In this document: piece after piece, positions 1 through 64,000 of the stretch
Numbering within the stretch: the first letter of the stretch is position 1
Layout: each line of letters starts with the position of its first letter
NCBI GenBank assembly: GCA_002104905.1
Contig: MCFE01000470.1
Location: forward strand, 1 to 64,000
DNA length: 64,000 nt
Reading direction: 5' to 3'
Source of the DNA: Basidiobolus meristosporus CBS 931.73
Lineage: Eukaryota; Fungi; Basidiobolomycota
Notes under the pieces: generated by a model
Database searches by the model: none
Told to the model about the DNA's origin: nothing
What the model saw: the letters and a program-made list of their open reading frames with translations, nothing else
Position numbers and translations under genes: made by a program

Positions 1-591
1 ATTCATTGACTTGACATTGTGAAACCTACTTGAATCCAATCACAAAGGTCAGTAATTTTGTTATATTACACAAAGTCCTTGCAGATGTTTGAGCAAAGCA
101 ATACACAAATCTAAGAAAGAAGTCTTAGTGATTTTTACTTCATGACGGCACAGTATTTACAAAAAGCTAATAGGGTGCTGTTTTGGGTAGTTGCACTTGA
201 AGACATTGTATATCTTTCAAGAGCATCAACATGGTACTAGTGTGCAGTAGATTGTTGTGATAACTTTAGTTCCTGTATGCAGGTACAAATGCTCAGGTAA
301 GCCAATTCAAAGCGGAAGCATAGCATTTTGGAAACTCATTATTCAGACACATTTGAGCAAGTAGGGCTTCTACTTATGATGGAAATGTAGATATGAGATT
401 AGCCTTGCTCCATCATACCATATAAAGCATGTCCTGTAGTTTGAGGTTGTAAGATTACTCAAGTGCAAGTATATAGCTACTTGTAAGTAGGATCATTTCA
501 GACTATTCAGCCCTATGTGGGACCGGCTAACACAAAATGGCACAATCATACAGGTTGAGGTTGGCACCAATGAACCTAACAACTAGCAATG

Positions 592-959
592 TGTTACAAG
601 TCTTGATATAAGAATTGGACAGGAATAGGCAGTTTAGCTAGTATTGTGTTTATTAAAACTTGAACTGATCTTTGTTGGGGTTCCAGCACTCCTTATATAA
701 ATTTTGCCAAATCAATTGATAGCTAGTTGAATGTTCCAATGTAGGTTGTGGCCAATGACTTGTATGCATGGATCATGATCACCCAATTAGATCTCACTTA
801 CTATATCCATTTTGGTCTAATAAGAATATTCTGACTGATCTGGTAAATAATACCACTGATTTAATAGATAATACTGATATACTGATAAGATAGAGATAGA
901 ACTAATTGGTTTGACCAAGGACTGATCCATTTTTGACATTGAAGCATCAGATCATAACA
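592..959 (-). mobile_element. Solo LTR, family A (Ty3/gypsy)
   Basis: TGTTAC...ATAACA termini, flanked by AATG (588-591 and 960-963). Homologous to 1517-1884 and to the LTR at 11199-11568, which is attached to gypsy gag/pol and gives the orientation. Confidence 0.85.
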
Positions 960-1516
960 AATGCCAGTATAATATGTGCAAATAGATAATATTCTTATTG
1001 TAGGTAAAATAGGTATTTGGAGATGTTCCTTCAATTCATATGCAAATATATTGTTATTACACTATAAACCATATTGATTGTTATTACTTTGTTATCCTCA
1101 CTCCCAATTGGATGATATGTCAGTAGTTAACTGTTCCAAAATTGGCATGAAACTGTGAGCCCAAAGTGGGAAATTTGATGGCAAATCAGGTTGCTTGTGT
1201 ATCAGTCAATGAGCCAATTGAAGGCTACTAGCAGCAGAATACTCCTAGACCAATTTATCACTGACTTGCTGTCCAATTGGAATGATGGTATTCAAAATGG
1301 TAAGTATCAGTGCTGCTTATAGTGTGAGAGGCATTTATTTCTATATACATCAAAGAAACACATGCAAATACCAGATTTTACCTACCAAAATAGCAGTATC
1401 TGATTGCGCATGTGATGCACACATTGCAAGTTGGCGCCATCATTTGTTGCAACCTCACTGTGTCAGATGGTGCCACAGTGTGCAAGATTGTCCCATGTAG
1501 TACAAAACTGTCAAAA

Positions 1517-1884
1517 TGTTACAAGTCTTGGTATAAGAGTTGTAGAGGAATAGGGAGTTTAGCTAGTATTGTATTCACTAAGACTTGAACTGATTTTTAT
1601 TGAGATTCCAGCAGCTCCTTATATACATTTTGCTAGATCAATTGCTGACTAATTGTATTTCCTAATGTAGATTGTGGCTGATGACTCATTTGATTGCATC
1701 ATCATCACCCAATAAGATCCTACTTAATATATCTATTTCTGACTGCTAAGGATCTGCTGATTCATTGGCTGACTAATGCTACTGACTTCATCGATAATAC
1801 TGATATACTGATAACCTAAACATATACTAATTGATTTGACTAAAAACTGATCTAACTTAAACATTCAAGCGGCAGATCATAACA
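1517..1884 (-). mobile_element. Solo LTR, family A (Ty3/gypsy)
   Basis: TGTTAC...ATAACA termini with 5-bp TSD CAAAA (1512-1516 and 1885-1889). Close match to 11199-11568. Confidence 0.9.
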
Positions 1885-2715
1885 CAAAAGCAACCCCACC
1901 TATTGATAGCTTCAGTAATGTAACTAACAAATCTTAACAACCAAAGATTGTGCTGCATGCCCTTTCACGGTGCAATGGAACAAGTTTGTTACTTTCATCA
2001 AAATATAGTGATCATTGTGGTGCAATGTTTTAATTAGAATTACAAAAGAATATACCCTTTGGATTATGACAAGTGATAGTAATTCAGTTCAGCTTCATCA
2101 ACTCCTCCTACTTTTTTTCACAGATAATACAACTGAACATTTGGTGGTAAGTCACTTTCACACCTAAACTACAACCTTGTTGACTATCATCCTAGCTACT
2201 TGTAAGCTTGTAGTCAGTATTTTGCTTTCTGATTGATGAGTGCAGTGTTATAGCTTGGCTGCACTGAATTGCTCCAGAGGATGTCACAAAACCAGCATGA
2301 AGTACAATGTGCTGACCTGTCTTTTACTTTCTAAAAGCTCCTACAATGAAGTTGATTGGAGTGGACCTTTGCTGGCCTGGTTCAATATACATAACTTGCC
2401 AATGGATAACAATAATGACACAGGCAGGCATGACATGATGTGTTGCTACAATTATATATATGACCTGGTCTGCTCCAATGGACCTGTATCTAATTGAGCA
2501 GTTTGGCATGTTCTGATAGTTTTGCTCTGAATTATGTGCATTGAATTGAAATGTGTCAACTTGGTGCATTGGACTCAGGCCCAGGATGTTGGCATAGATT
2601 TAACTGATGTGCACCAGTATGCTGACCTGTAGGGCTTGATGAGGAAATCAATAAGGCATGCTGGTGCAATCTTGAGGTACGGAGTACTGAAAGTTCCAAT
2701 AAGCTTCAAAGAAAC

Positions 2716-5700
2716 TGTTGCAATTCAAGAAGTGATTTAGTTATAAGGAACTTATCAACAAATAGTGATGATAGCTGAGCTGTTGTTTATTAGTAAAGAA
2801 GCTCAGTATTTATACCTCTGTAGAAGCAATACAGCTGTAACACCAAGTAAGGAGGGTTTCCCAATATTTAGGAGCATTCTGTATCAGTTTCAAGGTTATT
2901 AGATAATACTTAGGATTTGTGCTAATTTGATCCTGACTATAGGGGAATTACCATAAGATCCTAGATCTGGTGAAAGTGGCAAAGTTAGAGCTGTAACTTA
3001 GTCATACAGTGACCAGGACTAGTCTAGAATTGCCAAGTAAATATTTAGCTGCAGAATGATACCAAATAGCTCAATATTTCAACACTCCCCCTCAACTAAA
3101 TAATTTCTTAAACCTAATTTGTCCCTGAGATTCTCAAATTGTGGCCTAGCTAGTGGTTTTGTCAATATATCTACCACCATTTTGTTAGTTGGGCAGTACA
3201 CCATCTCCACTAAGTTATTTTCTACATCTTCCCTCACAAAGTGATGTGGTATATCAATGTGCTTAGTTCTGGCATGATTAGTAGGATTTCTAGCTAATGA
3301 AATATAACTTTGATTATCATTGCAAATACATATTGGTTCATCCGAGCTAAGACCAAAGTCTTTGAATAACTTTTGTAGCCATGTAGCCTCCTTAGTTGCT
3401 TGACATGCAGCCATATATTCTGCTTCAGTTGTAGATAGGGCCATAGTTGGTTGTTTCTTGCAATTCCAAGTAATAGCTGCACCAGCATAAAGAAATACAT
3501 AGCCTGTAGTAGAGCATCTGTCAATCAGAACCCTACCCTAGTCTGAATCACCATCACCATCAAATATTTGCCTGTTAGCTGCTGCAGAGTATTCCAGTAC
3601 CATATTTATGGTAGCTTGTTGATATCTAAAAATCTGCTGAACTGCTGCAATTTGATCTGATCCATAATTCTGCATGCATTGACTACTATTTCTACTGTCA
3701 CTGTAATATCTGGACATGTAGGCACTATTAAGTACATTAGGCTTCCAAACATTGATTGATATGGAAAGTCTTGGTCCATATTTGATCCGTTATCATCTAT
3801 TACTGGCTGAAATTTGCTTAATTTCAGGTTATTGTCTTTAGGGGCAGCTGCAGGTTTGCGGTTTTCCATTCAGAAGCATCTAAAAAATGTCTCTCATATA
3901 CTAAAACCAATTCAGCACATTTTCTGCGTAGGTATGTCAGATTAGACCTCAATTGCAAGAAAATGGCTCAATTTTCCAAGATCTTTCATCTCAAACTTGC
4001 TGAAGAGATCTGATTTTGTCTGTTTAAGTGCCTCTTGGTCACTTGTGGCTATAATTAGGTCATTCACATAAAGAACTAGGATTATTACACCCTTTTGGAG
4101 CTGTTTCACATATATACTGTAATCTGCAGTGCTTCAAGAGAACCCAATTTCCTCTAGATATATGTCAATCTTGTAATACCATGATCTAGGTGCCTGCTTA
4201 AGCCCATACAACAATTTTCTAAGTTTGCACACCTTATGTGTGTCTTTTGGATCCGTAAAACCCTCCGGTTGCTCCATATATATAGTTTCTCGCAAATCCC
4301 ATTTAGAAAGGCTGTTTTGATGTCTATTTGGTGTAGATCTACACTGTCCACAGCTGCCAAGGCTAGAACTGTCCTAATGGAGTTAAACCTGCCAACCAGA
4401 GCAAATGTTTCCTTAAAGTCTAGTCCCTGGATTTGGGAATAGCCTTTAGCCACCAATCTAGCCTTGTACTTATCAATGGCACCATTGGAGGTTATCTTGA
4501 ATTTGTAGACCTATCTACATCCTATTGGCTTTCTCTCATTTGGTCAATGTACCAGTTCCTACATTTTTGCCTTGGTCAGTGATTGGTACTCCTCCTGCAT
4601 GGCTTGTTGCCACATAGTAGCATCTGGTTTTGGCATTGCCTGTTCCAGGTTCTGAGGTTTAGCACATAAGGCAAGGTAACCTTCTTCATGATCATTGAAT
4701 GTCGGCCACCAGGATCCAAGGGCATTTCTTATGCCAGTAGATCTCCTAACTGGGATAATCTATTCTAATCTGGAACTGGTAGAAGTGTCTTCTTTATCTG
4801 GCTGGATTTGGTATGTATCTTCTGCATTAGTGTTGATTGCATCATCAGGCAGCTGGCCAATGATTTCTGTGGCTTTCTGATCCAAATTCTCCTCAAATAC
4901 AATGTCCCTGCACTTGATCTGCTTCTGAAGATTGCCATCATACACTCTATCCCTTTAGTGTCATTACAATACCCAAGAAATATCCCTTTCCTACTCATTT
5001 GTTCCAACTTTGAGCGTTTTTTGTCAGGGATGTGATAAAAAACATCACTGCCAAAGATCTTGAGGTGCTGGAGATCTAGTTCCTTGCATGTATATGCTTC
5101 AGAGAGTGTAGAATCAAGTAGTGCTGTTGTTGGGCATCTGTTCTTGGGTATACTGCGGTAGCAACAGTTCAGCTCAAAACTTATAGTCCATTCCCTTATC
5201 ATGTAGCAAAGATCTTCCCATCTCTACTATTGTTCTATTTGCATGTTCTGCTACTTCATTTTGCTGTGGAGTATGAGGAACTGTGGTCTGCTGAGGTATA
5301 CCAATAGATGAGTAGTATCTTGCAAACTCCTTTGAACAGTGTTCTCCTCCATTGTCACTTTGTAGTACCTTCAATTTACACCCAGTTTGTGTTTCTACCA
5401 TATTCTTGAAGTGCTTACACGTCTCTAAAGCCTCATCCTTTGTTTTGAGGAAGTACACCCATGTATATCTTGTTTTGTCATCAACAAACGTCATAAATTA
5501 CCTCTTGGCTCCATATGGGCCATATATGTCTAAGTGTACAATAGCCAATATTTCAGTGGTACTTATGTCTTCTGAGCTCTTGAAACGTTGCCTAGCTTAT
5601 TTGTCAAATGAACATCCCTTGCAAACATTCATTTTGATTGGAGTTGAGTATTTTACAACCAAAACAAGCTGATTTCTCACCAATTGGCTTATTTTCTGTT

Positions 5701-7381
5701 CCCCAATGTGACCTAGCCTTCTATACCACATCTCTGAGTTTGTTTCATCAGTTTCAGCAATGTTGACATACTCAAGTGCAATGAACTTGCATTGTAACTT
5801 GTATAAAATGTGATCTCTGATTTCCAGAGCTGATTTTTGTCCATTCATACTCAATATTGAGCAGCTCATCTTGGTAAAAGCAAATTTCAGTCCCTGAGCA
5901 GTTGCTTTACTGACTGAGAGTAGGTTCTTAGCTATTCCAGGTACATAGAGTACATCAGTGAGTCTTGCTGTTTTTGCCCCTGAGCTATTGCTCATGTTTA
6001 GTTGCATAGACCCACTTGCAGTAGCTTCCAGAGCAGAGGTATAACCCAAATAAACCTTTCTTACTGGAATAGTCTTGAAGTTGCTGAACCTCTCCTTTAT
6101 ACCACAAATATGCTGTGAGGCTCCAGAGTCAATATACCATTCATTAATTTGGTTACTCACACTCTCTTGTACGGTTACAAATAGCTGTTCATCAGTAGTT
6201 ATATGGTTTGCCTGCTCTAGTTTCTGTTTTTTGTCTGCTTGTTTCTTCTTGCATTCTCTTGCCCAGTGTCCTGGCTTTTTACAATAGTTGCAGCAACCAG
6301 GTTTTCTTTGATTTTGCTGCATTTCCTTCTTTTCTGTGTAACTCTCTGAACTGAATGAAGCATTATCTTCAATTTTCTCTGCTTGTTCATTACATCTGAG
6401 TTGTTCATGGAGGAGTCTTCCATTGACATAGTCTAAAGTCAAGTTGTCTTCTCTGCTTTCAAAATAAATAATGAGTGGCTCATACTTGTCTGGTAGGCTG
6501 CAAAGCATACAAAGTATATTTTCTTCATCATCTACACCAGCATTAGTACTGTAAAGTTCTTCTGCAAGTGTCTCCATTTTGGTAATGAGTTGTAGCATGT
6601 CATCATCTGGCCAATTCCTCATGCTGAAGAACTTTTGTTTTAAATAAAGCTTGCTTGATACTGACTTTGCTCTAAAGATCTTCTCTAAGGATTCCCAAGC
6701 TACTTTGGCAGTATATGAGGCATGGATTTGTCCAATGAAGGAATCTTGCACATTGTTACATATGGCATTAAAGGCCTTTTGCTCCTTCTCTTGACACTTC
6801 TCCACTTCTTCTGCTGTTTCTTCAGGCTCACCTTCTTTTCCTGTTACTATATTCCAAAGCTTCCTTTCCTCAGGGTGGATCTGCATCTTGATTCTCCAAA
6901 TTCTGTAGTTTTTTCAATCAAACCTCTCCTTTATAGGGAAAATGTTTTTGTTGTTCTGTTTGCTGGTAGAAGTCATCTTTAGAATAGATTAAGGCAATTG
7001 GGGCTCATAACCTGTTGCAATTTAGGAAGTGATTTGGATATAAGGAACTTTTCAAGAATCAGTGATGATAGTTGAACTGTTGTTTATTAGTAAAGAAGCT
7101 CAGTACTTATACCTTTGTAGAATTATTACAGCTGTAATACTAAGTAAGGAGGATTTCTCAATATTCAGGAGCATTCAGTAACAGTTTCAGGGTTAGTACA
7201 TTATAGTTGGTGTTAGTGTTAATTTGATCCTGACTATAAGGGAATAATCATAAGATCATAGATCCGGAGAAAGTGGCAAAGTTAGAGCTGTAAATTAGTC
7301 CCACAGTGACCAAGACTAGTCCAGAATTGTTAAGTAAATATTTAGCTGCAAAATGATACCAAATAGTCCAATATTTCAAAA
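2716..7381 (-). mobile_element. Full-length but degraded Ty1/copia LTR retrotransposon (copia-1)
   Basis: 369-bp LTRs at 2716-3084 and 7013-7381, roughly 85% identical by eye. 5-bp TSD GAAAC on both sides. PBS GGTTATGAGCCC (7001-7012, minus strand). PPT GAGGGGGAG next to 3084. Confidence 0.95.
3079..6886 (-). pseudogene. Copia gag-pol broken by stops and frameshifts
   Basis: Copia domain order: gag with CNYCKKPGHWAREC knuckle; protease WYIDSGAS; pre-integrase MWYRRLGH; integrase (FVDDKTRYTWVYFLK, LQSDNGGE); RT ([25 protein letters not shown]); RNase H (ALSTTEAEYMA, KHIDIPHHFVRE, DILTKPL). Confidence 0.95.
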
Positions 7382-8049
7382 GAAACATCAGGCTACCAGG
7401 AGAGAGCTGGTTAGGAACAAGCAGGCAAAAATGGATGCATCAGCGCAGTACACATCAGGGTGAGTACAATTTACAACTGAAGAGGCACTCAGGCAAAGTA
7501 GCAGTCAAGGGAAAGGTCAAGATAAACAAGGGTTCCTAAGCAAGGGACAGGAAAGAGTGAGAAATAACTCAGTTCTAGTGAACTTATGCTGTCAACCCAT
7601 ATCAAAATGAGGCCCAAAATAGCTAAGAAGAGCTACTAAATAGAAAATAGGTGTTTTCTCAGCAGTTTCAAACTCAGTCATCAAGTTAAACTTCAGTGAG
7701 GTTGATGAGCTTATAGAGAAAGGCAATTTGCCTACCAATGTCTCCATGTATTCCATGTAGTCAAAGTGGAGAAGCCACTAACAGACAAAGCAACAATGTC
7801 AGGGACTTGAATGATTAACTTAATGTCTACAGTGGAATTATGGAACATCAATAGGTACATCAAGAGGTTACTGTGGAATGTATGATTACCATACTACAGT
7901 GCCATGTAATTTTGTGACATGTTTCAAACCTCAGGTGCTAGATTCACAGTACCATATGTATTGAGTACCAGATACATATCTTTAGTCTTTCTGTTCTCTT
8001 ACACATTCAGGTCAACTCTGATCTTGAAAAAAGGTCAATGGCCAGATCA

Positions 8050-8900
8050 GCTTCTCTTACTGGTGGTAGGCTCACAAACTCATTCTGCTTGGCCTTGAGT
8101 TCCTGATGCTCCCATGGTATGCTCACCATAGGGTGTTTGCATGCTAGGCTTGTAACAGCCTCTTAAATATCAGACTACTCTTCATCATTATACTTGACCA
8201 CTTCACAGATTTTCAATGCCTTTTGATCTGTAGGCTTTGGTACAAAAACTTCATTTTCTCCCTCCCATGCATTGATATATGTGTCTGTGATCCTTATCTT
8301 TGGGCACTGTTGTGGTGCTTCAATGACAGTATGATGTTGCTCTGCTGTTACATTGGGAAATGACTCAACTTGTGGTTGTATCATTGAGCTACTGGAGTTC
8401 CTCTTGGCAACAAAGATACTACTTTTACTAACTGTGATATTGATTGCTTCACATCTTTCATCAGCTCATCCTGCTTTTGTACTATTTGCTCATTTCTCTA
8501 GGCCATTGCATCTATCCTATCAGCCACTGCACCTAATTGCCTCATTAATGCATGGTATAAGCTGACAACATACTTGCAAATTCAGGTGGTGGTGAAGTTA
8601 TTACAGCCACTTGCCGGTCTTCAACTAAAGGTACCGGTTTTGCTACACTCTCATCTGCCTCAGCATTATAGTCAGTTTGCAGCACTGCAGATATTCCCAA
8701 TTGCCTACTTGACAGGGAGCCTGAGCAGTATGCATTATTCCCTTTGGTGGGCACACTGTCCACATGGCCTGTTTTGTTGTAGCCCCACTTGTTGCACTGA
8801 ATGTCAAGGCAAGCTTTTGTCCAACCTCTCTTCTGCTGCAGTCAGTGGTGGGGCTTAGTTGGAGCTAAACAACTTTGCTTTATTTTTTAGCAGCATATAT
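8050..8900 (-). pseudogene. Relic of the CACTA-associated accessory gene (ORF-X)
   Basis: 8175-8384 (FVPKPTDQKALKICE...) is homologous to 16954-17175 (FMPEPENQKTLKICE...). DNA 8600-9237 aligns with the flanks of 17659-18729 and with 18730-19240. Confidence 0.6.
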
Positions 8901-9237
8901 ATAGAAGTGAGTTGAACTAAAGGGGAAGTAGTGTTACATATATATGTGTAAGAGGTGCCACAACCTTGCTTATAATACTTCCTTTGGTTTGTCATTATTG
9001 AGCCTTACATTCATGCAGGTGCAAATTGTCAAATGCAAGACTGATTTAAACTCACATGAGTATTGACAAAAAAGTGATATGATGTTGTTAAATTGTCAAG
9101 TACCAAGCTGTCTGTCCCATGGATAAGACTGATTTCATTTGACACTCTAGGAGAAGCAAAGAATTACCATGTGGCTAGTGTAGCAAGCCTCTCAACCATG
9201 AAGCACAAAGACAGCATAAGAAGTAATACAAGGATTG

Positions 9238-11568
9238 TAGGGATGTCTTCTGGCTTCACCCTAATTTGGTTGTATCCTGACATGAAGTCAATCTTGCTGA
9301 AAATAGTGGCTCCATTGAGTTGGTCCAAGAGCTCATCAATCCAAGGTATGGGGTACTTATTCTTCACAGTAACTGAGTTGAGGGCTCTGAAGTCAATGCA
9401 CATCCTAAGTGCTCCATCCTTCTTCTTCACAAAAAGTACTGGTGCTCCCCAAGGTGACTTGCTGGGTTGGATATATTGTTGCTCCTATAACTGATCTACT
9501 TGTCTCTTCATTTCCTCCAGTTCCAATGGACTCATTCTGTAAGGTGTCTTGCTCACTGGAGGGCTATCTCCTGCTTCAATGGCATGAACCACATCTCTGC
9601 CTGGTGGTAGGCTTACAAGCTCTTCTGGAAATATGTCTGAATACTCCTTCAAAAGAATCTGGACCTTCTGGGGTCCTGGAGTTGAGGAAAGCTCCTGTAA
9701 TACTGCCATGAGGAACATCTGGGTGCCTTTTCTTAGTGCTCTACAGAACTCTGTCTTGCTAAGCTAACTTGTCTCACACACATTGGAATTGACCAAGCTA
9801 AAATCCAGTCTGGCAGGTAATAGCTCATAGGTCTTGTTGTCTTTCTGGATCTGAGTAGCATGGGTTCTCCAGTTGATTGATGGGTTACAACAAAATAGCC
9901 AGGTTTTCCCAAGTATAAGGTCAAACTTGCAGTTCCCAAATATATAGGCATGTAGATCTTCTTCATAGTCATTGATCTTCATCTTTACTGGCTGAGTAAT
10001 ACGGCTGATTATGTAAGAATTCCCATCAGCTGTTGAGACTGAAGTTGATTTGGTGGGCTCCAAGTTGATTCCAGCATTCAGAGCAAATTGCTCTGACATA
10101 TACTCATGTGATGCTCTTGAGTAAATCATGATCTTGGCAGGAACTCCATTGATTACTCCATTCAAGTATAATAGCTTTCCTGAGTTTGAGATCATCTGGG
10201 ATAGGTATTCTTCTGTCATGTGGAAGGTGAGTTCTGAGTCTTCCTCAAGTTCATCCTCTATGTTACTATTCTCCATGGCCTCAATACAGTTAAAGGTTCT
10301 TGATGGCTGGTGTCCATTTCTTTTCTGAGGGCAGTACTTTGCAATATGACCCCGCTGGTGGCAATTGAAGCAAAGTCCTTTCTTCTTACATTCTTCTGTG
10401 GTAGGATTCTTCTACATAGCGTCTATTTCCATTGGCACTGTTTCTGATTGTCTTCTTTCATAGAGATTGTAGCCCCTCTGATTAGTCATTGTGGGCTTCC
10501 CAACTCCAAACATAGCTGAGTCATAGTCAATGGCAATCGTGATGGCTTCCTCAATAGTCTGAGGTCTTCAATAATTCACTTCTTTACAAGTTCTTTCTTT
10601 CAGCCCATCAACAAAGTATTCAGCTAGATCCAGAGGGTCCATTCTTTCAGCTTGCCCAAGTAGATATTTATATTCATAGATGTACTCTTGGACCATTCCT
10701 TTTTGTCTGAGTGTCTTCAACTTTCTTTTTAGTAGTGTCTGTTGGTGTGGGGGCTCAAAGGCATCCTGAATCTCCAACATAAACTCATCCCAGGTAGAGA
10801 CTGTAGAGCATCCCATCATGGTGGCTGACCTGATATTGTTGTGGTACCACTGCAAAGCTGCATCTGCCAAGTAAGAGGCTGCGTAATGTAACTTGTTTTC
10901 TGGAGCAGTTCCTTTAGCTTTAAAAGCTTCTTCAATCTGAAAGAGCCAAGTTCCCAGGTTTTCATTGACTCTGCCATGGTACCAGTTGACCTTCACACTA
11001 AAGTTGCTCTTGACAGGGTTTTGCTGGCTTTGAGCCATGGTAGTCATTCCTTGTTGCTGCTGGTTCAGGATCTGGAATTAGTGTTGCTGCTGGGCCAGGA
11101 TTTGTTGCATATCATTCTTCCATTCTTGATTTGCCAACATCTTGAGGGAGGCTTCTTCTTTCTTCAGGAGGGATGTTTCTGGTTATTGCTGCTACCAATG
11201 TTACAAGTCTTGTTGTAAGAGTTGTAGAGGAATAGGGAGTTTAGCTGGTATTGTATTCACTAAAGCTTGAACTGATCTTTATTGAGATTTCAGCCGCTCC
11301 TTATATACTTTTTTGCCAGATTAATTGCTGACTAATTATATTTCCTAATGTAGGCTGTGGCTGATGACTCATTTGATTGCATCATTATCACCCAATGTGT
11401 TCCTACTTAATATAACTATTTCTGTCTGATAAGTCTCTGCTGACTCATTTGCTGACTAATGCTACTGATTTCACAGATAATACTGATATACTGATAACCT
11501 AAACAAATAACTAATTGATTTGACTAAGAACTGATCCAACTTAAACATTCAAGCAGCAGATCATAAGA
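9238..11568 (-). mobile_element. 3'-truncated Ty3/gypsy element (5' LTR, PBS, gag, protease, start of RT)
   Basis: Family-A LTR at 11199-11568 and PBS TGGTAGCAGC (11188-11197). Gag at 10568-11047, CFNCHQRGHIAKYC knuckle near 10330-10375, decayed protease at 9764-10276. [19 protein letters not shown]...[12 protein letters not shown] breaks off near 9238. Confidence 0.9.
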
Positions 11569-13495
11569 TCTAACTATATTTGGCTTTGAATTTAGCCAAA
11601 TGCTGTAGTAATTCCATCATAACATTGTGTAGAATGTCATTAATTCCATGCCCCTGATAATATTACAGTCTCCTAATGGGATCTTGGTGGCTTATTTGGA
11701 TTGGATCCACACTCAAGGTCAGATTATTATTCATAGGGCTTGACATTGTTGCTTTGTCTGTTGGAGGGATCTCCACTCTATTAACAATGGAGGACATGAA
11801 GGCTGTGGTAGACAAGTTGGCTCAGCTGACTGCACTTCCAACTCTTGTGAAAACAGCTGTTTTCTTGTTAGTAATTCCTCTTGGCTATGATGGGATTCAT
11901 ACTGGTGCAATCATGTCATTGTGTACTAGAAATAGCTCAAGTCCTTGGCAGATTGTTCCATGAGACATAGTAGCACCTAGCCAATCAGATAGTGGTAATA
12001 TGAAACCTCTGTGTCATGTAATTACCTCATATGGTAGTAGAATAGGTGGGTTATGAAGCCAGGATGGTCACATGACATAGGCACTGTTGGGGGTACTTGT
12101 GTTATATGGTAACTACCTTATCTTGGCATCTTGGCAAGGAATAGGAATAGCTTTTGCAATGGGTTAATAGTGACAAATAGTTTGCCAGGTTGCATAATAA
12201 TAATCACATACACCAATAGAAAATATTGCAATTTGGGATTATACTAATATAGGGGGGGTAATCCTTTGCAGGGAAGTGAACATATAGGAATGAGCACATC
12301 TGCCTGTGGGTGTCACTGTGACCCCACTACAGCGGTAATTGGCAAGAACTGCAGCTTTTTACTCATGCTTCTCTGTCTCTGACTTGAACAGAGTTTTTGC
12401 CCTTTACCTTTTTCTTTATCACTGCCAGGTGTTTCACTACTATCTTGACTGAGTGCTTCTTGTGCTGAACTGTTTTCTCCTTGATAAATGCTGCTGTGAA
12501 GCACCTTTTTAGCCTGCTTGCCCTTGCTGGCACACTGTAGCCAACCTGATGCTTATTTCCTGCTTGTTTTGAGGTCTTGCCCATGCTGTGATGGACTACC
12601 AAGGTAGCTGCTGGTTTTTAACATTACTAGGTCCTTCACTGCTACCTTGACTGAGTACTTCTTAAGTGGAACTGCACTTTTTCCTTAATAAACATTGCGC
12701 TAGTGTATCTGTGTCAGCCTGCTTTTCCCTTGTTGTCACAGTTTCAGCTATCTAATGTCACTTTGACACTTGTTTGTAGCTTTTGGCCCTGCTTGTAACA
12801 GTCTCCAAAGCTCCTGCTTCTCTAGCTTCCTAGGTGCCCCAAGTGTCTCCAAAGGCCTCTGTGTGTCTTGTGCACTACCCTGAAAAGCTCCTTGATGGCA
12901 AGTCTGAGATGTACTGTTGAAGGCAGGTGCAGTGATCAACTGCTAATCAATAAGGTAGAAGTGTTACTAATAGAAGGGATGATTTATCAATGAGGGATTG
13001 CTTTCCCTTAAATACCTTTCCTGATTGCCCAGTGATTACTAATGACAAGGTTCTAGAAGATTCTAGGTATCAGTGGAATTCTTGATGACATCACTATGAG
13101 CTAAAAATATGCCAAGAATGTCCTGGAAGGTTCCAAAAGGCACAGCACATCCAACCAATCAGATATCAGTAGTCTGAAACCTGCGCAACATAGAAATACC
13201 ATTTATGGTATTGAAATGGTAGGGATGGTAACACAGACCTAGGTTATGTGTCACGGATACTGATGCGGGTACTTGCCTTATGTAGATACATATACTGATC
13301 ACAAAGCTGAATAACAACTGGGATAACTAATGCAAATAACTAATCAGGGTAAACATCATATGGGGATAATACTGATAATATGGGCAAAAGAAGAATGGGA
13401 TAATACTGATAAGATAAAATATGGATTAGTATATCATAATGACTATATGAATAAACTTGTCTGTGGGAGGTATGTTTACCCTACCACAGCGCATT

Positions 13496-13870
13496 TCCAC
13501 TAATATCATTAATGGGGGCTTTGAGGACTTATTACTACTGATTGCCAAAATCATCCTGAATTCAACTTACCATGTACATGCTATAAATGGAAAACTGTCA
13601 TGTCACAGGCAACATATGACCTTGAGACTGTCCTGATACTAGCATGTGCTAACAGTTGCATGGCATTCATATCAGAAAATGCAACCATTACAGGGTGTTC
13701 AACTTGTCAGGAATCTACCACCATTGGGAGAAAACATTTCTCCTACCGCAGATATACACCAGTAAAACCCCATCTAAAGAAGCTTGTGCAGTCCAACAAA
13801 TGCCTGAGCCTGAATCACTGTCCAACTTGAATAACTAACTGTATCCATTGCTTGATGAATTTTATATGCT
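13496..13870 (+). pseudogene. En/Spm (CACTA) Tnp2-type transposase fragment, 5' part
   Basis: YDLETVLILACANSCMAF...CSTCQE matches the Tnp2 N-terminal Cys motif and the copy at 19742-19957. Confidence 0.65.
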
Positions 13871-14384
13871 TTACAGCTGGATAACCCTATGAAAAATATC
13901 TGGTCCCACAGGTGGACTCAATCCAGATCAGACATCAGGATCCTACTTGTAGACCATCATAGTACTGACAGCTTGGAATAAGTGACCCTCTTGATAGTCT
14001 TCTGATGGGATGACAATGGTGTATTGCTGCTTTTACTGCTAAATAAAGTTATAAAACTTGATGGGGTTTGATTGGTGCTGTCACAATAAGTTGATGGCAT
14101 TGTTGTAGTCTTGTACTGCTATACAACAACTTCAAATGGATATAACTGGCCCAGACACCTAGTTGCCTTACATGGCAAAAACCTTAAAGGTCCATCAATG
14201 GCCTCACAGCAAGAATATGATGGCTTTGTTAAGGCAGTATGGCAGCCTACAGTTAGTTCTGTTTAATGTTACCTTACCAATATCCCAATTGATATTTCCT
14301 TTTTCTACCTCCCCCTGTAAAATTCACATATTCCACTGTAGAGTCACCCCTCTTTATGTGCTTACCCACAACTACCTGGGTATT

Positions 14385-15460
14385 CTACATATAGTGTGAA
14401 TTAAAAAAAACTACAGCCTCATGTTTACTAACCTCTAGAGACATGCACGCATGTTGCAATTGACATACTTCTATCATCACAACTTTATGGCTATTTGGTG
14501 TAATACTTGCAAAGTTGCCATATACCTTGTACTGCAGGTAACATATACATTTTGCAAACATATGCTTGGTTGCTGCCACTTCTGCCATAAATACCTCCTG
14601 AATATCTGCCAAGAGCTTCTTGGTATTTAGCCAATATATTACTTCTGCCTGCTGTATTCTAGTCCCCCTTATAGGTGTGCTCTGGCTTTTGTTTGTGTGA
14701 ATTCTGTATTGAATGGTGTGGAAGTTGGCTTGTGACCAAGAGACGTCCAACATACCCTGGTAGAGTTTTTGTAATAAGAATTAGTTGGTTGTTGCATCCA
14801 ACCCAACTTTGCATTACTCACCTGATTACCCATGCATTGGGGCTGCTTAGCTTCTTAATACCATAGACATAGATGTCTCCATGTGCACATCTGTCCTCAG
14901 TATTTTCCAACTCTTCATGGTTGGCCTGCATGTGTCAACTCATCACATCCATGACAGAATTGAAGGTAATATTTTTGATGAGATTGAGATATGGTAGTAC
15001 CTGCAACTTGAGTTGTCTTCCTATCTCCCCACATATTGGCTCCATAGGAAACTCCCAAAAGGTGAAGCAAGCCATAATATTCTTCTCACACCATGCAAGA
15101 TGGAGTAGATAATGGATAGAGTAGTAGCAGAGATCTATGCATTCAGCTTTATGCCTGTAGTATAGCCACTCAAATCCTGTTACAAACTCCTTACAATACA
15201 ACTCTGGATGCTTCAAGTTGGCTCTGGTGATCTGCTTCTTAATAAATATTCCTGCATTGTCCACATATGACTCCCAATGCTTCCAATGTACTCTTGGTAG
15301 GAATGGCTTTAAAATGCCTCTTGAACAAATACTTATCCAGTTCATCCAGTCTTTGCATTTGTATTGTTGCAAATGCATATGAATATGGATTAGAGCCCAT
15401 GAGAATTACTTATGGTAGTAGATACTCCTATGAAAGATTATTAAGATGACTCATTGAAAG
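14385..15460 (-). pseudogene. En/Spm (CACTA) transposase fragment, 3' (DUF4218-like) part
   Basis: HYLLHLAWCEKNIMACFTFWEFPMEPICGEIGRQLK resembles the H-L-x-H...GP...W.(Y/F)P.ER segment of Tnp2 transposases. It is an inverted homolog of 20780-21960. Confidence 0.75.
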
Positions 15461-16049
15461 GCCTTCACAAAGTTAAAGTACTGTGACTAAGAGGTACTGA
15501 TCTTTTTGGGACACCATCTAGAGATTGTTGAAAAATAATTACACCGCAGATTTTACTAAAAACTTAGTCAAAATTTTTCATCACAGTAGTTTGAAAGTGG
15601 CTTTTGATTGGTTCCCTACCGGTTTTCCCACTTTCTGATCCTGGACACTCTATCACCTTCTACATTTGTATGAATTGATTGGCTATTGCCTCTTTTTCAC
15701 ACCCCTTACTTTTTGACTCAACCATTTCTCTTACTTTTCATGCATACAAATTGACTTATTTCCATCAAAATTTCAGTTGAACCTCAATTGCCAATTGTAT
15801 TGTCCTATGCAAGTCTCTATACCCTACACTAACATTAAGCCTAACCCCACACTTAACCAGTAACTGCATTAAAATCCATCACTCAATAAGTATTTCTGCT
15901 GTAATGCTTTGGTACCGCAACTTTGGCAGGAACCCAATGGCTTTATGCCACTGTTCATTCACTGTTTCCCACATATCCTAGTCTATAGCTGGCACTTCAA
16001 GGTCTAGCTCCTCATCTGCCAGTCTTTGCAAAAATCCTTACAATATTAC

Positions 16050-19000
16050 AGTGCATTCTCTTAAGCACTGCTCTTGAAGAAGTGCTGCAACCTCTTAGTG
16101 TGCCTATTAATGTTCCAAAACTCCACTGAAGGCATTGTGATAGTCTGTCAAGCTCTTGACATTGTAGCCTTTTCTGTCAGTGGGATCTCTACTCTGTCAA
16201 CAATGGAGACTGTGGAGGCTGTGGAAGACAAGCTGCCTTTTTCAGCAAACCCATCTATCTTACTGGAGTGTAGCTCAACTGGCTGTGCTTCCAACTCTTG
16301 TGAAAACAGCTGTTTTCTTGTTGGTAATATTCTTGGCTATGATGGGATTTGGTCTGTTCCTGGCTTGCAGTGTTAATTGGCAAGAACTGCTGTTTCCTTT
16401 GCATGCCTCCCTGTCTCAGGCTTGGGTAGACATTTTTCTCTTTACCTTTTCCTTTATCACTGCCAGGTCTTTCACTGCTACTTTGTCTGAGTGCTTCTTG
16501 TAAAGAACTACATTTTTTCCTGGATAAATTCTGCTGTGACACATCTGGTTCAGCCTGCTTACCCCTTGCTGGCACTCTTCTGGCAACCTGATGTTTCTTT
16601 TCCACTTGTTTTGAGCTCTGAGCTGTAGTTGCTATGTGTTTCTGTAAAAGTGGCTTGTTTTTATCACTGCTGGGTCCTTGACTACTACTTTGAACAGGTG
16701 CTTCTGGAGTGGTAGTACACTTTTTCCTTGATAAATGTTGTGCTGGTGCATCTGTGTCTGCCTGCTTGTCCCTAATTGGCACTCTTCTATCTACCTGGTG
16801 TCTCTTTGACGCTTCACTGGAGCTTTTTTCCCTGCTTGTAGCAGGCTCTTGAGGAAGCGGCTAGTTTTTAGCCATGGAACCCTTGTTCTTCTGCCTTTGA
16901 TAGTTTCTGCTATTCTTAAGGTACTTTCTTAGCATACCAATGCTGGCTCAAAGTCAGTTCGCCCATTTGAATCCAGGATAAAGCTCATGGAACACGTCAA
17001 GGGCATTCTGCTTAGCCTTGAGTTCCTGATGGTCCCATGGTATGCCGGCCTTGAGGTGACAGCATGCTAGACTTCTGACAGCCTCTTGTATATTAGCCCA
17101 CTCTTCATTAGTGCACTCAAAGGCTTCACAGATCTTCAATGTCTTTTGATTTTCAGGCTCTGGCATAAACACCACAAAGTCCCCCTCCCGTACTGAAATA
17201 GGTTTTTTGGTCGGATTTATCTTTGGGCACTGTTGTTGTGCTTCAAAGACTGTATGGTGTTCCTCTGCTGTTACATTGGGAAATGGCTTAATTTTTGGCT
17301 ATGACATTGAGCTACTAGAGTTCCTTCTTTGTAGCAAAGATACTACTTTCTCTACCTGGAATATTGATTGCTCTACATGTATTATCTGCCCATCCTGTTT
17401 GTGGACTATTTTCTGATTTTCCAGGGCCATTGCATCTATCCTATCAGCCACTGCACCTAATTGCTTCATTGATGCTTTGGTATGAGCTGACTACATACTG
17501 GCTAATATGAGTGGTGGTAATGTTATCATGGCCACTTGCTGATCTTCAACTGAGGGAACTGCATTTGCTACATTCTCATCTGCCTAAGCATAACAGTCAG
17601 CTTGTGGCTCCATAGAGATTCTCAACTGCCTACTTGACTGAGAGCCTGAGGGGTCCGCTGTGGTGGTGTATAAGTCCAAGGGAGAGATACTTCCAACACT
17701 TCTCAAGTGTTTTGTGTGTGGGGTGTTCACTGGGTGCAATAACCTCTGGCAAAAGCTTGCTAGGAATACTTGGGTTCTGTCTCTAATCTAATGTGAAGGG
17801 GAATAAAGCCACAAGCTTGTCAAGGGAAAACTATTGAGCTACAGTCCCCAACTTAGTTGGCATCTTAACAAAAGTATGTGCTGGGTGCAGCATCCTTTGA
17901 GATGACAATGTACTAAAGCTTCCAAAGTCAAAACAACTGTAAACTCCACCTGCAGGGACTTGATAAGAATGCAGCTGTGGTCAATAGTTACAAAGACAGA
18001 AAAGTATCTTTGCCTGTACAAGAACAAACTTGGGAAAGAATCAAATATAATAAAAGATACCTACTCTGAGTATTCCTCACAAGTAGTGCCTCCAAGGTCA
18101 GTTGGCTGTCAGCGCGGTTTCCTGGGAGTGTCCTGTGGTCTGGGGTTGGAAGTTCAGGTAGCAGCAGGTAGCAGTGATCACACTAATCAACAAGTTGGTA
18201 TATTGATAAAAGGGATGATGATTTATTGTAGAGGCATAGTCTCCCTTATATACTTTTCTCACTGGCTAAGTGATTACTAATTATGGTGTTCCAGAAGGTT
18301 CCGGATATCAATAGAAATCTTAATGACATCACAATGACCTAAGAATGTTCTAAGTAGGTGCCGGAAGGTTCTAAGAGGCACAGCACATCCAACCAATCAG
18401 GAATCAGTATTCTGAAACCTGTGTAACATGGGGATACCATATATGGTATGTAAATGGTAGGGATGGTGACACGGGTTGATCATGTGTCACAGGTACTGGC
18501 ACAGGTACTTGCCTAATATAGAAGTACTTGTAGCTAGTAATCTTACATAAAGTGAGGGGTAGCTTATGCAATAAGGTAAGCAGGTGCGATAGTCAACCGG
18601 CTTATGGGATAGTACTGATTGGGTAAGACAAATGGGATAAAACTAAAATAAGTGTAGTTGAGGTATAGGGAAGTAGAAAATAAGGAAATGAGCACATCTG
18701 TCAGTGGGTGTCACTGTTGCCCCACTACACCGCATTATTACCTTCAATGGGTACACTATCCACAGGGTCTTTTTTGGAAGTAGCCCTGCCTGTTGTACTC
18801 AATCTCAACGCAAGCTGTTGTTCAACTATTCCTCTGTTGCCGTCAGTGGTGGGGTTTGGTTGAGAATCAGACAACTTTGCTTTATTTTTTGGTGGCATAT
18901 ATATGGAAATGAGTTAAACCAAAGGGGAAATAGTGCTACATATACAGGTGTATATGGTGCCACAACTTTATTTAAAATGCTTACTATGGCCGGTCATCAT
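16050..19000 (-). pseudogene. CACTA-associated accessory gene (ORF-X), interrupted by a solo LTR
   Basis: Fragments at 16255-16782 (Ser/Lys/Gln-rich repeated modules) and 16954-17175 (Trp-containing, helical-looking segment). Sequence continuity with the 8700-8760 copy is restored when 17659-18729 is removed. Lies head-to-head with the transposase at 19445. Confidence 0.55.
17659..18729. mobile_element. Solo LTR, family B (1071 bp)
   Basis: TGTGG...CTACA termini and 4-bp TSD CCGC (17655-17658 and 18730-18733). Near-identical copies at 29087 and 41840. Confidence 0.9.
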
Positions 19001-19444
19001 TGAATCCTACATTCATGCAGGTTCAATGTCTCAAATACAAGACTGTTTTAAGTTCACATAAGTATTGACCAAAAAGTGATATAATAGCGCTACATTGTTG
19101 AAGGTCAAACTGTTTGCCCTATGGACAAGACAACTTTGACACAATGCCATAAGAGAAGAGAAAAAAGACCATGTGGCTATTATGGCAAGCCTCTCAGCCA
19201 TGAAGCACACAGACAGCATAGGAAGTATTACAAGGATCATGGCCAGTGTTTTGACACCCATGTCATATTTGACCATTCATTTGTGACTGATGTACCAACA
19301 TCATCTTGCCAGCCAGTTGATACTTCTATATTGGCACCTGGCTGTCTTTGTCACCTTGCACAAACTGAGTTGGGTGAGTTTGTGATGCCCTTAGGCTCAC
19401 CTCAGCCTTGTGAATATGGCATGCAGAGTGACAGCTCTGACAAA

Positions 19445-21343
19445 GAAGGTTGACTGATGGATTTTGAGCCTATCTCCCCTAACAACTGTATCACATATGA
19501 GCTTGGTCAAATCCCTATAAGCAATGAGACAGCACCTGTTGAAAGATATGCCAAGGATACTTTGTGGAGCCAAGTCAGCCCAGTAATCCATCTGCTGGTG
19601 AATGATGTAGTGCTATGGCTAGAGAAGTGGTGTGTTTCCACTAATATCAGTAATGAGGGCTTTGAGGATTTATTACTACTTGTTGCCAAAATCATACTGT
19701 GATGCAACTTACTATGTACATGGTACAAGTAGACAACCGTCATGCAGCTGGCAACATATGATCCAGAGACTGTCCTGATTCCGGCATGTGTTAACTGTTG
19801 CATGGCATTCACATCTGAAAATGATTCCATTACAATGTGTCCAAATTGTCAGGAATCTACTACCAAGGGAAAACATTGTTCACACTCTGGATGTATTCTG
19901 GTCATACCCCATCCAAGGAAGCTGATGCAGTCCAACAAATATTGCAAAGCTATATAGTACTTCACTCAGTATCAATGAAGCGCAAACATATCCAATATAT
20001 TCAATGGCAAACATTACAAACAGCTAAGAAGCAATGGATACTTTGAAGGTATGAATGACCATGGCTTTGCTTTAGCACTTGAAGGATTCTCATTCAACAA
20101 ATACTCTACCTGCAAATTCTACTGGCTACTGATTCTAATCAGTTTGAATCTGCCACCCATCTTATGGTATCAGAGCAATAATCCAATGGTAGTCTCACTG
20201 GTATCTGGGTCTAAATCATTGTCCAACCTGGATAGCTACCTGATTCCAGAGCTGGATGAATTTTGAATGCTTTCCAGCAAGATAACTGTAAATGGCCGTC
20301 ATGTAAAAGTGCATATTGTTATCTACACTGGAGATACCCCAGCCATCAGCATGATAGCAGGTTTTTCTGGATATAATGGATGGTATTACTGTGAAATGTG
20401 TGAGGTCCAGGGGATTTACTTTTTAACTCACACACATTATTATTACCCAAAAACCAGCACTAAGAACATCATCTTTCCATAGAGAGAACATGCAGAAGTA
20501 AGCATGCTATTGCAGCAAAGTTGGCAAGCTATAAGCCATTGGCTGCTATATGGAATTAATTGAAAACCAGAGATACTTAAGATAGAGGGTATCTGTTGGA
20601 GCAAAAGCTTTCTACTGGGAGTAATGCATTTGCTTTGCAACAATATCCCTATACTGATAACCAAGTTGTACATGGTGCATTTCAAGCTAAATGAGCCCTT
20701 TGAGATACTAGGGAAATTTGAAAGAATTAGCAAGATATTACAGAGTATCTGCTACCGTAAGTATCTCTCACTGGCTCTGATTAATATTCATATGCATATG
20801 TGACAATACAAATGCAAAGACTAGATGAACTGGATAAGTGTTTATTCAAGTGGTGTTCTGAAGCCATTCCTACCAAGTATACATTGGAAGCATTGGGAGT
20901 TATATGTGGACATTGTAGGAATATTTATCCAGAAGTGGATCACCAATGCCAACTGGACACATCTACAGCTGATGTGTGAGTAGTTTGTGACAGGATTTTA
21001 GTTGCTATACTGCAAACATAAAGCTGAACACCTAGATCTCTGCCACTACTGTATCCATTCTCTACTCCATCTTGCATGGTGTGTGGAGAATATTGGGCCC
21101 TGCTTCACCTTTTGGGAGTTTCCTATGGAGTGGATGTGTGGGGAGATAGGAAGACAAGTCAAGTTGCAGGTACTACCATATTTCAATCTCATCAAGAATA
21201 TTACCTTCAAGCCCATGTTGGATGTGATGAGTTGGCACATGGAGGACAGCCAGAAAGAGTTGGAAAATACTGAGGACAAATGTGCACATGGAGACACCTA
21301 TGCCTATGGCATTAAGAGGCTAAGCATCCCACTGAGTTGGTAA
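19445..21343 (+). pseudogene. En/Spm (CACTA) Tnp2-type transposase pseudogene, the most complete copy
   Basis: Successive fragments follow the Transposase_21/DUF4218 layout: ACVNCCMAF..CPNC; LALEGFSF...YWLLILISLNLPP...PMVVSLVSG...LDSYLIPELDEF; IYTGDTPAISMIAGFSGYNGWYYCEMC; HSLLHLAWCVENIGPCFTFWEFPMEWMCG. Many stops and frameshifts. Confidence 0.85.
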
Positions 21344-22365
21344 TCAGCTAAATAATGCAAACTTGGGCTGGGTGCAACAACCAACTGATTCTTATTGGGA
21401 AGACTCTACCAGGATATGCCAGATTTCTTATAGTCACAAGCCAACTTCTACGCCATTCAATACAGAATTCACACAAACAAAAGCCAGAGCACACCTATAA
21501 GGGGGACTAGAATCCAGCAGGGAGAAGTGACATATTGCCTAAATACCAAGAAGTTCTTTCAGATATTCAAGAGGTATTTATGGCAGAAGTGGCAACAACC
21601 AAGCATATGTTTGTAAGATATATATGTTTCCAGTGTACAAGGTATATGGCAACTTTACAAGTATCATACTGAAAAGTCATATAGTTGAGGTGACAGAAGT
21701 ATGTCAATTGTGGCAGGTGTGCATGTTTGTTGAGGTTAGTAAGCAGGAGGCCAGAGTTTTTTTTGATTCAAACTAAATGTGGAATACCCAAGGCAGTACT
21801 GGGTAAGCAAATAAAGAGGGGTGATTCTACAATGGAATATATGAATTGCAAATGGGGAGGTAGAAAAAGGTAATACCAATTGGTAAATTGGTACTTTAAC
21901 ATTATAAAGAACCAGCAGTAGGCCATCATACTGCGGATATAATGTCATCAGAGTCTTGCTGTGTGGCCGTCAAAATACCATCAGTTTTGTTGCCATATAA
22001 GGCAACTAGATGTCCTGGCCAACTGAATCCACTTAAAATAGTTTCAGTGCGCTAAAAGACTGTAACAATACCATGCAAATATTGTCACAGCGCCAATTAA
22101 ATATTGTCAAGTTATATCCCTTTATTTGGTTGTAAAATTAGCAAAACACCATCATGATCCTGTCAGAAGATTGTTCAGAGGGTCACTAATTTCAAGTTGT
22201 TGTTATTATGATGGTCTCTAAGCAGGATCTTGATGATTGATCCAGACTGGATCCACCTGTGGGACCAAATTAGTTTTCATAGGGGATCTTGGTGTGCCTT
22301 TTAATATTCCAAATTCCACTGAGGGCATTGTGATAGCCCTTCAAGCTCTTGGTGTTGTAGCTTGG

Positions 22366-22885
22366 TCTGTCAGTGGGATCTCTACTCTGTCAACAATGGA
22401 GACTGTGGAGGCTGTGGAAGACAAGCTGCCTTTTTCAGCAAACCCATCTATCTTACTGGAGTGTAGCTCAACTGGCTGTGCTTCCAACTCTTGTGAAAAC
22501 AGCTGTTTTCTTGTTGGTAATATTCTTGGCTATGATGGGATTCAGTCTGTTCCTGGCTTGCAGTGTTAATTGGCAAGAACTGCTGTTTCCTTTGCATGCC
22601 TCCCTGTCTCAGGCTTGGGTAGACATTTTTCTCTTTACCTTTTCCTTTATCACTGCCAGGTCTTTCACTGCTACTTTGTCTGAGTGCTTCTTGTAAAGAA
22701 CTACATTTTTTCCTGGATAAATTCTGCTGTGACACATCTGGTTCAGCATGCTTACCCCTTGCTGGCACTCTTCTGGCAACCTGATGTTTCTTTTCCACTT
22801 GTTTTGAGCTCTGAACTGTAGTTGCTATGTGTTTCTGTAAAAGTGGCTTGTTTTTATCACTGCTGGGTCCTTGACTACTACTTTG
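22366..22885 (+). repeat. 520-bp near-identical direct copy of 16173-16692 (ORF-X repeat region)
   Basis: Offset 6193 bp. About 4 mismatches found by eye. Flanks are much more diverged. Confidence 0.9.
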
Positions 22886-23009
22886 TGTGGTAGACAAATT
22901 GCCTTTTTCTGCACACTCATCTACTTTGCTGGAGTGAAGCTCAACTGGATGTGCTTCCAAATCTTGTGAAAGTAGCTATTTTCTTGTTTGTAATTCTTCT
23001 GGCATATGA

Positions 23010-23554
23010 TGTTATGAATAGACACAAGGCAGGAGAGTAGAGCTACGCAAGACAGGACCAGCAAAGGACCTTGGTGTAGATCAACAAGGCAAGGCATGTT
23101 TCCAAGGCAAAGTGGATTTCCAAGGCATGGCTGTATATTCAAGACCTGTGTTTATCAGACTGAGGAATACATCAGGGGGGATAGGACTTTATATATTTTT
23201 TGGTGATATGGATGCCAAGAGATACTGGCTTATACTGATGGGGTTCTGGTGTAGGCACAGTAAGTGTGCCAAGATAGAATATACTAAAGAACAAACTAGA
23301 ATATCACATGGGAATATGTCAGGGTTTGGCTGATCATGTGACCAGGCCATATAACATATAGTCACTATATAGGGTATGGGTCTACATAAATCTTAATGGG
23401 AAGCTTCCATAGAATGTTTCATTGTCTAATGTTGACATGGAGCTTTCAAGAAGTTGCCATAATGTAGTAAGACTTTCTAGAAGCAAATTGGATTTCTTCA
23501 CTGACTTGATTTGGCATGATAATTGGAGACCAGAGATGACATGTGATCATGGTA
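23010..23554 (-). mobile_element. Solo LTR, family D
   Basis: 5-bp TSD TATGA (23005-23009 and 23555-23559). Removing it restores the ORF-X sequence CTGGC(A)TATGATGGGATTC. Reverse-complement homolog of 31380-31907 and 33414-33942. Confidence 0.85.
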
Positions 23555-24289
23555 TATGATGGGATTCAATCTGTTCTAGGTTTGCAGCATTGATTGGCAA
23601 GAGCTGCAGTATCTTTTTGCATGCTTCCCTGTCTCAGGCTTGGATAGACATTTTTCCCTTGCCCTTTTCCTTGATCACTGCCATGTCTTACACTACTACT
23701 TTGTGTGAGTGCCTCTTGTAATGACCTACATTTTCATCATGATAAATTCAGCTCTGACACATCTACTTTGGCCAGCTTGTCTCTTGCTGGCACTCTTCTG
23801 ACAAGCTGACATTTCTTTCCTGCTTGTTTTGAGCTCTCAACCATAGTTGTAATGGGCTTCTGTAAAAGCCCACTGGTTTATATCACTGCCTGGTCCTTCA
23901 CTGCTGCATTGACTGAGTGCTTCTTGAGTGAAACTACACTTTTTTCCTGATGAATGTTGTGCTGGTGCATCTGTGCCAGCCTGCTTGTCCCTAATTGGCA
24001 TGCATTAGCTGCCTGGTTTCTCTTTGACACTTGTCTGGAGCTTTTGACCCTGCTTCTAACAGGGTCTTGAGGAAGCCACTGGTTTCTAGCCATGACACCC
24101 CTGTTCTTCTGTGCTTGATAGTTTCAGCTATTTTTAAGATACTTTCTTAGCAATTCAATGCTGGCCAAAAATACATTTACCTGTTTGACTGCATCCATTC
24201 CAAAATGCATGGTGCTTAGTGTCTGGAGAATACTGCAGCTTGCTTTGTCTTTTGAGAGTTTCCTAAGAAGCAAATGTGTGGGGAGATAT

Positions 24290-27200
24290 GCATGGTCTGA
24301 GTACCTTGTATTTTAGTGGGAATATTCTAAGTAAAACCCAACAAGGAATTTGGTCAGTATTCTCAAGAACTTGAAGGTAATGATCTAAGTGACTAAGTTA
24401 GGTGAATGCTTAGGTGGAATTACAAGTTTTTACAACACTCCCACTCAGCTAAATGTTTATACTGACTAGTCCTAATTTTGACCAAAGATATTCAGACTTG
24501 TCTCTAGCTAATGGCTTGGTAAATATGTCTGCAATCATTACATCTGAAGGACAGTAAACTAAGCTAACTAGCTCTTGCTCTATAGCTTCACGTATGATAT
24601 GATGCCTAATATCTATGTACTTAGTTTTAGCATGAAAAGCAGGATTTCTACCTAATTTTCTGCATCCTTGATTATGTTGAAATAAAGTAATAGGTATTTT
24701 TTGACATTGACCTAAATCTGTAAAAAACTTTCTTAGCCACATTGCTTTTTTTGTAGCTTCACAGGCTGCCAGGTACGCTGCCTCTGTGGTAGAGTGTGCT
24801 ACAGTTGATAGCTTTCTTAAATCCCATGAAATTGCCCCTTTACAGTAAAGAAAGGTGTATCCTGTGGTGGATCTTTTGTCTTCCAGATTTCGTCCCTAAT
24901 CAGCATCAGAGTATCCCACATGATCCTGTTCTGAGTCCTTATATGTGAATCTTAATCAGATATCTGCAGACCCTTTTAGGTGTCTAAAAATCTGCTTAAC
25001 TGCTGCAATATGATTGGATCCATAGTTCTGATATATGTTGGCTGGCAACTCCAACTGAATATGCAAAGTCTGGACATGTTCCAAGCACCAATGTATATCA
25101 AACTGCTGATCATATATTGATACGGAAAGTCAGGGCTTTCAGATGGCACTACGCTCTCTTGATTTGGTTAAGTTTTGACTAAGTTAAGGTTTATCTCCCT
25201 TGGTGTAGCTGCCAGATTACAGTCTTCCATTTGGTACTTCTTTAGTATATCATGAATACACTTGGATAGGCTTAGGGTGATAGTCTATGTACTTCTGTCT
25301 ATGGAGAACTTAATCCCTAAGTAATAACTGAGTTCTCCTAGATTGGACATCTTGAACTCCTTAGATAGGCTGTATTTAGTCTCTTCTAATGTTGCTGGAT
25401 TATTGGGGCTATAATAAGATCATCCACATATAGAGCTAATAGAGCTGGATTTGCTCTGTCTGGCTTATATTATATACTATAGTCAGCATTACTCCTTTTG
25501 AAACTCAGAGACTCCAAATAAGAATCTATCTTGTAACTTCAGGCTCTTGGTGATAGTTTGAGACAATGTAGAGGCTTTTTAAGTTTGCAGACCAATTGGG
25601 GGCTATCTTGGTCAGCAAACCCATCAAACTGGTCCATATACATGTCCTCATCAAGTCCTCTACTCAAAAATGCAACTCTTACATCTATTTGAAGAATAAA
25701 AAACTTATATTTGGCTGCAATAGCCAATATAAATGTGATGGAATTAAACATGGCTACCAGAGAAAAGGTCTCAGTGTAGTCAAATCCTCTTGTTTAAGTG
25801 TATCCTTAGGCCACAAGTCTTGTTTTGTATCTTTCAATTGTACCATCAGCTTTGTGTTTTGTCTTGAAGATACATTTGCATCCAATTGACTTTTGGTTGA
25901 TTGGTAATATGACCAAGTCCCAAGCCTGATTTTCCATCAGGGCCTGATATTCCTCAGTCATTGCAGATCACCAAGACTTTGTCTGAGGGCTATTTAGGGC
26001 CTCTTTTACAGTCTGGGGCTCATCAATATGGACTGATTAGGCATAGGCTAAGTTTGTACCATCATTGCGGAAGTAATTTGGGCTATTTCTTGTCCAATTG
26101 GATCTCTGGGCATTTGATACTGGAATGATCACTTCTGGGATATTTCTGGCCACTGCTTCAGGCTAAACCACAGTTGTAGAGTACTCTGGAGTGAAAAATA
26201 CTCATTGTTTGCTCTGATTCAATCCTGAAAATTGGTGGACTAGAGATCACATTTTTATCATTATCTAATGTCATATTTGTGAAAATTTTTAATTTTCATC
26301 AAACAACACATCCATGGGCTTGATTAGCTTCTTTGCTTTGGTATTGTGGCGTCTGTATTCTTTACCCTCATTGCAGTAGCCCAAAAATATGAGTTTTACA
26401 CTTTTTGGCTTAAGTTTTGACTGATTTCCTGGCAGTTTCTTGGCATATGCTGTACACCCAAATATTCTTAGATGTTCTGCACTTGGTGTGTATGCATATC
26501 ATGCCTCAAATAGTGTAGAATCACAAAGTATTCTGTTATAACTTCTATTTTAAGGTATACAGCTGTGGCAACTGATTCTGCCCAAAAATCATAGGATAAT
26601 TTTTGATTGTGGATCATAGATCTTGCCATATCATTTATTGATCTGTTTGCATGTTCTGCTACTCTGGTATACAGTGGGAAGTATGGTGTCAGTAGTCTCT
26701 TGCTTTATTGCATGAATTTTGCAGAAGTGGATGAAGAGTTTGAGGTATATTCTCCACCATTGACACAGTGTATTTTCTTGATTTATCCACCAGTTTTTTG
26801 CCCCAATATAGCTTTAAGCTCTCTGAAATTAGACAGAGCTTCTTCCTTTCTCTCCATAAGGTAGGCCCATGTGTATCTTGTATAATCATCAATAAAAACT
26901 ATTAAATACTTCATCCTGCCTAAGGATAGGTTTTCCATAGGTACACATAGATCTGGGTGAATTAGATCTAGTTTTATGTTAGTTTTGATCAACCTAGAAC
27001 TCTTGAATGGCTGTCTTGCTAGTTTCTCATGTATGCAGGCTTCACAGTGCTTCAAATTAGCTTGGAGATCAATTTTTACTCCAGAAGTTAGCTGATCTTT
27101 GCTCAATTTGCACAAATAATCAAATTGATGTGCCCAAATCTCCTGTGCCAAAGTATTGGTGTTTCTTCATTTGAGTTACTTATACTGACTTCTAAATATG

Positions 27201-28738
27201 ATGGAATATAGGTCAACTTGTATAGATTCTGATCTCTGATACCCAAAGCAATATGGGCACCAATTTGACCAGTGATCTTGCATCCAGAATTGTCAAAGCT
27301 GAAATTGAGTCCTTCTGCAGTGGTCTTGCTTACAGACAGAAGTTTCTTGGCTATTTCTTGTACATAGAGTACTTCTTCAAAGGTCAATGTATGCCTCACT
27401 TCTCTGCTTCTAAGGTTTACTTGGATAATTCCATCTCCCACTGTATCAAGTGCTCTATTTTCACCCAGGAAAACCTTCTTGATTGGAATTTCTTAATATT
27501 TGCTAAAATGTTCATTTTGGTGTGTAAAGTGTTGAGATACTTCAAAGTCAATGTACCACATCTGAGAATCCTTGTTTGTGTTCATACTTAGTGCAGATAT
27601 GAATAGGCAATCTTCAGTTGTTGCAATATTTTCATATTCAGGCTTTGTTTGCTGATTATCTCTCTCTTTCAGACACTGCTCTGATGTGTGTCCTTTCCTT
27701 TTGTAGAGGTTGCAAAACCAGCTGCTAATGCTTATGTAAGGTCTTGGGTACCGCCTTTGTTGGTTGTCATTGCTATCAAAGCATTTTCTTCTTCCTTCTT
27801 ATTTGTGCTTGATTTTCCTAAGTCTTTATCCAGGGACCTTCCATATATATAATTTAAGGTCAAACCTTCAGTTCTAGACTCCAGGGCTGATTCAAGGCCT
27901 GGAAACATGTCTGTCAGGCTATTCAGGATGACTACTATCACATCCTCATCAGTAGCTGGTATACACACAGATACCATCTCATCTATTAGCAGGGTAATTC
28001 TGTTTGTTGGATTTTTCATTTATTCTCCTGGCTGCATGTTTGTAGTAAGGAGTTTTTGTCACAGATACATTTTCTAAACAAATCAATATGACTGGTAGGT
28101 GTCTCCCAATGCCTTCCGGGCATTTATTGCTGTTTTTGCTCTTGAGCACTGAATTAGCAATTTGTCTTTGATACTAAGGCAAATGCAGTTCAAGGCACTT
28201 TGTTCTTTCTTTTGGTACTTTAAGGCTTCCTCTCCCACATTTTTAGGAGGGAATTCTTCTCCCATGGCAATATCCCAAAGGCCTCCTTCTTATAGCAGCA
28301 TCTTCATCTTAAATTTCTACACTATGTATATTGATCCATTCAACTTTTAAGCAGAGGGAAAAATTCCAGTAATAGCAGTTATAGACAATGCAGAGAGTGG
28401 CAGCTTGGAGCTCATAACCTGTTGTAAGAGTTTTGGAGATATTGGAAGTGATTGGGCAGACTAGTAGATTATGTGGCTTTCACTTAATGATTTATTGAAT
28501 GTAAAAGTAGTATTTATACTTTTACATGGTCTTGGCATCAAATTCACCTAGAATAGGTTAAGGAAAGTTCCAAGTGCATATATGCAAAGCTTGGGACTAT
28601 TTAGACAACTTTGAGAATCTACATGCTCAGGGTACCTGGTATTTTGGTTAAAATATTCTAAGTAAATTCCAACAAGGAATTTGGTCAGTATTCTCTAAGA
28701 TTTGAAGGTAATGCTCTAAGTGATTAAGTTAGGTGAAT
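24290..28738 (-). mobile_element. Degraded Ty1/copia element (copia-2a) with eroded LTRs
   Basis: LTR remnants at ~24290-24437 (followed by PPT complement CTCCCACTCA) and 28420-28738. PBS GGTTATGAGCTC (28408-28419). Fragments of RNase H (24449-24742), RT (25539-25751), integrase (26783-27151) and gag (27732-28265). Confidence 0.9.
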
Positions 28739-29086
28739 GTACAGCATTAACAAGCAACAAGTCTCTATTAGGACAGTTGTATCCAAGAATACCAGTACTC
28801 TCCTATACACAAGCCAGTTTCTACACTTAGCAATACAAATACACACTAACAAGAACCAGAGCACACCTGTGAGTGGGACTAAAATACAGCAGGGAGGAGG
28901 AATTGACTTGTTGCATTAGGTGGTGCAGATGGTGCCAGAGAATGCCAGCCTGTTATAGGGCAAGAAAGATGCTTCTCTCAATGGATGTCTTGCATGAGTA
29001 AACTGTGCATTAATAAGTATCTTGACTATTTTGCCTATTCTGCCATTATCTCCTTTGTATGACTTTCCTCTGGATTTACCTGCCAA

Positions 29087-30130
29087 TGTGGTGGTGTATA
29101 GATCCAAGGGAGAGATATGTCCAACACTTCTCAAGTGTTTTGTGTGAGGGGTGTTCACTGGGTGCGTTAACCTCTGGCAGAAGCTTGCTAGGAATACTTG
29201 GGTTCTGTCTCTAATCTAATGTGAAGAGGAATAAAGCCAGAAGCTTGTCAAGGGAAAACTATTGAGCTACAATCCCCAACTTAGTTGGCATCTTAACAAA
29301 AGTATGTGCTGGGTTCAGCATCCTTTGAGATGACAATGTACTAAAGCTTCCAAAGTCAAAACAACTGTAAACTCCACCAGCAGGGACTTGATAAGAATGC
29401 AGCTGTGGTCAATAGTTACAAAGACAGAAAAGTATCTTTGCCTGTACAAGAACACACTTGGGAAAGAATCAAATATAATAAAAGATACCTACTCTGAGTA
29501 TTCCTCACAAGTAGTGCCTGCAAGGTCAAATGGCTGTCAGCACAGTTTCCTGGGAGTGTCCTGTGGTCTAGGGTTGGAAGTTCAGGTAGCAGCAGGTTGC
29601 AGTGATCACACTAATCAACAAGTTGGTATATTGATAAAAGGGATGATGATTTATTGTTGAGGGATAGCCTCCCTTATATACTTTTCTTACAGGCTAAGTG
29701 ATTACTAATCATGGTGCTCCAGAAGGTTCCAGATATCAATAGAAATCTTAATGACATCAGAATGACCTAAGTATGTTCTAAGTAGGTGCTGGAAGGTTCT
29801 AAGAGGCACAGCACATCCAACCAATCAGGAATCAGTACTCTGAAACCTGTGTAACATATGAATACGGTGACACAGCTTGATCATGTGTCATGGGTACTGG
29901 TGCGGGTACTTGCCTAATACAGAGGCACTTATAGCTAGTAATCTTACATAAAGTGAGGGGTAACTTATGCAATATGGTAAGCAGGTGTGATAGTCAACTG
30001 GCTTATGGGACAGTACTGATTGGGTAAGATTAATAGGATAAAACTAAAATAAGTGTAGTAGAGATATAGGGAAGTAGAAAATAAGGGAATGTGCACATCT
30101 GTCAGTGGGTGTCACTGTCACCCCACTACA
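29087..30130. mobile_element. Solo LTR, family B (1044 bp)
   Basis: TGTGG...CTACA termini, 4-bp TSD CCAA, homologous to 17659-18729. Confidence 0.9.
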
Positions 30131-30189
30131 CCAATACACTAAATCTTGTCAAATAACTAAATGTTTGCTCTACTCTCACTGTGAAATGA

Positions 30190-30960
30190 TTAAGAATTTT
30201 ATTAGACTTATCTCCATAATGTCCAAGTTATGCTCTGCTCTAACTCTGCAATGATTAAATATATCAATGTAGAGCTTCTACTTCATGCTAAGCACACCAT
30301 TACTTGGCTTCCTATAAGCTGTGATACATCTTACTCTCTGACTATCATCTCTTATACACACAAAGTCTGCCATACATTTCTCCCCTCTACTGAATTCTGG
30401 TTGATTCTCTACCCAGAGTGCTTTGTCATGCATACTTCCAGCAAATAGCCCACTGAACCAGATGATGTTACCTTCAATGTCAGACAGTGCTTGAACCTGT
30501 TGTAAACAATTGCATATCCACCTAAATACTCACCTATCTTAGTCACTTAGATCATCACCTTCAAATCCTAGAGAATACTGACCAAATTCCTTGTTGGAAT
30601 TTACTTAGAATATTTTCACCAATACACCAGGTACCCAGAACATGAAAATTCTCAAAGTTACCCAAACAGCCCCAAGCTTTGCACACCTGTTCTTGCAACC
30701 TTCCTTTACCTATTCTACATGTTTGTAATGCCAAGATCAGGTAAAAGTATAAATACTACTTTTACATTCAATAAATCATTAATTGAAAACCACATAATCT
30801 ACTTGTCCTCCCAATTACTTCCAATATCTCCAAGACTCTTACAACAGAAACTTCACACAGTGTACCATGTGTTTACCAAAATAAAATGTCTCTGCCCTCT
30901 AGAAGGTATGTTATTTCTGACTGGGGAGGTGTCCAATATACTCTAGATAGGTAAACTAGT
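30190..30960 (-). pseudogene. PIF/Harbinger-ISL2EU-type (DDE_Tnp_4) transposase relic, split by a copia solo LTR
   Basis: After removing 30498-30846 and one TSD, the minus strand reads TFYFGKHMVHCVKFQALSDIEGNIIWFSGLFAGSMHD...CMAD...CITAYRKP...FNHCRVRAEHN. This matches the YSGK..H..K.Q...D..G.I...SG...GS.HD...LAD...P..KP...R.RVE pattern of this family. Confidence 0.7.
30498..30846 (+). mobile_element. Solo LTR of the copia-2 family
   Basis: TGTTG...CAACA termini, reverse complement of 43019-43367 and 28420-28738, TSD GAACC/GAAAC (4 of 5 match). Confidence 0.85.
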
Positions 30961-31379
30961 GCTGACCACTATGGAATATGAAAGTCTGTTGGAGCTTCTG
31001 AGCCTAGTATTTTGAGCATGTTCTAAACCATTCATGCCCTCTGCAAGATAGTTCTCCATTGCAGTCAGCTGCAAATGAAAGCTTCTGCAACCTTTGTGGC
31101 CATGGATGGTTGAATGAAACCTTTTAAAGATATGTAATGGCAGAGAAGCTGAACAAGGGATCTTCTTGAGTAGATTGGGGTAGAGGGTTCACTGTACTCA
31201 ATATAGATCTCATGTAATGTGTAAGAAGGAAATCCAGTGGTAGTGATGGGATTGATGAGAAAACACTATTTGGATGAGTACCCTATGAAAATAACTTGGT
31301 CTTTTAGGTGGATACAATCCAAATTAACAATCAGGATCCTCTCAGGAGACCACCATAATACCAGCTGCTTTGAACTAAT

Positions 31380-31907
31380 TGTCACAATGACATGACATCC
31401 CTGGTCTTCAATTATCTAGCCAAATCTAGTCAGTGAAGAAGTCCCAGTTCCTTCTAGAAAGTTCTACTACATTCTAGCAATATTTTTAAAGCTCCATGTC
31501 AATGTTGCACAATGAAACATTCTTTGGAAGCTTCCCACTAGAGTTTATGTAGTTGCATGCCATATATGATCACTACAGGTCACATGACCTAGTCACATGA
31601 TCAGCTGACCCCTGACATATCTCCATTTGATATTCCAGTTTGTTCTTTAGTATATTCTATCTTGGCACACTTACTGTGCCTCACCCCAGGACCCCATCAG
31701 TATTAGCGGATATCTCTTGGCATCCATATTGCCAAAGAGTATATATAGTCCTATCCCTCCTTATGTATTCCTCAGTCTGATAAACACAGGCCTTGAATAA
31801 ACAGCCTTGCCTTGGAAACACACTGTGCCTTGTTGCTCCACACTTAAGTCCTTTCCTGGTCCTGCCTTGCCTAGCTCTACTCTCCTACCTTGTGTCTATT
31901 CGTAACA
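31380..31907 (+). mobile_element. LTR, family D
   Basis: TGTCA...TAACA termini, homologous to 23010-23554. TSD is imperfect (CTAAT/TTAGT). Confidence 0.7.
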
Positions 31908-32550
31908 TTAGTGGCCCTCTACCCAATATTAGGATGGGATCACAATGGTGTTTGGTGCCAAATAAAGCTAAAAAATATAACGGTGTATAGGTGGTATTTT
32001 GCCAAGGGTAGCATGGCATTGTTGCAGTCTTAATGTGCTTTACAACTATTTGAGTGGATCTTACTAGCAGTACTTCCAATTGCCTTATATGGCAAAAACT
32101 TGATGGTGTTTTGATGGCCTCATTGCAAGCCTCTGATGGCATTATCACAGCAGTATGGCCGCACACTGCTGTGTGTATAATGCTATCATAACAACTTACC
32201 AAATGGTACTTCCCCTTTCTACCTCCCCTTGCACAGCTCATATATTCCATTATAGAATCACCTCTCTTTATTTGCTTACCCATTAATTCTTTGGGTATTC
32301 CACATATAGTTTAAACCAGAAAAAACTATGGCCTCCAGCTTACTGATCTCTACAAATACGCACACTTGCCACAATTGGCATACTTCTATTGCCTCAGCTT
32401 AACAGCTTTTTAGTGTGATACTTGCAAAGTTGCCATATACCTTTTTATGCTTGTATCATATACATCTTTCAGACATATGTTTGGTTACCACCACTTCTGC
32501 CATCAACACTTCCTGAATAGTGCAAAGAAAATTTTGTAACTTAGCCAATA

Positions 32551-33281
32551 GACTTGTTCCGTTGGATAGTGCCACATTGAGCCATTAGTGCCAAATGATG
32601 CCATAGTGTGCCAGAGAGGCCAATTGAGCCTCTACCTGGCCACAGGGTGTGAAACATAGCTCCGTATCTTCATGCAAAGCAGCCCCTGTGTTTCACCCAT
32701 TGTGCTGGAGAAAATCCATTTTTTGACATTTTTTTGTGGATCAATGTAGCCCAGGATGTGTGAGAGCACAGGAGAACTGAAGATATGCATCTGGTACTCA
32801 ATACCCATGGCACTCTGAATCTAGCTCCTGTAGCTTGTATCATCTCACAAAAATGAATGGCACTATCTTGGTCCACTGGTACTATCTGGCACTATATTTA
32901 AATATTAGCCCTAAAATAAGATCTATACAAAGCACCTATAGTGCCAGATAGTACCAGTGGACCAAGATAGTGCCATTCATTTTTGTGACATGATACAAGC
33001 TACAGGAGCTAGATTCAGAGTGCCATGGGTATTGAGTACCAGATGCATATCTTCAATCTGCTTGTGCTCTTACATATCCTGCACAACATTGATCCAAAAA
33101 AAAGGTCAAAAAATGGATTTTCTCCAACACAATGGGTGAAACACAGGGACTGCTTTGCATGAAGATGCAGAGCTATGTTTCACACCCTGTGGCCAGGTAG
33201 AGGCTCAATTGGCCTCTCTGGCACACTATGGCATCATTTGGCACTCATGGCTCAATGTGGCACTATCCAATGGAACCAGTC
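32551..33281. mobile_element. Foldback-type element: ~345-bp inverted arms with a 40-bp spacer
   Basis: Arms at 32551-32896 and 32937-33281 are reverse complements, ~94% identical by eye. Interrupts a CACTA-derived sequence whose uninterrupted form is at ~14630-14690. Confidence 0.85.
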
Positions 33282-33413
33282 AAATATATTTCTTCTCCCT
33301 ACTTGATTCTAGTCCCCCTTATAGGTGTACTCTGGCTCTTGTCATTGTGAATTCTACGTTAAATGGTGTAGAAGTATGCTTATGAACAGCAGAACCCTGC
33401 TTTGCATTGGTAT

Positions 33414-33942
33414 TATCATGATGATGTGACATCCCTGGTCTCTTATGTTCAGGCTAAATCAAGTTGGTGAAGAAATTCAGTTCCTTATGGAAAGTTCTAC
33501 CACATTCTAGCAACTTCTGGAAAGCTCTAAGTTAACATTACACAATGGAGCACTCTATGGAAGCTCCCCTTTGAAATTTATGTGGCTCAATACCATATAT
33601 GGTAGTTGCACCTCACATGACATAGTCACATGATCAGCTGATCCCTGATATACCCCCATGTGATATTCTAGTCTGTTTGTCAGTATATTTCTAGCTTGGC
33701 ACACTTATTGTGCCTCACCCCAGAACCCCACCAGTATTAGCCAATATCACTTGGCATCTATATTGCCAAAAAGTATACATAGTCTTATACCCCCCTTATA
33801 TATTCCTCAGTCTGATATGCATTGGTCTTGAATAAACAGCCTTGCCTTGGAAATCCACCTTGCCTTGTTGATCTACACCTAAGCCCTTTCCTGGTCCTGC
33901 CTTGCCTAGCTCTACTCTTCCTCCTTGTGTCCATTTATAACA
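33414..33942 (+). mobile_element. LTR, family D
   Basis: Homologous to 31380-31907, ends in TATAACA. No clear TSD. Confidence 0.7.
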
Positions 33943-34329
33943 GTCTTATCAGACTGAGCTTGACTTACATGTGGATTTCTGCCTTATACACAAAGTTCTT
34001 GAGAAGAACTTGTAAAGGAATACCTACCCTAAGTATCACCCTGCATCTTTCCCTAGTCTTGTCCTCTGTAGGTAAAGATATGTTATCTTTGTAAAATTAT
34101 TAGCCAAAGCTGCATTCACTTTATCACCCTGCTGGTGTGGTTGACAGCTGTTACAGTAATGGAAGCTTTAGTACAATACTCTATCAAAGGATGTTACAGC
34201 CATTACCTTCTGAAATGAAGCTAATTTATTCCAAGTTGTGGATTGTGGCTCAATAATTGTATTCTTTACAAACTAGTGGCTTTATAACCCACATAATAGC
34301 TAGTAGTACCCAGTATTCCTGAACAAGCT

Positions 34330-34965
34330 CAAGAAACCTCTCCACCCCCTGCTACCCCAACATATCCAGTCCTGAGTACAACTTTGCAAGTGTCATGGCT
34401 GCCTTTGCCCAGCTGCAACAAGAAAATGCAGATCTCTGAAGTACTGTTGCTCAGCTTCAGAGCCAAAATACTCAACAGCCTATCCATACTCTCTCCTACC
34501 ATGATCCCAAAATCACTTCCACTACCAAGTTCAGTGGCTCCCAAATGAGCCCCATGGCTTCATCAACATAGTCAAACACCACCTGTTGCTACAACCCAAT
34601 TGGTTCCCAACAGGGCAAGCAAAAGTTGGATATATCTCTAACCTGCTCACTGGAACTGCTCAAAAATGGTCCTACCCTTTGGTGGAAACCAACCCCCCTC
34701 TACATGGTGACTACCATGCCTTCCTCATAGTAATGGAGCTAACATTTGGCAATGTTGACCAAGCCAGAACTGCTGTCAACAAGATCAAGAACTTGAGGCA
34801 AGGAAACAAACCTGCATTAGCCTATGCTTCTGAATTCCAGCTACTAGCCAGTGACTTGAGCCTTTGGGGCAATGCCACCCTAAATAGTCAGTTTCAAGAT
34901 GAACTCAATGATGAAGTCAGTGACCTACTACTCACACTCTCTGACCTGCCTACCTTGGGCAAACC
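34330..34965 (+). pseudogene. Retrotransposon gag fragment (Ty3/gypsy type)
   Basis: AKVGYISNLLTGTAQKWSYP...FLIVMELTFGN...KIKNLRQGNKPALAYASEFQLLASDL.W is a typical gypsy gag capsid pattern. No pol follows. Confidence 0.75.
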
Positions 34966-35031
34966 TAATATTATTGCATATTTACAAATTCTATCATACC
35001 AATTTGGGTTTAACAAAACTTGGAGATGTTT

Positions 35032-35890
35032 TCTGTGCTTAATCTCATAGTTAACTGCCCAACATATTATCTCTATTAAAATTACAGACAAAAAACAAAT
35101 TGGGAGAACAATATCCAGGAGAAACTTAAATTTGTAAGCCTATAAACTTCCAATATAAATTCCAACAAGAAACGTATAGAAGTTTTGTCCAATTGCATAA
35201 GTTAAGTCTCCCATCAAAAAGATTTTTTTTGTGTTATTAACCAAATGCAATAAGTGTATAAATCACTAATTATATGATAAATTTTTAAACAACTTGCCAA
35301 AACTTTTTTCTAACTCATGTTACACCTTTTCTGAAAGTTTATTGTTGACAAAAATGTTTTTAAATTCTTCCAGTTTGGTTTCAGAGGAATACTTGATGTA
35401 GTTTGGAGAAATGTTATTTAAGAATTGGTCAAATTCTCGCTTTAAGTCTTCACATTTTTGGTTTGCCTGTTCTACATTTTGTTTAACTTTGTCAAATTTT
35501 TGCAAAAGTTCTAAATTTTGATTAGTTCCCTGATTGCATTTAAGTAGTAATTGTTCTTGTTTTTTAAAATTTTGTTGATTTTCATTACTGTTTTTTATTA
35601 ATTTGTTAATTTGTGAAAGGCAGTTTAAACAAACTGCAACTTGTTCCATTGTTATTCTAGCATAATTTTCATGGCAAATTTTTTCAGGACCAAAGAGTTT
35701 AATATCCCAATTAATATTATTTAAAACAGATAAATTGTACTTGTTTAAATTAATGGGTGATTTAAAATAAAAATGTAGCTAAGAAATAAAATAATTGCAT
35801 ATTGGATATAACAAACAATAGACTCTGATAAATCTAATTATTTTTTATTATCATGAAATAATGTATGCATTAATAATATTATATATATTA
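35032..35890 (-). other. AT-rich island with a coiled-coil-like open frame of unknown origin
   Basis: About 17-27% GC in hand-counted lines versus ~38-40% in the flanks. The frame is open from ~35778 to 35320. Bounded by ~55-bp imperfect direct repeats (~34971-35022 and ~35888-35941). Confidence 0.45.
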
Positions 35891-35947
35891 TTCCATATAT
35901 TTACAATTGCCATCATACCAACTTGGATTTAACAGAACTTGTAAATA

Positions 35948-36351
35948 GACTTGTTCTGTTGGATGGTGCCACATTGAGCCATGAGTGCCAAATGCTGCCA
36001 GGGTGTGCCAAGAAGGCCAAGTGAGCCTATACTGGCCACAGAGTGTGAAACACAGCTCTGCACATTCATGCAAAGTAGCCCCTGTGTTTCACCCATTGAG
36101 CTGGAGAAAATCTATTTTTTGACCTTTATTTTTGGATCAACAATGTTCAGGATGTGTGAGAACACGGAAGGACTGAAGACATGCATCTGATACTCAGTAC
36201 CCATGGCACTCTGAATCTAGCTCCTGTGGCTTGTATCATGTCACAAAAATGATTGGCACTATCTTGGTCCACTGGTGCTATGAGGCACTGTATTTTAATA
36301 TTAGCCCTAAAGTAAAACCTATATAAAGCACTTATAGTGCCAGATAGTACC
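35948..36351. mobile_element. Second, truncated foldback copy (left arm, spacer, ~20 bp of right arm)
   Basis: Aligns to 32551-32960 including the spacer. Cut off by the copia LTR at ~36354. Confidence 0.85.
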
Positions 36352-37787
36352 ATAGGTTAAGGAAGGTCCCAAGATCATGTGTGCAAAGTTTGGGGCTGTT
36401 TGGACAACTTTGAGAGTTTTCATGTTCTGGGTACCTGGTATTTTGGTGAAAATGTTCTAAGTAAATCCCAACAAGGAATTTGGTCAGTATTCTCTAGGAT
36501 TTGAAGGCAGTGATCTAAGTGACTAAGTTAGGTGAATATTTAGGTGGAATTGCAAACTTTTACAACTCTGCCACTAAGCTACATGTTCATACTGACTAGT
36601 CCTAATTTTGACCTAAGATATTCAAGCTTATCTCTGACTAATGGTCTGGTAAATATGTCTGCAGTCATTTCATCTGAAGGACAGTGAACTGAGCTAACTA
36701 AGTTATTCTCTGTAGCTTTATGCATGAACTGATGTCTAATATCTATGTGCTTAGTTCTATCATGAAAAGTTGGATTTCTACCTCATTGTATACATCCTTG
36801 ATTATCTTGAAATAAAGTAATAGGGGTTATTCAACAGAGGCCTAAATCTGTAAAAAGCTTTCTTAACCACATTGCTTTATTTGTAGCTTCACAGGCTGCC
36901 ATGTACTCTGCCTCTGTGTTAGGAAGTGCTATGATTGGTTGCTTTCTTGAGTTCCATGATATTGCTCCTTTACAGTATAGACAGGTGTATCCTGTGGTGG
37001 ATACTCTGTCTTCCAAATTTTGTCCCCAATCAGCATCAGAGCATCCTACAAGATTCTGTTCTGAATCTTTATAAGCATATCCTAAGCAGATATCAGCAGT
37101 TCCTTTTGGATATCTAAAAATCTGCTTGACTGCTGCAATATGATCAGATCCATAGCTCTGATTATGCTGGCTGACAACTCCCACTGAATATGAGATATCT
37201 GGTTGTGTTCCAAGTATGATATACATCAGACTACCAACCATAGATTGATAAGGAAAGTCAGGGCTTTCAGATGGCACCAAGCTCTCTTGATTTGGCTGAG
37301 TTTTGACCAAGTTAAGGTTTCACTCCATTGGGGCAGCTGCCAGTTTACAGACTTCCATTTGGTACTTCTTTAGTATATCTTGAATTTACTTGGATTTGTG
37401 TAAGGTGATAGTCTGGGTACATCTGTCTATGGAGAACTTAATTCCTAAGTAGTAACTGAGTTCTCTTAGATCAGACATCTTGAACTCCTCAGATAGGCTG
37501 GATTTAGTCTCTTCCAATGTTTCTAGGTTATTGGAGGCTATAATAAGATCATCCACATATAGAGCTAAAAGAACTGGATCTGCTCTATCTGGCTTATAGT
37601 ATATACTATAGTCAGCATTACTTGTTTTGAAACTCAAAGATTCCAGATAAGAATCTATCTGGCAGTTCCAGGCTCTCAGTGATTGTTTGAGACCATATAG
37701 TGACTTTTTCAGCTTTCAGACCAAATTGGGGTTATCTTGGGCAACAAACTTATCAGGATGGTCCATATCCATATCCTCATTAAGTTC

Positions 37788-39174
37788 TGTTGTGTTGTAT
37801 TGTGATTAGTTTGGGGCTTGTCTACAATGTAGAGGCTAATCAACATTATACAACAGCTTCCAGTATGCTAATACTGAAATAGTTTATTGGGAGTTTGATA
37901 TACCAATAGAAGATATAACTTTCACTAATTTCCTCAATCTTAGGCTCAAAATATACTGTAGGCAGTGTTTATCACTTCTACAGCAGTGTTCTAACCTTCT
38001 GTTGACTAATGTGCTTATTTACTTTTATAGTAACTTTTCCTTATTTGGAAGTCACTTTCCTTTCTGAGAAAATATTTTCTAATATGGAAATTCTGAACTC
38101 CCCTTTAACCTAACGGGGTGTGTTGTAGAAGTCTCTAAAGGGGTCTTTAGACCTAAAGGGGTGTCTAAAGGGGTGTCTTTAGAGTAAATGGGCTTCTTGT
38201 AGTGGTCTCTAAAGTGGACCTTACACTAAAGGGGTGCCTAAAGGGGCTTCTTTAGAGTAGAGGGGTTTCTCAAAGGGGTCTCCAAAGGGGTCTTTAGACT
38301 AAAGGGGTGTCTAAAGGGGTGTCTTTAGAGTAACGGGGCTTCTTGTAGTGGTCTCTAAAGTGGACTTTACACTAAAGGGGTGCCTAAAGGGGCTTCTTTA
38401 GAGTAAAGGGGTTTCTTAAAGGGGTCTCCAAAGGGGTCTTTAGACTGAAGGGGTGTCTAAAGGGGTGTCTTTAGAGTAAAGGGGTTTCTTAGAGGGGACT
38501 TTTCCGACAGAAAAGTGGTAGTTTCTTGTAGAACTTAGATTGGATTCTTGTGAGCTTTGCAGTCTCTTTACTGATGTAGTACTGATCAAAATCAGAATAC
38601 TCAACAGTGCAAGTGATGCAGGGGAAGTCTTATAACCTTTAAACTTGTAATTGTAGTGTGGAGATTCTGGAAAGAGAGGCTACCCTTTATTTTTCAGCTG
38701 GGGAAGTTATATATATGAAAAGTTTGAAGGATCAAAGCTTTTGGGCAATTGCGCAAGCAATACATGTGATACAAAGCTAAAATTTTGCAGTGGCGCAGAT
38801 TGGACATAGGCACAGTACCTGTGAAAATGTCATGTGATTTGATTGGCTGGTTTGAAAGTTACACGCGATCAAAGTCACCCTAATAATCCTAGCAATAAGG
38901 CATAGTATATATAATAATTGGACTCTTTTGGTCATAACTCCTTAAGTGCTGCTTCAAATGAGCTGTAATTTGAATCATGTGTTGGCTACTATGTGTTCTG
39001 TATGACATAATATTATTGGGTGGATTGCTTCTCAGGGTCTGGAGCATTTGTTCTTCAAAGTTGGAAATTCTTGATCTTTCACTTATGTGTTACAATAGCA
39101 AAAAGCAAAATAAAGAAATGAGTGCAATATTGGTTTAGAGATATTGTAGTAATGGAATACTTTCCATTACCACA
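37788..39174 (-). mobile_element. 1387-bp insertion, probably a solo LTR (family E)
   Basis: TG...CA ends and 4-bp TSD GTTC (37784-37787 and 39175-39178). Removing it restores copia RT sequence matching 25640-25710. TATA-like run near 38710 and AATAAA near 37889 on the minus strand. Confidence 0.75.
38137..38497 (+). repeat. Minisatellite: ~146-bp higher-order unit x2.5 built from TAAAGGGG subunits
   Basis: Units start at 38137, 38284 and 38430. About 20 GGGG tracts on the plus strand. Confidence 0.9.
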
Positions 39175-41839
39175 GTTCTTCAATCAAAAATGCAGTTTTG
39201 ACATTCATTTGATTAATAAAAAACTTGTACTTGGCACCAATAGCCATTATTAATCTGATGGAACTAAACTTGCCTACCAGTGCAAAGGTCTCAGTATGGT
39301 CAAGTCCTTTTGTTTAAGAGTATCCTTTGGGCACAAGTCTTGATCTGTATCTATCAACTGTGCCATCAGCTTTGTATTTTGTCTTGAAGACCCATCTGCA
39401 TCCAATTGACTTTTGGTTGATTGGGAACTTGACCAAGTCTCAAGCTTGATTTTCCATTAGGGCCTGATATTCCTCAGTCATTGCAGATCTCCAAGACTTT
39501 GTCTGAGGGCTATTTAGGGCCTCTTTTACAGTCTGGGGCTCATCAATATGGACTGAGTAGGCATAGGCTAAGTTTGTACCCTCATTGCTGAAGTAATTTG
39601 GCCTATTTCTTGCCCAATTGGATCTTTGGGCATTTGATACTGGAATGATCACTTCTGGGATATTCCTGGGCACTGATTCTGGCTGAACCACAGTTGTAGA
39701 GTCCTCTGGAGTGTAAAAACACTCATTGTTTTGCCCAGATTCAATCCTGAAAATTTGTGGACTTGAGATCAGATTTTTGTCATCATCCAATGTCATTTTT
39801 TGTGAAAATTTTGAATTTTCATCAAATAGCACATCCCTGGACTTAATTAGCTTCTTTGCTTTGGTATTGTAGAGTCTGTATGCTTTACTTTCATTGCAGC
39901 AACCCAATAGTATGTATTTTACACTTTTTGGCTCAAATTTTGACTGATTTCCAGGCAGTTTCTTGGCAGATGCTGTACACCCAAATATTCTTAGATGTTC
40001 TGCACTTGGTCTGTACCCACACCATGCTTCAAATGGAGTAGAACCACAAAGTATTCTGTTATAACTCCTATTTTTAAGGTATACAGCAGTGGCAACAGAT
40101 TCTGCCCAAAAATCATAGGATAATTTTTGATCATGGATCATAGATCTTGCCATTTCAATTATTGATTGGTTAGCATGTTCTGCTACTCCATTTTGCTGTG
40201 GGAAGTATGGTGTGGTAGTCTTTTGCTTTGTCCCATGAATTTTGCAGAAGTGGATGAAGAGTTTTGAGGTATATTCTCCACCATTGTCAGCGCATATTTT
40301 CTTGATTTTTCACCAGTTTCTCTCTCCACCATATCTTTAAACTCCCTGAGCTTAGACAGAGCTTCTTTCTTTCTCTCCATGAAGTAGCTCCATGTGTGTC
40401 TTGTATACTCATCAACAAAAGTGATCATATATTTCATCCTGTCTAAGGTTAAATTTTATATAGGTCCACATAGATCTGAGTGAATTAGATCTAATTTTTT
40501 CTTAGTTTTGACTAACCCAGAGCTCTTGAGCAGTTATCTGGCTTGTTTCCCATATATGCAGGCTTCACAATGCTCCAAACTAGCTGGGGGATCAATTTTA
40601 CTCTAGAAATTAGCTGATCTTTGACCATTTTGTGCAAATAATCATAATTGATGTGACCAAATCTCCTGTGCCAAAGCATTGGTATTTCTTCATTTAAGTT
40701 ACCTATATTGGCTTCCAAATATGATGTAATATAAGTCAACTTGTGTAGATTCTGATCTCTGATACCCAAAGCAATATGGGCACCATTTTGATCAGTGATC
40801 TTGCATCCAGAATTGTCAAAGATGAAACTGAGTCCTTCTGTAGTGGCCTTGCTTATAGAGAGTAGGTTCTTGGCTATTTCTGGTACATAGAGTACTTCTT
40901 TGAAGGTCAGTGTATGGCTTCCTTCACTGCTTCTAAGGTCTACTTGGATGGTTCCTTCTCCCACTGCATTAAGTGTTCTATTGTCACCCATAAAAACCTT
41001 CTTGATTGGAATTTCTTGATATTGGGTAAAAAGTTCTTTTTGGTGTGTAAAGTGTTGAGATGCTCCAGAGTTAATATGCCATGTTTGAGAATCCTTGTTT
41101 GTGGTCCTATTTAGTGCATTTATGAATAGTCTATCTTCAGTTGTTGCAGCATTTCCATATTCAGGCTTTTTCTGCATACTATCTTTCTTTTTGAAGCACA
41201 GGTCTGATGTGTGTCCTTTCCTTTTGTAGTAGTTACAAATCAGGTTGCTGTTGCCTTTGTAGGGTCTTAAGTACCTTCTTTGTTGGTTATTGTTGCTTAT
41301 TGAAGCATTTTCTTCTTCCTTCTTATTGGTGCTTGATTTTCTTAATTCTTCATGCAGGTGCCATACATATATGTAATTTAAGGTCAAATCTTCAGTTTTG
41401 GACTCTAGGGCTGATTCAAGGCCCTGAAACTTATCTGTCAGGCTATTTAGGATGATACCTACCCCATCCTCATCAGTAGTTGGTACACCCACAGATTCCG
41501 TTTCATCTACCTGCAGGGTAATTATGTTGATTAGATTGTTCATTTCCTCTCCTGGCTGCATCTTTGTAGTAAGAAATTTTTGTCCCAGATACATTTTCTT
41601 AGCAGCTAAACATGGCTGGTAGGAGTCTTCTAATACCTTCCAGGCATTCTTTGCCATTTTTGCTCTTGAGCATTGAATTAGCAATTTGTCTTTAACATTA
41701 AGGCAAATGCAGTTAAAGGCACTTTGTTCTTTCTTCTGGTACTTTGAGGCTTCCTCTCCTGCATTTTTAGTAGGGCATTCTTCTATCATGACAATTTCCC
41801 AAAGACCTCTGTCTTGTATCAGCATCTTCATCTTCACGT

Positions 41840-42910
41840 TGTAGTGGGGTGACAGTGACACCCACCAACAGATGTGCTCATTCCCTTATTTTCTACTTCC
41901 CTATATCCCTACTGCACTCATTTTAGTTTTATCCCATTTGTCTTACCCAATCAGTACTATCCCATAAGCCGGTTGACTATCACACCTGCTTACCTTATTG
42001 CATAAGTTACCCCTCACTTTATGTAAGATTACTAGCTATAAGTACTTCTATATTAGGCAAGTACCCGTGCCAGTACCTGTGACACATGACCAACCCGTGT
42101 CACCTTCCCTACCATTTCCATACCATATATGGTATCCCCATGTTACACAGGTTTCAGAATACTGATTCCTGATTGGTTGGATGTGCTGTGCCTCTTAGAA
42201 CCTTCTGGCACCTACTTAGAACATTCTTAGGTCATTCTGATGTCATTAAGATTTCTATTGATATCCGGAACCTTCTGGAACACCATGATTAGTAATCACT
42301 TAGCCGGTAAGAAAAGTATATAAGGGAGGCTATCCCTCAACAATAAATCATCATCCCTTTTATCAATATACCAACTTGTTGATTAGTGTGATCACTGCTA
42401 CCTGCTGCTACCTGAACTTCCAACCCTAGACCACAGGACACTCCCAGGAAACCGCGCTGACAGCCAATTGACCTTGCAGGCACTACTTGTGAGGAATACT
42501 CAGAGTAGGTATCTTTTATTATATTTGATTCTTTCCCAAGTTTGTTCTTGTACAGGCAAAGATACTTTTCTGTCTTTGTAACTATTGACCACAGCTGCAT
42601 TCTTATCAAGTCCCTGCTGGTGGAATTTACAGTTGTTTTGACTTTGGAAGCTTTAGTACATTGTCATCTCAAAGGACGCTGAACCCAGCACATACTTTTG
42701 TTAAGACGCCAACTTAGTTGGGGATTGTAGCTCAATAGTTTTCCCTTGACAAGCTTGTGGCTTTATTCCCCTTCACATTAGATTAGAAACAGAACCCAAG
42801 TATTCCTAGCAAGCTTTTGCCAGAGGTTATTGCACCCAGTGAACACCCCACACACCAAACACTTCAGAAGTGTTGGACGTATCTCTCCCTTGGACCTATA
42901 CACCACCACA
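41840..42910. mobile_element. Solo LTR, family B (1071 bp, opposite orientation), inserted in copia gag
   Basis: Reverse complement of 17659-18729. TSD ACGT/ACAT. Confidence 0.92.
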
Positions 42911-43889
42911 ACATTCCACACCTGGTAGTTAGATCCATCCAACTTTTCAGTAGAGGAAAAAGTTCCAGTAATAGCAGTACTAGACATTGCCAAGAGTGAC
43001 AGAGTGGGGCCCATAACCTTGTGTAAGAGTCTTGAAGATATTGGAAGTGATTGGGAGAACAAGTATATTATGTTGTTTTCACTTAATGATTTATTGAATG
43101 TAAAAGTAGTATTTATACTTTTACCTAATCTTGGCATTACAAACATGTAGAATAGGTAAAGGAAGGTTGCAAGAACATGTGTGCAAAGTTTGGGGCTGTT
43201 TGGGCAACTTTGAGAATTTTCATGTTCTGGGTACCTGGTGTATTGGTGAAAATATTCAAAGTAAATCCTAACAAGGAATTTGGTCAGTATTCTCTAGCAT
43301 TTGAAGGTAATGATCTAAGTGACTAAGTTAGGTGAATATTTAGGTGAAAATACAAAGCTTTACAACAATACAGAGGCATGATTCTAGAGTGGAATGCATG
43401 AATGGCATAAGGGGAGGTAGAAAAATGATATACCATATGGTGAATTGGTATGGTAGCATTATAGAGGACTAGATATATGCCACTGTACTGCCATGATAAT
43501 ACCTACAGAGGTCCACCTCAAGACTGTTGGAATATGTTAAATTTTCTGCCATATATGGCAATTGCCCATATTGGCTGGTTTGATTGACTTGAATAATTGT
43601 AGACTGCTTTAAGACTGTCTGAGTACCATGTAGGCCCTGCAATAACACCATAAGAACATTGTCAAGTTTATTACTTTATTTGACAGTATAAACAGCAAAA
43701 CACTGGCACCATCCTGCCATTTGATTATCCACAGGGTCAAGAATTCCATGCTGCTGGCATTAAAATGGCTTCATTGCAGGATTCTGATGGCCAATTCAGA
43801 TTGGATCAACCTGCATGACCAAACTGATTTTAAAAGGGCAATAGAAATGCAGTTAAGGGCACATTCTTCTGTCTGCTGGTACCTTAGGA

Positions 43890-44425
43890 CTTCCTCTCCC
43901 TGGCATTTTTGAGGGCATTCTATTCCCATGACAATACCCCAGAATGCCCTATACTATAGCAGCATCTTCATACTTGCCTATCAGACTCATAATTAGTCAA
44001 TCCAACTTTCAGCAGTAAGAAAATTCTAGCAATAACAGTAGTGGACATTATGAAGAGTGATAGCTTGGGGCACATAAGCTGCTGAAAGAGTTTTGAAGAT
44101 ATTGGAAGTCATCAGGAGAACAAGTAGAATATGTGGTTTGCACTTGATCAAATATGGGAAGTAAGTGTTGCATATAGATATTGGATGGTTTTAGCAGAGC
44201 ATACACATAGAATAAGCTGAGGAAGGTCTCAAAAGCAAGTGTGCAAAGTTTGGGGCTGTCAGGACAACTTTGAGAAGTTTATGTTCTTGATACCTATTGT
44301 TTGGATGAAAATATTCCAAATTCATTCAAGTAGAGAGTTTGCTCTAAACTCTCCATGAACTGTCAACATTGATTGAAGTGGCCAAGTTAGGTATGTATAT
44401 AGGTGAAACTACTAACTTTGCAACA
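43890..44425 (-). mobile_element. Older copia-2-like relic (gag start, PBS remnant, LTR 44080-44425)
   Basis: Diverged similarity to 28250-28738 and 42920-43367. GGGCACATAAG PBS-like remnant and ...GCAACA end. Confidence 0.55.
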
Positions 44426-47100
44426 AAAACTGCTAAGTACTATTTACCATATAGGCAATTTAGATAGTGATGGGATGTTAAGAGCTCACCATTGGCTATT
44501 TGAGGGGCACAAGAATTTCAAGCTTCCCATATCATAATAGTCCTGTGTGATATTGGTTGGATCCACTTGTATGATCAAATTGCTCCTCATAGGGAAGATT
44601 CAGTTCTAGCATGTAAATCATGGTACACTGGGCATTTTAGGCACTACTTTGGGACATTGGTTGTAACTCACTTGAGTATGTGAGCCTTTGGCAAGTGTTG
44701 GTATGCATAGATATTGTCCAAAGTATATCCAAAACTACTAAGAGCAAAGTAGCATGCTCATTATAGCAAGAAGGCTTTACATCACTCAAGTTTTTTAACT
44801 TATGTCAATATTGGAATAACTTTGGAGCAAATGCTCTATGGCTGATTTATGAGATTGTCTATAAATCAAGATCTCCAGCATATTTCACACTTGTTGGTAT
44901 GGGATGGAATTCCTTTCTGTTATCTATACTTTGCCAGCAAATCAAATTTTCTCCCATTTCATTGGTGAGCAAGAAGAAAAAAATGTGGCCAGCAGGCACT
45001 CTGGCTGGCCACTGGTGTATTATTGACAGCACAAAATTAACCTGTCAGTGTGGATAGGCTCCTACTTATTGAAGTTAACAAGTAACTGATATATTTTTAC
45101 ACCATTCTTCATGAAAAATCTCATAGTTGGGATTCATTGGATTTTTAGCTAGTACTCAGCTGGTATTTCTGCTTCAAATTTGCAGTTGCCATTTTTTGTG
45201 AAAGTACCAAGCAGCTGATTACCAAACTTGGCATGAATGCTAGTTGGCCTAGTCACCTCCTGGACAGGAAGTCTGCTTGTCTGCTGTGAAGTCAGTCCTG
45301 AGATATCAACAATGGTTGCTTTTGAGACAGATGGAATTTAGCTGGTGTTATGATAATATTCAGCTGGCCTGTTCTTAATTTGCTTCTTAGGGATTCTGGT
45401 CAAGCTCTATCAACCACACATCAAGTAAAGTCCCAGAAGCATGTTTGCAAAACTGTGGGGACTTTTGGATAGCTCCAGGATCTTTTAAGCTCTGGGAACT
45501 TGATATTTTGGTGAATACTCCTAGTAAATCATGACAAAGATCTTTTGTAGTATTCTCAAGGGTGTGTATGCCAAAGTTTATGTAATTTAGCTAATAAATC
45601 AATGGAGGCAATTAAAAGATTTATAACCATCTTAACTTCCAGGCTTGGCGATTGTATCCATCTGGCATTGCCGCATACTGGAAAAATTCTGCCTGTGGCA
45701 ATTGTAGAAATTGCAGGGAGCAGTGGTTTGGGCTACACAGCATGTTGCGAGTCATAGCACAAATCAACACTAATGGAAGAACAAGAGTGGTAAGCGATTT
45801 TCACTGAGCAATTTATTGGGCTTAAAGTGGTGTGGAAAGTTTTGCCTAATCTTGGCAAAGTAAACACATAGCTTATGCTTGAAATGACTTCAGGAGCATT
45901 TGTGGGTGCTTTTGGACAACTCTGTAACTCCCATACTCTGGGAACTTGACATTGCGGTGAGAACAAGATAAGTGAACCCCAACAAGGAGCTTGGACTGTT
46001 GCAATATTCTGAGGAGTATTGGAAGTGATATGGAGAGCTAGAGGATTTACATGTTATTCACTGTTTTGACAGGTTGATCGAAGATATTTTCAGTGAGCAT
46101 ATTGCAGTCACTGAAGACCACAAGGTACTTGGAGTGGCCAAACCCCACATGTCTCATGAGTTCAAGCTGCGCATGCTTGGTGAAGTCCGTGTCCAGGTTG
46201 GGATAGATCTTTTTCAGGATCTATGCGACCAGATATTTGCTTCCTAACTTATCTACCATATCAACAGAGCATATTGCCATCGGAAAGACCATTAGGTTTG
46301 GCTCGGACGAATATCTGGTCAGGTGCTTCGTAAATTTTCGATTTCCACCCGAGTATTTCCATCTACTCCCACCGATCGAGGTTTTGGTTGGCATCTCTAG
46401 AAAATCCACCCCCCCCCCTCTCTCTTAGCAGTCCCCAATCCAGTGGGTAGGCGGTTCATCACATTGGCTCGTCGGGTGGTGTGTGCATTGGGCATCTCTA
46501 GTTCGCAACCGTGCGAAGATTTTGCTCGTCAACCAGGCAGGTTCTTGGTTCCGGAGGGTGATTCTTGGGGACGGTTACGCCTCCACCCCGTCTACATATC
46601 AACGGTATCGTGGCACTCTCAACCATTGCAAATGGCGGCGGGATGAGAGCGTGCTTGGCTTATGAGGAAGTTTGCTGAGTGACTGGGTATCCAATATGGT
46701 AGTTCACTATGATAAGGTAGCGGATTTCAATTTTCCAAGGGTGATAAGGTTTATTCAAGCGCCTGGAAGTGATTCGGAACAAAAGGGGGGCAGATCTTCA
46801 CCGGTCTGCTATTGGGGTGGAGTAGAAGTGGTCCCACACCCGTAGAACCGATATCACAGCAAAAAAAGGGGGGTGGCATCATATATGAACAGCGGGATCC
46901 GTAGCAACCGTATTGGTATTCGCCGGTTGGGTTGATTGAGAAAATAAGAAGCGCCGATCGAAGGAACCTAAGCCCATGGCCCAGTCTCAACAAGACCCTC
47001 CCAACACTATAACCTAACCAACGGGCTCTATGTGTAGGTGGCAGGCTATTCCGAGGTGGAGGTGGAATCTTTTGGGCGACAAGGGAAGGGACCTACCCTC

Positions 47101-48037
47101 CTACAGGGTGACACCCCAGTAGAGCCCCACCACCACTCCGAGCGTCAATAACCAACGTGCACCCTGGGCGTTCACGTGGCCAGCGGAGCGAAGGATCGCG
47201 CAACGGGGATCCAGCGTGGTGGAGTCCACGGTCGACGCGGTGAAAGTCACCTTGGCATCGGAGCAGTACCCCTGACACTGATGGAACCGAGCGCTGGTGC
47301 ATTTGGACTCCGCCCTGTACAGGGTGTCATTGAGGGAGCCTCGGTCCTCCTTACCCCTGATCTCCACCCACATGGAAAGTCGGAGACCGGAGCAGTCGAG
47401 GGAGAGGGAGTAGTTGTCGGGGATGTCTGCCCTCGGGTCCAACACCTGCTCCCTAAGCGCTCGGGTCATGCCGTTGTAGAGGGAAACGATGTCTTCGGTA
47501 CCCTGCCAGTTCATATGGCTACCCCCGAAGGAGCAGTAGTTCGACCTGGTAGATTGGAGGGGACCCGTCACACCGGGCGTTGGGGAGAGACCGGGATCCG
47601 ATGCACCGATTGGATAGGTGGTGGTGGTGGTGGCAGGGGTCAAGGCGCTTGACGACTGCATGCTATACCAGCTGCAATATTTCGTGATCTGGGCAGGTGC
47701 GTAGGATTTGTCAGAGTCGGGACATCTGGCGACACACTGGTTCATCTCGGATTGGAACTTGGTGAAGGAGGGATTCGACGGATCGCACAATATGGGACCG
47801 AGCTTTTCCGGGGGGAATTCAGGGCCGGATCGGTATGGATGGGCCTGTCGTAGTAGTCGCTCGGCAATATCCTAGCAATCCGGGTCAGTACTCTGCTCAA
47901 GCATACCCCCGCCAATCTCTTACCTCAGCGCAATCCTCCACGCACTCTCCTAGGTCGTTGTCGAAGGGGAAGCCCATTCCCTGCGCAGTCAGGGTCGAAA
48001 GAGTCAACAAACTCGCCAGTATGACGGGGTAACGCAT
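47101..48037 (-). CDS. Predicted secreted, GPI-anchored Cys-rich protein (~294 aa, 2 exons)
   Basis: Exon 1 at 48037-47924 (MRYPVILASLLTLSTLTAQG signal-like). GTAAG...CTGAC...CTAG intron. Exon 2 at 47871-47101, in frame with the 229-aa ORF. Ser/Thr linker between Cys-rich regions and a hydrophobic C-terminus (ARWLLTLGVVVGLYWGVTL). Confidence 0.75.
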
Positions 48038-48527
48038 TGCTTGGTGGTGTGGTTATTTGCGTCCAACCTAAGATCCATCCAGATATATACTCCAAGTCTG
48101 TAGATTGCATCCGGAATCGGTTAGATTTAGGAGCCATGGTCGGCACACCCATCCACCCAAACGCCCAGCCAATACTCCCGAATTCGGGGTTGGTTCTGCT
48201 TCATTCGATCGGTGATATGGAGTTTATTGATGTGGGTAGAATCATTTGGAAATCGAGGTCTCACCCCAAATCTTTGTGATTCGTCCCAAGCTGGCATTGT
48301 GGTTCACTCCAGTGATGGTCGGTGTGATCTACCCTCCACGTGAATCACCGCGCACCAACTACACCAAGTCTCCCCAGCGAGCACTCGAGTTGAACACCAG
48401 GGGGTGGTCATGTGATGGAGGAAAAGGTTTATTCCGCCGGAAGAAGGATGCGGGGGGAAGGGGGAAGGGGGGATGAAAATTATGTTACAAACGAGGGAGA
48501 AGTGGACCCGAAGGGTGTGTGCAGGGC

Positions 48528-49920
48528 CTATTTCTTTCGCTGGTTCAGAGATCGAGACTGGGCTTGGGACTGGGACTGGGACTGAGATTGGGATAGGGAA
48601 GGTAGCGGAGGCGAGGTCCTCAGTTTGTTGATGATTGCTGGGACTTTGTCTTCCTTGAAGTCGCTCCAGAATTCGTAGAGGGTGATCAACTCCTGGGTGA
48701 TCTCCACGATCTAGGACGTATGAACGAATGATTAGGTTTTCCAGGAAACACGCCAAGCTGTTGACGAACTTACCTGCTCGATTTCCACCTGTAGGTCCGC
48801 GAACCATTGTCGCATATCCCTCTTCTCCACATGCTCGGGGTACAGGGAGCACATTAAGTAGATGGCGGCCAGGGCGATCATGTGCGGCGGGTACAACAAG
48901 CACAGATTAGTGCGATAGCTGTCGTTGACGATAAACCTTGGAAACAAAACCCCAGTCGATTAGAAAGGACGTTGAGGTTCGGATCAGAGTGGCAGTAGAA
49001 ATGCTTACCACGCGGTCTGCAGACAGGACCTTCCCAGCTTCAAGTCAGCCATATATCTAGGGTAAGATAGAGATGAACGAATCAGCGATGATCCCAGATA
49101 TACACACGTTTGCCCCGAGGTCACTTACATGGAGAGTGACCGGTATGGGTGGAAGATGATCAGATGGAACTGGAGATCTTCCAGCAGGTAAAACTCGCAC
49201 TCGGCCAGAACATGATGATCGTAAGGAAAAGGGATGGCCTCCCTGGGCTCTAGAGTATCGGGCCAAGAGTTACCATCTGAGGGGGAGAGCTCAGGTTACC
49301 TCGCGGCAATAGCAAACACTTACCCAGCAGCATGTTTTTGGTCTCGTGAACAATGGTCCGAATGTGATGGGGAGATTCCTCAATCTTACACGCCAGATAC
49401 ATACACGTCGATGCCACCAGGTACGGATCGATCACACGAAAACTATTTCTAAACAAAGTGTAACACCCAAGTAAGCAACCGAGGGCCAGTACCAAAGCGA
49501 CCTTGTTCGAGTGAGAAAGTCCCCTTACTTGGCGTAGAACCGTTTGAAATACACCAAGGCGGTGGCGGTGACCTGTTGACGTAATTGCAGCCTTTTACCT
49601 AGCTTGTGCATCACTGTCGAAGTCGCATTAGACTCTATAGAGAAAGGGCTGGGCCAGCGCCAAACCTCGTCCACGCACGGGCCCCGCCTAACCAAGTGGA
49701 AACGAAGACTCACGGTTCGCGAAATAGATCTCTATCCGGAAAATATCCGCCGCCTCGGCGTACTGCAGGTCCTCCAGCTTGTTTTTCTGCAGGGAAGTGC
49801 GATCTAACTTCCAGTATTTACTAGGAACGCGTCGAGAAGATACGATTAGAGCCTGGTTCGCAACAAAGCATGAGTTGAAGAGGAATACAATTGTGAGGAA
49901 TCCCAGTAGTTCGCCGCCAT
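48528..49920 (-). CDS. SSN8: Cyclin C (Mediator CDK8-module cyclin), 8 exons
   Basis: Spliced translation MAANYWDSSQFKYWKLDR...LRQQVTATALVYFKRFYAK...IDPYLVASTCMYLACKIEE...ECEFYLLEDL...FHPYRSL...AWFIVNDSYRTNLCLLYPPHMIALAA...RQWFADLQVE matches cyclin C motifs. All introns are GT-AG. Confidence 0.95.
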
Positions 49921-50306
49921 CGTTGTCTGGCTTGTAGTTGAGCGTGGAAAGGGTTAGGGGCGTTAAGTTGGTTGATGTGGGACAATCCCCAAGAACAATG
50001 TGATTCGCATGGAGCTTGCTCACTGGAACGGAATTGATCGCAGTTAGGGTTGGGTTGCTAAGCAAAATGATTAAATTCCGGCCAGATTTGATGATTATTC
50101 GGTGCAGATGAGAGTAGATCTACGAGCCAGCAAAAACTGGCAAAAACTGGCAAAAACGGGCGACAACGCGCAAAAACCAGGGGTCATCACCAAAAAAGGC
50201 GAAGTAAAAAAAAGAAAAATACCCTGGACTGGGATGGAAGTGGATCTAACAAAAGGGGTGGGCGAGGACTGGTGGATCCTTCTCCTTTGCAACCATCGAG
50301 ATTAAG

Positions 50307-50691
50307 ATGTCTGCCGAACAAGCTATTGTCTACGCTGCCCTCATCCTCCAAGACGACGGTGTTGAGATCACCGTAAGTTCTTGATTCACCACCATGCTGC
50401 ATCGGTGTTCCCCGTTTACTGACTGTCTCCCTTTAGGCTGATAAACTCACCGCCCTCACCAAGGCTGCCAACGTCGAAGTCGAGCCCGTCTGGGCCTCTC
50501 TCTTCGCCAAGGCTTTGGCCGGCAAGAACCTCGGTGACTTGTTGATGAACGTTGGTTCCGCTGGTGCCGCTCCCGCCGCTGCTGGTGGTGCTGCTGCCGC
50601 CGGTGCTGCTGAAGATGCTCCTGCTGCTGAGGAGAAGGAAGAAGCCAAGGAAGAGTCTGATGACGATATGGGCTTCGGTCTCTTCGATTAA
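50307..50691 (+). CDS. RPP1: 60S acidic ribosomal protein P1 (2 exons: 50307-50372, 50437-50691)
   Basis: [22 protein letters not shown]|[27 protein letters not shown]...[20 protein letters not shown], with the canonical C-terminus. Confidence 0.97.
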
Positions 50692-51055
50692 GCAGATGGT
50701 TGTATTCATCCCGATCTCTTAACCAACAAACCAACAATAAATATTGCCTTTGTGCTATTCACGCGTCTCGCAATCGCCCTTTGTTGCTCATTTTCCTCGT
50801 TCCTCAATGGATGGGTGGAGTCGGAAAAGATTCAGGCTGCAACACCAATGCCAACTCCATTACACCTCGCTAGACCAATCCTTCATCGAGATCGAAGTCC
50901 AGAGTAGATCCCGATCTTTTCGGGAAATACGGAAATCGGCTGATCTCGGTTAGTTGAAAGCTAAAATCCCCCCTTTTTAAGTGTCAGCTGGTTACTCTCT
51001 AATACCGGTGGACAGCCGACACGTTGAACAGACCGCCTCCCACTAGACAACGAAC

Positions 51056-51827
51056 ATGTTAGAGAACTGGTCGTACACGGACATCTTTTTCCTACTGGCT
51101 CTTCCTGTTCTGCTTCATTTCACCTTGACGAAGCTGTGGTTTTCCAAATACGCAAAGTCCGGCAAGAAGGTAAGATTCAGTGGGAAAGACCAGGTAGTTG
51201 AGCACGAGGCCGGGGAAGAGAAGGAGGGCGAGACCGCCGAGGAGAACAAGAGCTCGGATGGGAATGAGGCTACCAAGTAAGTGTCCCCCCCGGAACCTCC
51301 CTGTGAACCTTCTTCCCTGACAATTCCAACCGAAAGTGAGAAGAAAAAGCGAGAGTTTCCTCCGTTGAGGCCACCCGAGGATTACCCGTTCACCGCGAAG
51401 GAGCTGGCCAAATTTGACGGCTCCGATCCGGAACTCCCGGTCTATGTAGCCATCAAAGGAGTGGTGTTCGATGTCACTTGGAACAGAACCGCCTACGCAC
51501 CGGGAAGCGGTTACCATGTGTTTGCCGGCAAAGATGCCTCCAAAGTAACCCGCTTCTCCCATTTCCACTGCGGACAAAACGACTCATCCGTATTTCCTAG
51601 GCACTTGGAATGAGCTCACTAAAAGCCGAAGATTGCACTGCAGACTACAGCAGCCTGAATGACAAGCAGGTAAACAACCACCTTTCCTTTTCCTTTTCTT
51701 TGGGTTGAAACCCTCGCTGACCAACCCCTACTCTAACCTAACTGGTAAACAGAGAGAAACCCTAGATGGCTGGTACAAATTTTTCATGAAGCGGTACAGT
51801 ATTGTTGGTCGGGTTACTCAAAACTAG
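51056..51827 (+). CDS. Membrane-associated progesterone receptor (MAPR/Dap1-like) cytochrome b5-type heme/steroid-binding protein, 4 exons
   Basis: Exons 51056-51276, 51337-51544, 51601-51669 and 51753-51827. N-terminal TM helix, then FTAKELAKFDGSD..PVYVAIKGVVFDVT...Y.PG..YHVFAGKDASKALG...LDGWYKFF.KRY.IVGRV. Confidence 0.9.
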
Positions 51828-52619
51828 AGAAATTTCGAATCACGCACTTGTGAAGCGACAATAAAGCACCCTCCTGAATAAAGCGGACTCTTTAAAATGA
51901 CGCAGCGGTTGCATGCCGGACAATGGTCACTTCTTTAACAGAGCGGAGGCATGTTTCGGCCAAACCATAGTCATGCTGCCATATAGTTTGTTGGATACTG
52001 ACCATAGATCAGATTGCTGCTGCTATAGTACGCCCACTACGCAACTAGTTGTCAATATTTAGCAATTTGTTTAAAATAGCAAACCAATTCGGCATGTACA
52101 CATCCAATAAAAAACGGATATTTTGGATGGAATTTTTAGGGTGTGAATTGTCATCAGGGCTAGGGTTTAGGCGGGATTTTCTTGGTCATATCACTGTGAC
52201 ATTGCCTTACCAGGGATGATTTTTTTAGAGATCGGCTGATGTTTTTTCTGTTGATTTTTTTGGTGAGTGACAGTTACGGTGAAATCCAGGGAACCAATGC
52301 TATTGGCCACCTCCCTGTTGAAGAATTGTTAATCCTTCTGATTTAGGTTGGCGATCCCACTAATTCACCCATCTATGCTTGGATATTAATGGTGCCAGGT
52401 TCGCGAATATTGACATAGGTATGCGCAATACTGGCAAATTCATCTAGAGTTTAAAGAGGGACTTTTACTACAAATATCCCTGGAGCAGTCTTAAAGGCCA
52501 GTAATGTAGATAATTTAATGGAAATCAGATCAATTAGCGGATTCCTTGACAATCTATTCCAAAAGCGGGTTCAACCAATCAACAAAAGTCCAGCACTCGA
52601 TTTTGTACAAGGGTGGTCA

Positions 52620-53401
52620 AGACCCTACGCATAGAATCAACAACATTGTGGTGGATATTGGTTGCCATCAATCATGCAACTGGCTGGCCAATTGTACGAG
52701 CAGCAATGAATCCAGAGTACCAAGAGATACGGCAAAATCACTCTTATGGGGCATCAGAAATAAAAATGACATGCGTAAACGTACCGAACGAGAATTGGAG
52801 AAATTAAGACACCACCGCCAAGTAGCGGAAGAAGCTCAGAAGCAGGTAGCAATGAAAATGCAACTACACTGAAACCAAGCAGTAAAAGAACGGAAGGATG
52901 AGCTGAAGAAAGGAGACCAGGCATGAATCCGGAATCAAGCGCGAATGAAATTTATGTCAGTTTGACTGGGTCCCTTCAAGATTACTCGAAAGATGCAGCT
53001 TGGAACATGTCAGCTAAAGGAACAGAATGGTCAAAATTTATAGGAATTATATCACGGCAATTGCCTTACAAAGGCATCATACGACATACCAAGCCGAAGA
53101 AGAGCGAATCCAGGAGAATCCTCAAACTTAAGAAGGGAAGAATGTCAAAGACAATACGAATCAAAGGCAACAAGTGAAATATGCACTGATTATAAGAAGG
53201 ATGATCCGAAACAACACTATATAAGCATCTGGATAAGGGTCCAGTATTACACAGATATAACACTACCACAGCTCTGGAGCAGAACAGAATCGTATCACTT
53301 TAGTAAAATAAAGTGTGTCTATTAAACATGTCGAAATTATAAATGGACGCTGGAATTCAAGACAGGCTTCTTTTGGATACTTGATGGATCAGATTCCATA
53401 A
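52620..53401 (+). pseudogene. Relic of an older Ty3/gypsy: integrase fragments, PPT and probable 3' LTR
   Basis: WILVAINHATGWPIVRAA aligns with [44 protein letters not shown] aligns with [40 protein letters not shown] aligns with [18 protein letters not shown] of the adjacent intact element. Purine tract AAGAAGGGAAGAA (53130-53142) is followed by TG. Confidence 0.8.
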
Positions 53402-53760
53402 TTTTCTGTTATGATTTAAATCCTAACTAGTCACTACCGATCACTTGAACACTACTGATCGAACACCTGGAATTCCACACAGACGATCAATCGCACTCAG
53501 TGATACACACGTTATTTAATACATCTTGAACCCTCCTTTTGGAAGCTTGCCCTACGTTATCGGAAGCTCTCCCTCCGAGGCTATCTCTATATAAACTCCT
53601 TTGAACACTATCAATAAAGCATCAACCTTTTACCGGTTCATCAACTATTCAGATAACCTCTCTGATTCGTATTGGACATCCTCCGGTCCTCCTCCGCTTG
53701 CCCTCGATTCATAACATTGGTAGCAGCGAACCTCCGATCTCCAAAAAACAAAAACCTCCG

Positions 53761-53940
53761 TACCTCCCAGAAACTTTTCCAATCTCTCAGAAACTCTTCC
53801 GATCTCCCAGAAACTTTTCCAATCTCTCAGAAACTCTTCCGATCTCCCAGAAACTTTTCCAATCTCTCAGAAACTCTTCCGATCTCCCAGAAACTCTTCC
53901 GATCTCCCAGAAACTCTTCCGATCTCCCAGATATTCTTCC
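53761..53940 (+). repeat. 20-bp tandem repeat x9 in the retrotransposon 5' leader
   Basis: Unit ~GATCTCCCAGAAACTCTTCC. A 40-bp A/B alternation x3 is followed by monomers, with degenerate units on both sides. Confidence 0.95.
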
Positions 53941-54113
53941 AATTGTCCAGAGATACCCTCCGTACCTGCCCGAGACCCTCCCAACCTCCCAGAGAAACCC
54001 TCCGTTTCACTCAAAAAAAGAAAAAAAACAGTACCCAGTCAATTCTGCCAGAGAACCAGCCCCCTTGGTAAACACACCCGCCTACCGCAAATCAAACAAT
54101 ACCCAAAAACAAA

Positions 54114-57100
54114 ATGAGTGAAGAAAAGCCAAAATTTAGCTCTTCAGAAGAAATGTTGGCCTATATTGAGAGTCTTGAACAACAAGTTGCTGAGTTAGCC
54201 GGTCAAGGACAGTCCCACACAACTGAGCCTGCGGCCCTCCCTAGTCTGGACCCAAGAATGGGTAGGCAGACAGACTTGGACTCTTTACATTTTGTGAACA
54301 CCCAGAGATCATGGTTTACTGGTCAAGGTATACAGAGAGAGGGTGAAGCCTCATCTGTAAGACCTGCGGTGCCTCCCAATTCCTTGAATCTTGGAGAAGA
54401 TGGGCAAGGCTCTCTGGACTTCACAAAACAATATAGAGCAACAAATCTGAAACTTCAGAAACCCAACATCTTTGAAGGCAAAAGACACACTGCCACTCTA
54501 GAGACTTGGATATTTGAAGTAGAGCAGTACCTATACTTCTCAGATGACTCTGAAGAAGTCAAAGTACATTATGCCTGTTCACTTTTCAGAAAGGAAGCAA
54601 CCATGTGGTGGAAACTTCACATTCAAGGAATGAATAGGGGCATCTTTCCACCCATAGCCTCCTGGGCTGACTTTGTTAAAGCATTGAGAAAGAGGTTTAC
54701 ACCTATCAATGCTGATAGAATGGCAAGAGAAAAACTGTCCAAACTCTTTCAAGCCAAGTCTGTTCAAGAGTACAATGAGCAGTTTAACTTGCTTAGTATG
54801 GAAATTCAAAACATGCCTGATACTGAACTACTTGAGCAATACCTAAGAGGCCTGAAATCCAACACTAGATGGGAAATTGAATACAAAGACCCCAAAACCC
54901 TAGTAGAGGCTATGGAACTGGCAGAAAGATATGATGCCATACACTTCAGAAGGGCTGTCAACCACAGAATTGGTCACTCAAGAACTACTACAGGCCTCAA
55001 AGCCAATAACCACATACCTATTGGTAGTCAACCAATCACTGAACAAGGTGCACACTACCCCCACACACTGGAGCCTATGGACCTAGATGTTATGCAGAGC
55101 ACACCAAGACCTTCTAAAGAGGAATGCTTCAAGCTTGGACTATGCTTTTACTGCAAGGAACAGGGTCATAAAGTCAATGAATGCCCAAAGAGGCCATTAC
55201 AAAGAGTATTCCAACTCTCCACTAAGGAGGAGGAGCACACAATCAGCCTTGTTAAGGAGTATCAGAGGACTCAGAGCTTATATACTACCCCAAAGATGCT
55301 GAAACTCCCAGGGATTCTCAACAACAACCAATGTGTCTCTGTACTCATTGACAGTGGAGCAACTGATGTCTACATTTCAAAAGATGTAGCTGATCAGATG
55401 AAGCTACAAACAATCCCTTGCCCCCCAATTCACATCCTCTGTGCCACCAAGGAATCAATTATAGTGAACAGCAGGACTGAACCCTTGACTTTACAAATCA
55501 GGGACTTCCAAGACACCATTTCCCCAATTATCATACCCCAAGCCAACTTTGAAATCAATGTGGGACAAACTTGGCTAAGAAAGCACAATCCTGACATAAA
55601 CTGGCAGACTCAGGAAGTTGTAATCAACAAGGATGATGCAAAATATCATCTGTCACCCAAACCAACCCTGGACAAAGGCAATGCACCAGAACACACCATA
55701 TCAAAGAAACAGTTTGCCCACTCTATCAGACAGAATCCCAAACTGTTGCACATGATAGCCTTTGCCAAAATCCAAGAGACCACAGAAGTGACAAATGACA
55801 GGCTCAAGACCTTGTTAGCAGAGTTTCAAGAGGTTTTTCCCAAGGAAATCCCTGCACTACCCCCAAGCAGAGAGATTGACCATGCCATAGAAGTAACAGA
55901 TGATAAACCAAGAAACAGAGCCCCATATAAGTTCTCCCCAAAGGAAATGGAGACTTTGAAGGAAACATTGAAGGACTACCTGGCTAAAGGCTGGATAAAA
56001 CCCAGTAAATCACCATGGGGAGCTCCAGTACTCTTTGCTCCAAAGAAGGATGGGAAGCTACGGTTCTGTGTGGACTACAGGGCCCTAAATGCAATCACTG
56101 TCAGAAATTCCTACCCATTACCAAGAATTGATGCCCTCTTTGACCAACTGGGGAAGGCAAAGATATTCTCTAAAATAGACCTGGCATCTGGATATCACCA
56201 AATCAGAATTAAGCCTGAAGACACCTCTAAGACAGCATTCAACACAAGATATGGTCATTATGAGTTTGTTGTGATGAGCTTTGGCCTGACTAATGCCCCA
56301 GCAACATTTCAGACACTCATGAATAGCATCCTGGAACCATATTTAGAGAAATTTGTCCTGGTCTACTTAGATGACATTCTGATCTATAGTACCAGCATGG
56401 ATGACCACATGAAGCACTTGAAGACAGTACTGGCTATACTAAAAAAGCACAAGCTATATGCACAACTTCCTAAGTGTGAATTCCTCACCAGATCAGTTGA
56501 ATACCTTGGTCACATAATCTCAGATAAAGGACTACACATGGATCCAGCCAAGATAGATGCTATCCAGAAATGGGAAGCCCCAAAGTCACTCACTGAAATG
56601 AGATCCTTCCTGGGACTTGCATCATATTACAGAAGATTCATCAGGGACTTTGCAACTATTGCAGCCCCCCTTACAGACTTGACCAAAAAAGAGAAAGACT
56701 ATATATGGACCCCAAACTGTGAGACAGCTTTCCTAACTCTGAAAGAAAAGCTATGCCAAACCCCTGTGCTTCAGTTGCCTGATTTCTCAGAACCTTTCTG
56801 TGTATACACTGATGCTTCAGATCTAGCTGTTGGAGGGGTACTGACTCAAAAAGAACACCCGGTTGCTTATGAGTCCAAAAAGCTATCAGTAACTGAACAA
56901 AACTACCCAGTCCATGAAAAAGAACTCTATGCCATACTACATTGTCTGAGAGTGTGGAGATGCTACTTGGAGGGCAAACACTTTGTGGTATATACAGATC
57001 ATGCATCCCTAAGATACATTCACACCCAGAAGCTATTATCCAGAAGAATAACTAGATGGATTGAAGAACTACAACAATTTGATTTTAAAATCCACTACCT

Positions 57101-58463
57101 CCCTGGGCCAAAGAATACAGTTGCTGATGCACTCTCAAGGCAACATATATCAATGGTAGATCATGAGTTGGACTGGCCAGAATACATGCCAGAGTACTTG
57201 GCAAGTCAGACAATGCCAGAAGATTTATCACAGGAAGTAAGGGTCAAGATTAAGAAAGAAGCAGAGAATTTCTCATATGGTGAAGACGAGGTACTTTACA
57301 GACACATGGAAGAAATAGGGCCTGTACCATATATTCCATTTGTATACAGAGGTGACATGATAATCAAGAATCATAAAGCCTTTGGACATCTGGGCATCCA
57401 AGGAACTTATGAAATAACTAAAAGGAGAGCCTGGTGGCCTAAACTCAAACAATTTATAGCTGAGACCCTCAAGACCTGCCCTGAGTGCCAGCTGGCTAGA
57501 CCATACAACAAGGAACATGCCCCATTAGAACCACTGACTCCAGTTCCAGCATTCTACAGATGGGGAATTGACTTCATTGGAATATTGCCTGAAACTTCAA
57601 GAGGGAACAAGTGGATCATAACTGCAATTGACCATACCACTAAGTGGTGTATAGCAAAAGCCATGCCAGCAGCTACTGCAAAAAATGTTGCAAAATTCCT
57701 TTACCTGGAAATCTTTATGCAGTTTGGATGCCCAGGTGAAATTCTGTCTGACAGAGGAGCAAACTTTTTGGAACAAACCTTGAAAGAATACCTTCAGATA
57801 ATGGGGGTTAGACATTTGAAGACATCAGCATACCACCCTAGAACAAATGGGGTCACAGAGAGGTTCAATGGACTCTTTGGGAAGATGCTGACTACTTATG
57901 TCAAAGGAGCCAAACATAAGTGGGATGAATTTGTACATCAAGCACTCTTTGCCTGTCGTATTAGAGTCCATTCAGCAACACAAAAGTCCCCCTTCTACCT
58001 AGTGTATGGTACACATCCAAGAATCCCAGGTGATACCTTACCACCATACATCTGGGACTTAAAGAACCAAAAAGACTTGGCAGAATTCAGAACAAGGGAA
58101 CTGGAAGAATTAGGACATGCAAGACATGATGCCATCAAGAATTTAAAACGACAAGCAGAGAAGATGAAAGAACAGTACAACAAAACAGTGGTAACAAAAC
58201 CCTTAACTTTGGGAAAACTTGTATTAGTCCGAAATGAAAGTAGGCTAAAACTAGAACCACATTGGGTTGGACCCTTTATTATCACAAGAGAAATGCCCTT
58301 CAATACATTTCAACTCGCAGACATGTCAGGTAAAGTAAAGGAGGACCTAGTGCATAGAGACCGACTAAAGGAAGCACAGCTAAAAAACCCAATGACACCA
58401 CCAACCAAATACTGGTATTACAAGTCCGATAGACAGGACTCTTCAGGAGAAGAACCTCTTTAA
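54114..58463 (+). CDS. Single-ORF Gag-Pol polyprotein (1449 aa)
   Basis: Gag, [14 protein letters not shown] knuckle, protease LIDSGAT, RT YLDD, RNase H YTDAS...DALSR, integrase H-H-CC plus D,D,E and GPF motif. Gypsy domain order, and no chromodomain after GPF. Confidence 0.98.
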
Positions 58464-58794
58464 GTGTGGGAGTATGTTATGATTTAAATCCTAACTAGTC
58501 ACTACCGATCACTTGAACACTACTGATCGAACACCTGGAATTCCACACAGACGATCAATCGCACTCAGTGATACACACGTTATTTAATACATCTTGAACC
58601 CTCCTTTTGGAAGCTTGCCCTACGTTATCGGAAGCTCTCCCTCCGAGGCTATCTCTATATAAACTCCTTTGAACACTATCAATAAAGCATCAACCTTTTA
58701 CCGGTTCATCAACTATTCAGATAACCTCTCTGATTCGTATTGGACATCCTCCGGTCCTCCTCCGCTTGCCCTCGATTCATAACATTTCCAGGTT

Positions 58795-58866
58795 GGCTCA
58801 ATGGTCTAGTAGTATGATTCCTCGTTCGGGTCGAGGAGGTCCCGGGTTCAATTCCCGGTTGAGCCC
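58795..58866 (+). tRNA. tRNA-Pro, anticodon CGG, intronless
   Basis: Acceptor stem GGCTCAA/TTGAGCC, anticodon stem CCTCG/CGAGG with loop TTCGGGT, T-arm CCGGG-TTCAATT-CCCGG, A-box TGGTCTAGTAG, downstream TTTT terminator at ~58874. Confidence 0.95.
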
Positions 58867-59976
58867 GGTTCACTTTTGCCACTGTTTCATGGAAAGCATC
58901 TCCAGCCAGCGCATTGAAACGAATCCCACGGATGGTCCACTTTCTGGAACACGTGGTGGGTGGAGATTCCAGGTGCCGAGTAGTTGTTGAACAGATTCAT
59001 TCTGGAGGAGAGTTTCCGCAGTGTCGAGTGCCTTCGCTTCCCTCTACCATGGTAGGGATCCTTCGGGGAATGGTTGGACTCCCATATGTACCTGGATGTC
59101 CGTACTTCGACGGGCTCCCGTTTCGAGAAAAAGATCCTCCCCCGTAGCTCCGCAATTTCATCTAAGGCTGGATGACTGGCACCTTCTCAGAAGCCAATCT
59201 CTCATTCAATATATGTATAAACACGCTCTAGGCAGTCATTCCGTTGACTACAGATTACAGATTGAAGAATAGAGGTGAAGCCACATACTTGGTGGGTTTA
59301 AGACTTTCATCTTCGGCAATAACTCGGTAGTTTTACCAAACGGCACATTGGTGATCAGGAGACTGACTACGCCGATGGTTTTTTTTGTGGGTGGGGGTTG
59401 TCGTATGTGAGATTTGCCCTTACCACTCGTGTCTACCCAACACTTCATAGCTCAACCCAAGTCACTCTGAACCTGGCTAAGGGCCAGAGCGTCTTGGTTG
59501 AGGAGATGACTCTATGGCCTATAACTGATCGTGCTTTTCTAAACCGCGACAAATAAACCAGAATATCTTTTGACTTGGTCATTCCCCGCCACAATGCAAT
59601 GCCTCAGATTAAGCAATCAATTTTAGTTTACACGGGCTGTAGCGCATTTTGTGTGATTCCCTGGAGGGAATGCATAATTGCGACTGACCAAAAATAGATC
59701 GTGTCCCTAATTTAGGTGCAATAGTGGACGCAACGGCACAAATAAGGCTGGATCGGTGTCGGCAACCAGTTCCAACCTTGAACACTTGGGTCAAATCAAC
59801 GAGTGACAACACAAGCATGAGATCGGACGCGCCAGGAAGAACCTTCGATGAATTAGCGCATCACCATATGGAGGTAGATTGTACTGAACCTTCGATATTA
59901 TTAATGGTTCACCGGCTCTATAAAAGATTCCTTGCTGCACCCACCTAGTATCATTACCACTACCACTACCATTACC

Positions 59977-60657
59977 ATGAATTCTGAATTACGCGCCAAA
60001 GCCTTCCTTTTCGACCTGGACGGCACGCTAGTCAATACAATCGCCGCTGCAGAGAGGCAGTACACCATCTGGGCCACTAAACTCGGGATCGACCCCAAGC
60101 CGGTGGTTGAATACTGCCACGGGGTCAGAGCAATCGAGGTGATGCAAAAGTTCGCACCCAAGGGGGCGAAGATCACCATTGACGATGCCAACGAGTGGGA
60201 AACTGGGTTCAGCAATGATTCGGAAGGGGTCTTCGTACTCCCAGGCATACCAGAGCTCCTGAAGAAGCTTCCCAAACACCGCTGGGCTATTGTTACTTCG
60301 GGCGTCCGTGCCATGGCTGAAGCAAGACTACGGCAAATGGATCTTCCTGTCCCTGACGTATTCATCACAGCAGACACCGTAACCCGTGGAAAACCTCACC
60401 CCGAAGGATACTTGGCTGCCGCATCCAAGCTTGGTTTCAGGCCCGACGAATGCATCATCTTCGAGGATGCACCGGCCGGAATCGAGGCAGGAGTTAGCGC
60501 CGGGATTCGCACTATCGGTATCACCACTAGCTACAAGCCAGAAACCCTCCACAAAGCGAATGTTCTCATCGATGATTATCATGACATTCTGGTGGAAAAG
60601 TCGGCCAACGAGGAGGAGTTTGAAATCAAGGTGCTAAGAAACAGAAGATCGGATTAA
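59977..60657 (+). CDS. HAD-superfamily sugar/glycerol-phosphate phosphatase (YfbT/Gpp1/Dog1-like), intronless, 226 aa
   Basis: Motif I FDLDGTLV, motif II WAIVTSG, motif III GKPHPEGY, motif IV FEDAPAG. ATG at 59977 in ACCATG context. Confidence 0.93.
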   Translation: MNSELRAKAFLFDLDGTLVNTIAAAERQYTIWATKLGIDPKPVVEYCHGVRAIEVMQKFAPKGAKITIDDANEWETGFSNDSEGVFVLPGIPELLKKLPKHRWAIVTSGVRAMAEARLRQMDLPVPDVFITADTVTRGKPHPEGYLAAASKLGFRPDECIIFEDAPAGIEAGVSAGIRTIGITTSYKPETLHKANVLIDDYHDILVEKSANEEEFEIKVLRNRRSD

Positions 60658-60697
60658 ATCGCAAACCGCAAACCGCAAACCACAAACCACAAATCAC
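60656..60697 (+). repeat. 7-bp microsatellite (CAAACC[G/A]) just after the HAD stop
   Basis: AAATCGCAAACCGCAAACCGCAAACCACAAACCACAAATCAC. Confidence 0.8.
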
Positions 60698-61820
60698 TAA
60701 TGGTACATCGTGCATCGCAAATCCCCAAGTAAATAGAGTCATATGGCGGCTTCCTACTGGCCGGAATCAATTTTGTGGCCAGATCAAGATTCATTGATCC
60801 ATGCTGGAAACCAAATTAAAGGACAAGGCATTGCTTGTGCTGATTAGTATTTATCATCGGAATATTGTTCCTAGCCACTCTGGCGGACTCCAGGGTAAGC
60901 GATTCCACTGACTGAAACTAGGCAGGCGATAATCGATTTTGATGGGTGTAAAGGCTTGCAAATGGCTCTCTCTTCCACGGAGTATCTATCTTGCGACTCC
61001 GAAGCAAAGAGCCTCGAAAACATGGAAGAAGGACTCGAGGCTGCTGCCCACAATCCGGCAAGAATCGCTCGGTAATTTTATCGAAAGAGTAGAGTTACCA
61101 CAAGGAATCTAAGGGCTCAGGATGCAAGCACGGGTGTGTTGAATAGTGATGAAATGGGTTGTTCACCTGGAATAGAAAGTGCCCCAAGGACAAGCGAAAT
61201 CGTAAAAATCTTGAAGAATTAGTGCAAGCAGTTGCTACCAAAATTCGGACGGACATGGGGGGTTGTTGTTGATACTACGTCACTTGTTCCTCGCCCCAAG
61301 TTACAACGAATAGAACCGCTTGCTGAGAGTCCTTATTTGAGCTACATATATATATACATAAGCATCACGTGCGCAATATGGTTGGTAAGCCAGCTGATAT
61401 GACTGTGTGGCATATGTGTGGAGGTGATGTGATGTGATGGCATGAAGAGTAGGAGTCGGACTGCACCTGGAGGAAAACTCCATCGTTGGCTAATCTAGTG
61501 GTACATCACTCTACTTGTCTGAGCATAGTCACCACCAGATGCGAGTCGAGTTTCCCGTATGGACAGCGGATCGCTGCCCACGTCATTCTAGCTAACTGAG
61601 TCAAATGCGAACTTTAACTGAGGTTAGATACGCAATGTTCTATAGCGGTGATGTCAAAGGGAATAGGTACTGAGCATACAAGGCTGCCTCCGTTCTTTGG
61701 CTGAAACTAAACACGCAACACTCGATTTCCGTGATGTCATAGGAAATATCGAACGAGTACATAAACTTGGCACAGATCTCCGGGCACTGCAGAGTATCTA
61801 TCTCATAACTCGGAAACAAC

Positions 61821-62006
61821 ATGGAATACGAAGGAAAGAACCCCGGGAACGTTGAAGGAGGATTCAAAGCAGCCGCGCACAACCCCAACGTCTCAGCCGA
61901 GAAGCAACAAGAGTCGCTAGATAAGGCATCCCAGATCCACGAAGAACGCACTGGCAAACCGCTGAAGGAGCAGACCATTGAAAAGGAATCCAAGGATTCG
62001 AAATAA
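61821..62006 (+). CDS. con-6: Conidiation protein 6 (Con-6)-like, copy 1 (61 aa)
   Basis: KNPGNVEGGFKAAAHNPNVSAEKQ matches the Con-6 motif KNPxNVxGGxKAxxHNPNVSEExK. Confidence 0.9.
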   Translation: MEYEGKNPGNVEGGFKAAAHNPNVSAEKQQESLDKASQIHEERTGKPLKEQTIEKESKDSK

Positions 62007-62715
62007 AGATAAGGCACGCTGCAATATGTGCGCTGATTAGGGAAGAAATACAAAGGGATTCATTCGGATTCTGGAGATCTAGGCGTCCATCGTTTTGCTT
62101 GGTTCCTCGATGATGTAATAAATACAAAAGTACGCACCTTTTTATTAGCACTTTCAAACCTTCTGGTATCATAGCTCTGTGTCCAAGTGAACATCCAAGC
62201 CAAAGCCAGGCATGAGCATCATTCAAATCTAAAGTGTTATCGTGTTGGATTATGAGTATAGGCGATAATTAATGCACTTATACTGTAGAGCGCTTATATC
62301 GAACTTCAATCAGATGCATGATATCGTTGTTAAAGCATACTGCCCACGGAGAAATAAAGAGGAAGAGAGGATGAATAACGCACCAATAGGCCACAGATAT
62401 CAATCGCACTCCAGGCCAGATGCGGCATTCTTATTCATTTTTTCCGATTATTGCACTTGTTGACCTCGATCATACATCGCGTATCGGTCAAATCCGATCA
62501 GACAAACCGTGGCGCAAATGATTTAAGATACCAAAGACTACGCTGATCTGCACTGTGGATATCGATCGAATCAAGCCGATGGCATAATGTCGCTGAATGA
62601 ATCTAGTCATGAAGCACTCATCATTCATGATGTCACCAGAACCGCACGTCGAGTATATAAGTCTACAAAAGGTTTCCTGCTCTACAGAACATCTATCCAG
62701 CAACCCAGAAACACC

Positions 62716-62901
62716 ATGGACTACGAAGGAAAGAACCCCGGAAATGTTGAGGGAGGCTTCAAGGCTGCTGCCCACAATCCCAATGTCTCAGCTGAGAAGC
62801 AACAAGAGTCACTAGAGAAGGCATCGCAAATCCATGAAGAGCGTACCGGCAAACCGCTGAAGGAGCAAACCATTGAAAAAGAATCCAAGGATTCAAAATA
62901 A
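62716..62901 (+). CDS. con-6: Con-6-like, copy 2 (61 aa)
   Basis: Same motif. ACCATG start aligns with the paralogs. TATATAAG about 60 nt upstream. Confidence 0.9.
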   Translation: MDYEGKNPGNVEGGFKAAAHNPNVSAEKQQESLEKASQIHEERTGKPLKEQTIEKESKDSK

Positions 62902-63700
62902 ACCTCAGATACACTACGAAGTGTACATTGAAATCTCAGTTGCCATTTCACTTGTGTCTTGACCAGAGAGACTGGCTTTCGCCCACAAAAGAAATGGGAG
63001 GCTTGAACCAGTAGGGAACAATAGAATGATGAAATCACTTGTCTAGTGCTCAATCAAGCCGAAGTGCCTTCGAGTTCCCAGAACCAATGGAATACGAAAA
63101 TATGAGTAGCTCTCACATATTTGGTTGTGTACTTGGAGTTTAGTGAGGTACAACTACAATGCATTCTGATGCGAATACAGCTGCTCATGGTAACCTTGGA
63201 TGGTGAAGGCCCTGGTGATGCAATTACTAGGCGTTTATATCAGGGAGAATAGGTTGTTGCAGATGGTGATCCACGTAAATTAAGTATGTGAAGCCGAGTG
63301 TGAAGCACCAGCCCAGCCACAATCTTGTATAAGATTAGGGAGTCATCAATAGAGACTCCAACTGATTTGGCATGGTCATCTCGTTGATCGTTACTATGTT
63401 TGACCTTGATCATCAATTGTGTACCTGACATAATCATCTCATCAATCGTGTATTTATTAGTTCTGATCATGACGTTCCTTCGAAACAGTGGGTGATGATG
63501 CAGCTCAGTTATATCCCGCAGTCGTCGTAATCTTTACATTAAGGATCAATCGTTCAAACCGTCGTTGACAAAGATCATACACTGAACCCATGACACTATC
63601 AAGACCAGATTCTGATGCCATAGGGAGTATTGTTCGTGTATAAAAGTCAGTCAAAGATAACATCTACCACATATCATTTCTCTAATAGCTCAAAAACATC

Positions 63701-63886
63701 ATGGAATACGAAGGAAAGAACCCCGGAAATGTTGAAGGAGGATTCAAAGCCGCCGCCCACAATCCCAACGTCTCAGCCGAGAAGCAACAAGAGTCACTAG
63801 AGAAGGCATCCCAGATTCATGAGGAACGTACCGGCAAACCGTTGGAGGGGCAGACCATTGAAAAAGAATCCAAGGATTCAAAATAA
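63701..63886 (+). CDS. con-6: Con-6-like, copy 3 (61 aa)
   Basis: Same motif. TATAAAAG about 60 nt upstream. 3' UTR resembles that of copy 2. Confidence 0.9.
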   Translation: MEYEGKNPGNVEGGFKAAAHNPNVSAEKQQESLEKASQIHEERTGKPLEGQTIEKESKDSK

Positions 63887-64000
63887 AGATCCGATACACT
63901 ACGAAGTGTTCATTGAAAATTCAATTGTCATACTGATGTTAAAGCTCTAGAGGTAGGCCTTTTCCCGCAAAAGAAATGGGAGTCTTGATCGAGTGCGAAC

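What the first reader, a model, noticed from the sequence alone, without database searches (positions are those of the whole stretch)
52620..53406. An older relative of the same element lies at the same tRNA-upstream site
Seen: the unannotated ORF scraps left of the 5' LTR translate, across stops, into integrase segments that align with the neighbouring intact integrase (catalytic-core strand, RELEEL helix, GPF motif). A PPT and a TG-starting ~260-bp LTR-like stretch follow. That stretch ends GATTCCATAA about 5 nt before the new TSD, while the intact LTR ends GATTCATAACA. Inference: before the new insertion, an older element ended about 15 nt upstream of the same tRNA. That is two insertions of different age at one site, as expected for long-standing targeting.
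Basis: partly seen in the sequence, partly recalled or inferred. Interest (0 to 1): 0.75.

Follow-up and report, generated by a model that had tools for sequence, protein, structure and literature searches.

The report
Old retrotransposon relic beside tRNA gene
Just upstream of a freshly inserted jumping gene that sits 10 bases in front of a proline tRNA gene in the fungus Basidiobolus meristosporus lies the decayed tail of an older, different jumping gene, so this tRNA gene was probably hit twice: a known habit (yeast Ty3) seen here in an early-diverging fungus.

Summary
The integrase relic is real. A profile of 86 related integrases matches 52708-53160 in one frame (74 bits, E 3e-24, four stop codons). 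A second piece, 52649-52729, is the catalytic-core strand with its Asp changed to Asn. About 108 residues between the two pieces are deleted, and everything 5' of 52649 is gone.

The relic is not the same element as its neighbour. It is a different family of the same broad Ty3/gypsy clade: 34% amino-acid identity and no LTR similarity.

A 13-base purine tract followed by TG sits where a 3' LTR should start (53143). Pre-insertion DNA ends at 53406, so a 3' LTR starting there has at most about 270 bases before the tRNA gene. The last bases (GATTCCATAA) resemble the LTR terminus shared by two other families in the window.

I could not show that 53143-53401 is a repeat. There is no second copy in the window, and the tool that fetches other parts of this genome was closed. 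An old 3' end 9-15 bases upstream of tRNA-Pro is therefore probable (about 0.6), not proven.

The scan had already noted stacked tRNA-upstream LTRs on other DNA of this genome. This is one more, modest example.

The parts
52649..52729 (+). Relic of the integrase catalytic-core strand (WWILVAINHATGWPIVRA...). The second catalytic Asp is now Asn (codon at 52670).
   Evidence: HMM positions 112-138, 15.3 bits, E 2e-6; tblastn hits from several homologues
52708..53160 (+). Relic of the integrase C-terminal region (RELEKL helix, GPF motif). It reads in one frame with four in-frame stops at 52870, 52924, 52963 and 53041. About 108 residues of the core between this piece and the previous one are deleted.
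   Evidence: HMM positions 247-392 of 410, 73.9 bits, E 3e-24; tblastn E 9e-14, 34% identity to the neighbouring polyprotein; stop coordinates
53130..53142 (+). Candidate polypurine tract AAGAAGGGAAGAA, followed by TG
   Evidence: Purine runs of 12 or more followed by TG occur at 0.117 per kb per strand. It lies 174 nt after the GPF codons, against 206 nt in the intact element.
53143..53403 (+). Candidate decayed 3' LTR of the older element. It starts TGT, has TATATAA at offset 76 and AATAAA at offset 165, and ends within GATTCCATAATT. The 3' boundary is uncertain (53398-53403 favoured; 53362 possible).
   Evidence: Not verified as a repeat.
53403..53406 (+). Left copy of the 4-bp target-site duplication TTTC of the young element (right copy 58785-58788)
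53407..58784 (+). Young intact Ty3/gypsy element: identical 310-bp LTRs (53407-53716, 58475-58784), primer-binding site TGGTAGCAGCG at 53718-53728, single 1449-aa gag-pol ORF at 54114-58463
58795..58866 (+). tRNA-Pro(CGG) gene, 10 nt downstream of the young 3' LTR, followed by a TTTT run
   Evidence: ARAGORN; Rfam, 56 bits; sequence

Best explanation
52649-53403 is the decayed 3' part of an older Ty3/gypsy LTR retrotransposon: a piece of the integrase core, the integrase C-terminus, a polypurine tract and probably the 3' LTR. It belongs to a different family of the same broad clade as its neighbour. It had integrated in the same orientation just upstream of the tRNA-Pro(CGG) gene, with its 3' end about 9-15 nt from the mature tRNA 5' end.

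It then lost its 5' part and about 108 codons of integrase by deletion, and picked up stops and a catalytic Asp-to-Asn change. Much later the young element integrated 10 nt upstream of the same tRNA gene (TSD TTTC) and pushed the relic 5.4 kb away.

Inferred mechanism, by analogy with Ty3 and Tj1 and not shown here: TFIIIC reads the promoter boxes inside the tRNA gene and places TFIIIB at a fixed distance upstream, whatever the upstream sequence is. Integrase is tethered to TFIIIB and joins the cDNA at the Pol III start site. The promoter is internal, so each insertion leaves the target intact, and later insertions stack at the same spot.
For: Shown:
- The integrase relic is real and in one frame.
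- Its best match among 88 polyproteins is the neighbouring element (68 bits). Clade members score 40-63 bits and distant gypsy elements 25 or less.
- The young element has 100% identical LTRs and ends 10 nt before the tRNA.
- PPT+TG lies 174 nt after GPF, against 206 nt in the intact element. The chance of such a tract in that spot is about 0.02.
- From 53143 to the tRNA there is room for an LTR of at most about 270 nt, against 310 nt for the new LTR.
- GATTC.?ATAA occurs at only four places on both strands of the window (128 kb scanned): both new LTR ends, 53392 and 32250(-). An unbiased end-to-end alignment test gives p = 0.01-0.05.
- A third gypsy family in the window shares the termini TGTTATGAT...TAACA and the same primer-binding site, so the motif marks LTR ends in these elements.
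- With the gypsy polyproteins used as queries, the only retroelement similarity in the genic part of the window (46-64 kb) is at this tRNA gene.
- The organism is Basidiobolus meristosporus CBS 931.73.

Context, not evidence: earlier unchecked scan notes describe LTR stacks 9-14 nt upstream of other tRNA genes in this genome.
Against: - There is no second copy of 53143-53401 and no 5' LTR in the window, so neither its nature as an LTR nor its 3' boundary is demonstrated.
- If the old LTR had the clade's ...TAACA end, its last two bases must have mutated (it reads ...CATAATT).
- A TGTC...GACA pairing would instead put the end at 53362, about 50 nt from the tRNA.
- The integrase reading frame stays open through the supposed LTR start to 53325.
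- Another gypsy element with similar LTR ends (about 700-11566, minus strand) is not next to any tRNA, so targeting is not universal among these elements.
- 29 distant metagenomic relatives show no adjacent tRNA.
Confidence: 0.6

Rival explanations
1. The relic is an older gypsy insertion that landed in this 1.5-kb intergenic spacer without aiming at the tRNA gene. Its LTR ended tens to hundreds of bases upstream (for example at 53362), and its closeness to the later, truly targeted insertion is coincidence.
For: The 3' boundary is undetermined. TGTC...GACA pairing fits an end at 53362. The pre-insertion spacer between the cytochrome-b5 gene and the tRNA is only about 1.5 kb, so proximity is not very improbable. 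A related gypsy element in the window is not at a tRNA.
Against: The relic's 3' end falls within 270 nt of the only tRNA gene in 64 kb: about 0.02 if placed at random in the 12.6 kb of genic DNA. The terminal-motif match lies right at the junction. A full LTR of ordinary length fills the gap almost exactly.
Confidence: 0.22
2. 53143-53401 is not an LTR. The integrase C-terminal tail continued to about 53325, and the old 3' LTR has been mostly lost, so nothing can be said about where the old element ended.
For: The frame is open for 93 codons from 53044 to the stop at 53323, running through the PPT. Some clade members have tails of 160-250 aa after GPY, and weak alignments reach 53247.
Against: The profile match fades after about 53100-53160. 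The extended alignments are weak (26-31% identity over the full HSPs). PPT+TG sits at the expected distance from GPF. TATA and AATAAA motifs are present. One open frame of three over this length is only mildly unusual.
Confidence: 0.12
3. The relic did not arrive by an independent integrase-mediated integration. It came by rearrangement, by capture of a truncated cDNA at a break, or together with a duplicated tRNA-Pro locus.
For: Only the 3' part survives, with two deletions. An imperfect 23/25-nt direct repeat (51990-52015 and 53373-53395) brackets the region.
Against: The bracket repeat is within chance (p = 0.02-0.15). Deletions are common in old relics. Nothing else points to a segmental duplication.
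Confidence: 0.06

Closest known systems
Ty3 of Saccharomyces cerevisiae (Ty3/gypsy), with its sigma solo LTRs
   Same: It is an LTR element with the same domain order. [quoted passage not shown] The Pfam Ty3 capsid and Ty3 peptidase models hit the young element.
   Different: The host is an early-diverging fungus, not a budding yeast. The young element has a single gag-pol ORF, whereas Ty3 uses a +1 frameshift. The TSD appears to be 4 bp. The TFIIIB tether is not tested. The relic's exact end is unknown.
Tj1 of Schizosaccharomyces japonicus
   Same: It is a Ty3/gypsy element that inserts 1-10 bp upstream of the tRNA start site, and several related families coexist in one genome (PMC5911963).
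   Different: [quoted passage not shown] Here the insertion is at a lone tRNA gene among ordinary genes.
DGLT-A of Dictyostelium discoideum
   Same: It is a Ty3/gypsy element with one ORF, found 13-33 bp upstream of mature tRNA coding sequences (PMC5911963, PMC5006619).
   Different: It is an amoebozoan lineage, thought to have evolved its targeting convergently. The distance window is wider and further upstream.
Beta/Tca8 (Candida albicans) and Tyl3, Tyl6 and Ylt1 (Yarrowia lipolytica)
   Same: They are Ty3/gypsy elements found about 5-30 bp upstream of tRNA genes in fungi (PMC5911963, Table 1).
   Different: All are in ascomycete yeasts. I found no report for Basidiobolus or other Zoopagomycota.

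Membership tests
Ty3/gypsy (Metaviridae) LTR retrotransposon - the relic | Retroviral-type integrase with a catalytic core and a C-terminal GPF/GPY region | tested here: met
   Profile HMM 73.9 bits, E 3e-24, plus the core strand at E 2e-6. Hits from 50 HSPs of gypsy polyproteins.
Ty3/gypsy (Metaviridae) LTR retrotransposon - the relic | Domain order PR-RT-RNaseH-IN | not testable with these tools
   Everything 5' of the integrase core strand is deleted. The intact neighbour has this order.
Ty3/gypsy (Metaviridae) LTR retrotransposon - the relic | Polypurine tract directly before a 3' LTR that starts with TG | tested here: met
   AAGAAGGGAAGAA|TG at 53130-53144, 174 nt after GPF. Chance about 0.02.
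Ty3/gypsy (Metaviridae) LTR retrotransposon - the relic | Two LTRs, or an LTR that recurs elsewhere as a repeat, with TG...CA ends | tested here: inconclusive
   No second copy in the 64-kb window. The 3' end reads ...CCATAATT; a CA lies at 53397-53398.
Pol III start-site-targeting retrotransposons (Ty3-like behaviour) | Element end within about 20 nt upstream of the mature tRNA 5' end | tested here: inconclusive
   Young element: met, 10 nt. Relic: 9-15 nt if its LTR ends at 53398-53403, and about 50 nt if it ends at 53362.
Pol III start-site-targeting retrotransposons (Ty3-like behaviour) | Independent copies of the family at many different tRNA genes | not testable with these tools
Earlier scan notes claim this for other families in the genome; I did not check them.
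Pol III start-site-targeting retrotransposons (Ty3-like behaviour) | Integrase binds TFIIIB or another Pol III factor | not testable with these tools
   Needs biochemistry or genetics.

The most novel reading that the evidence does not exclude
Start-site targeting of tRNA genes may be an old, shared trait of a whole clade of Ty3/gypsy elements in the early-diverging fungus Basidiobolus. On that reading, two families that differ by about two thirds of their integrase C-terminal residues used the same few bases in front of one tRNA gene at very different times. This would extend Ty3-like 'safe-haven' targeting beyond ascomycete yeasts and slime moulds. In addition, the relic has background CpG content (o/e 0.75), whereas the transposon nest and the young ORF are purged (0.06-0.07). 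That would suggest tRNA-adjacent copies escape the process that removes CpG from other transposons.
Probability: 0.4. Interest if true: 0.55.

Novelty: new member of a known kind. Interest (0 to 1): 0.32.

Why it matters
Repeated hits by different families at one tRNA gene are the genomic footprint of active targeting, as opposed to a lucky landing. If confirmed, this locus supports the view that Ty3-like targeting of Pol III start sites exists, and has persisted, in Zoopagomycota. That lineage is far from the yeasts and amoebae where the habit is documented (PMC5911963, PMC5006619).

This locus also keeps coding sequence in the older layer, so the older layer can be assigned to a family, which solo-LTR stacks do not allow. 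On its own it is a modest, partly unproven example. Stronger stacks have already been noted elsewhere in this genome by this scan.

Tried and rejected
- Second copy or 5' LTR of 53143-53401 in the window: none (blastn word 7; Smith-Waterman and semi-global tests against 51600-52650).
- Overall similarity between the old stretch and the new LTR, including transition-tolerant scoring: none beyond shuffles.
- A closer relative of the relic among 87 database polyproteins: none above about 34%.
- Metagenome scan with the young polyprotein: 29 distant loci (26-50% identity), with no tRNA genes and no match to the relic or the old LTR. This is uninformative, because most contigs end at or inside the element.
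- Tree placement of the relic: long branch, and the position changes with the column set.
- Decayed tRNA or other Pol III genes near the relic or near the other retroelements: none at E <= 1.
- A primer-binding site upstream of the relic: none.
So I could fetch neither other copies in this genome nor the orthologous locus in Basidiobolus ranarum (orthologue P0090).
- I did not run the search of protein representatives. The relic pieces between stops are 52 aa or shorter and decayed, and without the contig tool no LTR DNA could have been recovered from a hit.
- The search of earlier findings by sequence returned nothing.

Full report
**Setting.** The window comes from Basidiobolus meristosporus CBS 931.73. 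A HAD phosphatase encoded at 59977-60654 is 100% identical to an NCBI protein of that strain. This confirms a lead from an earlier scan note.

The window has two parts:
- Positions 1-45 kb are a transposon nest rich in copia elements, with CpG o/e 0.07.
- Positions 46-64 kb are GC-richer and genic, with a cytochrome-b5 exon at 51281-51613, the HAD gene and a Con-6 gene.

The window holds a single tRNA gene, tRNA-Pro(CGG) at 58795-58866 on the + strand. ARAGORN found it, as did Rfam at both thresholds.

**The young element.** Its features are:
- Two 310-bp LTRs, 53407-53716 and 58475-58784, are 100% identical and run TG...CA.
- A primer-binding site TGGTAGCAGCG lies one base after the 5' LTR.
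- One ORF of 1449 aa carries Ty3-capsid, protease, RT, RNase H, zinc-finger and integrase-core domains.
- The 3' LTR ends 10 nt before the tRNA.
- The flanks read ...AATTTTC|TG and CA|TTTCCAGGTT, which gives a 4-bp duplication TTTC; a fifth base does not match.

**The observation.**
- tblastn of the young polyprotein against the window finds 52711-53076, equal to residues 1302-1421. Identity is 34%, E is 9e-14, and the match is in one frame with four stops.
- It also finds 52652-52702, equal to residues 1167-1183.
- I built a profile from the integrase regions of 86 homologues and searched the six-frame translation, with X at stops.
  - 52708-53160 scores 73.9 bits, E 3e-24, over profile positions 247-392 of 410.
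  - 52649-52729 scores 15.3 bits, E 2e-6, over positions 112-138.
  - Positions 139-246 are missing, an internal deletion of about 108 codons.
  - Nothing upstream of 52649 matches.
- The stops are at 52870, 52924, 52963 and 53041. The core strand reads AINH where relatives have AID, so the catalytic Asp is lost. RELEKL and GPF are present.

The integrase relic is therefore real and clearly dead, while the neighbour has identical LTRs. The difference in age is secure.

**How related the two elements are.**
- Over the shared segment the relic's best score among 88 polyproteins is with its neighbour (68 bits).
- Many clade members from other organisms score nearly as well (50-63 bits).
- Distant gypsy elements score 25 bits or less.
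- Over the same segment the young element is itself only 33-48% identical to its clade members.
- A FastTree placement puts the relic on a long branch inside the large clade, but its neighbours change with the columns used.
- The DNA of 53143-53406 is no more similar to the new LTR than shuffled sequence is, even when transitions are forgiven.

The relic is thus a different family of the same broad clade, not an older copy of the same element.

**Is 53143-53401 an LTR, and where does it end?**

In favour:
- A 13-base purine run followed by TG lies at 53130-53144. It is 174 nt after the GPF codons, against 206 nt in the intact element. Purine runs of 12 or more followed by TG occur at 0.117 per kb per strand, so one in that roughly 150-nt spot has a chance of about 0.02.
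- TATATAA and AATAAA follow, at offsets 76 and 165.
- The stretch from 53143 to the tRNA leaves room for an LTR of at most about 270 nt, close to the 310 nt of the new LTR.
- The pattern GATTC.?ATAA occurs on both strands of the window (128 kb scanned) only at the two new LTR ends, at 53392 and at 32250(-).
- An unbiased local-alignment test compared the last 20-40 bases of the new LTR with the 20-40 bases before the insertion site. It gives p = 0.01-0.05.
- A third gypsy family in the window has LTR copies at 702-957, 1628-1883 and 11311-11566 on the minus strand, and internal gag-PR-RT similarity at 9194-11140. It starts TGTTATGATC, ends ...GTAACA and has the primer-binding site TGGTAGCAGCA. 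These termini are therefore shared among families here, which gives the motif some meaning.

Against:
- There is no second copy and no 5' LTR anywhere in the window.
- The end reads ...CATAATT, not ...CATAACA.
- TGTC...GACA pairing would allow an end at 53362.
- The integrase frame stays open to 53325, although the profile match has faded by about 53160.

With the young element and one TTTC removed, the old junction reads GATTCCA TAAT TTTC CAGGTT | tRNA. An old LTR ending at 53398-53403 would therefore lie 9-14 nt from the tRNA. An end at 53362 would lie about 50 nt away.

**What I could not do.** The decisive test is other copies of the old LTR and their distance to tRNA genes. The metagenome scan gave only distant relatives with no tRNAs beside them, which is uninformative. 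I ran no further search on pieces of 52 aa or less, because no LTR DNA could have been recovered from a hit.

**Interpretation.** The most likely history has four steps:
1. An older gypsy element integrated just upstream of tRNA-Pro.
2. It decayed and was partly deleted.
3. The young element of another family then integrated 10 nt upstream of the same gene.
4. That insertion displaced the relic by 5.4 kb.

The mechanism is inferred from Ty3 and Tj1 (PMC5911963). TFIIIC reads the internal A and B boxes and places TFIIIB at a fixed distance upstream, whatever lies there. Integrase tethered to TFIIIB then inserts at the start site. Because the promoter is internal, the target survives every hit and insertions stack outward with age. 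Only the positions are shown here; the tether is an inference.

With the gypsy polyproteins used as queries, the only retroelement similarity in the genic 46-64 kb is at the tRNA gene. Placing a relic's 3' end at random within 270 nt of the tRNA in 12.6 kb has a chance of about 0.02.

I put about 0.6 on an old end within about 15 nt of the tRNA. I put about 0.2 on a non-targeted older insertion in the short spacer. The rest goes to 'not an LTR' or to rearrangement.

**Known or new.**
- tRNA-upstream targeting and layered insertions are classic for Ty3, Tj1, Tca8, the Yarrowia elements and DGLT-A (PMC5911963 Table 1; PMC5006619).
- My literature searches found nothing on this for Basidiobolus or its relatives.
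- The scan itself has already noted several LTR stacks 9-14 nt upstream of tRNA-Leu, -Gly, -Lys and -Pro genes on other DNA of this genome. I did not check those notes, so they are context and not evidence.
- This locus is one more example. Its small added value is that the older layer keeps coding sequence, which shows it came from a different family.

Noticed in passing
window 52649-53406 compared with 54114-58463 and 1-45000: CpG o/e is 0.75 in the relic integrase and 0.60 in the old LTR-like stretch, close to the genic background of 0.8. The young element's ORF (0.06) and the whole transposon nest (0.07) are almost CpG-free. Either the old family was never purged, or this tRNA-adjacent relic has long evolved without the CpG-removing process.
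   Followed up: partly
window 51990-52015 and 53373-53395: An imperfect direct repeat, TTGGATACT(GACCA/TGA)T(A/G)GATCAGATT, brackets the relic region with 20 of 23 aligned bases matching. Its chance level is 0.02-0.15 depending on the search space. It may be coincidence, or a trace of a rearrangement.
   Followed up: partly
window 702-957, 1628-1883, 11311-11566 (LTR copies), 9194-11140 (-), 11187-11197 (-): Another decayed gypsy element lies on the minus strand, interrupted by copia insertions. Its LTRs start TGTTATGATC and end GTAACA, and its primer-binding site is TGGTAGCAGCA, like the young element. It lies in the transposon nest with no tRNA gene nearby. LTR ends and primer are therefore shared among families, but tRNA adjacency is not universal.
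   Followed up: partly
window 53764-53951: The 5' untranslated leader of the young element holds a tandem array of about nine 20-nt units, alternating in a 40-nt pattern: CTCCCAGAAACTTTTCCAAT / CTCTCAGAAACTCTTCCGAT.
   Followed up: no
window 5597-6886 (-), 39440-41861 (-), about 26.8-28.1 kb and 40.3-41.6 kb: Several copia-type elements have gag, beta-barrel and pre-integrase domains. Copies about 13.5 kb apart are 81-90% identical.
   Followed up: no
window 53589-53619: In the young LTR the AATAAA signal (offset 207) follows the TATATAA box (offset 182) by only about 25 nt. The poly(A) signal would therefore lie at or before the predicted transcript start in the 5' LTR, and R must be very short.
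   Followed up: no

Follow-up and report, generated by a model that had tools for sequence, protein, structure and literature searches.

A young Ty3/gypsy element beside a tRNA-Pro gene in Basidiobolus meristosporus: a candidate for integration guided by RNA polymerase III

An intact Ty3/gypsy retrotransposon of 5,378 bp is inserted 10 nt upstream of a tRNA-Pro(CGG) gene in Basidiobolus meristosporus CBS 931.73. We consider it most likely, with a probability of roughly three in four, that this element targets the RNA polymerase III (Pol III) initiation complex, an activity that we propose from one copy of the family, one relic and a related family in Entomortierella. Insertion beside Pol III genes is the textbook example of how a mobile element reaches a safe site. 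LTR elements with this habit are known from ascomycete yeasts and dictyostelids only (PMC5911963), and our literature search turned up no account of tRNA targeting in Basidiobolus or Entomortierella; the cases described here would carry the habit into two phyla of early-diverging fungi whose genomes are larger and rich in repeats.

The element and its insertion site

The window analyzed is the whole stretch of 64,000 nt (contig MCFE01000470.1, positions 1 to 64,000). The features at the insertion site, in window coordinates and with strand, are as follows.

52652-53401, +, decayed relic of an older, distinct Ty3/gypsy relative (tblastn, blastx)
about 53130-53142, +, putative polypurine tract of the relic
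53403-53406, +, left target-site duplication (TSD) TTTC, flanking the 5' LTR
53407-53716, +, 5' LTR, 310 bp, TGTTATG...CATAACA
53588-53595, +, TATATAAA in the 5' LTR (consensus match only)
53613-53618, +, AATAAA in the 5' LTR (consensus match only)
53718-53732, +, primer-binding site TGGTAGCAGCGAACC, beginning 1 nt past the LTR
53764-53943, +, tandem array of 20-nt (40-nt) units in the 5' leader
54114-58463, +, single gag-pol ORF, 1,449 aa, no stop, CpG observed/expected 0.06
54441-54950, +, gag capsid (Ty3_capsid / Retrotrans_gag, Pfam)
55140-55190, +, CCHC knuckle
55314-55637, +, aspartic protease
56040-56519, +, reverse transcriptase
56706-57080, +, RNase H
57192-58373, +, integrase, including the NED and a long helix
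57348-57503, +, integrase HHCC zinc domain
57555-57839, +, integrase catalytic core
58218-58373, +, integrase SH3-like C-terminal domain (CTD)
58374-58460, +, C-terminal tail, 29 aa, predicted disordered (AlphaFold model)
58464-58474, +, polypurine-like tract GTGTGGGAGTA
58475-58784, +, 3' LTR, identical to the 5' LTR
58785-58788, +, right TSD TTTC, positions -10 to -7 relative to the mature tRNA 5' end
58789-58794, +, six bases CAGGTT separating the TSD from the tRNA
58795-58866, +, tRNA-Pro(CGG) gene (ARAGORN, Rfam)
58874-58877, +, TTTT terminator run of tRNA-Pro(CGG)

The earlier note, made from the letters of this DNA, had described an intact Ty3/gypsy element 10 nt before the tRNA gene, and this description holds in each part: the two 310-bp LTRs are 100% identical, the 4-bp TSD and CAGGTT account for the 10 nt between the 3' LTR and the mature tRNA, and the ORF is intact. 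The distance falls within the ~20 bp upstream that marks Pol III-targeting elements. The element and the tRNA gene share one orientation; the latter is the single tRNA gene in the window (56 bits; ARAGORN and Rfam agree). Direct LTRs with TG...CA ends, a primer-binding site, a polypurine tract and a short TSD are the structural features of Ty3/gypsy elements (Metaviridae), and the domain order gag-CCHC-PR-RT-RNase H-IN (Pfam) is the one expected for them. The primer-binding site is complementary to the tRNA 3' end ...CGCUGCUACCA; from this match, the primer would be a tRNA with an A1:U72 initiator-Met-like acceptor. Tf1-like self-priming was ruled out, as no complement of the primer-binding site occurs in the LTR.

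The element has recently moved and looks active: its LTRs are identical, its ORF is intact, and the insertion is polymorphic between samples. The empty site is exact in contigs of the second sample (runs X3 and X4), where 53402 is joined to 58785 with 5,382 bp skipped and four letters shared; this allele carries one TTTC, which independently confirms the 4-bp TSD. The filled 3' junction was found in run X1. Read depth implies further copies elsewhere: in X3/X4, element contigs reach ~5,800-7,300 where the flank stands at ~210, and in X1 the corresponding figures are 239 and 87. Variant contigs of the element are numerous. An apparent sign of circular or tandem forms, a joint in run X2 that goes back 5068, is best read as assembly collapse of the identical LTRs in a low-coverage run. 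The 1,449-aa product had no exact match on record, and two homology searches, one using the whole protein and the other just RT-RNaseH, returned no Basidiobolus copy, the best matches being 49-61% identical and from metagenomes or plants.

It might be objected that the element landed beside the tRNA gene by chance, or that the tRNA is a part of the element or was carried by it, and indeed one copy of the 310-bp-LTR family was seen directly. The empty allele, however, retains both the tRNA gene and the upstream relic without the intact element, and the tRNA lies outside the TSD; these points argue against a carried tRNA. A random insertion would fall in the 20 nt before a tRNA gene about once in 10,000 cases (assuming a few hundred tRNA genes and tens of Mb), and the second family at the same spot, described below, makes chance negligible. 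We give this explanation next to no weight.

A relic at the same tRNA gene and a related family in Entomortierella

Directly upstream of the intact element lies the remnant of an older insertion, comprising a scrap of the integrase core, an integrase C-terminus with three in-frame stops, a deletion and a decayed 3' LTR whose TATA and AATAAA spacing is similar to that of the new LTR. Its best match is the intact element, to which it is 34% identical over aa 1302-1421 (tblastn, blastx). The relic and the intact element point the same way, and both samples carry the relic, runs X3/X4 included. Counted across the empty site, 10-21 nt separate its end from the tRNA gene; that end is placed no more exactly than 53391-53402, because the alignment between the old and new LTRs is too poor to fix the last base. 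Two distinct families have inserted within ~10 nt of each other at tRNA-Pro(CGG).

A family in Entomortierella parvispora (the P0045 cluster, loci L006-L011), 41% identical to the Basidiobolus element, provides a further comparison. In a tree that left out Ty3, Tj1, Ylt1 and DGLT-A, the two fall in one chromodomain-less clade with 100% support. A tRNA gene stands beside the 5' LTR in all six of the copies fetched (Leu-AAG, Asn twice, Glu, Leu-CAA and Ser), always head-to-head with that LTR, and the two lie 14-15 nt apart in five copies and 34 nt apart in the sixth. The LTRs are 608 bp and near-identical; the TSDs are 4 bp, with sequences unrelated between sites. The primer-binding site is TGGTAGCA..., and the polypurine-like tract, CTGTGGGGGGAG, is similar to that of the Basidiobolus element. 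The Basidiobolus element and this family are both chromodomain-less and tRNA-adjacent with a 4-bp TSD, and orientation is fixed in Entomortierella; there, however, it is the 5' LTR that faces the tRNA, at 14-15 nt, whereas in Basidiobolus the 3' LTR stands 10 nt before it. The Entomortierella integrase also bears a C-terminal extension of 100-170 aa with no Pfam match.

Other members of the clade behave differently. Relatives from Rotaria and from two further loci (L041, L042) have no adjoining tRNA gene in the sequence examined, and Pol III targeting is therefore not clade-wide. A control set of 29 metagenome relatives (26-50% identity) likewise showed no tRNA in the sequence examined. Two contigs (L001, L043) were discarded as target-site evidence: they are unit-length concatemers without flanks and so are uninformative on target sites.

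The earlier note had further proposed that this family targets tRNA upstream regions. That proposal now gains a young, polymorphic insertion at -10, a relic stacked on the same site, and the six-of-six association in Entomortierella; the support is good but indirect, and the Basidiobolus family itself is read from one copy. An alternative account would have insertion near-random, with the copies in harmless places, tRNA upstream regions among them, being those that survive purifying selection or escape a repeat defense that erases CpG. Intact copies would be expected to last best outside the repeat compartment, and the CpG observed/expected ratio is 0.07 in the region 1-46000 against 0.72 in the relic. 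Selection, however, is unable to produce nucleotide-level precision together with fixed orientation, and it can have acted little here, because the LTRs are identical and the insertion is still polymorphic. Two families within ~10 nt of each other, and the five Entomortierella copies with near-identical LTRs at the same 14-15 nt, also speak against survival as the cause. We judge this account very improbable.

The integrase and its possible tether

The Basidiobolus integrase shares the NED-NTD-CCD-SH3 architecture with that of Ty3 (phmmer E 1.4e-25; Foldseek E 6e-20 to the Ty3 structure 7Q5B). The alignment to 7Q5B stops at the SH3 domain, and 29 residues remain. No Pfam match to a chromodomain (PF00385) was found at the integrase C-terminus, where nothing but the 29-aa tail follows SH3; together with its place in a separate clade of the tree (100% support), this sets the element apart from chromoviruses.

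We propose a transposition-competent element whose integrase is guided to the Pol III initiation complex on tRNA genes. Strand transfer there, staggered by 4 bp, would fall a few bases before the Pol III start, at positions -10 to -7 relative to the mature tRNA. The tether would most likely be TFIIIB (TBP/Brf1). The contact surface on the integrase may be the SH3-like CTD, the short tail or both, as in Ty3 but lacking the chromodomain-Brf1 contact; the Ty3 mechanism is not fully transferable, because this integrase lacks the chromodomain by which Ty3 contacts Brf1. CA is a typical Pol III initiator, and the CA of CAGGTT is a plausible Pol III start; CA lies directly 3' of the TSD at the Basidiobolus site and at three of the six Entomortierella sites. 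We infer the position of the Pol III start at tRNA-Pro, as well as targeting by the other copies of the family.

Targeting could be real and yet use TFIIIC or a Pol III subunit as its tether in place of TFIIIB, which we regard as unlikely. The Ty1 integrase binds the Pol III subunit AC40, but a tether of that type would scatter insertions over about 1 kb. The DGLT-A RNase H binds the TFIIIC subunit Tfc4 (PMC5006619, PMC6101501), and convergent tethering mechanisms are documented (PMC6101501, PMC5911963). An integrase without the Ty3 chromodomain that touches Brf1 would suit such a tether, as would fixed orientation, which suggests an asymmetric contact; TFIIIC influences Ty3 orientation (PMC5911963). 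However, DGLT-A of Dictyostelium inserts 13-33 bp upstream of tRNA genes in either orientation (PMC5006619, PMC6101501, PMC5911963), whereas the Basidiobolus position is tight and near the start site, as for the TFIIIB-guided Ty3 and for Tj1, and the SH3 CTD fold that touches TBP in Ty3 is conserved in the Basidiobolus integrase. TFIIIB is thus the tether that we favor.

Comparison with known Pol III-targeting elements

The behavior of the Basidiobolus element is best read as closest to that of Tj1 of the fission yeast Schizosaccharomyces japonicus, a Ty3/gypsy element of about 5 kb that has a full-length copy with identical LTRs and whose insertions, invariably forward, lie 5-11 bp before the mature tRNA 5' end (PMC4600332). 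The Basidiobolus TSD at -10 to -7, with copy and relic both forward, matches this placement in the one or two insertions available. The likeness is one of description: Tj1 has a 5-bp TSD and a stop codon between gag and pol, whereas the Basidiobolus element has a 4-bp TSD, a single ORF and an early-diverging fungus as its host.

Ty3 of Saccharomyces cerevisiae inserts upstream of tRNA genes, no more than a few bp from the Pol III start (PMC8632968, PMC5911963), and its primer-binding site is likewise initiator-tRNA-like. Its integrase, however, carries ~100 extra residues with a vestigial chromodomain that binds Brf1, where the Basidiobolus protein has a 29-aa disordered tail after SH3; Ty3 also has a 5-bp TSD, a +1 gag/pol frameshift and insertions in both orientations, against a 4-bp TSD, a single ORF and a forward copy here. 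The vestigial chromodomain, 5-bp TSD and frameshift of the Ty3 lineage are all absent from the Basidiobolus element.

Among the remaining examples, Ylt1, Tyl3 and Tyl6 (Yarrowia) and beta/Tca8 (Candida) are Ty3/gypsy elements located a few bp before tRNA start sites (PMC5911963), and Ylt1-like elements are the known non-chromoviral gypsy group of fungi (PMC3248453); again likened by description, all of these are from Saccharomycotina yeasts, unlike the Basidiobolus element. DGLT-A and Skipper-2, the latter inserting downstream of tRNA genes in Dictyostelium (PMC5006619, PMC6101501), are Ty3/gypsy elements of amoebozoan hosts that also use tRNA genes as safe sites, and DGLT-A too has a single ORF.

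These comparisons bear on origins. Tentatively, and at less than even odds, we suggest that a chromodomain-less clade of early-diverging fungi, Basidiobolus and Mortierellomycota, may have evolved orientation-locked Pol III targeting independently of Ty3 and Tj1, by way of another integrase surface: SH3 with the short tail in Basidiobolus, and the 100-170 aa extension in Entomortierella. If so, the Basidiobolus element, being active and differing in copy number between strains, could be a tractable model of targeted integration. A chromodomain-less integrase offers a natural comparison for how often, and by which protein contacts, such specificity arises. Integrases with this precision and a fixed orientation also hold interest as tools for site-directed insertion.

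Against targeting, the window also holds 46 kb of dead elements, one of them a gypsy relative at 9245-11068, and none adjoins a tRNA gene. Besides gag-pol, the only ORFs of at least 250 aa are two copia gag fragments, which bears out the earlier view of this element as the only intact one in the window. The high CpG ratio of the relic relative to the repeat block hints, from base composition, that the tRNA upstream region may be an unmethylated safe haven.

A Ty3/gypsy element upstream of tRNA-Pro(CGG)

The intact element and the tRNA gene that it adjoins are composed as follows.

53403-53406 and 58785-58788: target site duplication (TSD) TTTC, on both flanks of the element
53407-53716: 5' LTR, 310 bp, starting TGTTATG and ending CATAACA
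1 nt past the 5' LTR: start of the primer-binding site (PBS), TGGTAGCAGCGAACC
54114-58463: ORF, open over 1,449 codons
immediately before the 3' LTR: tract GTGTGGGAGTA
58475-58784: 3' LTR, 310 bp
58795-58866: tRNA-Pro(CGG), the sole tRNA in the window (ARAGORN and Rfam, 56 bits)

The earlier note had placed the end of the 3' LTR at 58784 and the start of the tRNA at 58795, and both are found in the sequence; the right TSD is followed by the six bases CAGGTT and then by the tRNA, with a TTTT run 8 nt downstream of the gene. The LTRs are, as had been claimed, identical over their full length, and the ORF is indeed intact, encoding in order a Ty3-type capsid, CCHC, protease, RT, RNase H, integrase zinc domain and integrase core. 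The PBS would match an initiator-Met-like tRNA, one whose acceptor end has the pair A1:U72. We looked for the complement of the PBS in the LTR and found none there, so that self-priming of the Tf1 type is not indicated. Between PBS and gag, the 5' leader carries about nine tandem copies of a 20-nt unit (53764-53943; wider array 53724-54005), with a 40-nt super-unit at 95% matches; unitigs of sequencing run X1 break at this array, at higher depth.

The element had also been called the only intact one in the window. This is borne out by a search of the rest of the window for ORFs of at least 250 aa, which found none beyond two copia gag fragments. The other features of the surroundings are these.

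5597-6886 and 40512-41861, both (-): copia-type gag/pre-integrase ORF fragments, 429 and 449 aa
9245-11068, (-): decayed gypsy relative, 32% identity to aa 91-703
59932-60654: HAD-phosphatase ORF, 100% identical to a B. meristosporus CBS 931.73 protein and 70% to a B. ranarum protein
62587-62901, (+): Con-6 (conidiation protein 6) domain ORF

The copia-type fragments and the decayed gypsy relative lie in the CpG-depleted repeat block (1-46000, CpG o/e 0.07), distant from any tRNA gene. The Con-6 ORF adjoins the HAD phosphatase gene, downstream of the tRNA in host sequence with normal CpG; host flanks have a CpG o/e of about 0.8. Within the element, the intact ORF has only 12 CpG in its 4,350 bp (o/e 0.06); in 53407-54113, o/e is 1.08 for the LTR and 0.87 for the 5' leader. 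This suggests CpG loss in a transcribed body under purifying selection, with the promoter protected.

Polymorphism and an older relic at the same tRNA

We aligned Logan contigs from four sequencing runs (X1, labeled organism A; X2, X3 and X4, a single sample labeled organism B) onto window positions 53250-58950. A contig of X3/X4 joins 53402 straight to 58785, with 5,382 bp absent and four letters that fit either side. Since the skipped length equals the element plus one TSD copy, this contig is an exact empty site. The X3/X4 sample also carries the element. Taking contig depth as an order of magnitude and not as a copy number, internal contigs of that sample reach about 5,800-7,300 against about 210 for single-copy flank, and X1 has the filled 3' junction on a contig spanning 58755-58950 (depth 87) with an element depth of 239; to that order, one sample has a few copies and the other has tens. 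Element variants in X3/X4 occupy dozens of contigs (90-99%), and low-coverage X2 assembled nearly the whole element and little besides. The insertion at tRNA-Pro(CGG) is polymorphic, and because its LTRs are also identical, it is very young. LTR elements are not known to excise precisely, and the empty allele is therefore the ancestral state.

Directly upstream of the element lies an older, decayed relative.

52652-53076, (+): coding part of the relic, an integrase core scrap fused to the integrase C-terminus

It shares 34% identity with the intact element's aa 1302-1421 and has three in-frame stops and an internal deletion; among all proteins gathered, its top match is the window's own element, slightly ahead of a Calcarisporiella protein. 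The roughly 330 bp after the coding part have a purine tract with TG (about 53130-53145) as well as a TATATAA box and AATAAA, the last two spaced as in the new LTR. Candidate ends for the relic LTR are 53391, 53398 and 53401-53402, which is 10-21 nt from the tRNA in the empty allele. The relic was found in both samples, differing by one substitution and a 2-bp indel. With the ends of relic and element falling where they do, two distinct families have inserted in the same orientation, no more than about 10 nt apart, before one tRNA. The younger element sits between the relic and the gene, and such stacking is expected if distance is set from the gene. The CpG o/e of the relic is 0.72, host-like, as against 0.07 in the repeat block; this retained CpG is one hint that tRNA-side sites may serve as the unmethylated safe haven proposed in the earlier note.

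The Entomortierella family and the targeting mechanism

We examined six genomic copies of a related family in Entomortierella parvispora (P0045 cluster, L006-L011, GCA_020891255.1), 5.5-6.1 kb in size. In all six the LTRs (TGTCGTGA...TCACGACA) are near-identical and 608 bp long, and a PBS beginning TGGTAGCA... is present; their 4-bp TSDs are unrelated in sequence (GGAA, TGGA, TCTA, ATTT, AAGT and one imperfect). At every locus the sole tRNA gene (Leu-AAG, Asn-GTT twice, Glu-CTC, Leu-CAA, Ser-AGA) lies on the opposite strand directly before the 5' LTR, head-to-head, with a gap of 14-15 nt in five of the six and 34 nt in the other. The exception is a tRNA-Asn (L007:3099-3206); the same tRNA species at L009 has the usual 14-nt gap. 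The wider spacing may come from another start site or from a small insertion. This relative of the Basidiobolus element unambiguously shows orientation-fixed tRNA targeting.

Tethering of the Basidiobolus element to the Pol III initiation complex is very probable (roughly 0.9). The best match in position and orientation is Tj1, whose insertions in S. pombe fell 5-11 bp before mature tRNA ends and 1-10 bp before predicted start sites, always in the orientation of the tRNA (PMC4600332); for Ty3 the distance to the start site is 1-4 bp (PMC5911963). In the window and at three of the six Entomortierella sites, the TSD is directly followed by CA. Should this A be where Pol III starts, both families would cut 1-5 nt upstream of it, and the distances of 10 versus 14-15 nt from the mature end would reflect leader length.

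Given such tethering, TFIIIB is the somewhat favored partner. In Ty3, the SH3-like CTD of an outer integrase subunit contacts TBP and a vestigial chromodomain (IN 440-504) contacts Brf1 (PMC8632968). The element's integrase aligns with that of Ty3 (E 1.4e-25) over the whole span from the NED through the SH3 domain, and its AlphaFold model (pLDDT 86; Foldseek matches to PFV and Ty3 intasome chains) has in order an NED, HHCC, catalytic core, 40-residue helix, SH3-like barrel and disordered 29-residue tail. Unlike Ty3, it has no room for a chromodomain after the SH3 domain, so that a TFIIIB contact would fall to the SH3 domain, the helix or the short tail; in Ty1, short integrase tails serve as targeting peptides (PMC7459421). 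Integrases of the Entomortierella subclade have a conserved C-terminal extension of 100-170 aa (motifs DNSDDGLP and PMMGSAA.AAR.YR in E. parvispora) for which a Pfam search gave no match. This extension may act as a targeting domain.

Saccharomycotina, S. japonicus and dictyostelids are the sources of the published LTR elements that target Pol III genes (table in PMC5911963), and in the literature searched we found no report of tRNA-gene targeting in Basidiobolus, Mortierella, Mucoromycota or Zoopagomycota. To these known elements we add an apparently active copy, the polymorphic empty site that goes with it and, from a second phylum, a sister family that is clearly targeted.

The wider clade

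The nearest database proteins to the element have merely 40-49% identity. In a maximum-likelihood tree of RT-RNaseH-IN that also takes in chromoviruses and plant elements, its clade has SH-aLRT 100 and a branch length of 0.92, is without chromodomains, and stands apart from both of these. The other members are proteins of Calcarisporiella, Absidia, Entomortierella, Rotaria and many metagenome contigs, among which the Basidiobolus element branches deeply, at an unresolved position. No tRNA was found in the available DNA near 29 metagenome relatives, in the 12-16 kb contigs of a Rotaria family, or at two further loci (L041 and L042); tRNA adjacency is thus general neither for gypsy elements nor for all members of this clade.

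The elements of the bdelloid rotifer Rotaria spp. (L002-L005; 41-47% identity to the fungal clade) nest amid soil-metagenome sequences in the tree, and the one locus of theirs that was read has no nearby tRNA; they may represent horizontal transfer or contamination. Two JGI metagenome contigs (L001 and L043) exceed unit length; their repeat periods, 4,403 and 5,823 nt, correspond to an internal region with a single LTR. They resemble the product of LTRs collapsed in assembly, or else 1-LTR circles or tandem arrays.

Follow-up and report, generated by a model that had tools for sequence, protein, structure and literature searches.

How can the gene of a mobile element lose nearly all of its CpG and still encode an intact protein, when the sequences on both sides of it keep theirs? 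The question is raised by a locus of Basidiobolus meristosporus CBS 931.73, within the 64,000-nucleotide stretch of contig MCFE01000470.1 analysed here (the window). The locus holds an intact, apparently autonomous Ty3/gypsy (Metaviridae) LTR retrotransposon, freshly inserted ahead of a tRNA gene. Its parts and surroundings are as follows, with CpG content given as the observed/expected ratio (O/E).

1..45648, no strand assigned: cluster of decayed copia and gypsy elements, O/E 0.07, with a sharp CpG border near 45649 (CpG counts)
52711..53076, forward: relic, the C-terminal coding part of an older, different Ty3-like element, O/E 0.80 (tblastn)
53403..53406, forward: left target-site duplication TTTC, 4 bp (a single TTTC at the empty site in public contig MCFE01000193.1)
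53407..53716, forward: 5' LTR, 310 bp, TG...CA ends, TATA-like box near 53588 (100% identical to the 3' LTR)
53717..54113, forward: untranslated leader, 397 bp, between the 5' LTR and the ORF
54114..58463, forward: single gag-pol ORF, 4,350 bp, 1449 aa (Pfam and motifs)
58464..58474, forward: 11-bp spacer adjoining the 3' LTR, a short purine-rich run that may serve as polypurine tract (sequence reading)
58475..58784, forward: 3' LTR, 310 bp, identical to the 5' LTR (LTR comparison)
58785..58788, forward: right target-site duplication TTTC, giving one copy on each side of the element
58795..58866, forward: tRNA-Pro(CGG) gene (ARAGORN)

By Pfam, the polyprotein runs from capsid through CCHC knuckle, aspartic protease, reverse transcriptase and RNase H to the integrase, which comes last. 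The catalytic motif set is full (CCHC; DSGA of the protease; YLDD of the reverse transcriptase; HHCC plus core of the integrase). A putative TGG-initiated primer-binding site occupies 53718-53729, 1 nt past the LTR, and the leader carries a 20-bp tandem repeat at 53724-53971; leader and LTR together contain seven CCGAT and nine GATC motifs. The 3' LTR ends 10 nt upstream of the first base of tRNA-Pro(CGG). The site is unoccupied in the 99%-identical contig MCFE01000193.1 of the B. meristosporus public assembly. This tRNA-upstream site was hit twice, by the single copy of the family examined here and by the older relic stacked with it, and the lineage apparently inserts at tRNA gene starts, as far as one copy can indicate. 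On DNA comparison, neither the window nor the public locus yielded a further family copy or a solo LTR. An exact-protein look-up for other copies gave no match, a full-length word search gave none above 54% identity, and a search with the gag-protease piece gave one match only, at 24% identity.

The ORF contains 12 CpG against 196 expected at 42.6% GC (O/E 0.06). Each LTR has 13 CpG (O/E 1.07), the leader also has 13 (O/E 0.87), and the host flanks stand at 0.79 and 0.83. The sequence-only reading had counted about 12 CpG against some 200 expected in the ORF and about 13 in each LTR, and had placed three in the first 260 bp, four in the centre and five in the last 320 bp; all of these counts were reproduced. 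The 12 CpG lie at ORF positions 87, 119 and 254, at 1948, 2747, 3174 and 3844, and at 4036, 4117, 4203, 4249 and 4314. On the 5' side CpG content falls as a cliff at the start codon (last leader CpG at 54086, ATG at 54114); the drop coincides with neither the end of the LTR nor the predicted start of transcription. O/E is 0.87 before the ATG and 0.14 after it, and on the 3' side it is 0.29 within the last 435 bp of the ORF and 1.07 beyond the stop codon. TpG (O/E 1.48) and CpA (1.21) are in excess in the ORF, compared with 1.07-1.17 in host DNA.

Codon choice was weighed as the source of the deficit. The ORF has 70 AGR and 5 CGN arginine codons, in agreement with the earlier statement that arginine is nearly always AGA or AGG, while 63% of the arginine codons in putative host exons are CGN. 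Third positions in the ORF are A-rich (35% A) with AGA preferred, and one of the nearest relatives, L002, likewise favours AGR at 20 of 29 conserved arginines. These features would fit a compositional cause, the A-rich codon usage of a retroelement, or selection acting on its RNA, in either case unrelated to DNA methylation. This explanation is largely refuted and we consider it highly improbable. Synonymous shuffling of the ORF within its own codon usage gave 90±6 CpG, with a minimum of 71 in 2000 shuffles, and the same protein under host codon usage would be expected to carry 233±11, against the 12 observed. At codon junctions only 4 CpG were observed against 90 expected, and the junctions T|G and C|A were enriched 1.62-fold and 1.33-fold. 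The deficit therefore works at the dinucleotide level, beyond codon usage. It is present in every phase of the ORF, with O/E 0.12 at codon positions 1-2, 0.05 at positions 2-3 and 0.04 across the junction 3|1. Host ORFs, which had been said to keep their CpG, do so in each phase (0.69, 0.80 and 0.86). In addition, relatives of similar GC are undepleted, the CpG-rich leader resides on the same RNA, and non-coding transposon DNA of the neighbouring cluster is as depleted as coding DNA.

When was the CpG lost? The loss is older than this insertion, because the two LTRs are identical and the empty site is present in the public assembly. It belongs to the lineage, as the sequence-only reading had proposed, and did not arise by decay after insertion. 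The nearest relatives in other organisms share 45-47% protein identity over ungapped alignment columns, and their ORFs, with O/E of 0.83 and 1.02, are without depletion; the comparison shows that the loss is specific to this host lineage. The claim that purifying selection accompanied the loss is likewise borne out: the protein is kept with its catalytic motifs all there, and two distant relatives share 29 of its arginines, 26 of which are coded by AGR. Where this lineage has lost an arginine, the residue now present is K, N, S or I; deamination of CGN codons would be expected to give H, Q, C or W.

Many fungi possess a repeat-restricted C-to-T process, and Dim2/RID-related enzymes are listed for this species; Neurospora-type RIP was considered on these grounds, together with an assembly or base-calling artefact at methylated sites. 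Both are refuted for this element, and the chance left to them is slight indeed. TpA shows no excess (O/E 0.71-0.83), and neither the ORF nor the LTRs are damaged. Base-calling errors would not yield AGR at conserved arginines, and transposon DNA is likewise CpG-free in an independent public assembly of the PacBio era. A separate candidate was editing of minus-strand cDNA by an APOBEC-like enzyme. It predicts G-to-A changes, seen as CpA excess, rising toward the 3' polypurine tract; it was ruled out, as TpG excess dominates and the 3' end is the least depleted.

The neighbouring cluster places the ORF in its genomic setting. Its copia and gypsy ORFs that are still open have O/E of 0.02-0.04 and are as depleted as the ORF of this element. 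The earlier reading took the pattern to be something other than a universal trait of intact LTR elements, and this held in part: a CpG-poor ORF is common to the transposons of the window, and the distinctive part of this element is its CpG-normal LTR and leader. The same reading held that CpG decay had destroyed the neighbours. This was not mainly the case, since only ~44 of the differences between the copia copies, which differ at 636 sites, fall at the 24 CpG-related sites, and the copia LTRs were already CpG-free at insertion. Some decay in place did occur between the copia copies (20 TG/CA-discordant sites against 0-6 for other double-transition pairs), and two such sites also part the two assemblies, in which the cluster was compared over 44579-46000. 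The relic upstream of the element had been described as an integrase relic that keeps CpG. Its O/E does agree with that description, and it is present in both assemblies. It does not represent an older version of this element: it shares 34% protein identity (tblastn) with aa 1302-1421 and no DNA similarity was detected between the two, which makes it a member of a different family and not an ancestor.

The context of the CpG distinguishes these sequences further. Within the transposon cluster TCG/CGA has an O/E of 0.014 against 0.124 for other contexts, a 9-fold difference (P 1e-20), and host DNA is without TCG/CGA loss (0.91-0.96). The idea that CCG/CGG is the spared context fits only in part; loss of TCG/CGA ahead of the other contexts describes the data more clearly. 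In the first 3150 bp of the ORF there are 0 TCG/CGA against 71 expected. All seven CpG in the last 1.2 kb are TCG/CGA, whereas none of the five upstream is (Fisher P 0.0013). In LTR and leader 16 of 26 CpG stand in TCG/CGA, the most mutable context (O/E 1.23). Raised CpG mutation cannot have acted on LTR and leader along the line of descent, because their O/E is ~1 with this share of CpG in TCG/CGA.

The difference in kind between the 3' CpG and those upstream could also reflect a mosaic, in which LTR, leader and 3' pol were recently gained by recombination or transfer from a CpG-keeping lineage and joined to an old CpG-poor core. The CpG-normal Ty3-like coding relic at the same site implies that CpG-normal, tRNA-targeting lineages have been present in this genome. 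We nevertheless regard a mosaic as very unlikely: the relic and the element lack DNA similarity, the last 435 bp of the ORF are still strongly depleted, and no donor was identified.

What, then, removed the CpG? The explanation that we favour, at roughly an even chance, is that host CpG-directed methylation or mutation hit the interior of the element, that selection kept the protein, and that LTR and leader escaped. Transposons, but not genes, would be the target of a CpG-specific methylation or mutation of cytosine that is strongest in the TCG context, and along the descent of the element this pressure would have fallen on its interior. CpG at synonymous and codon-junction positions would have changed to TpG and CpA by transitions, essential arginines would have ended as AGA or AGG, and purifying selection would have preserved the protein. 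The LTR and the ~400-bp leader may have been unexposed in the copies that went on transposing, which would account for their neutral CpG level; the escaping parts would be the promoter-proximal zone and the edges abutting open, Pol III-associated chromatin. The LTRs might accordingly be unmethylated, to judge from their CpG content. As a by-product, the ORF would be nearly without targets for CpG-directed methylation or deamination, and the near-immunity claimed earlier agrees with the 12 CpG that remain.

Several observations favour this account. The leftover CpG cluster toward the ORF ends (P ~0.001 under three nulls). Transposon DNA at 0.07 contrasts with genes at ~0.8 across a sharp border seen in two independent assemblies, and the TG/CA-discordant sites between the copia copies point the same way. 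The CpG deficit spans all three phases and is joined by TpG and CpA excess, as in CpG decay by 5-methylcytosine deamination, and TCG/CGA is lost preferentially in repeats, as in TpCpG RIP-like hypermutation of the Pucciniomycotina type. The arginine-coding CpG of phase 1-2 are the least depleted (0.12 against 0.04-0.05), as one would predict for a mutational loss opposed by selection. For B. meristosporus, DNMT1 (ORX99839), UHRF1 (ORX90637), two Dim2-like methyltransferases and HELLS are listed (PMC10538959 supplement); DNMT3 and DNMT5 were not detected in this species. In other fungi the least-methylated copies have been implicated in new insertions, according to work cited in PMC11258239.

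Other observations stand against methylation or mutation of the interior. We found no published 5mC map for Basidiobolus in the literature, and the survey table leaves the 5mC column blank for the species. The 5' cliff at the start codon fits a coding-specific cause better. The seven 3' CpG are all of the type that the process in the cluster removes first, with 0 of the spared type. Host gene bodies are undepleted, so any body methylation must be transposon-specific. At the same site, a dead relic from a related family has retained its CpG. Protected LTRs would also be the reverse of the situation in Phycomyces, where 5mC covers transposons over their full length and is highest at the ends (PMC11258239). 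The gradient toward both ends of the ORF had been read as protection spreading from the LTRs; simple leakage of this kind is not consistent with the cliff at the start codon or with 3' CpG that are all TCG/CGA.

The main rival, which we hold somewhat less likely, is that the purge was adaptive and confined to coding DNA. CpG-poor ORFs would outlast host CpG-directed hypermutation or silencing, and the non-coding parts would never have been selected. Both CpG transitions lie at ORF borders to within ~100 bp, and when positions equally far from the element edge are compared, depletion is far stronger in coding DNA than in the leader. The shift of conserved arginines to AGR with the residue kept, the replacement of lost arginines by K, N, S or I, and the location of the leftover CpG in the least conserved termini of the polyprotein are all in line with selection against CpG, and Microbotryum transposons have been proposed to avoid TpCpG target sites in a comparable way (PMC3318451). 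However, whole-element hypermutation would leave harmless inherited hits in LTR and leader, yet both are CpG-normal; a coding-specific purge therefore still needs regional protection of these parts. Three CGA codons, one step from stop, survive near the 3' end of the ORF, and the phase 1-2 CpG, the most dangerous, are the least depleted. The copia family of the window is CpG-free in its LTRs too, which fits plain mutation pressure.

A wider picture, which we consider unlikely, would combine these elements. Basidiobolus would possess a TCG-preferring defence directed at transposons, and in several transposon classes the enzyme genes would have been recoded without CpG in response, while the control regions stayed CpG-normal. 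The Ty3 LTRs would lie in Pol III-associated open chromatin, and the evenly spaced GATC/ApT sites of the leader could seed adenine-methylation clusters that exclude 5mC. The element would then carry a heritable 'silencing-proof' design and not a passive mutational scar. If true, the defence would be of a kind so far described only in Pucciniomycotina.

The architecture is familiar from vertebrates. In LINE-1, endogenous retroviruses and lentiviruses, a CpG-rich 5'UTR or LTR promoter precedes ORFs that are poor in CpG and encode arginine by AGA/AGG. As here, a CpG-normal or CpG-rich promoter stands beside a CpG-suppressed body in a CpG-methylating host, and the loss is found in the active lineage and not only in dead copies. 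The present case differs in that the host is an early-diverging fungus whose genes are undepleted and in that suppression is more extreme (O/E 0.06). Fungi, moreover, are not known to have an RNA-level CpG sensor such as ZAP. CpG loss of this sort is known for retroelements of genomes that methylate their DNA; the locus provides a fungal example of it and not a new principle.

Among fungi, Pucciniomycotina show TpCpG-directed RIP-like hypermutation of repeats, and Microbotryum transposons are described as poor in non-synonymous TpCpG (Horns et al. 2012, PMC3318451, citing Hood et al. 2005). The locus resembles this system in transposon-only CpG loss, strong TCG preference and coding positions purged of target sites. 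It differs in belonging to another phylum (Zoopagomycota), in the purge of all CpG types in all codon phases, and in the untouched LTR and leader. In the rust Austropuccinia psidii, CpG depletion is attributed to a CpG methylation that is specific to transposons and spares genes; young insertions there are CpG-rich and lose CpG with age (PMC12774611), whereas the ORF of the brand-new insertion described here is already without CpG. In Phycomyces blakesleeanus, an early-diverging fungus with DNMT1, CG-context 5mC is confined to repeats, LTR elements are the most methylated, and transposon expression is anticorrelated with 5mC (PMC11258239). As 5mC in that species peaks at element ends, it differs from the sequence footprint here, which implies that the ends escaped.

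The case is datable: the empty site is still found in the public assembly, yet the gene is already without ~95% of host-like CpG. Loss along the lineage can here be told apart from decay after insertion, a distinction that work on CpG depletion in fungal transposons is usually unable to draw. B. meristosporus is culturable, has long-read data and is listed with both DNMT1 and UHRF1. The species could serve to ask how cytosine methylation targets transposon interiors and whether transposons evolve resistance.

The insertion site itself recalls Ty3 of Saccharomyces cerevisiae, a Metaviridae element that also lies a few bases upstream of a tRNA gene. Ty3 makes a 5-bp target duplication (4 bp here) and uses a frameshift (one continuous gag-pol ORF here). 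Budding yeast is without cytosine methylation (PMC13297926), and Ty3 would therefore have no reason to lose CpG.

The interval 53407-58784 on the forward strand is a complete Ty3/gypsy LTR retrotransposon, and the CCHC, DSGA, YLDD and HHCC motifs of its gag-pol protein are all intact.

Features of the Ty3 element and its site (O/E, CpG observed/expected)
53407-53716 (+): 5' LTR, 310 bp, TG...CA ends, 100% identical to the 3' LTR; 13 CpG, O/E 1.07
One base past the 5' LTR: candidate primer-binding site with a TGG start, proposed from sequence resemblance
53717-54113 (+): leader, 397 bp, containing a 20-bp tandem repeat; 13 CpG, O/E 0.87
54114-58463 (+): single gag-pol ORF, 1449 aa, all expected domains in Metaviridae order; 12 CpG, 196 expected, O/E 0.06
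58475-58784 (+): 3' LTR, 310 bp, TG...CA ends; 13 CpG, O/E 1.07
10 nt downstream of the 3' LTR end: tRNA-Pro(CGG)

The contrast between a CpG-poor gene and CpG-normal ends is a very strong observation. The CpG counts of the sequence-only reading were all borne out by our recount, as was its statement that CpG is kept in the flanking host DNA (O/E 0.79 and 0.83) and in the integrase relic at 52711-53076 (O/E 0.80). The deficit persists when codon position and codon junctions are controlled: all three codon phases of the ORF are depleted (O/E 0.12, 0.05 and 0.04), and CpGs spanning codon boundaries number 4 against 90 expected. Equal depletion is absent from putative host exons (O/E 0.69-0.86). 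Arginine is indeed nearly always encoded by AGA/AGG, CGN accounting for 7% of arginines in the ORF versus 63% in putative host exons. Two null models bracket the size of the deficit. Synonymous codon shuffling that retains the ORF's own usage predicts 90±6 CpG versus the 12 present, and the same protein in host codon usage would contain 233±11. TpG (O/E 1.48) and CpA (O/E 1.21) are in excess in the ORF, and T|G codon junctions occur at 1.62 times expectation.

The depletion is not a property of the protein family, because the two closest relatives for which DNA was obtained, in a JGI metagenome contig and in Calcarisporiella thermophila, are not depleted (ORF CpG O/E 0.83 and 1.02; GC 46-47%; 45-47% protein identity over ungapped alignment columns). 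Of the 29 arginines shared by all three proteins, 26 are encoded by AGA/AGG in the Ty3 element, against 20 and 7 in the relatives. In the lineage of the element, the protein was retained while its coding was altered.

The insertion itself is young. The public contig MCFE01000193.1 (L001), which encodes a B. meristosporus CBS 931.73 protein 100% identical to the neighbouring HAD-phosphatase, aligns with the window at 98.7-99.2% identity on either side of the element and lacks the element. Its unoccupied site (L001 8786-8800; window 53403-58788) has a single TTTC, whereas in the window one copy of TTTC flanks the element at each end. These data establish a genuine and very recent insertion that is polymorphic between haplotypes or assemblies, with flanks about 1% apart, and all sequence features of this copy must have been inherited from its source copy. 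Both contigs also contain a C-terminal pol remnant with a probable LTR (window 52711-53406) from a different Ty3-like family, stacked at the same tRNA-upstream site and with normal CpG (O/E 0.72-0.80). Beyond the HAD gene, on its right, small Con-6-domain genes form a tandem array (window 61600-64000; L001 11829-17654), the repeats of which are 80-92% identical among themselves.

Positions 1-45648 hold clustered copia and gypsy elements in a decayed state (CpG O/E 0.07), with an abrupt border to CpG-normal DNA near 45649. The depletion is not an assembly artefact, since the independent public assembly is equally CpG-free there. CpGs with a T before or an A after them (TCG/CGA) are nine times more depleted in the cluster than other CpGs (O/E 0.014 versus 0.124; P 1e-20), a loss absent from host DNA (O/E 0.91-0.96). 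A similar TpCpG bias is known so far from Pucciniomycotina (PMC3318451). Two copia copies of one family (24217-28770 and 36347-43367; 85% identical) have 20 TG-versus-CA sites, each other double-transition pair having 0-6. At the cluster edge, window 44579-46000 differs from L001 1-1420 by 3.3% (about 5.6% at the left end), compared with 0.5% at non-CpG host sites, and the shared 1.4 kb of cluster is TG/CA-discordant at two dinucleotides (44696 and 44932). Some of the CpG decay thus occurred in place. Most of the CpG poverty was inherited, however, because the 636 differences that separate the copia copies include only about 44 at the 24 CpG-related sites, and their LTR pairs of about 220 bp, having neither CpG nor TG/CA-discordant sites, were CpG-free on arrival. 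The sequence-only interpretation was reasonable in outline, but its claims about methylation are conjectural, and it overstated the share of CpG decay in the destruction of the neighbours. Nor is a depleted ORF peculiar to the intact element, as the open ORFs remaining in the cluster have O/E 0.02-0.04; since the copia LTRs are CpG-free, its distinguishing mark is the CpG-normal LTR and leader beside a CpG-poor gene. In the host regions 45649-53406 and 58785-64000, CpG-site transitions between assemblies number 19 versus about 7 expected (about 2.5-fold, ascertainment-corrected), which suggests mild CpG hypermutability beyond transposons as well.

The 700 bp of LTR and leader were not under raised CpG mutation during descent, because their O/E is about 1 and 16 of their 26 CpGs are in the most mutable TCG/CGA context. 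The ORF was either exposed to such mutation or purged by selection, and both readings have their root in a host process directed at CpG in transposons. Under the first, this process would strike the interior of the element and spare its edges while purifying selection acts. Consistent with it are the losses through transitions, the arginine phase being the least depleted, and the concentration of remaining CpGs at the ORF ends (P ~0.001, three nulls). The CpG-free LTRs of the copia family within the cluster would also follow if shielding of edges were confined to open chromatin. We consider this account about evenly balanced between right and wrong. The alternative, an adaptive removal of CpG from the gag-pol gene specifically, is tentative and somewhat improbable. 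In its favour, the 5' cliff coincides with the start codon (ATG 54114, the last CpG of the leader being at 54086) rather than with the LTR end or the predicted transcription start, and at the same distance from the element edge the leader has O/E 0.87 versus 0.14-0.29 for coding DNA. Moreover, the lineage's lost arginines became K, N, S or I, whereas deaminated CGN would yield H, Q, C or W. A purely adaptive purge, however, leaves the pristine LTRs inexplicable unless protection is invoked as well.

B. meristosporus is listed with DNMT1, UHRF1, two Dim2-like enzymes and HELLS, DNMT3 and DNMT5 not being detected; the same supplement has no entry for its 5mC status (PMC10538959), and no published 5mC map of Basidiobolus turned up in our literature search. 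Protection of the LTRs should not be assumed without data, since in Phycomyces 5mC covers entire transposons and is highest at their ends (PMC11258239). In early-diverging fungi, adenine methylation clusters near transcription starts and is negatively related to 5mC (PMC13297926, PMC11258239); such clusters could possibly account for a protected promoter-proximal zone. In rust fungi, transposon copies are rich in CpG when young and become depleted as they age (PMC12774611), whereas the new Ty3 copy is already purged. The element shares its architecture with vertebrate retroelements, and this design echoes the target-site avoidance proposed for Microbotryum transposons; for the phylum of B. meristosporus, no report of it was found in the literature.

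The residual CpGs of the ORF fit neither reading well. All five within the first 3150 bp belong to the spared type and are followed by G, whereas the seven within the last 1200 bp are TCG/CGA without exception (Fisher P 0.0013). The gradient toward the 3' LTR therefore holds as a count but not as simple leakage of one process. Several of the 3' CpGs are CCGA and resemble the CCGAT(C) motif recurrent in the LTR and leader. In the leader repeat (53724-53971), about twelve 20-bp units alternate between variants of CCGAT and CCAAT, one CpG-to-CpA step apart, and every unit contributes a single GATC or AATC site; LTR and leader together contain 12.7 GATC per kb, the ORF 2.3 per kb.
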